A stretch of DNA of 32,000 nucleotides. Source: Feifaniaceae bacterium. GTDB lineage: Bacteria; Bacillota; Clostridia; Oscillospirales; Feifaniaceae. Positions 1-32,000 of this stretch are shown in pieces. The notes under the pieces were generated by a model. The model ran no database searches. It was given only the letters and a program-made list of their open reading frames with translations, and had not been told where the DNA came from. A program made the position numbers and the translations under genes. Where the stretch lies: contig JAZQEF010000018.1 of NCBI GenBank assembly GCA_045538835.1, positions 320,659 through 352,658 of the forward strand, in the 5' to 3' direction. The number at the start of each line of letters is the position of its first letter. The stretch's first letter is position 1.

Positions 1-1225
1 CACATATCGGGAACGCCCATAGACAGTCTGTAATCAAAACCCACACCGCCGTCTTCGATAGGCAGGCACATACCCGGCATTGCAGACATATCTTCTGCTA
101 TGGTTATTGCTTTCGGATTTACCTCACGGATAAGTTCATTTGCAAGCTGCAGATATGTGATTGCTTCTGTATCTGTGTTGAGTGAAAAATACTTACCGTA
201 ATCGGTAAATGCCGCACCAAGACCGTGATCGTGATATATCATTGATGTGACACCGTCAAAACGGAAACCGTCAAAATGATACTCCGTCATCCAGAACTTG
301 AGATTTGAGAGCAAAAAGTGTATGACTTCATTTTTGTTATAGTTGAATAGTTTTGTATCCCATGCAGGATGTTCACCCCTCGGACCTACATGGAAAAACT
401 GGTAGTCTGTTCCGTCAAACTCATTTATTCCCTCAAGCGTATTCTTGACCGCATGGGAATGTACCACATCAAGCAGGACTGCAATTCCCATGCCGTGCGC
501 CGTATCGATAAGACGCTTTAAGTCCTGCGGCATACCGTATCTTGAAGAAGCGGCAAAAAATGATGACACCTGATACCCGAAAGAACCGTAATACGGATGT
601 TCCATGACCGCCATTATCTGTATGGTATTGTAACCGAGTGCCTTTATGCGCGGCAAAATATTGTCCGTAAACTCGTTATATGTACCGACACCCTCTTTTT
701 CCTGCGCCATACCTATGTGACATTCATATATAAACAGTTTTTTTGGCGGCGTAAACTTCTTTTTCTTCCATTTATAAGGTTTCTCGTCTAAAATCTCAGC
801 AGTCCACACATAGTTTACAGGATCCTGAACGACACGGCGTGCATATAGAGGTATCCTCTCCATTCTCCTGCCGTCTCTTTCAACTACGGTCTTTACCTTG
901 CAGCCGCCGTAAAGGCTGTTTTCACCCTGCAAATATATCTCATAAACACCGTTTCCGATATTTCTTAGAGGCAGTGATGTAGGATCCCATCCATTCATAT
1001 CGCCCATTATGTAAACGGCATCTGCACCGGGTGCCCATTCACGGTAATACCACCCGTCACCACTCTTATGAAAGCCAAAATACTCGTGTCCGTTTGCAAA
1101 ATCGAGAAGTGATGAATCCTCACCGACAAGTTCTCTTTTTTTATTGTTATAGTTGATTATCCGCTGGTCGATATCCGCCTCATAAGGCGTCAGATATGTA
1201 TCATATTCAAATATCCTGTATGGCA
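1..1225 (-). CDS. glgB: 1,4-alpha-glucan branching enzyme, GH13 (N-terminal ~408 aa; gene runs off the left edge)
   Basis: Absent from the ORF track because it is edge-truncated. My minus-strand translation from ATG (1225-1223) reads MPYRIFEYDTYL...CHIGMAQEKEGVGTYNEF..LPRIKALGYNTIQIMAVMEHPYYGSFGYQVSSFFAASSRYG..IAVLLDVVHSHA..FDGFRFDGVTSM. These are the conserved GH13 blocks of eukaryote-type branching enzymes. The frame stays open to position 1. Confidence 0.9.
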
Positions 1226-1313
1226 TAACTTTATCCTCACTTAGATAAATTCTTTAATTATATTATATCATATTATACCGACTTATCAATAATATGATTT
1301 CTCTCTTTTACGA

Positions 1314-1343
1314 CAAAAAAATCCTCCGTTTTTACGGAGGATT
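1314..1343 (-). terminator. Rho-independent terminator after hpf
   Basis: Hairpin atcctccgt/ttt/tacggaggat (1321-1343). On the minus strand it is followed by a T-run (the plus-strand A-run at 1314-1320). Confidence 0.65.
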
Positions 1344-1350
1344 ATCTGTT

Positions 1351-1872
1351 TTATTCTTCGGGGATCAGGAGGCCGTAGTTGCCGTCCCTTCTCTTATATA
1401 CGACATTGATCTCGCCGCTCTCTGCATCTCTGAACATAAAGAACTCATGTCCTATCATCTCCATCTGCAGCACTGCTTCATCGGGAGTCATAACGCCTAC
1501 ATAGAAAGTTTTTCTCTTAACAAGTTCGGGAGTTTTTGTTTCCTCTTCCTTGGGATCGAAGAACTCTTCGGGAACAGGAACTTTAAACTTCTTGTCAAGT
1601 TTCTTCTTATTCTTGACAATCTGCCTTGTCAGCACATCCATAACCATGTCAAACGACACAATTCTGTCATGGCTTGTCTTTTCCGCACGGAAAAACATAC
1701 CTGATGTCTTTATTGTGATTTCAACTGTCTCGTCAGGCGTGTTATTGCTTACAACAACTGTTGCAACAGCGTCGTTTTCAAAGAACTTGTCAAGTTTGGC
1801 AAGTTTTTTGTCAGCATATTCTTTGAAACTGTCTCTTACTGTTGTCTTTCTGCCGATGTACTTTGTTGTCAT
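1351..1872 (-). CDS. hpf: Ribosome hibernation promoting factor, long form
   Basis: MTTKYIGRKTTVRDSFKEYADKKLAKLDKFF...EITIKTSGMFFRAEKTSHD.. and a C-terminal dimerisation-type tail ..MTPDEAVLQMEMIGHEFFMFRDAESGEINVVYKRRDGNYGLL. I chose the ATG at 1872, with AAGGAG 8 nt upstream, over the track's GTG at 1881. Confidence 0.9.
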   Translation of the reverse strand: MTTKYIGRKTTVRDSFKEYADKKLAKLDKFFENDAVATVVVSNNTPDETVEITIKTSGMFFRAEKTSHDRIVSFDMVMDVLTRQIVKNKKKLDKKFKVPVPEEFFDPKEEETKTPELVKRKTFYVGVMTPDEAVLQMEMIGHEFFMFRDAESGEINVVYKRRDGNYGLLIPEE

Positions 1873-2024
1873 ACTAAACACTCCTTTTGTCGGGCATTAT
1901 CTTGGTCGCCCTTCTTGATTTGATTATACCACAACATATAGTCAAACACAACAAAAACTATCGACTTTTTTCGCACTTTTTGTGCACATTTGTAAAGAGG
2001 ATGACAAGCCGCCATCCTCTTTAC

Positions 2025-3242
2025 TTATATTTCACCCTCGATAAGATGCTTCATCATAAGACAACCTTTGGGTATGTAGAGCCCTGTCTTTTCCGCCTCA
2101 TTTTCCGAATAGAGCGGAGCGTGCGGCAAAAGTTCCTTATCACTTCTGTAAAGCACAAACGGAATCGGATCTGACACATGTGTCATCTTAGATATCGGAG
2201 TCGGATGGTCGGGCGCAAGAAGAATTGAATACTCCTCACCGTCTGCCTTAAGTCCTTCGATAACTCTGCCGAGTATCTCCTTATCTATCATCTCAATAGA
2301 ATATATTTTGTTCTTCACGTCTCCGTGATGTCCACATTCATCGGGCGCTTCAACATGGATATAGACCATATCATAACCTTCGCGAAGGAGTTGTAATGCC
2401 GCATCTGCCTTACCTGCAAAGTTAGTATCATAGTTTCCTGTTGCGCCTTTAACATCAACACTCTTAAGTCCTGCGCAAATTGCAATGCCTTTTATAAGGT
2501 CAACTGCTGAAATGGCGCTTCCCTTTACACCGTACAGTTCTTCAAAATTACCTAAAGCAGGTCTTGTGCCCTCACCCCAGAACCAGCAGGAATCTGCAGT
2601 ATTTTTACCCATTTCCCTGCGCCTCACATTTACAGGGTGGTTACGCAAAAGTTCTCTCGAACGCTTCATAATATTAAGGAGTAGTTCTCCGTATCTGCCG
2701 TCAGGTAAATGCTCCTTTACGGGCTTGCCTGTTATGTCGTGAGGCGGCGTAAGTTTAGTTCCTATCTCAGCCTTATTCATAACAAGGCAATGACGGTAAC
2801 TTATACCGGGATACAGATGTATATTTTCTGTATTTAAATGCTCCGCAAGATAATTTATAAGTTCGGTCGATTCGGCAGTCGATATCTCTCCCGCCGAGTA
2901 GTCTTTCATCGAGAGTTCTTCGTAATCCCCCTCACCACCGAGACTTACAAGATTACAGCGAAGCGCAATATCATCATTTTTAAGGTCAATACCCATACTT
3001 ACCGCCTCAAGAGGCGATCTGCCGCTGTAATATATCTCGGGATCATATCCCATAACAGAGAGATTTGCCGTATCGGATCCGGGAGGCATACCCTCAGGCA
3101 CGGTCTTGCACTTTCCCACCGCACCGTGTGCAGCAAGATAATCCATATTCGGCTTATCTGCAACTTCAAGCGGTGTTTTACCTCCAAGTTCGGGGACGGG
3201 GTAATCCGCCATACCGTCACCCAGCATAACTATGTACTTCAT
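2025..3242 (-). CDS. apgM: Cofactor-independent phosphoglycerate mutase, archaeal/ApgM type (metalloenzyme superfamily)
   Basis: MKYIVMLGDGMADYPVPELGGKTPLEVADKPNMDYLA..PPGSDTANLSVMGYDP..HVEAPDECGHHGD..LLAPDHPTP. The start is moved to the ATG at 3242 because the track's upstream extension (to 3296) overlaps tRNA-Arg. Confidence 0.85.
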   Translation of the reverse strand: MKYIVMLGDGMADYPVPELGGKTPLEVADKPNMDYLAAHGAVGKCKTVPEGMPPGSDTANLSVMGYDPEIYYSGRSPLEAVSMGIDLKNDDIALRCNLVSLGGEGDYEELSMKDYSAGEISTAESTELINYLAEHLNTENIHLYPGISYRHCLVMNKAEIGTKLTPPHDITGKPVKEHLPDGRYGELLLNIMKRSRELLRNHPVNVRRREMGKNTADSCWFWGEGTRPALGNFEELYGVKGSAISAVDLIKGIAICAGLKSVDVKGATGNYDTNFAGKADAALQLLREGYDMVYIHVEAPDECGHHGDVKNKIYSIEMIDKEILGRVIEGLKADGEEYSILLAPDHPTPISKMTHVSDPIPFVLYRSDKELLPHAPLYSENEAEKTGLYIPKGCLMMKHLIEGEI

Positions 3243-3268
3243 TTCTTTTTCCTCGCAAATGGATTTAT

Positions 3269-3345
3269 TGGTACGCCTGATGCGATTCGAACGCACGGCA
3301 CTTGGCGTCGGAGGCCAATGCTCTATCCAGCTGAGCTACAGGCGC
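3269..3345 (-). tRNA. tRNA-Arg (anticodon CCG)
   Basis: The reverse complement GCGCCTGTAGCTCAGCTGGATAGAGCATTGGCCTCCGACGCCAAGTGCCGTGCGTTCGAATCGCATCAGGCGTACCA folds as a cloverleaf. The anticodon stem is TTGGC/GCCAA, the loop is CTCCGAC, a GTTCGAATC T-loop is present, and CCA is encoded. Confidence 0.9.
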
Positions 3346-3393
3346 ATGTATCTCTATTATAATAAACCAATTTCAAGAAAAAGAAAAGAGTAA

Positions 3394-3421
3394 TTGCAAT
3401 AATTTTATTTTATGTTAGAAT
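3394..3421 (+). promoter_or_regulatory. Putative sigma-A promoter for the DivIVA-like gene
   Basis: TTGCAA (3394-3399), a 16-nt spacer ending in TGt, then TAGAAT (3416-3421). This is an extended -10 arrangement about 30 nt upstream of the start codon. Confidence 0.4.
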
Positions 3422-3451
3422 AGATATATAAATATGATTGGAGAAAACAAA

Positions 3452-3769
3452 ATGTCATCAAATGCTTTCCGTCGTTCACTCAGCGGCTTTAATCGCAAAG
3501 ACGTAGTTGAATATATCGCTGTTTTAAGCAAACGTCTTGATTCATCCGCATCGAAGTATAATGAATTAAAGAAAAAATATGACGAACTTGCAAATAAAGA
3601 CATTGTTGATACAGATGTTTTAAATGCAAAGATTTCCTCTCTCAAATCAGAAAATGACGAACTTCGCAAAGCCCTCAGCGAACTTGAGGAAGAGGCTTCA
3701 ACCTTACGTTTCAAAGTGGAAACTGCAAGAATAAAGCTTGCTGAAGCAGAGAAAAAACTATCAAAATAA
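3452..3769 (+). CDS. DivIVA-domain coiled-coil protein
   Basis: MSSNAFRRSLSGFNRKDVVEYIAVLSKRL has the F-x-x-x-x-x-G-(F/Y)-N-x-x-(D/E)-V-x-x-(Y/F) signature of DivIVA N-terminal domains. A heptad-rich Glu/Lys coiled coil follows. GGAGAA RBS precedes the ATG at 3452. Confidence 0.7.
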   Translation: MSSNAFRRSLSGFNRKDVVEYIAVLSKRLDSSASKYNELKKKYDELANKDIVDTDVLNAKISSLKSENDELRKALSELEEEASTLRFKVETARIKLAEAEKKLSK

Positions 3770-3793
3770 ACGGCGGAAAATTTTCCGCCGTTT
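3768..3793. terminator. Bidirectional terminator between convergent genes
   Basis: Perfect palindrome aaacggcggaaaa/ttttccgccgttt with A/T runs on both sides. Confidence 0.8.
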
Positions 3794-3795
3794 AT

Positions 3796-4545
3796 TTATA
3801 TCAATTCAAGATGTTTCATTGCAAGATAAATGCCGTCATTTTCCACCCTTTGCGTCACATAGTCGGCATACTTGTCAACGCTCGGGCACTTGCCCATCGT
3901 TACGGCGTATCCTGCCGCATGTATCATTGCAAGGTCATTTGCCGAATCGCCGAATGCGATACAGTCGTCAAGCGTAAGCCCGTAGTGCTTAGCAACTACT
4001 TCCATTCCCGTTGCTTTTGAATAACCTTTAGGAACATTTTCGTATATATTTTCGCCTTCACGGTCGATCACTTCAAAATGCTCACCGACATATTGCAATA
4101 TTTCATCATCGACATTGACATAATACATTGCGAATTTGTCAAAAACAAAGTCATCTGCATATATGTCTATCGCATCTCCGTTATTTAAATCTGTTGTTAT
4201 ACCGTCAACACATTTTATGGTGCGTTTTGAAGCTTCGAACATACAGGAAATATTTTTTTCGATAAGTTTTTTTGCCAATTCAAGACAGAATTCATGCGGC
4301 AGGGCATTGTGTGAAACTGACTTTCCCTCAATGATAACTTCCGTACCGCAACCGCAGACATATCCGTCAAAACCGATCTTACGGTGAACATCTCTGATAA
4401 AAGAGTTGCATCTGCCTGTATTTATAAATGCCTTATGCCCGTTTTCCCTCGCCTGTTTTATCGCATCATATGTACTCTGCGCAATATAATGGCTGCCGTC
4501 GTCAGTCATAAGCGTGCCATCTATGTCAAAAAACAGAAGTTTCAT
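3796..4545 (-). CDS. Cof-type HAD-IIB family hydrolase (sugar-phosphatase-like)
   Basis: MKLLFFDIDGTLM (HAD motif I), ..INTGR.. (motif II), ..AFGDSANDLAMI (motif IV), with a cap insert of Cof type. Confidence 0.85.
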   Translation of the reverse strand: MKLLFFDIDGTLMTDDGSHYIAQSTYDAIKQARENGHKAFINTGRCNSFIRDVHRKIGFDGYVCGCGTEVIIEGKSVSHNALPHEFCLELAKKLIEKNISCMFEASKRTIKCVDGITTDLNNGDAIDIYADDFVFDKFAMYYVNVDDEILQYVGEHFEVIDREGENIYENVPKGYSKATGMEVVAKHYGLTLDDCIAFGDSANDLAMIHAAGYAVTMGKCPSVDKYADYVTQRVENDGIYLAMKHLELI

Positions 4546-4550
4546 TATAT

Positions 4551-4574
4551 AATCCTCCTTTTATACGGAGGATT
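4551..4574 (-). promoter_or_regulatory. Hairpin that contains the Shine-Dalgarno of the HAD gene; may also terminate the upstream gene
   Basis: aatcctcc/ttttatac/ggaggatt. On the minus strand the 3' arm is the AAGGAGG RBS, 8 nt before the ATG at 4545. No U-tract follows. Confidence 0.4.
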
Positions 4575-4601
4575 ATATAACATTTTTTCTTCTTTTACAA
4601 G

Positions 4602-5033
4602 TTACATAAGGACTTTACAGCCAAAAGACGATGCAAGTGTGCTTTCGATGCTCTTTGATATGTCATTATCCGTTCCGACTATTGCCGCAGTACAGCCATA
4701 CTTCTTGCAAAGATCATCAAGTTTGTAGACCGCTTCATCAGACAGGCTCTTCCCAACATATATAGTTGAAACACCGCTTCGTGTACAAGATAATAACGTC
4801 TCATAGTTTCCGTTTTCCACGATACAGACATCCGGTTTAGTCACAGCCAGAACAACATCGCAGAAATGCTCATCGCAAACCTGAACATCTTTGCCTACAT
4901 GCTGTTTTATCTCGTCCAGTTTTTCTCTGTTTCCAAGCGCCGCAACCACATCGTATCCGTCGAGTTGAAGTTTTCGCAATGTGTCATATGAAGATTCATT
5001 GCATCCCAACTGAACAACTTTTCCCTTTCCCAT
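4602..5033 (-). CDS. Hypothetical cytoplasmic protein (143 aa), family not recognised
   Basis: ORF with GAGGTG RBS 6 nt before the ATG at 5033 (the track start at 5042 is a GTG inside the RBS). MGKGKVVQLGCNESSYDTLRKLQLDGYDVV.. No motif I can name. Confidence 0.55.
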   Translation of the reverse strand: MGKGKVVQLGCNESSYDTLRKLQLDGYDVVAALGNREKLDEIKQHVGKDVQVCDEHFCDVVLAVTKPDVCIVENGNYETLLSCTRSGVSTIYVGKSLSDEAVYKLDDLCKKYGCTAAIVGTDNDISKSIESTLASSFGCKVLM

Positions 5034-5066
5034 AAAAATCACCTCAAAGTGAGAATATCCAAACCC

Positions 5067-5095
5067 TTGACAAATTATACTAAAGTTGTTATTAT
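5067..5095 (+). promoter_or_regulatory. Putative sigma-A promoter of tRNA-Ser
   Basis: TTGACA (5067-5072), a 17-nt spacer, then TATTAT (5090-5095), about 15 nt upstream of the tRNA 5' end. Confidence 0.55.
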
Positions 5096-5110
5096 ATTAA
5101 GGTCCGATAC

Positions 5111-5202
5111 GGAGATGTCGCGTAGTTGGTCGAGCGCGCACGATTGGAAATCGTGTAACCGTCAAAAGCGGTTCGAGGGTTCGAATCTCTCCATCTCCGC
5201 CA
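5111..5202 (+). tRNA. tRNA-Ser (anticodon GGA), long variable arm
   Basis: GGAGATGTCGCGTAGTTGGTCGAGCGCGCACGATTGGAAATCGTGTAACCGTCAAAAGCGGTTCGAGGGTTCGAATCTCTCCATCTCCGCCA. The acceptor stem is GGAGATG/CATCTCC, the anticodon stem is CACGA/TCGTG, and the loop is TTGGAAA. A class II variable arm is present and CCA is encoded. Confidence 0.92.
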
Positions 5203-5207
5203 TAAAA
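5186..5207 (+). repeat. attL-like copy of the 22-bp direct repeat (within intact tRNA-Ser)
   Basis: TCTCTCCATCTCCGCCATAAAA, identical to 15739-15760. The flanking bases differ on both sides. Confidence 0.85.
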
Positions 5208-5252
5208 TAACCTCTAAGCCCCTATTCATAAGGGTTTCGGGGTTATTTTTTT
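5207..5252 (+). terminator. Island-encoded replacement terminator for tRNA-Ser
   Basis: A 15-bp stem ataacctctaagccc / gggtttcggggttat (one mismatch, two G-U pairs), followed by a T7 run. Confidence 0.65.
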
Positions 5253-5325
5253 ATTCCTATTCACAACTTTGTCAAAATGAAGAAATGCACAAAAATACAT
5301 AAAATTACGCAAATAATCAAAAAAG

Positions 5326-5347
5326 TAGGGTCAAAATTAGGGTCAAA
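5326..5347 (+). repeat. Tandem 10-bp direct repeat TAGGGTCAAA x2 (2-nt spacer)
   Basis: tagggtcaaa at tagggtcaaa, read directly. It lies about 120 bp inside the left island boundary. Confidence 0.6.
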
Positions 5348-5376
5348 CAAAAAAGTCTCCAAACGGAGACCTTTTT
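5347..5376 (-). terminator. Terminator after the orphan gene fragment
   Basis: Hairpin gtctcc/aaac/ggagac, flanked by an A-run and a T-run (bidirectional shape). Confidence 0.6.
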
Positions 5377-5377
5377 A

Positions 5378-5566
5378 TTATCTATACGGATTATTTTCTG
5401 CCTTCCAGTTCTTGTTGACACTCTGCCACAATATTGCTTTATCTTGTCTTGATAAGCCTGTAAGATTTCGAATTGCCGCCGTAGCCTCTTCTTGAGTATA
5501 AGTTCCATACTTGCCAGATTCTGTAGGTCTGTCGTATTTATCAAGTGCAACTATGCCACCATTTTT
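5378..5566 (-). pseudogene. Start-less C-terminal gene fragment (62 codons plus stop)
   Basis: My own translation of a frame not reported in the track: KNGGIVALDKYDRPTESGKYGTYTQEEATAAIRNLTGLSRQDKAILWQSVNKNWKAENNPYR*. There is an in-frame stop at 5567-5569 and no ATG/GTG/TTG until codon 48. It is bracketed by terminators. Confidence 0.5.
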
Positions 5567-5580
5567 TCAATACCAAAAGC

Positions 5581-5606
5581 AAAAAAAGAACCTCGATTGA
5601 GGTTCC
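5581..5606 (-). terminator. Rho-independent terminator of the 141-aa membrane-protein gene
   Basis: On the minus strand: gaacctc/aatc/gaggttc followed by TTTTTTT. It lies immediately after the stop at 5609-5611. Confidence 0.75.
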
Positions 5607-5608
5607 TT

Positions 5609-6034
5609 TTAAAATACGTTGATGGTTGCTATGTTGCTGATATGTAAGACCATAAGAACAAACACGGCTATATAGGTGGCAGCAAAAGAGACTGTTCCCC
5701 CATAATAGAATTCTTCTTCATACTTTGGATGATAATAACTGTCTAATATCCGTTTATCCTTTCTATGAAGGAAGTAATACAGGCACATCATAAACAGGAA
5801 TACACAAGCAGAAGGAATTAGCCCAATAAACCACCATAACAGGATATACAGGAAGATGGAAGCAATTAGGCTAAGAGGGTCTCCAGTGTTCTGATTATGG
5901 ACGTAGTGAAAATACAGGGTATCGTTAGTAGTGCTGTTCAGAAGAATACAAGCCACGACAACAAAAACCAAGACTAATACAGCCACGGTAATGATAATCT
6001 TGTTCTTTTGGATGCTTCTTTCTTCGTCAGTCAT
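5609..6034 (-). CDS. Orphan small integral membrane protein (141 aa, about 4 predicted TM helices)
   Basis: AAGGAG RBS 7 nt before the ATG. Hydrophobic stretches are IIITVAVLVLVFVVVACILL, LSLIASIFLYILLWWFIGLI, PSACVFLFMMCLYYFL and VSFAATYIAVFVLMVLHI. No family recognised. Confidence 0.6.
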   Translation of the reverse strand: MTDEERSIQKNKIIITVAVLVLVFVVVACILLNSTTNDTLYFHYVHNQNTGDPLSLIASIFLYILLWWFIGLIPSACVFLFMMCLYYFLHRKDKRILDSYYHPKYEEEFYYGGTVSFAATYIAVFVLMVLHISNIATINVF

Positions 6035-6062
6035 TTCGATACTCCTTCTTGCTGATAGGATT

Positions 6063-6091
6063 ATTATAGCAGATAGGTCATTATCTTACAA
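6063..6091 (-). promoter_or_regulatory. Putative sigma-A promoter of the 141-aa gene
   Basis: On the minus strand: TTGTAA (6091-6086), a 17-nt spacer, then TATAAT (6068-6063). It sits between the giant-ORF terminator and the RBS. Confidence 0.55.
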
Positions 6092-6110
6092 CATTAAACT
6101 TCTTACGGTA

Positions 6111-6140
6111 ATAAAAGACTCCCTAATTAAAGGGAGTCTT
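6111..6140 (-). terminator. Hairpin terminator after the giant ORF
   Basis: Perfect 10-bp stem aagactccct/agggagtctt with a 6-nt loop, 7 nt after the stop. The U-tract (TTATT) is weak. Confidence 0.55.
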
Positions 6141-6146
6141 TCTCTT

Positions 6147-9100
6147 TTAATTACCGAAATACCTGATGTAGTCGTAGTCATCTTTTACGGTGGGGTATTC
6201 TGTGCCAAGTAAGAATAAGTATTCCTTGTGGCTATCACAAACAGAATAGAGATACCGTTCAATCTTTTTTCTTCTGCTACCGTTAATTGCTTTTCCGTTT
6301 TTGTAGTCGGGTTTGATACCACTCATATCTACGACTGCCGTCATAAACAATTCAGCATCAATGCCGTATTTTTCTGCTTCAACTGCTGCCTCGCTGTCAT
6401 ACATTGACAAATACATTTTCCAAGTCTCAGAATTATTTTGAGCCATATCAAGTATTATATCTACTACTTCCGACTTAGAAATCTTTCCGTCATTGTCTTC
6501 TTTAGCACCACTAACTTGAGCCCTAAATGAAATATAATTTTCAGCATCCTTACCGAAATCATCGGCTTTTTTTACCCAACTATCAGGTTTGTAATTGCTG
6601 ATGGCTTTCTTTGCTTTTTGGTTCGCATAGTCATACGCTTCATTAACGGCTTTTACTTTCTCTTCGTCAGAGAGTTTTTTATACGTTTTACTCTTCACCA
6701 ATTCAGATACTAATTTATAAGATTTTTCGCCCTTCAGTGTCGCATATCTCACATACTCATCTGCCGTCAGGTCTTTACGTACTCCATCAACCGTGAAATA
6801 CTTGCCTGCTCTTGAAGGAAACACCCCGCTTTCTCCTGTTTTGTTATAGAGACACAAGAGTTCTTCTTCCATTTTACTTGTTTCAATGTTAGATGTATAA
6901 GCAGGATTAAGGAAGTTGTTAAATCCTCTCTTAAGAGCATTACCCGATGCTTCTTTTCTTCCCCAAGCATCAATGTACGGAATTTGCTGATAATCCCAAA
7001 ACGGAATTTTCGCACTCATCTTACCGAGAGTATATTGCATATCTCCTGTTAAGAAATCGTTTTTTTCGGTGTAGGTTGTCATTCTGTGTGATTCACCTGT
7101 ACGCTCCGCTTGCCCAAAAAGCGTCGGCAAACCTTGTGTAAAGTAACTTGTTACTGCACTTGATAAGACTGCGACTAATCCAGATGTGTCATTGGATGAA
7201 GCGTAGCCTATACCCTCAACTATATCATTCACACCTTGCAAGCAAGACATTTCGAGCATAGGTTCGCTTATACGGGTTATTGATTGAAGAATACTTGAAA
7301 GGGTTACTTTTCCTTTAGAGCCTTTTTTTGACTCCCAAAGGTTAACCCCCACAAAGAAAGGTAATGCTTCGGGAGCAAGCCAGTCTAATGTAATTGATTG
7401 ACCGTTGGGCAGTTCAAGCGAATAAGCCTGGTGCCCCATTAACTCCTTAAACTCCTTTTCCTCATCATCTTCACCATGTCCTCTTACAAGTCCTTGTGCC
7501 GCATAATATACCCCAAGAGCCAAAAGTCCCGTGCCTGTTAATCCGGCAGAAATGTTGTCAATGGCTTCGGTTGCTGTCATTTTACCCTTGCCCACTTGAA
7601 CAAGGTCATAACTCAAACTTTTCAGAAGTCCCAAAGGACTGTATTCAACACCTCTTACTAGGATGTTTGCAGGTGTTTTACGGAATGGCAAAATTCCTTC
7701 AATCGCCATGCTTCCAACTTTTGTCCAAGGATTTTTCTTGTTTCCGCTTCTTCCCAACTCACTTACAAATTGAGAGAATGCATTTGTATCTCTGTATGTT
7801 GCCTTTTGAGCTTCCTTGATTGCATATTCTCTTGCAGGGGCAATTGCCTTGCCTCTGCTAATCTGTTCAGGCGTTATATTGTGAGCCTTACAATACTGTG
7901 CTAATGCATAAGCATAGTGAGGTTTCGAGAACCACATATCCTCCTCTTCAAGAAGATCACTGTTTTTCTTTCTTGACCACTCAAAAGGTCTAAATTTAAA
8001 TATTTGTCTGCCCTCTTCTATATGCCGATTTGCCATTGCGAAATCGTTATATTTACCGTCGTTTGATATAAGCTCGGCAACGTTGGCATAGTCATTCCAC
8101 GCTGCCTTTAACAAAGCCCTGTCGGTCTTGCTACCCCAAACCAAAGCCTTTCCTCGCAGCATTTTTTTACCGCCCAGATGATAAACAGCAGACTCTATTG
8201 CCGTAGCAGTCAAATTCTTTGTAGCGACAATAGGAGCAAAGCCGGCATTACCGAAAACGTTTCTGACGTGTGTACGAAGATTACCAAGCATCGCAAGGTA
8301 TCTCCAAGCATTCCACTTGTCAACGAAGCGAGATGGCATTTGTCTACCGATATCTTTGTAGATTTCCTTTTCAATCTCCGCTCGTTCTTCTTCAGTTTGG
8401 GCTTTAAGGAATTGTTCCGCAAGGTCAGTATCAATCTTAATGTCAGGTGCTTTTTTACCGTACCTTTCGGTCAATTCCTTTTTGAATGCTTCTACACTTT
8501 TCTGCACTCCGTATAACTGCGTTTCAGGCGAAAGTTTTTTCAATATCCTTGTGGCCTGTAATGCTTGTGCGGCACTGCGCTGATGTCTTACCATTGCGTC
8601 AAGAATCATAATTGCGTTTTTTGTATCTTTGCTATTTGCGGCGTGATTGTACAATATCCATCCCTTTGTAGTAAGTTCTTTCGATACCTCGCCTTTTTCT
8701 ACAGCACGAAACCAATCATCAAGGCTTTCATCCCAGCCGTGCTCTTTAATACGAGAATCTGCATCTGCTATTGCCTGTTTATCCGTATAAACGTCATAAG
8801 AGAAAATACCGTCCTCGACCATCTTCTCAATAGTGGGTACCGCTTCATCGGGCGTTGCCTTTGCTTCAAGAATAGTGCGGACTGTCTGTGATACTTTTTT
8901 GTCTTTTGATGTTTTTCGGGGTACTTGTATGTCTCTGTGTGGCTTTTCACCGCTTGGAATAGCACCGTACTTCTCAACAAGCTCCGAAAGTCTTGTCCCT
9001 GCAATGCTTTTTTTACCCTCTTGTGCATTTTCTGCGGTATTTTGCATAGAATTAGTATTGACACTGGGATTATTTTGTGATATAGTGGTGTCAACAGATG

Positions 9101-12100
9101 AGGTTGTTCCTCCGTGTAAACTGTTATCAGTTTTAGACACGGTCTTGTTAGGGACAACCTCATCATTTTTTATTGAAATAAAATTCCCCTCGTTGTCTAC
9201 AATTTCATGCAGATAATATTCGCTTGTGTTTTTATTTTGGGTAACCACCACGCCTACAAATGCGTCTTCGTTGCCTATTTTTACTTTTCCTGCAAACACA
9301 TATGAGTCGTATGGTCTGCCCTTCCATTTTTCCTGATAATCAATTTGTTTTCCGTATTTGATTATATCTGGAACGGCTCGAAACGCAATACATTTGGCTC
9401 TTCCCATTTTATGTCCTATAGCACTTTTTATTCCGTCCTTATTGAGAATTACTTCGCCAAAATCAGCCCTATATACTTTATTCCCGAGCGAGTTAAAAAA
9501 AGTTCCTACTTGTTCAACTATATTCATGTTTCTGTCATTGAAAATATCCGTATTGAGAGATAATATGACGTCTTCCTTTGATAATTGTTCAAGATTACTT
9601 TGTATTTTTTTTATTAGGCTATTTTTTTGGAAACCTTTTTTTCTTCTTTGCTCGTCCGTTTCCTCGCTCCGCGTTTCGCCTTCCGCATTTCGCATTTGAG
9701 AAGTTCGCTTCTCATTGTAGTCTCCAACTTTACCCTCTTGTGCATTTTCTGCGGTATTTTGCATAGAATTAGTATTGACAGTGAGAATATCATTTGATAT
9801 GCTATTGTCAGTAGGAACTGTTGGTGACATCTCGTCACTAACCACAGCAAGTAAAGTCTGTGGGGCAGTTCCTTTAGAGGACAACTCGTCTATGTTAACG
9901 TCGGAGGTCTTTTGGACTGTATGGCTGATTCGAGTTGTCCTCTTATTTTTTTCTATAAATTCAAATGAATATTGATACTGTTCTTTTCCCTTATCTCTAA
10001 TATCAAAAACAACATCGTAAATTGAACCGTCTATCTCAACGGTATTTTCGAAATAATACCAATACTTTACATTTTTATGTGCTAAGTTCTTAGGCTTTAC
10101 ATTTACATCTGCATAACTTGGCTCAGTTCCCTTTCCGGTAAAGGTAGCATCACTGAGAATTTGTGCAATGTCATAAAGAGAATTAATTTTTGCATTCAAC
10201 TCTTCAGGCGAACTGTCACCTCCATATAGATTTTTTTGAACAGTAAATCTATCCCCTAAAATCTGTATCTTTTTTACATCAGTTTTTAGTTTTACGGCAC
10301 CTAGGTTAAATATTGTTGCAATTCTCTGCTTGAAAAGTTCTTGTTTTGTTTCAAAGTTCATTCCTTCCGGAAAATCTGTCACATATTTTTTTATTCCATT
10401 TTTTGTTTTTCCTACATACTTAAGCTTCTCACCGTTAAATTCTCCAACCTTGCCCTCTTTTACATTCTTTGCCGCAGCAGTGTAGGCTCTCAGCCACAGT
10501 TGCTGTGCTTTTTTCTTTTCGCTGAGAAGTCCCATACTTTCGAGCACATTGTACCACCAGTCACGCACACGGAGGGCAAGGCTCTTGTCCTCTCTGATAA
10601 AGCTTTCAAGCATTTCCTCACTGTCGAACAATTCGCCTGCATAATTTACCGCAATTTCCTCATTAATGTAAGCTGTATCGTCTTTTCCATAAGCGTTTTT
10701 CGTTTCCTCATAAAGAACATCATACGCCGTCCGTCCGTTGCCAAAGCTTTCCTTTTTCAGTTTGTTTATAACATATTCCTGATACGCCGCCCATACCTCT
10801 GGCGCCGCCTGTTTCATTCTGTGCCCAAATTCGTGTGTTGCAACAAAACGTGACGGATTTTTCGCATCGGCGTTTATAAATATGCCTTTGCTTGTTATAA
10901 GTCCTTCAAGAACTTTGCCGTTCTCGTCCGTAAGATCCTTAACAAAACGCACAGTCATTCCCAAACGTTTCGCCATTCGTACAATATTGCTATATGCTCT
11001 CGGATTTTCTCTTTTCAACCTCTTTGAATATTCATCAACAACAATATTATTTACAATTTCACTTCCTTCGGGAATATCATACCGCTCCGCTTCGTGTTCA
11101 GTTGACGATTGCTGTTCATTTTTTTTGTTTTCTCCGTCCAAAACTCCAGTGTGAACATCGTTTACACTCTCATTTTTGCTTGAGTTGCTTGCATCAGATT
11201 TTATTTCTGTAAACAATGCTTCAATCTGCGGTTTAATATTATCAACATCAGAGAATCGCTCAATGTATTCGAGCATATCCTCATTATGTTCATTGTTGAC
11301 AGCCTCTACAATCCCAATATACCAAGCGTAAAATTCTTCTGTGATTTCTTTTGAAAAAGAATCAATGTTAACATTGCGAACCTCGTATGAATAAAGTTCC
11401 CTGATAACAGAAACAAACTTTTCAAATGCTTCGCTCTCAACATCTACACCACTTGAAATAATATCAATCAACTTATAGTGTTGCATTGTTAACTTCGTAC
11501 TTATGCCACGTCTTAATGCATGAAATGCTTCGTGATAGGCTGTTTCTAAACCGTCAATATCCAAATCTGACGATATAAAAATTGTTAGAGTATCGCCTAT
11601 ACCGGCAGTCACGCCTTCCGTTGAGATTTCCGAAACGTCCTTATGGTTGGTATGTAGTTCTCCTTCAAACACAACAACAGTTAAGCCTAAACTTTCAATA
11701 TTTTCGGCGGCTGTTTTTGCCTCTTTACTCCACTTGCTTTTCGGAGCATATTTGTATCCAACAGAGAGTTTTCCTAAGCTTGCATACATGTATCCGTCGT
11801 TAAGTACACGCTCTTCAAACGCTTCTGCTGTTTCTGTTTGTTCTACTCTTGCCGTTCCTCTTCCTCTTCCATTGACGCCAGTATCGCTTCTCTCGACATA
11901 CGATTTGCGTAATATTTCCTTAATTTTTCTCGCAACCTGTTCTCTATTGCTGCCTTTTCTTCTGGCGACTTCTTCGCCCATTCCTCTTCGGCTTTCAGCA
12001 TTGCCGGTGTCGGAAATTGTTTCTTCTCTGACATTAGTGTTTTCCTCCTTAACTTTGTTATCTTCGGGCAATTTGTTATTTGCCGCAACTGTTTCCTCTG

Positions 12101-14495
12101 CATTGTTTGGGATGTATACCTCATTAATTGCCATAACTACGCCTGCTACGTTGCCGTCTGAATCAGTAACTTTTATTGCATAAGGTTTTCCTTTTACAAA
12201 TGCAGCGGAAAAATCATATCCCTCAAAGTATTGGGCATAATTTTTCTTAATAGCTATCTGTCTTCCGTCATCAGTAGTAAACACATAAACCCCGTTTATG
12301 CCCGGCAAATCCACCTCAACAGGATTTGTGCTTATCGGCACATACTCGTTATTGTTCGCTATTTCTTCAATAGTTTTTGCAATATTGCTGTTGTCCTCTA
12401 ATCCCCACTCTGATTTAGCGTATTCCACATCTGATTCCGCAATAGGAATTGCAATACTACCATCAGAAATATATGCCCTGCCGTCTATTGTTCCAACTAC
12501 TTTATGAAGTGATTCCTTGTCCAACACATTTCTTGTCTTATCGGTCATTTTGCCACTTACATTATATGTCTGATTTTGCTTACCGTCAATGTTTGTAACT
12601 TTCGACCTTTCATTCGGCATATTCTTGATATGCTCTAATCTCCCTGCATTATAGGCTTCTTCCTGTTCGGGAGTTACGAGATTAACCTTTTCTCTCGGAA
12701 CGTTCTGTCTACCTGCTTCAAATGCCGCCTCTGTTGCTTTCGCTTCTATGCTTTCAATTCCATTGGATAGTCCTAATCCACCCCCCAAATTGACATTTCC
12801 TGCTTCTTCCGTTATACTATTATTGAAAGCAGACGATGAGACAAGGGGCGTTTCGGACGTATGCTGAAGGCTGATATCAGCATTCGGCACTTGGCTACCA
12901 ACGTCTGCTTTTTCTATTCTTGCAGACGTTATCCATAGTGTTTTTCGTTTACTATCGGGCACTACCTGACTTACAACATAAGTTCCGTCTATTCGCTTTT
13001 TCATAATGAATACCGGAGCTGTTTTATTATGCCTGTCATTGTATTGTCTATCAAATACTCTGTTTCCCTGATTATCAACAGCCCATTCGATAGTATCGTA
13101 ATTATTTATTATATACCCTATTCTCGCTATATCTTTCGGGTCACTTAAAGATTGGTCATGTTGCCCGCTTATACCGTGTCTGTTTTCAATATGTATCAGA
13201 CGATCACGTTCGATTCTACAAGTATAATCACTTATATCGAATCCGACAAAATCACTGATTTTCTCTGCTGTGCTTTCACCAAGTTGTGCTACCTCTATAA
13301 CGTTGGGAACATTGTCTATATCGCCTTTTCTTATACTTGTAACAGCATCTTCAATTTCAGAATTAACCGAACCAAGAAAATCCTTCCCTACCTTTTCTTC
13401 ATCATATAGGTGTACATACTCATTTTCAGTATTCTGCGTAGCATTTCTCGCATTGACAACATCTATTGCCGCCTTTTCAAGTGTGTCTTGTTCTGTTATT
13501 TCTGAGGATATAGGCTGTTCTGTTTCCGTTTCGTTTACAAGCGGTTGTTCTGTCTTTGTTCCAATTCCTTCCTGTTCAGTGCCTAAAGAAGAAATGTCCC
13601 CCCTTTTTCCTTTGTTTCTGTTATTGATGACAGCCCTTGTTGTATTAATAGTTGTTGCAGGAACATTCATTGCACCAAATCCTATTAGCGATGTTGTTGT
13701 AGTTTCTCCTAAACGGTCTCTAATCTCATCGCCTGTATACAACCATTCACCTTTATCTATCCCATACGCAAGCATTTCGCCACCGATTGTAGCTACTTCC
13801 TGCAATACTTCTTCCGTTGTTTCAGCCGCTGTACTTTTTGTTCTCTTTAGAATTTCAGCTCCGATGATTTTCAGAATATCATCGGATGCACCATTTGTTA
13901 CACCATAAATATATGCGTCCATCAATTCGTCTAACTGCGAAGCTTCAAGAAGGCCGACAATTGTGCCAACTCCGTGGGAAACATTTCTCGCTACTTCATC
14001 TGAAACACCAAGTTCTTTTAGCGTTTCATATGTATGACCCGCACTCACCTCATATGTATTCAACGAGGCGCCTGCCGCATAAGCAGCACCTGCCGCTGCT
14101 GGAACAGTAAGAGCCTCTTCAGGCATAAGTACCTGTGGCCCCGCTTGTCCCGCCGCCGCCGCCATTCCTGCCGCCGCCGTAACCATACCTGCTGTTCTTA
14201 AATCTGTTGCATTGTACCATTGCTGTCCTATAAATTCGCCTATAAACTGCAATAGTTGTTTAGCTTTATTGTCAGTATATGTGTTGTAATCTGAAGATAA
14301 CAGTTCTTTGTAATATTCAGCCGAATTTTCTCTGCCTTCCATTGCCTCAAAGGACTCCTTGCCCGACTTCATATTATAATATCCTCTTTTTACAGCTCCT
14401 ATGGTTGAATCATACCAATTAGCTTCTCTTGAACCACTCTTAAGTCTCTCGAACTGTTTCGTTAGTTCCTCAACTTCTTTTTCTGCGACTTCCAT
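6147..14495 (-). CDS. Giant multidomain 'polyvalent'-type protein of a mobile element (2,782 aa from first ATG; probably 5'-truncated)
   Basis: A single 8,349-nt open frame. Recognisable pieces are a PBECR-like nuclease motif (RLIHIENRHG ... LWITSARIEK), HEAFH and HEFGH zincin motifs, tandem modules joined by identical linkers, and a Gly/Ala-rich hydrophobic N-terminal stretch. The frame stays open 52 codons upstream of the ATG with no alternative start, and GAGGA lies only 1 nt from the ATG. Confidence 0.7.
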   Translation of the reverse strand: MEVAEKEVEELTKQFERLKSGSREANWYDSTIGAVKRGYYNMKSGKESFEAMEGRENSAEYYKELLSSDYNTYTDNKAKQLLQFIGEFIGQQWYNATDLRTAGMVTAAAGMAAAAGQAGPQVLMPEEALTVPAAAGAAYAAGASLNTYEVSAGHTYETLKELGVSDEVARNVSHGVGTIVGLLEASQLDELMDAYIYGVTNGASDDILKIIGAEILKRTKSTAAETTEEVLQEVATIGGEMLAYGIDKGEWLYTGDEIRDRLGETTTTSLIGFGAMNVPATTINTTRAVINNRNKGKRGDISSLGTEQEGIGTKTEQPLVNETETEQPISSEITEQDTLEKAAIDVVNARNATQNTENEYVHLYDEEKVGKDFLGSVNSEIEDAVTSIRKGDIDNVPNVIEVAQLGESTAEKISDFVGFDISDYTCRIERDRLIHIENRHGISGQHDQSLSDPKDIARIGYIINNYDTIEWAVDNQGNRVFDRQYNDRHNKTAPVFIMKKRIDGTYVVSQVVPDSKRKTLWITSARIEKADVGSQVPNADISLQHTSETPLVSSSAFNNSITEEAGNVNLGGGLGLSNGIESIEAKATEAAFEAGRQNVPREKVNLVTPEQEEAYNAGRLEHIKNMPNERSKVTNIDGKQNQTYNVSGKMTDKTRNVLDKESLHKVVGTIDGRAYISDGSIAIPIAESDVEYAKSEWGLEDNSNIAKTIEEIANNNEYVPISTNPVEVDLPGINGVYVFTTDDGRQIAIKKNYAQYFEGYDFSAAFVKGKPYAIKVTDSDGNVAGVVMAINEVYIPNNAEETVAANNKLPEDNKVKEENTNVREETISDTGNAESRRGMGEEVARRKGSNREQVARKIKEILRKSYVERSDTGVNGRGRGTARVEQTETAEAFEERVLNDGYMYASLGKLSVGYKYAPKSKWSKEAKTAAENIESLGLTVVVFEGELHTNHKDVSEISTEGVTAGIGDTLTIFISSDLDIDGLETAYHEAFHALRRGISTKLTMQHYKLIDIISSGVDVESEAFEKFVSVIRELYSYEVRNVNIDSFSKEITEEFYAWYIGIVEAVNNEHNEDMLEYIERFSDVDNIKPQIEALFTEIKSDASNSSKNESVNDVHTGVLDGENKKNEQQSSTEHEAERYDIPEGSEIVNNIVVDEYSKRLKRENPRAYSNIVRMAKRLGMTVRFVKDLTDENGKVLEGLITSKGIFINADAKNPSRFVATHEFGHRMKQAAPEVWAAYQEYVINKLKKESFGNGRTAYDVLYEETKNAYGKDDTAYINEEIAVNYAGELFDSEEMLESFIREDKSLALRVRDWWYNVLESMGLLSEKKKAQQLWLRAYTAAAKNVKEGKVGEFNGEKLKYVGKTKNGIKKYVTDFPEGMNFETKQELFKQRIATIFNLGAVKLKTDVKKIQILGDRFTVQKNLYGGDSSPEELNAKINSLYDIAQILSDATFTGKGTEPSYADVNVKPKNLAHKNVKYWYYFENTVEIDGSIYDVVFDIRDKGKEQYQYSFEFIEKNKRTTRISHTVQKTSDVNIDELSSKGTAPQTLLAVVSDEMSPTVPTDNSISNDILTVNTNSMQNTAENAQEGKVGDYNEKRTSQMRNAEGETRSEETDEQRRKKGFQKNSLIKKIQSNLEQLSKEDVILSLNTDIFNDRNMNIVEQVGTFFNSLGNKVYRADFGEVILNKDGIKSAIGHKMGRAKCIAFRAVPDIIKYGKQIDYQEKWKGRPYDSYVFAGKVKIGNEDAFVGVVVTQNKNTSEYYLHEIVDNEGNFISIKNDEVVPNKTVSKTDNSLHGGTTSSVDTTISQNNPSVNTNSMQNTAENAQEGKKSIAGTRLSELVEKYGAIPSGEKPHRDIQVPRKTSKDKKVSQTVRTILEAKATPDEAVPTIEKMVEDGIFSYDVYTDKQAIADADSRIKEHGWDESLDDWFRAVEKGEVSKELTTKGWILYNHAANSKDTKNAIMILDAMVRHQRSAAQALQATRILKKLSPETQLYGVQKSVEAFKKELTERYGKKAPDIKIDTDLAEQFLKAQTEEERAEIEKEIYKDIGRQMPSRFVDKWNAWRYLAMLGNLRTHVRNVFGNAGFAPIVATKNLTATAIESAVYHLGGKKMLRGKALVWGSKTDRALLKAAWNDYANVAELISNDGKYNDFAMANRHIEEGRQIFKFRPFEWSRKKNSDLLEEEDMWFSKPHYAYALAQYCKAHNITPEQISRGKAIAPAREYAIKEAQKATYRDTNAFSQFVSELGRSGNKKNPWTKVGSMAIEGILPFRKTPANILVRGVEYSPLGLLKSLSYDLVQVGKGKMTATEAIDNISAGLTGTGLLALGVYYAAQGLVRGHGEDDEEKEFKELMGHQAYSLELPNGQSITLDWLAPEALPFFVGVNLWESKKGSKGKVTLSSILQSITRISEPMLEMSCLQGVNDIVEGIGYASSNDTSGLVAVLSSAVTSYFTQGLPTLFGQAERTGESHRMTTYTEKNDFLTGDMQYTLGKMSAKIPFWDYQQIPYIDAWGRKEASGNALKRGFNNFLNPAYTSNIETSKMEEELLCLYNKTGESGVFPSRAGKYFTVDGVRKDLTADEYVRYATLKGEKSYKLVSELVKSKTYKKLSDEEKVKAVNEAYDYANQKAKKAISNYKPDSWVKKADDFGKDAENYISFRAQVSGAKEDNDGKISKSEVVDIILDMAQNNSETWKMYLSMYDSEAAVEAEKYGIDAELFMTAVVDMSGIKPDYKNGKAINGSRRKKIERYLYSVCDSHKEYLFLLGTEYPTVKDDYDYIRYFGN
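9013..9063 (-). repeat. 51-bp perfect direct repeat, copy 2 (aa ~1811-1828)
   Basis: Identical 51-mer. The offset from copy 1 is 717 bp, which equals 239 codons, so the two copies are in frame. Confidence 0.9.
9730..9780 (-). repeat. 51-bp perfect direct repeat, copy 1 (linker ..VNTNSMQNTAENAQEGK.., aa ~1572-1589)
   Basis: ttaccctcttgtgcattttctgcggtattttgcatagaattagtattgaca is identical to 9013-9063. Confidence 0.9.
10821..10835 (-). other. HExxH motif 2 (HEFGH, aa 1221-1225)
   Basis: cac gaa ttt ggg cac read on the minus strand, in frame. Context is RFVATHEFGHRMKQAAPEVW. Confidence 0.6.
11520..11534 (-). other. HExxH motif 1 (HEAFH, aa 988-992)
   Basis: cac gaa gca ttt cat read on the minus strand, in frame with the giant ORF. 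Context is LETAYHEAFHALRRG. Confidence 0.6.
12891..13313 (-). other. PBECR-like (phage Barnase/EndoU/colicin-E5/D/RelE-like) nuclease module within the giant ORF (aa ~395-535)
   Basis: ..ISDYTCRIERDRLIHIENRHGISGQHDQSLSDPKDIARIGYIINNYDTIEW...APVFIMKKRIDGTYVVSQVVPDSKRKTLWITSARIEK. The pattern h-x-H-I-x-x-R-H-G, then a short helix, then beta strands ending h-T-(S/A)-h is what I recall for PBECR modules. Recognition is from memory only. Confidence 0.55.
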
Positions 14496-14597
14496 TTCCT
14501 CAGTAACGATAATGTCCGCATGTGCTCCTATAGGAACATGCGGTGTTTCTCTCGCCAGACGTTCACTTTCTTCCGCAAATCGTTTTTCATAATACTC

Positions 14598-15505
14598 GTT
14601 CTGTAGCTGACATTCTGCAAAAGCCTGAATACCTCGGTCACACAGTAAACTTCAAAACCTACAAAAAGTCATACAAGAGCAAAAAGAAAATGTGGAATGA
14701 CCCTTCTGATTGGCAAATTTTTGAGAATACGCACGAAGCGATAATTGATGAAGAAACTTTCCGCATCGTGCAACGAATCCGTGATGGCAGAAGAAAGGTC
14801 ACAAGGATGGGAGAAATGCCAATTCTCTCAGGTATGTTGTTCTGTGCTGATTGTGGAAAGAAATTATATCAAGTTCGCTGTACAACAATGAAGCAAAAGG
14901 AATATATGGTTTGCTCTACATATCGCAAGGTCAAAGGCGGATGCTCCTCACACCAAATACAGAATGAAACAATCGAGGCTTTGCTTCTTGACGGAATACG
15001 AAGTATTACAGCATTTGCAAGAAAACATGAAAATGAATTCGTAGAACTTGTTACAAAGAAATGCCGAGCAGATGTAGACAGAACTCTCCGTGATAGCAAA
15101 AGGGAACTTGAACAGGCACAGGCTCGTATCAAGAAACTCGATGAGATTATCCAAAGGCTTTATGATGACAACCTTGAAGGGAAGATTTCAGACGAGCGTT
15201 TCAGTAAAATGACCGCTAATTACGAAGCCAAACAACAAACTCTTGAAAGCCGGACACAGGAACTGAATGAGATAATTAATTCCGAGAAAGAAAATTCTCT
15301 TAATGCCGATAGGTTCTTGAAACTTGTGAGAAAGCACACGGACATTAAAGAACTCACGGCAGAAGTTCTCCGTGAGTTTGTAGAAAAAGTTTATGTGTAT
15401 CAAAGTGAGCGTGTTAATGGCAAAATGGTGCAACGCATCAAGATTATTTACAACTGCATAGGTGATTTCCAAACACCACCAACAGAATATGAAAAAACGG
15501 CATAG
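14598..15505 (+). pseudogene. Large serine recombinase, 5'-truncated (recombinase domain, zinc ribbon and coiled coil only)
   Basis: ..ADILQKPEYLGHTVNFKTYKKSYKSKKKMWNDPSDWQIFENTHEAIIDEETFRIVQRIRDGRRK..CADCGKKLYQ..MVCSTYRKVKGGCSSHQI..KKLDEIIQRLYDDNLEGKISDERFSKM. The N-terminal resolvase catalytic domain (active-site Ser) is absent. The track's GTG start at 14543 lies in sequence that is antisense to the giant ORF. Confidence 0.8.
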
Positions 15506-15623
15506 CCGATGTTGTTTTCGACTATGCCGATTATTTCCGGGATTAAAAATCCCTAAGTGAAGACACCAAATGGGGTGGTTTTTTATTTTTAGTTAAATCA
15601 AAGAGATTCGAACACTGAGAGGG

Positions 15624-15668
15624 CATTTTGCGTTAAGAAAACAATTAAGTATTGTTTTTAGCAAAATG
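15624..15668. repeat. Composite inverted repeat near the right island end
   Basis: cattttgc..aaaacaat / attgtttt..gcaaaatg. Two nested 8-bp arms surround a taagt centre. Confidence 0.5.
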
Positions 15669-15738
15669 TTGCGCAGTCCGTACCAAAGCCGTATGGCTTG
15701 GGTGGACAAGCAGTAAGGATTTGCCTTGCAAAGCCTTT

Positions 15739-15760
15739 TCTCTCCATCTCCGCCATAAAA
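15739..15760 (+). repeat. attR-like copy of the 22-bp direct repeat (tRNA-Ser 3' end without the rest of the tRNA)
   Basis: TCTCTCCATCTCCGCCATAAAA. No matching acceptor 5' strand (GGAGATG) lies upstream. Confidence 0.85.
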
Positions 15761-15761
15761 A

Positions 15762-15793
15762 AGAGTCCAGCATTATGACTGGACTCTTTTTTT
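15762..15793 (+). terminator. Probable native tRNA-Ser terminator, displaced by the island
   Basis: agagtccag/cattatga/ctggactct followed by T7, starting 2 nt after the right repeat. Confidence 0.7.
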
Positions 15794-15998
15794 AACTTAT
15801 CTAAAAACTAATGAAAATACAATTTTAAGTTAACAAATCGCAATTTTCCTCTCTTAATAACATTTAATTTATTATCAATTTTTTAATTTCCCCTACCATT
15901 AGTAGTACATCAACAAATAGGTTGAATTTTATATTTTTATTAATATATAATGTCATTAAAGAAAATATCTAATAGTGAATGAGTGGAGGAAAAGAAAA

Positions 15999-16802
15999 AT
16001 GTTAAGAACAGAAATGAGAAATCCCGATACATACAGTATCGGAGAAATGTCTACACTTGAAGCATTAAAAATCATCAATAACGAAAATAACAATGTTATT
16101 GCCGCTATCGAAAAAGCTTTACCCGATATAGAAAAGGCATGTGACGCTGTTGCTGAAACTGTTAAAAACGGCGGCAGAGTATTTTACATAGGCGCAGGCA
16201 CATCAGGCAGACTCGGCGTATGTGATGCTGCAGAGTGTCCTCCGACATTCGGTGTTTCACCCGATTTGTTTGTAGGAATCATGGCAGGCGGCTCCCAGTC
16301 CATGTTTAAGGCTACAGAAAATGTTGAGGACGATCCGATTGCTTCAGTTGCCGATTTAAAAGAACACGGTTTCTGTGAAAAAGATATTGTTATCGGCACA
16401 TCTGCTTCAGGTTCTGCAGCATATGTTATTGCAGGTATTGAATACGCAAAAAGCATCAATGCAAAGACAATATCGATCGTAAACAACCCTGAAACCAATC
16501 TCAGCGGAAAAGCAGATATAAACATCTGCGCTGATACAGGTCCCGAAGTAATCACAGGTTCCACAAGAATGAAGGCAGGTACTGCACAGAAGATCATTAT
16601 GAATATGATTTCAACTGTAGCAATGGTAAAATGCGGTCATGTGTACGAAAATCTGATGATCAATCTCAGACCCACAAATAAAAAACTTCGCCGCAGAATG
16701 ATAGGCATCGTTGTTGAGATACTTAAATGCTCGGAAAGCGAAGCAGAAGAACGTCTGGAAAAAGCAGATTGGAGCATTCGTACTGCAGTCGGCAAAAACT
16801 GA
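15999..16802 (+). CDS. murQ: N-acetylmuramic acid 6-phosphate etherase (SIS domain)
   Basis: MLRTEMRNPDTYSIGEMSTLEALKIINNEN..GGRVFYIGAGTSGRLGVCDAAECPPTFGV..VIGTSASG..ITGSTRMKAGTAQK. GGAGG RBS lies 9 nt before the ATG at 15999. Confidence 0.88.
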   Translation: MLRTEMRNPDTYSIGEMSTLEALKIINNENNNVIAAIEKALPDIEKACDAVAETVKNGGRVFYIGAGTSGRLGVCDAAECPPTFGVSPDLFVGIMAGGSQSMFKATENVEDDPIASVADLKEHGFCEKDIVIGTSASGSAAYVIAGIEYAKSINAKTISIVNNPETNLSGKADINICADTGPEVITGSTRMKAGTAQKIIMNMISTVAMVKCGHVYENLMINLRPTNKKLRRRMIGIVVEILKCSESEAEERLEKADWSIRTAVGKN

Positions 16803-16810
16803 TTTCATAA

Positions 16811-16840
16811 AAAATCCCGAAAAAACTTTCGGGATTTTTT
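16811..16840 (+). terminator. murQ terminator
   Basis: aatcccgaaa/aaac/tttcgggatt followed by a T-run. Confidence 0.75.
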
Positions 16841-16908
16841 CATTTAGTTTTCATTTTTGGATATAAGGTTATAATATGGCTATAAGATAACTTGACAGGA
16901 GTTGAAGT

Positions 16909-18243
16909 ATGACCAAATATAACTTAGCAGTAGATAAGCACAGAAATCTTATCATTGAGGCTCAAACCTATATCTGGGCAAATCCAGAGACCGGTTATAG
17001 AGAAGTTAAAACTTCAGAATATATGGAAAATGCCTTCAAGAAACTCGGTTACGATCTTGTAAAAGCGAAAAATATCCCCGGGTTTTATACCGTTATTGAC
17101 ACAGGCCGTCCCGGTCCGGAAGTGCTGGTTTTAGGTGAACTCGATGCTCTTTTGTGCCCCGATCACCCTGATGCCGATCCAAAAACAGGCGCCGTACACT
17201 GTTGCGGGCACAGCGCTCAGTGTGCCGCGCTCTTAGGACTTGCCGCAGCATTAAAAGAGCCGGGTATTTTAGATGACTTTTCAGGAAGGATACGTCTTTG
17301 CGCCGTACCTGCAGAGGAACTTATAGAAATAGAATACCGCACTTCTTTGGGCAAAGAGGGGCGTATCCGCTATTTAGTCGGTAAAACCGAATTTCTATAC
17401 CGCGGCTACTTTGACGGAGTAGATATAGCCTTTATGGTACACACTTCACAGAGTGAAGGTTTTTCTATAAGACGAGGTTCAATAGGTTGTATTGCCAAGC
17501 GTGTTGTTTATAAAGGTGTGTCAGCACATGCAGGTGCAACTCCGTGGAGCGGTTGCAATGCTCTGTACGCCGCTAATTTAGGTCTTTGTGCTATCAATTC
17601 CATCCGTGAGACATTTAAGGACGCTGACTCTATCCGAGTGCATCCCATAATCACACATGGCGGCGGCGCTGTAAATGCAATTCCCGATAGAGTGGTTATA
17701 GAAAGTTTCGTTCGCGGCAAAACTTTTGATGGGATCCGTGAAGCAAATGATCGTGTTAACCGCGCTTTATGCGGCGCAGCGCTGTCTTTGGGAGCAAATA
17801 TAGATATTCAGGACACCATGGGATATGCCCCGCTTTACAACAGTGACGGTATGATGACTATTGCCCGTGATGCCACTAAAATACTTCCCGACCTTCCTGT
17901 CAATTACCTCGATGCTGTCGGCTCAGGAAGTACAGATATGGGCGATCTGTCCGCTCTTATGCCGGTAGTCCATCCTTATATTTCGGGGGCATCGGGAATA
18001 AGTCACGGCTGCAATTATAAAATTGCAGATCCCGGCCTTGCCTGTGTAGGCTCTGCAAAATGGCAACTTGCCATGCTTGCCTTGCTCTTAAAGGACGGTG
18101 CCGCAAGAGCAAAACAGATAATATCGGATTTTAAGCCGCAGTTTACATCAAAGAAAGAATACTTTGAATATATTGATGATTTTCTTTCTTCGGGTGACCG
18201 TATCACCTACAGCGAAGATAAAACCGCAACTGTAAAACTGTAA
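16909..18243 (+). CDS. M20-family amidohydrolase/peptidase (AbgB-like)
   Basis: ..YIWANPETGYREVKTSEYMENAFKKLGY..LGELDAL..HCCGHSAQ..ELIEIEYR.. This layout is typical of M20D amidohydrolases (metal-binding H/D/E blocks plus a dimerisation insert). Confidence 0.75.
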   Translation: MTKYNLAVDKHRNLIIEAQTYIWANPETGYREVKTSEYMENAFKKLGYDLVKAKNIPGFYTVIDTGRPGPEVLVLGELDALLCPDHPDADPKTGAVHCCGHSAQCAALLGLAAALKEPGILDDFSGRIRLCAVPAEELIEIEYRTSLGKEGRIRYLVGKTEFLYRGYFDGVDIAFMVHTSQSEGFSIRRGSIGCIAKRVVYKGVSAHAGATPWSGCNALYAANLGLCAINSIRETFKDADSIRVHPIITHGGGAVNAIPDRVVIESFVRGKTFDGIREANDRVNRALCGAALSLGANIDIQDTMGYAPLYNSDGMMTIARDATKILPDLPVNYLDAVGSGSTDMGDLSALMPVVHPYISGASGISHGCNYKIADPGLACVGSAKWQLAMLALLLKDGAARAKQIISDFKPQFTSKKEYFEYIDDFLSSGDRITYSEDKTATVKL

Positions 18244-18246
18244 AAT

Positions 18247-18272
18247 CAAAGCCACCCTACGGGTGGCTTTTC
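18247..18272. terminator. Bidirectional terminator between convergent genes
   Basis: aagccaccc/tac/gggtggctt with flanking A/T runs. Confidence 0.7.
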
Positions 18273-18274
18273 CA

Positions 18275-19453
18275 TTAAAATATTTTTAGTTTTTTTACTA
18301 ATTTTCGGACACTTTTATAGAGAAAGCCCTCAAGTTCTTTCTGCGCATTTTTAAGTTCTTTACGTATTTCAATATTCTGTGGGCAATGCTTTTCACATTT
18401 TCCGCACTCTATACAGTTTGATGCCGCTGTAGAGTTCTTTCGAAGTGCGGTACACATCGTATACTCAACAAGTCCCCAGAATTTATTTTCGGAATACCTG
18501 CGGTTATATGCCGCAAATGTGCCCGGTATATCCACATTCTGCGGACAGGGCATGCAGTATCCGCACCCTGTGCAGCCTACCTTCATTTTCGAATTTATGG
18601 CTTTGACAACATTTTGAAGCATTTCTTCCTCTTTGGGTCCGAGTTCTCCGACAGCAACGGTAGATGCCGTCTGAATATTGTCCTCTACCATTTCAATAGA
18701 ATTCATACCCGACAGAACACACATCACCTCAGGCTGATTCCAGAGCCAGCGGAATGCCCACTGCGCGGGCGTGTATTTTATGTGATAGTCTTCAAAAATA
18801 CGTTTTGCTTCATCGGGAAGTCTGTTGACAAGTTTTCCGCCCCGGAGCGGCTCCATTATAACAACGGGTATATTTTTGTCATACGCATAATTAAGTCCTC
18901 TTCTTCCCGCCTGCGAATGCTCGTCCATATAGTTATACTGTATCTGACAGAAGTCCCAGTCATATGCATCTATCAATTTGCAGAACATATCCGAGTTGCC
19001 GTGATACGAAAAACCGACCTGAGAAATAGCACCGCTTTTCTTTTTTTCTTCAAGCCATGTATCAATACCGAGTTCCTTTAGCGTGTTCCATTTTTCAACA
19101 TCGGTAAGCATATGCATCAAATAGAAATCAATATGATCGGTCTTGAGTCTTTTTAACTGTTCGGAAAAGAGTTTTTCTATTCCCTCTTTGCTGCGGATAA
19201 GATAGTGCGGCAGTTTTGTTGCTATATAAACATTATCACGAATACCGTTTTTATCCAGAATCTCTCCGAGTGCCGCCTCACTTCCGGGATATACATAGGC
19301 AGTATCAAAATAATTTACGCCGCCTTCTATTGCGGTCATTATCTCACGTTCAGCCTCCAAGATATCTATCTTGCCCATTTTTTGCTTAAAACGCATACAG
19401 CCAAATCCCAGTATTGAAATCTGATTTCCAAATTTATCCAAACGGTAATTCAT
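18275..19453 (-). CDS. Aldo/keto reductase fused to a C-terminal 4Fe-4S ferredoxin-type domain
   Basis: The N-terminus ISILGFGCMRF..YFDTAYVYPGSE..DHIDFYLMH is an AKR barrel. The C-terminus carries CTGCGYCMPCPQN and CIECGKCEKHCPQN cluster motifs. Confidence 0.85.
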   Translation of the reverse strand: MNYRLDKFGNQISILGFGCMRFKQKMGKIDILEAEREIMTAIEGGVNYFDTAYVYPGSEAALGEILDKNGIRDNVYIATKLPHYLIRSKEGIEKLFSEQLKRLKTDHIDFYLMHMLTDVEKWNTLKELGIDTWLEEKKKSGAISQVGFSYHGNSDMFCKLIDAYDWDFCQIQYNYMDEHSQAGRRGLNYAYDKNIPVVIMEPLRGGKLVNRLPDEAKRIFEDYHIKYTPAQWAFRWLWNQPEVMCVLSGMNSIEMVEDNIQTASTVAVGELGPKEEEMLQNVVKAINSKMKVGCTGCGYCMPCPQNVDIPGTFAAYNRRYSENKFWGLVEYTMCTALRKNSTAASNCIECGKCEKHCPQNIEIRKELKNAQKELEGFLYKSVRKLVKKLKIF

Positions 19454-19591
19454 ATATCACACCTACCTTTTAATTAAATTATAATATGATTTACAAAATA
19501 TTTCTATACTATTTAATTATCAAAGAACATAAAATCTGTATATACATATACTGAAATGATGTCTGAATTTACATTCATAACGGAGGACAAT

Positions 19592-20482
19592 ATGTACACT
19601 GATAATTATGTGGTAAAATCATTGGAACTTCACCTGTTTTTCGGTCGGCTAATGAAAGAACACTCTCTGTTTTTAAGAGCCGGTTTCACGCCTGTTGATG
19701 CCGCTTTTTCAAATAAAGCAGAGTTTTTTAAAAAAGAATTTGAAAGATTACTCAGCAGAGCAGTATTTCTCAGTAACGGGATCGTCTCACATGATGTTTT
19801 ATGCTCAGGAGAAATCGTTACGGAATTTACACTTCTTGCAGAAAAGCAGACAGAAGCTTTTACCGGCATTTCAATCAACAGAGAAATCACCGAGAGAACA
19901 CTTCACTTAAATGAAGGCAGCTGTCAGAATTTCAGTTTAGGCATGCGCCGTCAGGTACAACACCTCAATCAAAGAGCACTCGAACTTCTCGACGGTCTTA
20001 TCTCTTTTAAAGAACTCATTTTTAATAATGTCTTATCCTGTGAGATGTTCACTATGAACTATCCGCTGCTTATTGAACACATTATCAGAGAGGCAAAGTT
20101 ATACCGAGAATATGTCGAAACACTTGAAAGCGAAGGTTGTCTCAGTGACAATTCCATGCAAGATGTGGAGTGTTTCTGGAACCGTATAATGATGGAACAT
20201 GCTATGTTTATTCGCGGACTTCTTGATCCCTCTGAGACAGATCTTATTAATTCCGCTGACGGTTTTGCAAAAGACTATTCCGCGCTGTTAAAATCCTGCC
20301 GACGTGCGCATGATGAGACATTTACATCGGCCACATTAGCGGAAACTATAAAATTCAGAGATTTTAAAATGGCAGGCACACAGGGAATTCAGGAATGTGA
20401 AATTCGTTCAGTGATCCTGCCGCTTCTTGCAGATCATGTGCTGCGTGAAGCCAATCACTATATACGACTGCTTAAAGCGTAA
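19592..20482 (+). CDS. DUF2935 family protein (two-repeat helical bundle)
   Basis: SLELHLFFGRLMKEHSLFLRAGF, and a second repeat FWNRIMMEHAMFIRGLLDP. These match my memory of the DUF2935 signature. GGAGG RBS precedes the ATG at 19592. Confidence 0.7.
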   Translation: MYTDNYVVKSLELHLFFGRLMKEHSLFLRAGFTPVDAAFSNKAEFFKKEFERLLSRAVFLSNGIVSHDVLCSGEIVTEFTLLAEKQTEAFTGISINREITERTLHLNEGSCQNFSLGMRRQVQHLNQRALELLDGLISFKELIFNNVLSCEMFTMNYPLLIEHIIREAKLYREYVETLESEGCLSDNSMQDVECFWNRIMMEHAMFIRGLLDPSETDLINSADGFAKDYSALLKSCRRAHDETFTSATLAETIKFRDFKMAGTQGIQECEIRSVILPLLADHVLREANHYIRLLKA

Positions 20483-20490
20483 ACTCTTTT

Positions 20491-20520
20491 AAAAGCACCT
20501 GCAAAGGTGCTTTTATTTTT
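20491..20520 (+). terminator. Terminator after the DUF2935 gene
   Basis: aaaagcacct/gcaa/aggtgctttt followed by a T-rich run. Confidence 0.7.
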
Positions 20521-20581
20521 ATTAAAGAATACATAACAAAAATATGGCAATTATAATTATTGGAAAGTGAGGCTGTATTTT

Positions 20582-21250
20582 ATGTTTAAACACGAAAAAA
20601 TGCTATTTCATCCTGTGGAAATCGAAAGACCAAACCCGCAATATGCTGCACTTCTTCAGGAACAGCTCGGAGGCGGAAACGGTGAACTTAAAGCTGCCAT
20701 GCAGTATATGTCACAGAGTTTCAGGATCAAGGATCCCGAGATCAAGGATCTCTTTCTCGACATTGCTGCAGAAGAACTCAGCCATATGGAAATGATAGCG
20801 CAGACTATAACCCTGCTCAACGGTCACGATGTCGATGTACGAGCAGTGCCTGCCGGCGAGGTCCAGACCCATGTACTCTTCGGTCTAAATCCGGGACTTA
20901 TCAATGCATCTGGTTACTCTTGGACGGGAGACTATGTAACCGTGACGGGAGACCTTTGCGCCGACCTTCTTTCAAATATTGCATCTGAGCAGCGCGCAAA
21001 AGTAGTTTACGAATATCTTTACAGACAGATCAATGACAAAAAGGTAAAAGAGACTATCGATTTTCTTTTAAATCGCGAAGAAGCGCACAATGCAATGTTC
21101 AGAGAAGCCTTCAACAAGGTACAGAACAGTGGTTCAAACCGTGATTTTGGAACAACACAAGCCGCAAAAATGTATTTCAGTTTATCTGAGCCCTCTCCTG
21201 CCGACAATCCTTTTGCAAATAAAGATGTTGATCCACCGTCTTTTAAATAA
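20582..21250 (+). CDS. Manganese catalase family protein (CotJC-like)
   Basis: MFKHEKMLFHPVEIERPNPQYAALLQEQLGGGNGELKAAMQYMSQSF..AAEELSHMEMIA..ASEQRAK..REEAHNAMF. These are the ferritin-like di-metal ligand blocks. Confidence 0.88.
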   Translation: MFKHEKMLFHPVEIERPNPQYAALLQEQLGGGNGELKAAMQYMSQSFRIKDPEIKDLFLDIAAEELSHMEMIAQTITLLNGHDVDVRAVPAGEVQTHVLFGLNPGLINASGYSWTGDYVTVTGDLCADLLSNIASEQRAKVVYEYLYRQINDKKVKETIDFLLNREEAHNAMFREAFNKVQNSGSNRDFGTTQAAKMYFSLSEPSPADNPFANKDVDPPSFK

Positions 21251-21251
21251 T

Positions 21252-21283
21252 AAAAGTCTGTCCCTTGAGGGACAGACTTTTAT
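21252..21283. terminator. Bidirectional terminator
   Basis: Perfect 12-bp stem aaagtctgtccc/ttga/gggacagacttt. Confidence 0.8.
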
Positions 21284-21990
21284 TATAGATTTTCTACATA
21301 TTTAATAAGAGATTTAAAATCACCTGAGGGATAAACTGATATATCTGCATCATCTTTGTTAATTATGCAGTCAGTCAGAAGAAATACCTTTATTCCCACC
21401 GTCTGCGCAATCATATCTTCTCTGACATCGTTGCCGACCATCAGACATTCCTGCGGAGCAAGTCCGAGTCTGTCTGCAATATCAATATAGTACTTGGGAT
21501 TAGGCTTACTGTAGCACGAATTCTCATATGTGGTGTAAAATTCAAAGTCCTCAGGCTTAAGACCTGCCCAGCAAATACGTTTTTCCGTAGCAATGGCAGG
21601 AAAAATGGGATTTGTTGCAAGTGCCACACGAAGTCCCTTTTTCTTTATTTTTAATACTGCTTCTGCCGCAAGCGGAGCAAATCCGCAGGACACCTTTGCA
21701 CCGTCAAACTCATTGTGATAAAACTCTTCAAAAAGGGGCATATCATCTTTGGATTTTTCACCGTAACGCGCAGTAAAATCATCCCAGAAAACAGTCTCAT
21801 TGTTTTTCTCGCCGTTATTCTTTACCATAGCGGCAGTTCCCGACCATATGGCATCAATAAGCTGCTTTGCCTCGTATCCGCGAGGCGCAAGTTTTGTTGC
21901 AAGCAAAGTAAAATAACATTTTGTAAATTCATTCTGATCCATCGGCAGTAATGTACCGTCAAGATCAAATAAAACAGCCTTTATGCTCAT
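21283..21990 (-). CDS. HAD-IA family hydrolase
   Basis: MSIKAVLFDLDGTLL (motif I)..ALATNP..VGNDVREDM. The start is taken at the ATG at 21990, because the track extension to 22065 overlaps the DegV 3' end. Confidence 0.8.
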   Translation of the reverse strand: MSIKAVLFDLDGTLLPMDQNEFTKCYFTLLATKLAPRGYEAKQLIDAIWSGTAAMVKNNGEKNNETVFWDDFTARYGEKSKDDMPLFEEFYHNEFDGAKVSCGFAPLAAEAVLKIKKKGLRVALATNPIFPAIATEKRICWAGLKPEDFEFYTTYENSCYSKPNPKYYIDIADRLGLAPQECLMVGNDVREDMIAQTVGIKVFLLTDCIINKDDADISVYPSGDFKSLIKYVENL

Positions 21991-22006
21991 AAAGCCATCC
22001 TCTTCT

Positions 22007-22653
22007 CTATTTCTTAAAAAATGCCGCGGCAACCGCGCCCGGACCTGCATGTGTACCAATGGCACCGCCGATTATGGTTGTGTGCAGTTCGTTTGCACCG
22101 TTCTCCCACAGAGCCTTACTGTCCTCAATATACTTCTGCAAGAGCGCATCGCTTAGACCAGTATAACCCAGAAGCACAGGTTTGTCAAAGTCAACACCGC
22201 CTGCTTTTTCTATTTCCTGAACAAGCAGATTATTTCCCTGCTTTGAGCCGCGCGCTTTTCCGAGAATACTTATTTCACCGCCCACTACGGAAATTACAGG
22301 TTTTATACCGAGTATACCGCCTGCAAAAGCCACCGTTTTTGATATTCTGCCGCCGCTATGGTAGCGCTCTGATATGTTCCCGAAAGTTTTGACGAAACTG
22401 TCAGAACCACTGCGCAGTCACCTGCCCTTGTCACTTCTTCAAACACTTTGGCAAATTCCGCAGGACTTGCCTGACTTGTTGTGGGCAAAACATCGCTTTC
22501 TATTAATTTTTCATAGAATTCTTTGTGACTTAGCGTCACACCGTCTTGATATGCCGTATCACCGAAAATAACGGTCATAGGCACAATTGTAAGTCTGTCT
22601 ATTATGTTTTCATTAAAATCTGCTGCTGAGTCAATAATAATTCTTACTTTCAT
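22007..22653 (-). pseudogene. DegV family fatty-acid-binding protein with an internal deletion plus frameshift
   Basis: The N-terminal frame reads MKVRIIIDSAADF..VSSKLSGTYQSATIAAAEY and then runs into nonsense and a stop. In the +2 frame the same nucleotides continue GGRISKTVAFAGGILGIKPV...IGTHAGPGAVAAAFF. The central third of a normal ~280-aa DegV is missing. Confidence 0.75.
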
Positions 22654-22662
22654 CTATGTCTC

Positions 22663-23217
22663 CTATTTCAAAAATGTTCTGATCAGTATTTCATTTATCC
22701 TTGTATACGGCTGATAGCGCATGGGAAGGTCTATCCACACCTTTTTATCCACAATGCTCTTTTTGTGCGAAAACGTATCAAAACCCGCTTTACCGTGATA
22801 GCCGCCCATTCCGCTTTCACCCACACCGCCAAAGCCCATATGGCTTGATGCAATATGAATTATGGTGTCATTTACACAGCCGCCGCCAAATCCTATCAGA
22901 CCTTTACAATTGTTTTCAAGATAGAGTTTCTTTGCTTCTTCCACATTTGCAACTGTCGGATTGGGTACAGTTTCATCAAATACAGTATAACATATACCCG
23001 CTTTGTCAAGCGTGTCATAAAGTGTCGTAAGCATTCCCATTGAATTGAGTGCAGAATCTGTAACTATAGGCACACTGTCGATGTTTTTTTCTTTAAGTAC
23101 TTTGCCTACATCCTCCGTTGTCCTTATGACAAGCGGATCTCTGTAAGGTAATATCGGTATTGCAAGTTTAAACACTGTCTGAAAAGTCCTGCAATACGCT
23201 TTATTAAGTAAATTCAT
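22663..23217 (-). pseudogene. In-frame chimera: Fe-dependent alcohol dehydrogenase N-terminus fused to an aldehyde dehydrogenase C-terminus
   Basis: MNLLNKAYCRTFQTVFKLAIPILPYRDP..IVTDSAL..VPNPTVANVEEA..CKGLIGFGGG is the Fe-ADH N-terminal fold up to the GGG(S) motif. It is followed directly by CVNDTIIHIASSHMGFGGVGESGMGGYHGKAGFDTFSHKKS..DLPMRYQPY, the C-terminal block of ALDH. Confidence 0.65.
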
Positions 23218-23355
23218 AAAGTTTTCCTCGCCGTCGGTATCTTGATAATCTTTACATCGGTTTTTCAAAAACCGATGATTAAATTATAACCAATACAACT
23301 GTCCCTGTCAAGCAGCGTTGTTGACAAGTCAGTCTCTTTACAATATTATATTTTT

Positions 23356-23880
23356 ATGAATAACGAAATGAAAAACAGATTAAAAAATACGGTAATGAAC
23401 TTTCGTCTGCCGAGATACAGTGAACTTCCGAATGTGGGTTTATATCTTGAGCAGGTGGCAAAGTACATCAACAGTTACATGAATCAAGTCAGCCTATCGG
23501 AAATAACGACATCGATGATAAGCAACTATGTAAAAAAAGGCTTTATCCCCTCTCCGCAGAAGAAGCAGTATTACGCTGACCAGATAGCATATCTTATGTT
23601 TATTACCATCACAAAAAATGTTCTTTCGCTCGAAAACATCGTCGAGCTTTTTGACCTGCAGAAACGGACCTACACTCTGTCTATGGCGTACGATTATTTC
23701 TGCTGCGAACTTGAGAATATGCTCGAATATGTATTCGGTCTTAAAGCCGAACCTGAGAAGAACCTCGGTGTCACCGATACAGAGGAAAAGGACTTTTTCA
23801 GAAACGTTATAATCTCCGTTTCGCACAGTATGTATTTAACCGCATATTTTTCAGAAATAAAGAAAGAAAAAGCGCTCTGA
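23356..23880 (+). CDS. DUF1836 domain protein
   Basis: ..LPRYSELPNVGLYLEQVAKYINSYM..ITTSMISNYVKKGFIPSPQKKQYYADQIAYLMFI. This family commonly neighbours DegV. Confidence 0.7.
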   Translation: MNNEMKNRLKNTVMNFRLPRYSELPNVGLYLEQVAKYINSYMNQVSLSEITTSMISNYVKKGFIPSPQKKQYYADQIAYLMFITITKNVLSLENIVELFDLQKRTYTLSMAYDYFCCELENMLEYVFGLKAEPEKNLGVTDTEEKDFFRNVIISVSHSMYLTAYFSEIKKEKAL

Positions 23881-23892
23881 TGAGCGCTTTCT

Positions 23893-24783
23893 TTATTTAG
23901 CTGGATATTTGAATTTGATTGCATTTTCAACAACATTCACTTCAAGTCTGTCAGTTTGGATCGTTTCTCCATCTATGCAGACATAAAACGGACTGTCTTT
24001 GGTTAAAGTCACCCTTTTTGTCTTGTGAAACTCATAAAGCGCCTTATGCTTTTCGTTTCCGATGATGTTTCCTTTTTTGTAGGCGCCAATTATCGAAATA
24101 AACTTCATACGCGAGAGCGGATATACCGTCATAACATCCATGAGTCCGTCATCGACCTCTGCCACGGATGCCGCATTGTAACCGCCGCCGCAATACTTGC
24201 CATTGGCAATGAGCGTCAGCATAAAATCGCCTTCAAATACATTGCCGTCTTCATATTCTATACGCAGATTCTCCTGAGGAAAACTTGCAAACTGTATCGC
24301 AACACCGATTGTATATGCTATAGACTTTGACATAAACGGCAAACCCCTGAGCTTGTCCACCCTGCGTACAACAGATTCATCAAAACCGATATTGAGCATA
24401 TTTACGCATATCATATCGTTTGCTTTTAAAAGATCTATTTCTTTTGTTACGCCGTTTCTTATATGAGATAGTGACATAAATGCTTCTTTTCCGCCGAACT
24501 GACGTACAAAATCGTTGCCCGTACCCATCGGTATAACGGAAAGCGTGACATTTTTATAACCGTATACCGCATTTGCCGCAAGATTTATCGCCCCGTCACC
24601 GCCACATGCATAGACGCAGAGTTCCTTGCCCGTCTGCGCTTCGCTGCGGGCTTTACTAACGGTATCTTCCCTTGATGCAGATATAAATATTTCATAGTCA
24701 AGGCCGTCACATTCGCGTTCTATCATTTCTATGATTTTATTTTTTTCGGAATTTGCCTTACTGATAAGAAAAAGGTGTTTCAT
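23893..24783 (-). CDS. Diacylglycerol/lipid kinase family protein (YegS/DagK-like)
   Basis: MKHLFLISKANS..VYACGGDGAINLAANA..IPMGTGNDF. GGAG RBS lies 8 nt before the ATG at 24783. Confidence 0.8.
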   Translation of the reverse strand: MKHLFLISKANSEKNKIIEMIERECDGLDYEIFISASREDTVSKARSEAQTGKELCVYACGGDGAINLAANAVYGYKNVTLSVIPMGTGNDFVRQFGGKEAFMSLSHIRNGVTKEIDLLKANDMICVNMLNIGFDESVVRRVDKLRGLPFMSKSIAYTIGVAIQFASFPQENLRIEYEDGNVFEGDFMLTLIANGKYCGGGYNAASVAEVDDGLMDVMTVYPLSRMKFISIIGAYKKGNIIGNEKHKALYEFHKTKRVTLTKDSPFYVCIDGETIQTDRLEVNVVENAIKFKYPAK

Positions 24784-24913
24784 AGCATTTCTCTCCACCA
24801 ACCGATTTACATATACATTATATACATAAAACTGTAATTTGCAAATACCGACAAAAATATGTTTATATACCTCCTGTTGTGTGATAGAATGTTTTTATAA
24901 AGGAGTGTTCATA

Positions 24914-25780
24914 ATGAGTAAGTCAAAAGTGTACTTTACAAAAGAAATCACACCTCAGTCCCTCGTTAAGATATATGAGGCGCTCGGAGTGGAACTCAAA
25001 GGAAAAGTTGCAATTAAGATATCAACGGGCGAACCGGGCGGTCACAATTATTTAAAACCCGCTCTTATTGAGCCGCTCGTTTCAAAACTGTCGGGCACGA
25101 TAGTTGAGTGCAATACCGCCTACGAGGGCAGACGTTATCATACTGAGGATCATTTAAAAGCCATAGAAGAACACGGTTTTAGAGCCATTGCCCCCTGTGA
25201 GATAATGGACAGCGAGGGTGAAGTTGCGCTTCCCGTATCAGGCGGCAAACATCTCACCGAAAACTTTGTGGGTAAAGGATTTTTAAAATATGATTCCATG
25301 CTTATGCTTTCCCATTTTAAAGGACATGAAATGGGCGGTTTCGGCGGTGCGCTTAAAAATATGTCGATAGGTATTGCATCATCTCACGGCAAGGCACATA
25401 TTCACGGTGTCGGTATTCCCGAAGAGTTGTGGACGGCTGACCATGATTCGTTCCTCGAATGTATGGCAGAAGCTGATAAGTCGGTCATGGACCATATGGG
25501 CAGAGAAAATATCGTCTATATCAATGTTGCCAACCGTCTTTCTGTCGACTGTGACTGTAACAACAATCCCAAAGATCCCGAAATGGCAGACATCGGTATA
25601 TTTGCTTCCCTTGATCCCGTTGCAGTTGACAAAGCATCCGTCGATGCGGTATATGCTTCCGATGATGAGGGAAAAGCATCCCTTATCGAGCGAATAGAAT
25701 CTCGAAACGGCATTCACACCGTAAATGTTGCACAGGAACTCGGTCTTGGCACTACGGATTACGAAATAGTAAACATATAA
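24914..25780 (+). CDS. DUF362 domain protein
   Basis: MSKSKVYFTKE..KGKVAIKISTGEPGG..IVECNTAYEGRR..HLKAIEEHGF. AAAGGAG RBS precedes the ATG at 24914. Confidence 0.65.
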   Translation: MSKSKVYFTKEITPQSLVKIYEALGVELKGKVAIKISTGEPGGHNYLKPALIEPLVSKLSGTIVECNTAYEGRRYHTEDHLKAIEEHGFRAIAPCEIMDSEGEVALPVSGGKHLTENFVGKGFLKYDSMLMLSHFKGHEMGGFGGALKNMSIGIASSHGKAHIHGVGIPEELWTADHDSFLECMAEADKSVMDHMGRENIVYINVANRLSVDCDCNNNPKDPEMADIGIFASLDPVAVDKASVDAVYASDDEGKASLIERIESRNGIHTVNVAQELGLGTTDYEIVNI

Positions 25781-25805
25781 AAAGAGGGGTTATCCCCTCT
25801 TTTTA
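25781..25805. terminator. Bidirectional terminator
   Basis: aaagagggg/ttat/cccctcttt with flanking A/T runs. Confidence 0.75.
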
Positions 25806-26063
25806 TAATTTCAGTATAAGTTTAAGTAAAAATAATGCAGCGGTACCCGGCAGACCGAGTATTACAGATATCAGTACTGTCGGCAGATTTATGGCTACGG
25901 CAAAAGATGCTCCCAGCATATTGCTTGCTATCAGCAGACCAACACCGAGCAGACTGTTGAGAAGTGTTCCCACCAGTCTGCGGACAGTTTTGGAGATAAG
26001 GCAGAAAAAAAGCACCAAAAATGCCCCTATAGCGCACAAAAGAAGCAAAACCGTCTTACTCAT
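25803..26063 (-). CDS. bofA: Pro-sigma-K processing inhibitor BofA family protein
   Basis: An 86-aa two-TM protein, ..LNSLLGVGLLIASNMLGASFAVAINLPTVLISVILGLPGTAALFLL. It sits directly downstream of a YaaL-like gene, as in Bacillus. Confidence 0.75.
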   Translation of the reverse strand: MSKTVLLLLCAIGAFLVLFFCLISKTVRRLVGTLLNSLLGVGLLIASNMLGASFAVAINLPTVLISVILGLPGTAALFLLKLILKL

Positions 26064-26274
26064 TTCCCAAATCCCTTATCTTTCTTATAAGCGCATTTTC
26101 ACGGTGAGAGAGTGAGAGTATCTCATATGTAAGTGCATCGATAAGTTCAGGCTCATCAACAAGTTCAAATTCCCTGCGTGCCGCAGACAGTCTGCTCTGC
26201 AGATCACGCAGGGCGCATATCAACTCTTCTCTGGGTGACAGTACCCTTTCTTCACCAAAAAGTCTTTCAAGCAT
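26056..26274 (-). CDS. yaaL: YaaL-like DUF2508 protein
   Basis: ..LRDLQSRLSAARREFELVDEPELIDALTYEILSLSHRENALIRKIRDLG. GGAGGG RBS lies 6 nt before the ATG at 26274. It overlaps the bofA start by 8 nt. Confidence 0.6.
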   Translation of the reverse strand: MLERLFGEERVLSPREELICALRDLQSRLSAARREFELVDEPELIDALTYEILSLSHRENALIRKIRDLGNE

Positions 26275-26337
26275 CCTTATCCCTCCTGTCACATAATATG
26301 AGGACAAGTATGCAAATATGAAACGGCATGCAATAAT

Positions 26338-26769
26338 TTACACGCCGTTTTTATTTTTATATATTATACCGAATACTAAGATGCCAATCGCAGCGCCGGT
26401 AAAATCAATTACTACGTCCTGCACAAGCGAACCTCTGCCCGTGAAATTCTGTATAAATTCATCCGTCACTGCCATCGCAAGCGAGAAAAAGAGCGGATAT
26501 ATCATCTGCACCTTCCTGCCCATAACGGGAAAATAAGTCACAAAAAGCATACCCAGCACAAAAAACTCAAACAGGTGTGCAAGTTTTCGTACTATGACAT
26601 CGAGATTTTCTCCTGTAAAACCAATTGCGCGGAATATTTCGGTGATAAAATCACTTTCCTGCTTAGATGTGTCAGGCGGCATACATGATTGGCTTATAAT
26701 AAATCCTATCCATAGCGCAAGGATAGTAAAATAAATTATCTTCTTTTTCATTTTTATTTCCAATAACAA
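26338..26769 (-). CDS. VanZ family membrane protein
   Basis: ..VRKLAHLFEFFVLGMLF..AVTDEFIQNFTGRGSLVQDVVIDFTGAAIG. The start is uncertain (TTG at 26769/26763 or ATG at 26751). Confidence 0.75.
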   Translation of the reverse strand: MLLEIKMKKKIIYFTILALWIGFIISQSCMPPDTSKQESDFITEIFRAIGFTGENLDVIVRKLAHLFEFFVLGMLFVTYFPVMGRKVQMIYPLFFSLAMAVTDEFIQNFTGRGSLVQDVVIDFTGAAIGILVFGIIYKNKNGV

Positions 26770-26805
26770 CTTCCCTCAACGAGATTTGCATTTTTAGGTG
26801 TGTCT

Positions 26806-28038
26806 TCATCTAAGCAATACATTCTGTGAAAGTTCATTTTTCTTATTCTTTTTCTGTATCAATACAACCGCATAGCCTATTGAAAGAAAAAAATGCATTG
26901 AATAGAGATATGATGATGAAACCAAAAGATGTGCCAGCGACACCGAAACAAACACTATAAGCATACCTTTTTCTTTTTGTGTTTCTGTACATCTGTAACC
27001 TTTAACAAATATCCATGCGACAAACAGTATAAGAGCAACACCGCCAAAAATGCCAAAATGGCATAGCAATTCAAGTATAATGTTGTGAGCATATGTTCCG
27101 TTTCCGTATTTATTGAAGCCTTCAGTTGCAACACGGTCACCCAAAAGTCCGTTTCCATAAAGAGGACTGCGCACTATAGAGTTCCACACTTTTTCATATA
27201 ATACCAATCTTGAAGAATCATCCGCAAGCTCCGAAGCAAGAAACATATCTATAATTCGCGTAGGGATACCCTTTTCAATAAACACGAATTTTATAGATTC
27301 AAACCATCTTGCAATAATACCACTGTAATATAATGCTAAAAATGAGCAAAATGCTGCTGCAGAAACAAAAATAGTAGACATATTGTTACTGTTTATCAAA
27401 ATATAGACAAACAAAAATACAATTATACACAAAAACGGACCGCGTGTTCCCGCAATAAACAGAACTACTATTCCTGTTGCAAAAAACAGAACTCTCCACC
27501 ATTCTTTTTTATTCTCCAACCAGCGATAAAACATATATACTACCGGCAAAATAAAAGAGTAGGCCATATTCATCTCATCAGAAGACAATGTATCCGACAT
27601 ATGCTTTAGAGATATAAGTAAGACCGAACTGAGAATTGCCGCTCTTGACACATAATCAAAGTATTTGTCAAACTTATCAGTATCTGTTATACCCTTAACA
27701 ATAATATACGGGACAAGTGTACTCGTGAATATCTTCCCTGCCAGTTTGTGTACATATACATTAGTACTGGGAAAAAATATATACGACAAGCAAAACAAAA
27801 TTATGTATACTGAAAAGAATACAAAATCCTCTATACGCAGATTGCTTAGTATATATTTCAACGATGCTATGCCAAAAAGCACAAGAGTTCCAAGACATAT
27901 CAATGTATCAATAGAATTTTCACCTATAAACATGGTTGATATATAATTTATGGCAGTAATAAATATATTATTACATACATATAGCGCACAAAATAATTCC
28001 GATGCCGCTATTTTATCTTTATTCTCTAAAGTTCTCAA
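26806..28038 (-). CDS. O-antigen ligase / Wzy-type polymerase family polytopic membrane protein
   Basis: It has 10 or more hydrophobic helices, the ..FIAGTRGPFL.. loop motif, and a large periplasm-side loop containing ..GNGLLGDR..YAHNIILE. Confidence 0.65.
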   Translation of the reverse strand: MRTLENKDKIAASELFCALYVCNNIFITAINYISTMFIGENSIDTLICLGTLVLFGIASLKYILSNLRIEDFVFFSVYIILFCLSYIFFPSTNVYVHKLAGKIFTSTLVPYIIVKGITDTDKFDKYFDYVSRAAILSSVLLISLKHMSDTLSSDEMNMAYSFILPVVYMFYRWLENKKEWWRVLFFATGIVVLFIAGTRGPFLCIIVFLFVYILINSNNMSTIFVSAAAFCSFLALYYSGIIARWFESIKFVFIEKGIPTRIIDMFLASELADDSSRLVLYEKVWNSIVRSPLYGNGLLGDRVATEGFNKYGNGTYAHNIILELLCHFGIFGGVALILFVAWIFVKGYRCTETQKEKGMLIVFVSVSLAHLLVSSSYLYSMHFFLSIGYAVVLIQKKNKKNELSQNVLLR

Positions 28039-28049
28039 AAGAAAGCTCC

Positions 28050-29204
28050 TTATCTATCAAGTCCTATAGCTTTTTTTGCTATTTCCATATAAGAGAAAGT
28101 CTTTATTCCGACACTCTGCGCAACATCCACCATACTTTCGTATACGCCCTCTTTATAAAGTACTTTTTCAAGTACGCCCTTGATATATTCTGTCGAATCT
28201 TCTTCAATAAAGAGGCAGTTTCCGCCCACATCAATATGATCAATACCGTCCCACTTCTTTAAAACCATCGGAAGACCTGTTGCTGCCGCCTGCTCCCAAA
28301 GAACTGAATGTGTACCTGGAAATACCGCAAGGTCAGCCGCAAGAAAGAGATTATATGCAAATGATGAATCTATCCAACCTATCTGTACAATACGTTTGTC
28401 GTCTATCGCCTCAAACAAAGGTTCCATATCAGGTGAGAGTTTGCCAAAAACAATAAGTTTTATCTTACCATCATCCATAGTTTTAATTGCTTCAACAAGC
28501 AGATGAATATTCTTTATTCTGTCTATCTTACCGCCTGTCACCATTAAGAAATCATCATCGGCAATATCATACTGTTCTCTGACAGATGCCCTTATAGTTT
28601 CTTTATTTTCAAAATCAATCTTACTTTCGTCGCCGCCCATAACAAGAAGTTCCGTCTTGTTTACGGGTAGTTTATACACTTCTCTGAGATAGCGCACACG
28701 AAGCGGCAGAACACCCCAAACCATCTCGCAGAATCTTCCTGCCTTACGCACCTGAGTACCCCAGATTACCGTATGCAATAGCCTGCGTTTAAAGGTATTT
28801 ATTGGTGTATTTACATAGTCGCCGTGCTGATCGGCGTATATCCGCACATGTTTATGTTTTTTCTTGTATTTTTTGACTTCACCCATAGAAAATGACTGAG
28901 TGCCGTGAATATATATTATGTCAGGGCCGTATTCCTCAAGTCTTTCACACAGACCGTCATATCTCTTGAACATTTCGTTATACTTACCCTTTTTGTAAGG
29001 CAACACAGTAACCTCGATACCGTCACGATTTACATATGTTCCAACTTCCTTTTTGCCTATAGTGCCATCCGGATTAAAAGTATACGTATTACAAAAAACC
29101 TTGACTTCGTGACCAAGTTGTTTATGTTTTCTTGGAAATACATTCTCCTGATATTCGAGATTTTCAACAAACTGACATCCTGCGCAAAAATGAAGTATTT
29201 TCAT
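28050..29204 (-). CDS. Glycosyltransferase, GT-B fold (GT4-like)
   Basis: MKILHFCAG.. at the N-terminus and ..FPGTHSVLWEQAAATGLPMV.. (an E-x7-E-like block) at the C-terminus. GGAGG RBS lies 5 nt before the ATG at 29204. Confidence 0.75.
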   Translation of the reverse strand: MKILHFCAGCQFVENLEYQENVFPRKHKQLGHEVKVFCNTYTFNPDGTIGKKEVGTYVNRDGIEVTVLPYKKGKYNEMFKRYDGLCERLEEYGPDIIYIHGTQSFSMGEVKKYKKKHKHVRIYADQHGDYVNTPINTFKRRLLHTVIWGTQVRKAGRFCEMVWGVLPLRVRYLREVYKLPVNKTELLVMGGDESKIDFENKETIRASVREQYDIADDDFLMVTGGKIDRIKNIHLLVEAIKTMDDGKIKLIVFGKLSPDMEPLFEAIDDKRIVQIGWIDSSFAYNLFLAADLAVFPGTHSVLWEQAAATGLPMVLKKWDGIDHIDVGGNCLFIEEDSTEYIKGVLEKVLYKEGVYESMVDVAQSVGIKTFSYMEIAKKAIGLDR

Positions 29205-29285
29205 ATCTGCCTCCAAAAACGCATTGTTTTAAATTGCTTATAGTTAAATTAATTATATCATATTAAATATTTTTTGTATATATAA

Positions 29286-29311
29286 AAAGACCGAATTAAC
29301 ATTCGGTCTTT
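29286..29311 (-). terminator. Hairpin overlapping the stop of the HAD gene
   Basis: aaagaccgaat/(ta/gt)ta/attcggtcttt palindrome followed by a T-rich tract on the minus strand. Confidence 0.55.
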
Positions 29312-29940
29312 ACTATTTTCAGCGCATCTAAAAGCGTATCACATATCTCATATGCCTTTTCTCTCATCTCGTCAGTCGGCGGCAATCTGTCGGGAATCAT
29401 AAATGCCCTGATACCTGCCGCATATAACGCGCGGACACCGTTATATGAATCTTCAAAACCTATCGCTTCACACGGTGAAACGCCCACCTTTTCACAGGCG
29501 TAAAGATATATATCGGGATTTGGCTTGCCGTTTACAACGCTTTCACCGCCGATAATACAGTCAAAATAATCTATAAGCCCCGCCTCTGTTATCTCTTTTT
29601 CCACTATTTTTGAAACCGTTGATGAAACGACCGCAAGTTTTATCCCCTTATTTTTCAAATAGGACAACATCTCCTCTATGCCGACTTTTTTTGCTATGCC
29701 GTCACGAGCCATACATTCATACTGATGGGCAAGCATTTTGTCATGAATATGCTCACCATCTTTGCCGTAATGCTCGATAAATATCTTATCCGCAACTGTT
29801 CTGTTTACACCTATCACAAGAGGCGCTACATCTTTTATATTTTTCAGACCGAGATCTCTTCCCACTATCATTGCCGAGCGCAAAAAAGCGCTCTCAGTAT
29901 CGAGAATAAGCCCGTCCATATCAAATAATGCTGCTTTCAT
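29296..29940 (-). CDS. HAD-IA hydrolase (beta-phosphoglucomutase/phosphatase-like)
   Basis: MKAALFDMDGLILDTE..VVSST..GKPNPDIY..FEDSYNGVRALYAAG. Confidence 0.8.
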   Translation of the reverse strand: MKAALFDMDGLILDTESAFLRSAMIVGRDLGLKNIKDVAPLVIGVNRTVADKIFIEHYGKDGEHIHDKMLAHQYECMARDGIAKKVGIEEMLSYLKNKGIKLAVVSSTVSKIVEKEITEAGLIDYFDCIIGGESVVNGKPNPDIYLYACEKVGVSPCEAIGFEDSYNGVRALYAAGIRAFMIPDRLPPTDEMREKAYEICDTLLDALKIVKTEC

Positions 29941-30009
29941 TAAATCACCCCTAAAATAATAGCATTTTTCACGCATCTCTTCAATATACTTTTTACAGAG
30001 GTGGAAAAT

Positions 30010-30795
30010 ATGAGGTTATTTATTCTGAAAAAGAAACATCTTCTCCCTATATGCGGAGTACTTCTGGCAATAGGAATAGTCTGTGCAGTCGGACTGACAG
30101 GCAGAGATACGGCTCAGACTGCAGCTGTTAAACGAGAAGTACCAATTTACTGTGTCGCTACCGACGATAAGAAAGTTGCACTCAGTTTTGACGCCGCATG
30201 GGGTAACGAGGATACAGAACTTCTTATTGAGATTTTAGGAAAAAACAATGTTCCCGCAACATTTTTTGTTGTCGGCGAGTGGGTGGATAAGTATCCCGAA
30301 AGCGTGAAAGCCCTATCCGATGCAGGCCACGATATTATGAACCACTCCGACACACATCCGCATATGCCGCAGTTATCGGCAGAGCAGATGAAAAGCGAAA
30401 TAAATAATTGCAACTCCAAAATCGAATCGGTAACAGGAAAATGTCCCACTCTTTTCAGAATGCCGTACGGCGATTACAACGATCTTGTTGTAAAAACTGT
30501 CGGAGAGGTGAATATGTATCCTATTCAGTGGGATGTAGACAGCCTTGACTGGAAAGGTCTCTCTGCCGACGAGATCTGCAAAAGAGTGACATCAAAAGTC
30601 AAAAACGGTTCTATAGTCCTTTTTCATAACGCTGCAGAAAATACGCCTGCCGCGCTTCCAGGCATCATCGAAACACTTAAAAATGACGGTTATGAGTTTG
30701 TAAAAGTCTCCGATTTAATATATAAAGATAACTACAGCATAGATAATGCAGGTGTTCAACATATGAATTCATCAGATGAAAATATATCTGAATAA
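30010..30795 (+). CDS. Polysaccharide deacetylase (CE4/NodB homology) with N-terminal membrane anchor
   Basis: ..KKVALSFDAAWGNEDT..ATFFVVGEWVDKYPE..AGHDIMNHSDTHPHM..FRMPYGDY..WDVDSLDW. GAGGTGG RBS lies 5 nt before the ATG at 30010. Confidence 0.85.
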   Translation: MRLFILKKKHLLPICGVLLAIGIVCAVGLTGRDTAQTAAVKREVPIYCVATDDKKVALSFDAAWGNEDTELLIEILGKNNVPATFFVVGEWVDKYPESVKALSDAGHDIMNHSDTHPHMPQLSAEQMKSEINNCNSKIESVTGKCPTLFRMPYGDYNDLVVKTVGEVNMYPIQWDVDSLDWKGLSADEICKRVTSKVKNGSIVLFHNAAENTPAALPGIIETLKNDGYEFVKVSDLIYKDNYSIDNAGVQHMNSSDENISE

Positions 30796-30800
30796 AATAA

Positions 30801-30826
30801 AGAACTCCCACAAGGAGTTCTTTTTC
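30801..30826 (+). terminator. Terminator after the deacetylase gene
   Basis: agaactcc/cacaa/ggagttct followed by a T-run. Confidence 0.7.
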
Positions 30827-30835
30827 TGTGTAACA

Positions 30836-31519
30836 TTACTTTCTTTTAAGGTCAGCATAAAGCAGATCAACGAACACTATGCCAAGCGGTATAAGCGTCA
30901 ACCATATCGTTTTTCCGCCGACATAGCGGCAGACAAGCGCCGACACCGCCGCGCCCAGCACAAAAAAGACCAGCATACGTATATGTACAAAAACCTGTGT
31001 TTTTGAAGCACCGTCACGTTGTTTTAAACAATGCGCAACCGCAACCCCCGTCTGCCTCAGATGATTTGTGCAGAAGGTGGTCGCCATCGGAATTCCCTCC
31101 GCCTGTCTGAAGGTATTGTACTGCATAGAACATATAAAATTTATAGTTATCTGAGATATCTGGTAAGGCACACTGTCGGGCAGAGCCCCGATGCCGAGTA
31201 TCAGCAACATTTCAAAGAATATCAATGCCGTATCCCAACGGATGATAAACTTTTCTTTGAAGGTGTCGGGAAAAATTTCCGACACCACCGCACCCAAAAA
31301 ATATGCGCTCATCGGAATAAAGTAGTACAATGCCTTAAACCACTGCCCTTTACCCAAAGACACGGCAAGCAGAACAAAATTCGCCGTCTGCGCATTACAG
31401 AAAACTCCACCTTTTAGCGAAACGGTATATGCACCGTAAAATCCCGACACAAAGATCAGTGCCCAGTATATCCAATGTTTTTCACATTCAAGATATTGTA
31501 AGTTCTTTTTTTCTATCAT
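30836..31519 (-). CDS. YoaK/DUF1275 family membrane protein
   Basis: ..SGFYGAYTVSLKGGVFCNAQTANFVLLAVSLGKGQW.. plus six hydrophobic helices. Confidence 0.7.
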   Translation of the reverse strand: MIEKKNLQYLECEKHWIYWALIFVSGFYGAYTVSLKGGVFCNAQTANFVLLAVSLGKGQWFKALYYFIPMSAYFLGAVVSEIFPDTFKEKFIIRWDTALIFFEMLLILGIGALPDSVPYQISQITINFICSMQYNTFRQAEGIPMATTFCTNHLRQTGVAVAHCLKQRDGASKTQVFVHIRMLVFFVLGAAVSALVCRYVGGKTIWLTLIPLGIVFVDLLYADLKRK

Positions 31520-31622
31520 AATTGATCTCCGCTAGTATATCTATCGAGATATTATATACCATATCATTACTTTTTTAAAGACTTTTCTGAATATAGTGTA
31601 CTTTTGCGGAAAATATAACTCT

Positions 31623-32000
31623 ATGAAGAGTTTTACTAAGCAGTTATATATTTTCTTAATAGGTGGCGGCGCCTATTTTATCATCGAACTTATATATCGC
31701 GGTTACTCGCATCCCTCTATGTTTGCAGTGGGCGGTCTGTGTGTTCTTTTTCTGTATAAAATAAACGGCTGGTTTTTTGAAAAACCGATACTGCTTCGCG
31801 CCCTGCTTGGAAGCATTGCCATATCAATGACTGAATTCATATCGGGTTGCATTCTCAACATATGGTTTGGTATGAATATCTGGGACTATTCATCTCTGCC
31901 TCTTAACATTTTTGGGCAGATTTCGCTTCTTTTTTCATTTTATTGGTTTCTTCTCTGTATACCCGCTATGGGGATACTCAGTAAAATAAAGACGGTATGA
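31623..32000 (+). CDS. Small polytopic membrane protein (possibly DUF1113/CmpB-like)
   Basis: MKSFTKQLYIFLIGGGAYFIIELIYRGYSHPSMFAVGGL.. with four hydrophobic segments. The stop is at 31998-32000. The family call is tentative. Confidence 0.4.
   Translation: MKSFTKQLYIFLIGGGAYFIIELIYRGYSHPSMFAVGGLCVLFLYKINGWFFEKPILLRALLGSIAISMTEFISGCILNIWFGMNIWDYSSLPLNIFGQISLLFSFYWFLLCIPAMGILSKIKTV

Follow-up and report, generated by a model that had tools for sequence, protein, structure and literature searches.

At the 3′ end of a tRNA-Ser(GGA) gene in the 32-kb stretch of DNA analysed here (the window), a 22-bp sequence recurs downstream as a long direct repeat, and the only recombinase gene between the two copies is the remnant of a large serine recombinase. 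The question raised by this locus is which kind of enzyme made the repeat, and whether the repeat bounds a single island. On balance, we consider it probable that the interval between the copies (5208-15738) consists of the remains of two or more mobile elements lodged at the tRNA-Ser(GGA) 3′ end. On this view, the 10.6-kb stretch is a commonplace collection of decayed mobile DNA at a site that integrating elements often use.

The repeat and its immediate surroundings comprise the following features.

5067-5095, + strand: tRNA-Ser promoter-like site (TTGACA, 17-nt spacer, TATTAT, with TG upstream; 11/12 matches)
5111-5202, + strand: intact tRNA-Ser(GGA), attB/attL side (ARAGORN; Rfam tRNA, 54.6 bits)
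5186-5207, + strand: left 22-bp copy, made up of the final 17 nt of tRNA-Ser(GGA) and TAAAA (sequence match)
5204-5249, + strand: hairpin and T-run terminating tRNA-Ser, from inserted DNA (inverted repeat I1)
15739-15760, + strand: right (orphan) 22-bp copy (sequence match)
15757-15792, + strand: perfect 14-bp hairpin and T-run (inverted repeat I3)

The 22-mer TCTCTCCATCTCCGCCATAAAA has exactly two copies, and 0 matches are expected in shuffled sequence even with 3 mismatches allowed, which rules out a chance origin of the repeat. The flanks are not the same: the left copy is bordered by A...T and the right copy by T...A. The promoter-like site lies 16 nt 5′ of the tRNA-Ser start, and neither ARAGORN nor Rfam finds a tRNA body 5′ of the right copy. 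Each side has its own hairpin followed by a T-run, with arms that are 82% complementary on the left (5204-5225 and 5228-5249) and 100% complementary on the right (15757-15770 and 15779-15792); a simple terminator scan misses both, as it counts the T-run as part of the stem. The right hairpin is probably the native tRNA-Ser terminator, which the left one does not resemble; by analogy, the terminator found after intact tRNAs in sister genomes also stands behind the orphan cores of L024 and L026. In addition, orphan cores behind tRNA-Ser are recurrent in other Oscillospiraceae genomes. An earlier sequence-only reading of this locus had described the perfect repeat, the tRNA-less right copy, the differing flanks and the distinct terminators, and had taken the repeat for a tRNA 3′-end duplicate of the kind left by site-specific integration, with mobile DNA in between; each of these points is supported here.

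The same reading had treated the interval as one bounded island, but its contents are instead at least two truncated elements, apparently joined head to head by deletion.

5321-5347, + strand: tandem 12-nt repeat pair (AAAAGTAGGGTC / AAAATTAGGGTC, containing TAGGGTCAAA twice; repeat search)
5347-5518, − strand: polyvalent-gene remnant, last ~55 codons, with a terminator at 5355-5370 (nucleotide homology)
5609-6034, − strand: 141-aa hydrophobic small membrane ORF (sub-threshold BrkB-like match only)
6147-14495, − strand: 2,782-aa phage polyvalent protein gene, open, 5′-truncated (Pfam LPD3 and PBECR3)
14529-14593, no strand: junction at which the truncated polyvalent gene and the truncated recombinase gene meet head to head (homology limits)
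14594-15505, + strand: 3′ part of a TnpX-like large serine recombinase gene, residues 249-551 of 551 (Pfam; P0001 alignment)
15506-15597, + strand: non-coding terminus of the serine-recombinase element, 51 conserved nt and then a terminator hairpin (homology limits)

The tRNA-proximal part, from 5208 to ~14530 (~9.3 kb), is the att-proximal end of a temperate tailed phage. Residue 1 of the polyvalent protein, which is of the injected-effector type, aligns to residues 180-323 of its relatives (8/8), so that 180-323 N-terminal residues are missing relative to all eight, and the homology of its gene at the DNA level extends to about 14528; the greater part of the protein's length has no Pfam match. 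The nearest relatives of the gene come from phages and prophages of ~40 kb that also encode capsid, holin and amidase proteins, and they occupy the att-proximal end of these genomes. The remnant at 5347-5518 has 68-74% nucleotide identity to the polyvalent-gene 3′ ends of L032 (contig JAZRPB010000033.1), L033 (contig JAZMWV010000044.1), L034, L195 and L196, and it is with this 3′ end that those related phages normally border the att site. In L033 the polyvalent gene is convergent with the tRNA, the same geometry as in the window, and in L034 the polyvalent gene is followed by an attP with a tRNA 3′ mimic between tandem repeats and then by a tyrosine integrase. The tandem repeat pair of the window lies 114-137 nt beyond the core and may represent arm-type sites for a tyrosine integrase, because its sequence and spacing resemble the attP-flanking repeats of L034 and the paired 11-bp arm sites of phage mv4. 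The TAGGGTCAAA motif count is statistically unremarkable by itself, and no copy lies near the right 22-mer.

The remaining ~1 kb, from 14594 to ~15595, holds the 3′ half of the serine recombinase gene and the terminus of its element. The recombinase fragment matches residues 249-551 of the 551-aa protein P0001 with 94.7% identity, and Pfam detects a partial Recombinase domain (model positions 42-102), Zn_ribbon_recom and DUF4368. As the fragment starts at residue 249, the catalytic Resolvase domain is absent, also by Pfam, confirming that the sole recombinase is a C-terminal remnant of a large serine enzyme. Full-length 551-aa relatives are 94-95% identical to the fragment, and the four close relatives of the recombinase, at 89-91% nucleotide identity, lie in intact elements (L028-L031). 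These elements are 8-10 kb long and encode a primase-helicase, a capsid-like protein, TnpW and, as the last gene, the recombinase; they sit at different loci and abut non-tRNA host DNA, with 0/4 at tRNA-Ser and 0/4 carrying a polyvalent gene. Homology of the window to the intact elements stops at 15557 (L030/L031), 15587 (L029) or 15597 (L028), which places the terminus of the serine element 142-182 nt before the right repeat copy at 15739.

The junction between the two elements (14529-14593) probably reflects a single deletion, although in a metagenome-assembled genome, should that be the source, it could also be a chimeric join made during assembly. Neither GC content nor tetranucleotide composition sets the interval apart from its flanks. 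Megablast of the interval against phage and plasmid collections yielded no match. Exact-protein look-up of three flanking genes and of P0241 found no other strains, and a metagenome scan for the junction of the repeat with its right flank found neither the empty nor the occupied allele. No empty-site or intact-prophage allele was found, the species being represented by its own genome only; the nearest relative species is 77% identical, and synteny around murQ is not conserved there.

Because its element ends 142-182 nt short of the right copy, the serine recombinase did not make the repeat. A serine recombinase using a tRNA att site, one of two options in the sequence-only reading, also finds no counterpart in the non-tRNA sites of the intact relatives or among viral genomes, where a homolog of the window recombinase was found at 0/120 core loci among the matches listed. 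The 19-mer core AATCTCTCCATCTCCGCCA itself occurs in at least 120 viral contigs, and at 70 of the 120 viral core loci among the matches listed a tyrosine-integrase homolog lies within 20-900 nt; Pfam confirmed PF00589 in four representative core-linked integrases. The full 22-mer was not found in viral contigs, its TAAAA tail being too specific. No tyrosine integrase was detected in the 32-kb window by tblastn with 10 integrase queries or on the interval ORFs by Pfam, and no remnant of a tyrosine-integrase C-terminus was found at 15506-15738. L183 is a direct example of tandem accretion at the tRNA-Ser site, with a tyrosine integrase, arm repeats, an orphan core, a terminator, a module (a structured unit described below) and a second core in that order. 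With a core common to many tyrosine-integrase phages of gut Firmicutes and a left arm of phage DNA bearing arm-type-like repeats, loss of an original tyrosine integrase, the other option of the earlier reading, is the best-supported account. The lost integrase would have been a tyrosine recombinase removed by deletion, and there is no sign of a serine recombinase acting at the long tRNA identity block.

The phage lineage itself has not always used tyrosine integrases, as a serine integrase fills the integrase slot in L195, L196 and L197, the viral genomes whose polyvalent genes are closest to that of the window. This bears on an alternative in which the serine recombinase is the polyvalent phage's own integrase, the phage having entered between tRNA-Ser and a pre-existing downstream core copy without forming a repeat (2-bp crossover) and having later suffered one internal deletion. 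Such a history requires the fewest events. It also places the polyvalent end and the recombinase 3′ end at opposite junctions, as expected from L196 and L197, where the serine integrase is convergent with the polyvalent gene, and L177 offers a parallel, since its 2.7-kb cargo runs precisely from the tRNA CCA to the downstream unit without an additional copy of the core. We nevertheless regard it as improbable, given that the four close relatives of the window recombinase belong to primase/capsid-like/TnpW elements that lack a polyvalent gene and lie away from tRNA genes, that the serine integrases of L195-L197 are of a different family (22% identity, and in L196 and L197 no DUF4368), and that the left arm carries paired repeats of the tyrosine type. 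Loss of a tyrosine integrase remains our preferred explanation, and the origin of the right copy then has to be considered together with the DNA immediately to its left.

15603-15755, + strand: module-like stretch with a 5′ motif GAGATTCGAAC, three predicted hairpins and a 3′ end equal to the tRNA-Ser 3′ end (fold z = -4.6)

This stretch fits the layout of a set of structured modules linked to tRNA-Ser, namely a 5′ motif GAGATTCGAA, 80-155 nt of hairpins and a 3′ end TCTCTCCATCTCCGCCA, with a terminator before it; by our own estimate, the chance of an exact 10-mer at the expected distance is roughly 1e-4. The modules were represented by a covariance model built in the present analysis (R1), which did not recognise the stretch (best 9.5 bits, E 0.5, filters off), whereas true members score 80-160 bits. 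From its fold and layout, the window stretch might be a diverged member of a ~125-155-nt structured-module family new to description, an assignment that we regard as possible but rather unlikely. In the family, a closing helix from tRNA-Ser T-arm/acceptor sequence is combined with three covarying hairpins. Oscillospiraceae modules lie directly behind tRNA-Ser(GGA), have their own copy of the tRNA 3′ end and occur in arrays, and foreign genes are lodged between module and tRNA. Cargo at these modules includes a GNAT gene (L026) and a restriction-modification pair of the EcoRV type (L177). Module-free and module-bearing alleles were found in other genera only. With the same reserve, the module may be a tRNA-linked structured RNA or a folded recombination site served by an integrase in trans. 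Neither 15600-15760 nor the canonical modules match any Rfam family, three signature scans, a regex and the covariance model found no module in viral contigs, and a literature search returned no description of a tRNA-linked structured element. Two other identities were rejected: the P arm of an integrase element, as module and arm are separate in L183, and a tRNA pseudogene or tmRNA-like gene, as there is no local T-arm and no tRNA or tmRNA prediction.

The same 140 nt can be read differently, as the P arm of the phage, with the right 22-mer as the phage's own attR. Either the integrase gene or the P arm would then have received the serine element, and everything from there to the polyvalent gene would later have been deleted. 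This is the simplest account of a perfect 22-bp repeat that extends 5 nt past the tRNA, and at 17 viral loci a + strand tyrosine integrase does lie left of the core, ending 44-151 nt before it, so that the end of the serine element in the window would occupy the position of an integrase 3′ end. The 140 nt, however, contain no TAGGGTCAAA repeat, while arm repeats lie within 50-150 nt of the core in both L034 and L183; the stretch opens with GAGATTCGAAC, spaced as is usual for resident modules; and no viral contig with such an arm was found by the signature scans, the regex or the covariance model. Taken together, we judge this alternative possible but rather unlikely.

A further alternative would make the whole interval the cargo of a tRNA-Ser-linked cassette site, the module with the right copy being a folded recombination site or an RNA. 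An integrase acting in trans would recombine the module with the tRNA core, and DNA would accumulate between tRNA and module. Strong covariation in the module family, a strand bias (33 G.U versus 5 A.C cells), the presence of the module in some sister genomes and its absence from others, the formation of arrays, and integrase-less cargo between tRNA and module or between modules (L177, L026) are all in keeping with such a site. The window itself fits poorly, as its stretch is missed by the covariance model and its cargo is plainly phage and transposon-like wreckage with no cassette gene. L183 shows ordinary integrase-mediated accretion beside a module, and no module-specific recombinase was found, leaving this alternative very improbable as an account of the interval.

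In the history that we favor, a temperate phage would have integrated at the tRNA-Ser 3′ end through a tyrosine integrase whose core is the 22-bp repeat, regenerating the tRNA end and leaving an orphan copy of the core. The serine-recombinase element would have had no part in making the repeat. One deletion, itself inferred, as is the order of events, would have fused the phage end and the serine element head to head and removed the phage interior together with the integrase. The orphan copy would be either the phage's own attR or the residue of an earlier event, in which case it would have stayed downstream as the phage integrated at the tRNA (tandem accretion). We lean slightly toward the earlier origin; the right repeat may be part of a separate resident unit and not necessarily the attR of the present contents.

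This account removes the apparent anomaly of a serine recombinase at a long tRNA identity block, and it illustrates that a direct repeat and the sole recombinase inside it can mislead when elements are nested, tandem or deleted. The by-product is perhaps weightier, a strongly covarying element absent from Rfam and tied to a tRNA-Ser(GGA) hot spot in rumen and gut Oscillospiraceae. If the module were a recombination site or a functional RNA, this would explain why integrase-less cargo collects there, and if the module reading holds true, the "island" of the window would simply be what accumulated at a cassette-collecting tRNA locus.

Among known systems, phage mv4 of Lactobacillus has a tyrosine integrase, a 17-bp tRNA-Ser core and paired 11-bp arm repeats. 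The window resembles it in a core formed by the tRNA-Ser 3′ end (17 bp in mv4, 17 nt plus 5 nt in the window) and in putative arm sites arranged as an adjacent direct-repeat pair (5321-5347). As with heterobivalent tyrosine-integrase phages at tRNA 3′ ends more broadly, an orphan copy remains once the tRNA end has been restored. In contrast to mv4, which targets another tRNA-Ser gene in another host, the window has no integrase, most of the prophage has been deleted and the right arm has no arm repeats.

The serine-recombinase element is presumably of the Tn4451/Tn5397 type (TnpX/TndX), which its TnpW neighbour and DUF4368 domain fit. It shares with these transposons the Recombinase, Zn-ribbon and DUF4368 domains and, in the relatives of the window copy, a recombinase as the last gene after TnpW and varied insertion sites; unlike them, the relatives encode a D5-type primase-helicase and a capsid-like protein where those transposons have resistance genes, and the window copy has lost the catalytic domain and the remainder of the element. 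Integron attC sites and the folded attP of CTX phage provide analogies that extend to the module family alone, in that structure is kept over sequence, the ends are inverted repeats, one strand is favored and arrays with single-gene cargo occur. The module differs in that its target is a tRNA end, its predicted fold is a four-way junction and not a hairpin, and no dedicated integrase was found; judging from sequence, a function as RNA would be equally possible.

Polyvalent genes from integrated prophages are retained by host genomes (Iyer et al. 2017, PMC5512222). The window gene is likewise a giant multidomain LPD3 and PBECR3 protein with relatives in a late-gene phage context, although it is 5′-truncated, orphaned from its phage and for the most part without Pfam matches. 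Finally, specific integration at the 3′ end of tRNA-Ser is already known from Faecalibacterium, in which both composite structures and remnants that lack an integrase are common (PMC12084326). The remnants described there derive from ICEs and IMEs, whereas the larger piece in the window is a phage end and has no conjugation genes. The window nevertheless matches the tandems, "matryoshkas" and CIMEs of Firmicutes described in that work: remnants that lack an integrase lie between att repeats at the 3′ end of a tRNA-Ser gene, fragments of several elements adjoin one another, and elements accrete in tandem at a single att site.

The 22-mer TCTCTCCATCTCCGCCATAAAA occurs in exactly two copies in the window, at 5186-5207 and 15739-15760, where none would be expected by chance even with three mismatches permitted. 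The sequence-only reading had described a perfect 22-bp direct repeat, a right copy with no tRNA body upstream and two hairpins, one at each copy, and all of these were borne out, with the left copy corresponding to the last 17 nt of tRNA-Ser(GGA) plus 5 nt. The tRNA 3′-end sequence serving as the attachment site is referred to here as the core. The features on the left side are as follows.

5111-5202, tRNA-Ser(GGA)
5321-5347, two 12-nt repeats in tandem, at a distance of 114-137 nt from the core
5347-5518, minus strand, polyvalent-gene remnant (last ~55 codons and terminator) between the 141-aa ORF and the tRNA

The window flanks contain housekeeping genes of a ~40% GC Firmicute (phosphoglycerate mutase, HAD hydrolase, MurQ, M20 peptidase and others), and the interval between the copies carries a 141-aa hydrophobic ORF, a 2,782-aa ORF with LPD3 and PBECR3, and a 320-aa ORF. 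Composition of the interval was uninformative. The collections searched yielded no sister strain or empty site; the species is represented solely by its own 353-kb contig, and its nearest relative shares 77% identity and no synteny. At a retrieved locus, L004:1942-2107 (minus strand), a 144-nt tandem duplication includes the 22-mer, the terminator and ~30 nt further.

As had been recognized from the sequence, the 320-aa ORF encodes only the C-terminal portion of a large serine recombinase and lacks the catalytic domain. It is 94-95% identical to full-length 551-aa proteins and represents residues 249-551 of one of them, P0001. In four contigs, the full-length relatives are the final genes of small elements with the order HTH protein, D5-type primase-helicase, three small ORFs, capsid-like protein, TnpW and recombinase; the host genes beyond these elements vary by genome and include a tRNA in none of the cases. 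At the DNA level, the window matches these elements from an abrupt start at 14594-14607, past the stop codon and up to 15557 (L030 and L031), 15587 (L029) or 15597 (L028), placing the terminus of the recombinase element 142-182 nt before the right repeat. The suggestion of a serine recombinase using the tRNA att site fails because its element ends short of the repeat, and the recombinase is part of another element and not the maker of the repeat. The elements in L028, L029, L030 and L031 (~8-10 kb, with HTH, D5_N/DUF5906 primase-helicase, Phage_capsid-like, TnpW and DUF4368 serine recombinase genes, and restriction-modification cargo on the left side) look satellite-like.

Apart from the recombinase piece, the interval represents one end of a temperate phage genome. 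Contigs of ~40 kb, several of them labelled Caudoviricetes, carry relatives of the giant 2,782-aa protein. In prophages L032 and L033, no further phage gene follows the giant-gene relative, which comes after genes for capsid, amidase and holin; in L033 a convergent tRNA comes next, the same geometry as in the window. Phage locus L034 runs from lysis genes through the polyvalent gene, two ORFs, an attP and a tyrosine integrase to an M78/HTH switch, the attP carrying a tRNA 3′-end mimic with tandem AAGTAGTCAAA repeats on each side. The window giant gene is shorter at the N-terminus by 180-323 residues than eight of eight relatives and is thus 5′-truncated, and its 5′ end faces the 5′-truncated recombinase gene head to head. 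Both truncations would be accounted for by a single deletion, which, like the order of events, we infer; alternatively, the junction at 14529-14593 could be an assembly chimera. The 8.3-kb frame (6147-14495, minus strand) is still open within an otherwise wrecked prophage, which would reflect either a recent deletion or else host retention; Iyer et al. (PMC5512222) suggest that captured polyvalent proteins may be kept by hosts. In related phages, the polyvalent 3′ end is what adjoins the att site, as at window 5347-5518, and this second, orphan C-terminal scrap indicates that the locus saw recombination between, or a succession of, related prophages.

The right 22-mer copy closes a 153-nt stretch opening at 15603 with GAGATTCGAAC, the reverse complement of the tRNA T-loop and T-stem 3′ strand, and 15603-15755 is predicted to fold into three hairpins. 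Elsewhere in Oscillospiraceae, this motif marks the start of a module that lies ~47 nt downstream of tRNA-Ser and terminates with a tRNA 3′-end copy of its own. The right copy may be more than a simple attR and, by analogy with these resident modules, could predate the phage. Speaking against this, a covariance model from 21 modules did not recognize the window stretch (9.5 bits, E 0.5), which is possibly a member by motif, spacing, core and fold only.

The modules constitute an undescribed family of ~125-155 nt found downstream of tRNA-Ser(GGA), both in Oscillospiraceae and in rumen metagenomes; they have a closing helix GGAGAGATTCG/CGAATCTCTCC and three covarying hairpins, together with a conserved loop TCCCCCGCAAG and a ATCTCCGCCA tail. 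Instances in retrieved loci are as follows.

L026:2289-2444 and 3689-3846, modules
L024:566-756, minus strand, module
L008:2601-2740, minus strand, module
L159-L194, modules, e.g. L177:3976-4114, minus strand

The metagenome scan yielded 36 further modules (modal length 124 nt), 17 of them with tRNA-Ser(GGA) directly upstream. The fold, a closing helix plus three hairpins, has 38 pairs, 17 of which show compensatory changes, and 97.6% of cells are paired versus 85.5% when shuffled and 35-53% with partners slid. The excess of G.U cells (33) over A.C cells (5) favours the strand that has the same orientation as the tRNA. The module had no match in Rfam and was not found in ~0.85-1 Mb of viral loci with the same core. 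Modules occur in arrays, and alleles with and without a module coexist in sister genomes. This family at a tRNA-Ser hot spot was the unexpected outcome and is worth separate study.

Locus L183 (300-1982, minus strand) clearly illustrates tandem accretion at the tRNA-Ser site: its order is a tyrosine integrase, TTTTCCCACT arm repeats, an orphan core (a copy with no tRNA body), a terminator, a complete module and a second core, a layout indicating that the module is a separate resident unit left downstream upon integration of an element at the tRNA. The alleles L172 and L177 differ by a 2.7-kb EcoRV-type restriction-modification cargo, a 2,715-bp endonuclease and D12 methyltransferase pair at 7837-10551 of oriented L177, which has the tRNA CCA immediately on one side and the terminator-module unit immediately on the other. 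This cargo has neither a recombinase nor a third core copy, and short GGTGTACTTTT repeats lie at its right end. The module in L019 (reverse strand, ~6930-7250 oriented) is interrupted by a MITE-like insert of ~200 nt, whose ends GGTAAACGATGAT/ATCATCGTTTACC are inverted and which comes with a duplicated ACCTTG. In L163 (1093-2532), and likewise in L180, a module without an adjacent tRNA is immediately preceded by the end of an IS4-like DDE transposase gene.

At least 120 viral contigs, most of them 30-46 kb in length, contain the 19-mer AATCTCTCCATCTCCGCCA, some of them at both ends. A homolog of the L034 integrase lies 20-900 nt from the core in 70 of 120 viral loci, in two geometries, a homolog of the window serine recombinase is near the core in 0 of 120, and Pfam confirmed PF00589 in four representative viral integrases. 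Orphan copies are found repeatedly downstream of tRNA-Ser in a set of 27 representative genomes that carry the 22-mer, almost all of which belong to Oscillospiraceae or Ruminococcaceae. In Faecalibacterium, the tRNA-Ser 3′ end is a known specific integration site, and tandems, nested elements and integrase-less remnants are common (PMC12084326). The giant gene has its nearest viral relatives in L195/L196 (78% nt identity) and L197, whose integrase slot holds a serine integrase only 22% identical to the window recombinase family and without DUF4368, indicating that this phage lineage swaps integrase types. This phage-type integrase (L196:12965-14353 and L197:12554-13969, both minus strand) is convergent with the giant-gene relative, and in L196 the space separating their stop codons (L196:12857-12964) contains an imperfect palindrome, CTATTGGTA...TACCAACAATAG, which is a candidate serine-integrase attP.

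Finally, we infer from the core, the left-arm repeats and the viral survey that the lost integrase was probably of the tyrosine type. The idea of a tRNA-anchored repeat around mobile DNA stands; the supposed serine recombinase anomaly does not, the fragment being a bystander that came with a second element. The features match those of a decayed composite in a frequently used tyrosine-integrase attB, an ordinary situation. Repeats equivalent to the left-arm pair lie 103-135 nt from the core in L034. The window resembles phage mv4, a characterized tyrosine-integrase system at a tRNA-Ser 3′ end with a 17-bp core and paired 11-bp arm sites, in combining a tRNA-Ser 3′-end core with paired short repeats.

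Follow-up and report, generated by a model that had tools for sequence, protein, structure and literature searches.

A giant stop-free frame in a Feifaniaceae genome is very probably a recently beheaded polyvalent protein gene of a deleted temperate prophage

Background

For the polyvalent proteins of phages, packaging into the capsid was predicted by Iyer, Burroughs, Anand, de Souza and Aravind (J Bacteriol 2017; PMC5512222). Two precedents are summarized in the same work: P1 DarB and the N4 virion RNA polymerase (vRNAP) are proteins of more than 2,000 aa that are packaged in the head and injected to protect or express the incoming DNA, and the terminal regions of N4 vRNAP are needed for both encapsidation and injection (PMC5512222). 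More recently, purified virions of the Stx podophage phi24B were found to contain gp47, a polyvalent protein of 2,811 aa for which a role as an encapsidated ejection protein has been put forward as a proposal (bioRxiv 10.64898/2026.04.10.717836). In gut Clostridia, the prophages phi1 and phi4 of C. clostridioforme LM41 (approximately 40.8 kb, predicted podoviruses) are spontaneously released and carry at their 3' end an 8-kb ORF that takes up about 20% of the genome and is similar to an LPD3-labelled Podoviridae protein (PMC11318856).

Here we analyze a 32,000-nt stretch of a Feifaniaceae genome (the window) that contains a giant open reading frame. The protein shares with phage-type polyvalent proteins (PMC5512222) the single giant polypeptide, the unrelated effector domains (including PBECR3, LPD3 and HExxH) and the phage or prophage context, but the window copy appears to be a 5'-truncated relic in a deleted prophage, and its constant modules at the N terminus (~300 aa) and C terminus (~850 aa) match no LPD or Pfam model. 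The best experimental analogue for the intact family is phi24B gp47, which is nearly of the same size and also comes from a temperate podovirus; compared by description, however, it differs in its LPD5, LPD1, LPD38 and MuF-C domains and its Gram-negative host. LM41 phi1 and phi4, likewise matched by description, have the giant ORF as last gene, with position and scale as in the relatives studied here, whereas these prophages are complete and their giant ORFs intact. A further likeness concerns the podovirus internal virion or ejection proteins (T7 gp14-gp16 class, PHROG 511): in relatives the giant gene is the last of a PHROG 511-led cluster, and the predicted all-helical fold of the C-terminal module resembles internal virion proteins of the cyanopodoviruses S-CBP2/3 and S-RIP1 and of a Pelagibacter phage (BFVD). 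Classical ejection proteins, however, are without the cytoplasmic effector domains that the giant protein has fused. The terminal regions of N4 vRNAP may be regarded as analogous to the constant N- and C-terminal modules, although no homology to DarB or N4 vRNAP was detected and their enzymatic content is different (methylase/helicase and RNA polymerase, respectively).

Results and discussion

A prophage remnant at tRNA-Ser(GGA)

The features of the locus are collected in Table 1. An exact 22-nt repeat of the tRNA 3' end, TCTCTCCATCTCCGCCATAAAA, delimits an island of 10.55 kb (5208-15760). Capsid, tail, T4SS, relaxase and replication genes are absent from the window, in agreement with the initial annotation that described the giant ORF as stranded. 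The island is nevertheless not bare of mobile-element genes: both att repeats and a serine integrase with a truncated 5' end are present. The latter matches Pfam Recombinase (profile positions 42-102 only), Zn_ribbon_recom and DUF4368, as well as PHROG 95 'integrase' (E 2.7e-42, again only over profile positions 300-565 of 651). With an identity of just 24% to the integrases found in relatives, it is no more than the putative integrase of this element. An att identity of 22 nt is more typical of tyrosine than of serine integrases. Together, the att repeats at a tRNA, the integrase remnant and the structural and replication modules that are missing in comparison with intact relatives are what is expected of a cryptic prophage. 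That the giant gene is of phage origin is further indicated by its homologues, found in prophages and IMG/VR contigs.

Table 1. Coordinates of the features in and around the island (positions in the window).
Feature	Position	Strand	Remarks
tRNA-Ser(GGA), integration target of the element	5111..5202	+	ARAGORN; same tRNA flanks the related element at syntenic locus L007
att direct repeat, copy 1	5186..5207		exact 22-nt repeat overlapping the tRNA 3' end; spacing 10,553 nt
att-proximal arm without recognisable gene	5208..5608		small ORFs without Pfam match
141-aa orphan membrane ORF (4-TM gene)	5609..6034	-	variable cargo, not a conserved partner
Palindromic terminator-like hairpin	6114..6141		directly after the giant ORF stop; 11-pair stem
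5'-truncated phage giant polyvalent protein gene	6147..14600	-	called ORF 6147-14495; homologous coding sequence without start codon to ~14600
C-terminal Tyr/Asp/Lys-rich tail (aa 2698-2782)	6150..6404	-	also in SNF2/LPD38-type giants without the C-terminal module
C-terminal all-helical module (aa ~1835-2690)	6426..8993	-	unnamed domain terminating thousands of giant phage proteins
82-nt DNA repeat encoding the linker NTNSMQNTAENAQEGK	9012..9093; second copy 9729..9810		copies 88% identical
LPD3 domain 2 (aa 1670-1761)	9213..9488	-	PF18798: 43.3 bits whole protein, 34.2 bits tile; cut-off 27
LPD3 domain 1 (aa ~1431-1505)	9981..10205	-	22.2 bits, below Pfam cut-off 27
Second HExxH module, HEFGH (aa 1221), zincin-like	10446..11048	-	kept in ~35 homologues, there upstream of MuF_C
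First HExxH motif, HEAFH (aa 988)	11520..11534	-	in aa 620-1100, a region nearly without homologues; no Pfam match
PBECR3 predicted endoRNase (aa 406-529)	12909..13280	-	Pfam PF18812
Conserved N-terminal helical module with Gly/Ala-rich segment	13596..14600	-	aa 1-300 and pre-ATG codons
5'-truncated large serine integrase	14601..15505	+	Resolvase catalytic domain absent; the called ORF (14543-15505) opens within antisense sequence of the giant gene
Strong bidirectional terminator-like hairpin after the integrase fragment	15498..15529		12-pair stem, 7 GC pairs, T-run
att direct repeat, copy 2	15739..15760		exact 22-nt repeat of the tRNA-Ser(GGA) 3' end

The small membrane gene next to the giant ORF had been put forward as its only intact partner. 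No related locus has a counterpart, and the gene forms a transcription unit of its own, with a promoter-like site at 6091-6063 and a terminator at 5610-5583. It has no PHROG match, and Pfam yields only a sub-threshold BrkB similarity (23.6 bits against a cut-off of 33.7).

The giant frame has lost its 5' end

As initially described, the frame at 6147-14495 (8,349 nt, 2,782 codons, minus strand) is uninterrupted and makes up 79% of the 10,553-nt island and 26% of the window. It has zero internal stops, against 169 and 285 in the other two minus-strand frames over the same region. Its beginning, annotated as a coiled-coil-like start, is however not a true start. Homology to relatives runs on for ~35-41 in-frame codons upstream of the ATG; these codons contain no start codon and align with residues 134-180 of homologue P0001 as well as with the corresponding segment in P0002, P0023, P0025 and P0004 (E as low as 2e-40). 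The first residue of the called ORF corresponds to residue 168-330 in the closest relatives, and all homologues aligning to the N-terminal module have extra N-terminal sequence (at least ~30-330 residues), their alignments starting no earlier than subject residue 54 and as late as ~330. Because relatives align upstream of the ATG and have more N-terminal sequence, the giant frame is, judged from these alignments, 5'-truncated, without the native start codon and N terminus seen in homologues. The homology stops at ~14600, where that to recombinases starts on the opposite strand. An intact frame with a host role, considered the best candidate for an undescribed system, is not supported: at the deletion junction, where the gene meets the decapitated integrase, its native 5' end and its upstream signals are gone.

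Signals for expression of the remaining frame are poor. A consensus scan finds no promoter-like site on the minus strand within ~400 nt upstream of the ATG (weak evidence, notably for Clostridia); the nearest one, at 14928-14901, scores 9/12 in a scan that cannot exclude expression. A GAGG motif lies merely 2 nt from the ATG. The hairpin at 15529-15498 would block minus-strand read-in toward the giant ORF. We infer that the ORF is most likely unexpressed and a recent pseudogene. Of all substitutions in the frame, 5.05% would make a stop; with neutral divergence of 0.5% the frame would stay free of stops with a probability of 0.12, and with 1% the value falls to 0.015. The open frame therefore only requires less than ~0.5% neutral divergence since the deletion, and is most likely free of stops only because little time has elapsed. 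Of very recent decay and retention by the host, which had been offered as the two possibilities, the former is the more likely.

A polyvalent architecture between two constant modules

All motifs quoted in the initial annotation were recovered at the corresponding relative positions: the Gly/Ala-rich stretch (aa 101-143), the two HExxH motifs, the linker NTNSMQNTAENAQEGK at aa 1574 and aa 1813, WNAWRYLAMLGN at aa 2061, PFRKTPANIL at aa 2270 and AGLTGTGLL at aa 2317. The 'hydrophobic helix' is only moderately hydrophobic; no 19-residue window exceeds a mean Kyte-Doolittle value of 1.4. The Tyr/Asp-rich tail is present, with Lys as a third abundant residue; over residues 2699-2781 it is 60-63% identical to P0030 and P0032 and 35-38% to P0010 and P0012.

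Pfam searches were run with the whole protein and with tiles, against curated cut-offs, and both PBECR3 and LPD3 are matched above them. The PBECR-like nuclease module turns out to be PBECR3 (cut-off 30; the full-length query scores 38.6 bits and the tile 45.1 bits), and the two tandem modules are divergent LPD3 domains, one above and one below the cut-off of 27. BLAST similarity between the latter is restricted to the linker (68% identical over ~31 aa). Since PBECR3 and LPD3 exceed their curated cut-offs, the assignment as a phage polyvalent multi-domain protein, beads on a string as first proposed, is supported at the sequence level. Homologues carry swappable ART-PolyVal, MuF_C, LPD23, LPD38, PBECR5, SNF2 and methylase modules. 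Both HExxH motifs exist, but no Pfam zincin model is reached: MPTase-PolyVal (PF18818), a processing peptidase that many though not all polyvalent proteins carry, gives no match at E<=1, and only the second motif gives a sub-threshold hint of Peptidase_M78 (E 0.021). MuF has no Pfam match in the protein either; in relatives the HEFGH module and MuF_C are distinct.

The coverage map of 120 homologues places the N-terminal module close to the N terminus in 75-77 of them, and its alignment (A2) contains 23 invariant columns. The AlphaFold2 model is a helical bundle (pLDDT 73.2) with weak fold matches (best E 1.1e-3), mostly to BFVD '_1' entries, which are the first segments of further giant phage proteins. 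At the other end, a region of about 950 aa had been left without assignment. This was correct in so far as no Pfam model covers it, yet ~850 aa constitute a conserved all-helical module, which is found in 43-48 of the 120 homologues, shows 25 invariant columns in its alignment (A1) and has 7,406 database representatives at E<=1e-3. Matches in Pfam, PHROG, NCBIfam and PDB are zero, and a PHROG search with the giant protein is negative as well. LPD38 was tried as a candidate and rejected: hhalign against an alignment of 24 LPD38 segments gives a probability of 0.8%, and Pfam gives no match.

An AlphaFold2 model of this C-terminal module (pLDDT 72.6, pTM 0.60) was compared with known folds by Foldseek. 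Its BFVD matches comprise polyvalent giants of viruses (E 1e-73 to 1e-29) and models from marine podoviruses labelled internal virion protein (E 1e-9 to 1.8e-11, TM 0.28-0.43), the latter over 831-1,050 columns. The predicted fold thus resembles that of podovirus internal virion proteins. Against solved structures, including the T7 core proteins, there is no match (best E 0.23), nor does any solved structure match the N-terminal module.

Relatives place the gene at the end of intact prophages

Intact relatives are ~40-kb prophages and viral contigs of gut Clostridia, of which several are named Caudoviricetes and others come from IMG/VR. Their giant gene is found at the end of the prophage, past the lysis genes, in the order internal virion protein (IVP), 125-aa gene, ~400-510-aa gene, giant gene, followed by att and an opposing integrase. 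The four-gene order is seen in L001/L008, L002, L003, L004, L005, L009, L014, L015 and L018. The IVP belongs to PHROG 511 (E 8e-62, 1e-59 and 2e-51) and lies two to three genes upstream in 9 loci; it shows no sequence-level similarity to the giant protein, and its cluster is deleted from the window. An opposing full-length serine integrase follows the giant gene in L004, L005 and L018 and a cut copy in L003; in L001/L008 there is a tyrosine integrase and then repressor, cro and replication genes. The tyrosine integrase match of L009 is weak, and in L002 host DNA follows directly. Tabulation of the contexts shows that all relatives examined with enough upstream sequence have the gene behind the IVP cluster at the prophage end, beside att and integrase. 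According to the initial annotation, homologues always embedded in complete prophages would refute its reading. This is largely what we find, though not as tape-measure proteins.

The great length, the mostly helical nature, the Gly/Ala-rich segments and the homologues in prophages would suit a tape-measure-like tail component of a siphovirus or myovirus prophage. This is nevertheless extremely improbable, because the protein has no tape-measure or minor-tail match in Pfam or PHROG, contains the enzymatic effector domains PBECR3 and HExxH, exchanges its middle modules freely among relatives (incompatible with a length-determining ruler) and is encoded in relatives after the lysis genes rather than between tail-chaperone and distal-tail genes. 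The related LM41 prophages, too, are predicted podoviruses without a tape measure.

A second remnant and the question of retention by the host

At the syntenic locus L007 a relative was acquired independently at the same tRNA. Positions 5208-5376 of the island are still homologous to the arm of that element (blastn: window 5376..1316 = L007 14541..18582). Its giant gene is truncated elsewhere (aa 419), remains open for 1,972 codons and adjoins candidate defence genes (PDC-M40B-like, E 3e-22, and SecB-like PD-T4-9_C). Between both loci the giant gene has a dS of 0.16-0.37, against 0.9 to saturation for the host flanks, and a dN/dS of 0.20-0.25. As the two elements arrived independently, selection acting earlier, when the genes still belonged to phages, can account for this low ratio. 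We looked for sister copies with the same deletion junction and found none. With two stop-free remnants (2,782 and 1,972 codons), pure neutrality needs each deletion to be very recent.

It might be argued that the host has kept a truncated protein, made from the internal ATG, for superinfection exclusion, as a decoy of the ejection machinery, or as a PBECR3/zincin toxin or defence effector. We consider such domestication unlikely. The lost N-terminal part is mostly low-complexity leader, so that the product would retain nearly all domains, and a stop-free frame of 8.3 kb is improbable past 0.5-1% neutral divergence; however, the frame has neither a promoter-like site nor a good ribosome-binding site, and a terminator lies upstream. 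The independent copy at L007, open as well and beside candidate defence genes, may hint at recurrent retention, but the truncation points differ (~35-41 codons before the ATG against aa 419), hence there is no common architecture. No partner gene is conserved, and PADLOC-DB 2.0 returns 0 families for both the giant and the 4-TM ORF. A distant relative (P0113, 1,712 aa) does occur in a small integrative element without structural genes. Low dN/dS is accounted for by divergence in phage lineages, and no sister copies sharing the junction were found from which selection after truncation could be judged. Finally, there are two cases only, and deletion bias makes young remnants the ones that are observed.

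A bolder version is that decapitated polyvalent genes at this tRNA-Ser hotspot are repeatedly co-opted by Clostridia against related podophages and, separately, that the C-terminal module is a major unrecognised ejectosome domain of Gram-positive podophages. We give it little credence. If true, a truncated ejection protein might jam incoming ejectosomes, or PBECR3/zincin might act as an abortive-infection effector, and co-option would explain the multi-kb open frames of both the window and the L007 copy.

Even less probable is that the island derives from an ICE or transposon, conjugative or integrative, instead of a phage. Clostridial conjugative transposons often carry serine recombinases of the DUF4368 type, and the Recombinase, Zn_ribbon_recom and DUF4368 domains of the fragment would fit there, but its best PHROG is the phage integrase 95. 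It is only distantly related to the integrases of phage relatives, and ~40% of polyvalent proteins are located on conjugative elements. Yet T4SS, relaxase and coupling-protein genes are found neither in the window nor in L001-L019, whereas relatives have holin, endolysin, tail protein, internal virion protein, CI/Cro and Gam/SSB genes as neighbours. The C-terminal module is also unmatched in 72,556 plasmids, and its fold matches are all viral.

Proposed origin and function

The reading that we prefer, with considerable confidence, is that the island is the remnant of a temperate phage reduced by one internal deletion and that the giant gene is a beheaded, recent relic rather than an undescribed host system. 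The island keeps both prophage ends, and a single internal deletion would have taken the rest. The parent phage was probably podovirus-like, judging from PHROG and BFVD labels and from the LM41 prophage paper (compared by description).

A temperate phage of ~40 kb from gut Clostridia would have used tRNA-Ser(GGA) as its integration site. Its free form would have the giant gene at the end of the late cluster, facing the integrase gene across attP; after integration both genes would lie at opposite prophage ends with their 5' ends inward. One deletion with its endpoints within these two genes could then have removed about three quarters of the genome, including lysogeny control, replication, packaging, head, tail, lysis and the internal-virion-protein cluster. 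This would have fused the two decapitated genes head-to-head at ~14600/14601. The giant gene would have lost its low-complexity leader, start codon, ribosome-binding site, promoter and partner genes, the surviving frame retaining nearly all folded modules (N-helical, PBECR3, two HExxH, two LPD3, the ~850-aa C-helical module and the tail).

By analogy, members of the intact family are most readily interpreted as ejection and early-effector proteins that travel in the capsid. Synthesis of the protein would be late; together with the internal virion proteins encoded beside it, it would enter the capsid and later pass into the cell before the DNA or along with it. Encapsidation, ejection or the formation of a conduit might be the task of the constant helical modules at both ends. 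The middle modules, which are swappable (RNase, zincin peptidases and LPDs; ART, SNF2 helicase and methylase in relatives), would counter host defences in the first minutes, and the zincins possibly self-process the giant protein before the effectors act.

Conclusions

At the level of the locus, our results correct an over-interpretation, as the spectacular open frame is very probably a beheaded prophage gene. The comparison documents a coherent and very large temperate-phage family of gut Clostridia, in which the last late gene encodes a polyvalent protein of 2,000-4,700 aa. Its chassis consists of a constant N-terminal helical module and a C-terminal helical module and/or tail, with interchangeable effector cassettes in between. 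If the C-terminal module were named and modelled, many gut prophages could be annotated better, and experimentalists would gain a handle on how proteins of 300-500 kDa are packaged and ejected, a question left open by the phi24B gp47 paper.

Domains of the giant ORF

An ORF scan of the minus strand gives the giant ORF (6147-14495) 2,782 codons with no internal stop; the other two minus-strand frames over it have 169 and 285 stops. All sequence landmarks quoted in the initial annotation were found, at consistent positions. Of the assignments proposed there, PBECR3 and LPD3 are borne out by Pfam matches above the curated cut-offs, but a zincin is not found for either HExxH motif: neither HEAFH nor HEFGH matches a Pfam zincin model, and the sole trace is Peptidase_M78 (E 0.021). 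The two 'tandem modules' have only a linker of ~31 aa in common according to BLAST, seen at the DNA level as an 82-nt repeat. No match to the giant protein was obtained in PHROGs and NCBIfam (whole-protein scans) or PADLOC, phmmer with the whole protein found nothing at E<=1 among PDB sequences, and no database record has exactly the same sequence. The HEFGH module is not MuF_C, a candidate ruled out because MuF_C lies ~90-260 residues farther downstream in relatives. With both the diagnostic domains and a mobile-element context, the giant ORF is a member of the polyvalent-protein class.

Features of the island and of the giant ORF (nucleotide positions in the window, or residues of the giant ORF marked aa; Pfam scores in bits)
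Feature	Position	Strand	Remarks
22-nt direct repeat	5186-5207 and 15739-15760		TCTCTCCATCTCCGCCATAAAA, exact
tRNA-Ser(GGA)	5111-5202		3' end overlapped by first repeat copy
141-aa membrane (4-TM) ORF	5609-6034	minus	
Recombinase ORF	14543-15505	plus	Recombinase (profile positions 42-102 only), Zn_ribbon_recom, DUF4368
PBECR3	aa 406-529	minus	38.6 whole protein, 45.1 as tile; cut-off 30
LPD3, best stretch	aa 1670-1761	minus	43.3; cut-off 27
Second LPD3, sub-threshold	preceding module	minus	22.2; cut-off 27
HEAFH motif	aa 988	minus	
HEFGH motif	aa 1221	minus	

Constant ends and a variable middle

The family to which the giant ORF belongs is large and unnamed, and consists of giant proteins of clostridial temperate phages. 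Homologues of the ORF are all 1,700-4,700 aa long and come from Clostridia metagenomes and MAGs, many on contigs of ~40 kb and several called Caudoviricetes by the source; four lie on IMG/VR viral contigs and 11 in GTDB genomes (Feifaniaceae, Ructibacterium, Lawsonibacter hominis, Oscillospiraceae). Constant and variable parts were set apart by a coverage map of 120 homologues. The N-terminal module (query aa 1-300) is present in 75-77 of these, always near the N-terminus, with 23 columns invariant in its alignment (A2). AF2 models it as a helical bundle (pLDDT 73) that has marginal fold matches only (best E 1.1e-3), mostly to the first segments of other giant phage proteins, for example ones containing RelA/SpoT, RNAP, helicase, LT_GEWL or MuF_C. 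Among curated phage genomes, the N-terminal module matches only the unannotated Phage zth2-2 (31%).

The region of about 950 aa that had been left unassigned corresponds to the C-terminal module (aa ~1835-2690). No Pfam, PHROG or NCBIfam model matches it. The module is conserved: 43-48 of the 120 homologues carry it, with 25 invariant columns including DKWNAWRYLAMLGNxRTH, LPFxKTPANILxRGxEYSP and PYIDAWGR, and the helix GLTGTGLxxLG is conserved as well. An exhaustive phmmer search of 1.84 billion cluster representatives retrieved 7,406 at E<=1e-3 and 3,442 at E<=1e-30, and of the 150 matches listed, nearly all have the module at the C-terminus of a protein of 1,200-4,000 aa. Its AF2 model is almost entirely helical (pLDDT 72.6, pTM 0.60). 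Foldseek against BFVD yields viral polyvalent giants (E 1e-73 to 1e-29), followed by proteins annotated as 'internal virion protein' over 831-1,050 aligned columns at TM 0.28-0.43, namely those of Pelagibacter phage Eyrgjafa (E 1.8e-11) and of the Synechococcus podophages S-RIP1, S-CBP3 and S-CBP2 (E 5e-11 to 1e-9). Solved structures gave no match (best E 0.23), and tblastn against 50,697 curated phage genomes and 72,556 plasmids gave nothing at 1e-5. A divergent LPD38 was ruled out by hhalign (probability 0.8%), and hmmsearch found no match that would make the module a paralogue of the PHROG 511 protein or of the 125- and 400-aa neighbours encoded beside it in relatives.

A distant copy of the C-terminal module (25% identity) occurs in a 1,712-aa protein, P0113, which is present on 12 contigs. 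At locus L019 (4967-19700) its gene lies in a ~15-kb integrative element that also encodes a tyrosine integrase, ParE, a CI-like repressor and a sigma-70 region-4 protein but has no capsid, tail or lysis genes; the element may be satellite-like or represent a remnant of another class.

Between its ends the protein is variable. PBECR3 is found in ~22-36 homologues and the HEFGH module in ~35; almost none has the HEAFH region (aa 620-1100). Alternative middle modules in relatives are ART-PolyVal, MuF_C, PBECR5, LPD23, LPD38, GNAT, MutS_I, or SNF2 plus methylase. The 85-aa tail, in contrast, is a third constant part, found also, at 60-63% identity, in SNF2/LPD38-type giants without the C-terminal module. 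In the genome, the SNF2-type giant P0030 takes the same place behind the same internal virion protein (IVP) cluster, and this slot is therefore a cassette site. Giants with a wholly different middle (SNF2 helicase/LPD38 type, 3,927 aa) fill it in loci L018 (6553-23240) and L003-L005, sharing with the window protein only the N-terminal module and the tail.

Intact relatives and a probable explanation of the island

In every locus with enough upstream sequence (L001/L008, L002, L003, L004, L005, L009, L014, L015, L018) the same three genes precede the giant gene. The product of the first has 510-700 aa and matches PHROG 511 'internal virion protein' (E 8e-62, 1e-59, 2e-51), that of the second has ~125 aa and that of the third 400-510 aa. 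Genes for a tail protein, holin and endolysins come before these three. The gene downstream of the giant gene, read from the other strand, encodes an integrase. L004, L005 and L018 have a serine integrase of full length (L003 has a cut copy), and L001/L008 have a tyrosine integrase, which L009 matches weakly; the integrase type is thus exchanged among otherwise syntenic relatives. CI-like and Cro-like regulators and replication genes (Gam, SSB) follow. In L002 host DNA comes directly after the giant gene, and in L010 the giant gene is followed by two tRNA-Ser genes. From this gene order, giant gene and integrase face each other across attP in the circular phage, and in the prophage they are therefore the two terminal genes, with their 5' ends inward.

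The same picture is presented by prophages phi1 and phi4 of C. clostridioforme LM41, predicted podoviruses of ~40.8 kb whose encapsidated DNA is released spontaneously; an 'unusually large (8 kb) ORF' at their 3' ends takes up ~20% of the genome and resembles an LPD3-labelled Podoviridae protein (PMC11318856).

The window island consists of exactly the giant-gene end and the integrase end with nothing in between, and a single internal deletion, of roughly 30 kb, explains its whole structure. The insertion between the 22-nt repeats measures 10,553 nt, of which the giant ORF makes up 79%; its other two features are the 141-aa membrane ORF and the recombinase ORF. Beyond the repeats lie clostridial housekeeping genes of an ordinary kind (phosphoglycerate mutase, HAD hydrolases, SIS, M20 peptidase, aldo-keto reductase, Mn-catalase, BofA, Wzy, glycosyltransferases and others). 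The recombinase ORF is a large serine integrase that lacks the catalytic Resolvase domain, because the Recombinase profile is covered only in part and the match to PHROG 95 'integrase' is confined to profile positions 300-565 of 651.

Two proposals for the 4-TM ORF lack support. As a host BrkB/YihY gene truncated and split by the insertion it shows only a sub-threshold match, and the second half is absent; as a conserved partner of the giant gene it has a homologue near none of the relatives.

The att site itself is unusual, in that a 22-nt identity restoring the tRNA 3' end is paired with a fragment (14601-15505) of a serine rather than a tyrosine integrase. The att sites of serine integrases normally have just a short core in common. 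With only ~24% identity to the relatives' serine integrases, the fragment is no more than a putative owner of the 22-nt att site.

Further irregularities concern host genes. Within 2025-3345, the longest ORF call for phosphoglycerate mutase (GTG at 3296) overlaps tRNA-Arg(CCG) (3269-3345) on the same strand; its true start is probably farther downstream, as the Metalloenzyme Pfam match begins at residue 19. DegV is split over two minus-strand ORFs with the middle absent (22303-22653, Pfam profile 1-109; 22007-22333, profile 177-280), and the adjoining 201-aa ORF (22663-23268, minus) is a fragment combining Fe-ADH with an aldehyde-dehydrogenase C-terminus, resembling an AdhE remnant. There are therefore further host pseudogenes near the island.

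The giant gene has lost its 5' end

Residue 1 of the giant ORF never aligned with the N-terminus of a homologue (BLAST, 120 homologues): it corresponds to residue 168-181 in P0001, P0002, P0023 and P0025, to residue ~310-330 in P0003-P0006, and to at least residue ~54 in every relative. Upstream of the ATG the frame stays open for ~50 codons. Within this stretch, the 35-41 codons nearest the ATG (..NEYYEKRFAEESERLARETPHVPIGAHADIIVTEE) can be aligned with residues 134-180 of P0001 and the corresponding part of P0002, P0023, P0025, P0004, P0003 and P0006, with E down to 2e-40; they contain no ATG, GTG or TTG. Homology to the giant gene stops at ~14600, and on the other strand recombinase homology (..SVADILQKPEYLGHTV..) begins at ~14601. 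Thus two genes have been fused head-to-head with the 5' end gone from each, at a junction reading ...CATAATACTCGTT|CTGTAGCTGAC...; 28-nt and 20-nt patterns of this junction found no other copy in metagenome contigs.

Going by the nearest relatives, the giant gene has lost ~135-280 N-terminal residues, mostly a basic, Ser/Thr/Lys-rich low-complexity leader, together with its start codon, ribosome-binding site and promoter. No promoter-like site occurs for ~400 nt upstream on the minus strand, the sole Shine-Dalgarno-like GAGG lies 2 nt from the ATG, and a strong terminator hairpin (15529-15498) upstream of the ORF would halt read-in. With start, recognizable signals, partners and phage all missing, the best-supported reading is that the window copy no longer works at all, and we hold this with considerable confidence.

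Age of the deletion and a sister remnant

The initial annotation saw in the open frame either very recent decay or retention for a host-side role. Of all single-nucleotide substitutions in the giant ORF, 5.05% would make a stop, and the probability that it has stayed stop-free falls from 0.43 at a neutral divergence of 0.2% to 0.12 at 0.5% and to 0.015 at 1%, in a calculation that omits indels at its fifteen homopolymer runs (at least 6 G, at least 7 A or T). The open frame therefore shows only that the deletion is young.

A second remnant is present at L007, a syntenic Feifaniaceae MAG locus with the same flank (tRNA-Ser(GGA), tRNA-Arg(CCG), phosphoglycerate mutase; host DNA ~82% identical). 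Its giant-gene copy is truncated elsewhere: homology starts abruptly at GFDISDYTC, window aa 419, inside PBECR3, with unrelated sequence and a stop ahead of it. A single att copy is left, and a search for an integrase found none. Between the two copies dN/dS is 0.195 over the C-terminal 1,200 codons (dS 0.37) and 0.25 over PBECR3 (dS 0.16). These ratios are low, but they do not amount to selection on the remnant, given that dS in the host flank genes is far higher (0.9 to saturation). The module mosaic differs as well, with identities of 97%, 95%, 88% and 56%. The two elements were thus separate acquisitions that long postdate the split of the hosts, and the purifying selection acted while these were phage genes. 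A common origin of both remnants in one ancient insertion would mean that the remnant had been under purifying selection for a long time; such an origin is ruled out by the island dS (0.16-0.37 against 0.9 to saturated in the flank) and by the differing breakpoints.

Beside the truncated giant gene of L007 (2624-7093, minus) are four genes of 305, 522, 345 and 282 aa; a match to the PADLOC candidate PDC-M40B (E 3e-22) is obtained with the one of 522 aa, and a weak match to HNH with the one of 345 aa. On the other side (13447-14353) a HicB-like and SecB-like (PD-T4-9_C) pair resembles a toxin-antitoxin-chaperone module. The tRNA-Ser site may be a defence-island hotspot. In addition, L007 (compared over 1300-2480) lacks ~7.5 kb of the window (15760-23310; SIS, M20 peptidase, aldo-keto reductase/Fe-S, DUF2935, Mn-catalase, HAD, broken DegV/AdhE); there the far side of the island is followed almost at once by the DUF1836/YegS genes of window 23310-24600.

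It might be argued that the truncated giant gene has been domesticated by the host. Two independent remnants with multi-kb open frames are mildly suggestive of this, as are the candidate defence genes adjoining one of them and the presence of the distant relative P0113 in a small integrase-and-repressor element without structural genes. Nevertheless we regard domestication as very improbable: the truncated architectures of window and L007 are not shared, sister copies with the same junction were looked for and none was found, recognizable expression signals, a conserved partner and a PADLOC match are all absent, and there are just two cases.

Proposed role of the intact family

For the intact family, the most likely mechanism, towards which we lean, is that of a capsid-packaged, ejected late protein whose middle cassettes act in the cytoplasm. 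The giant protein would be produced late, packaged in the capsid together with the co-encoded internal virion proteins and, at infection, ejected through a short tail. Encapsidation, ejection or a conduit function would fall to the two constant helical modules, N- and C-terminal, together with the tail segment. The middle cassettes would go to work in the cytoplasm at once, directed against host defences or at host RNA and protein; an autoprocessing step by the zincin modules may come first. In the window protein the cassettes would be a BECR-fold RNase, two HExxH modules and two LPD3 domains. The same model was given for phage polyvalent proteins by Iyer et al. 2017 (PMC5512222). By analogy, recent experimental support comes from the podophage phi24B, whose polyvalent gp47 (2,811 aa) is abundant in virions, is not visible in the capsid and tail reconstruction, and has been proposed as an ejection protein (bioRxiv 10.64898/2026.04.10.717836).

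Summarizing, the window locus is not the undescribed system for which it was named the best candidate: it is a broken copy of a known class, which largely explains the claim away, and the phenomenon has been described before (PMC5512222, PMC11318856; phi24B preprint, bioRxiv 10.64898/2026.04.10.717836). As far as the libraries searched show, three things are undescribed so far: the chassis, constant at the N- and C-terminal ends; its linkage to the PHROG 511 cluster, which is invariable; and how large the family of the C-terminal module is. That module is a candidate to be defined as a new domain family, and these family-level observations are of some use to annotators and to students of phage ejection proteins.
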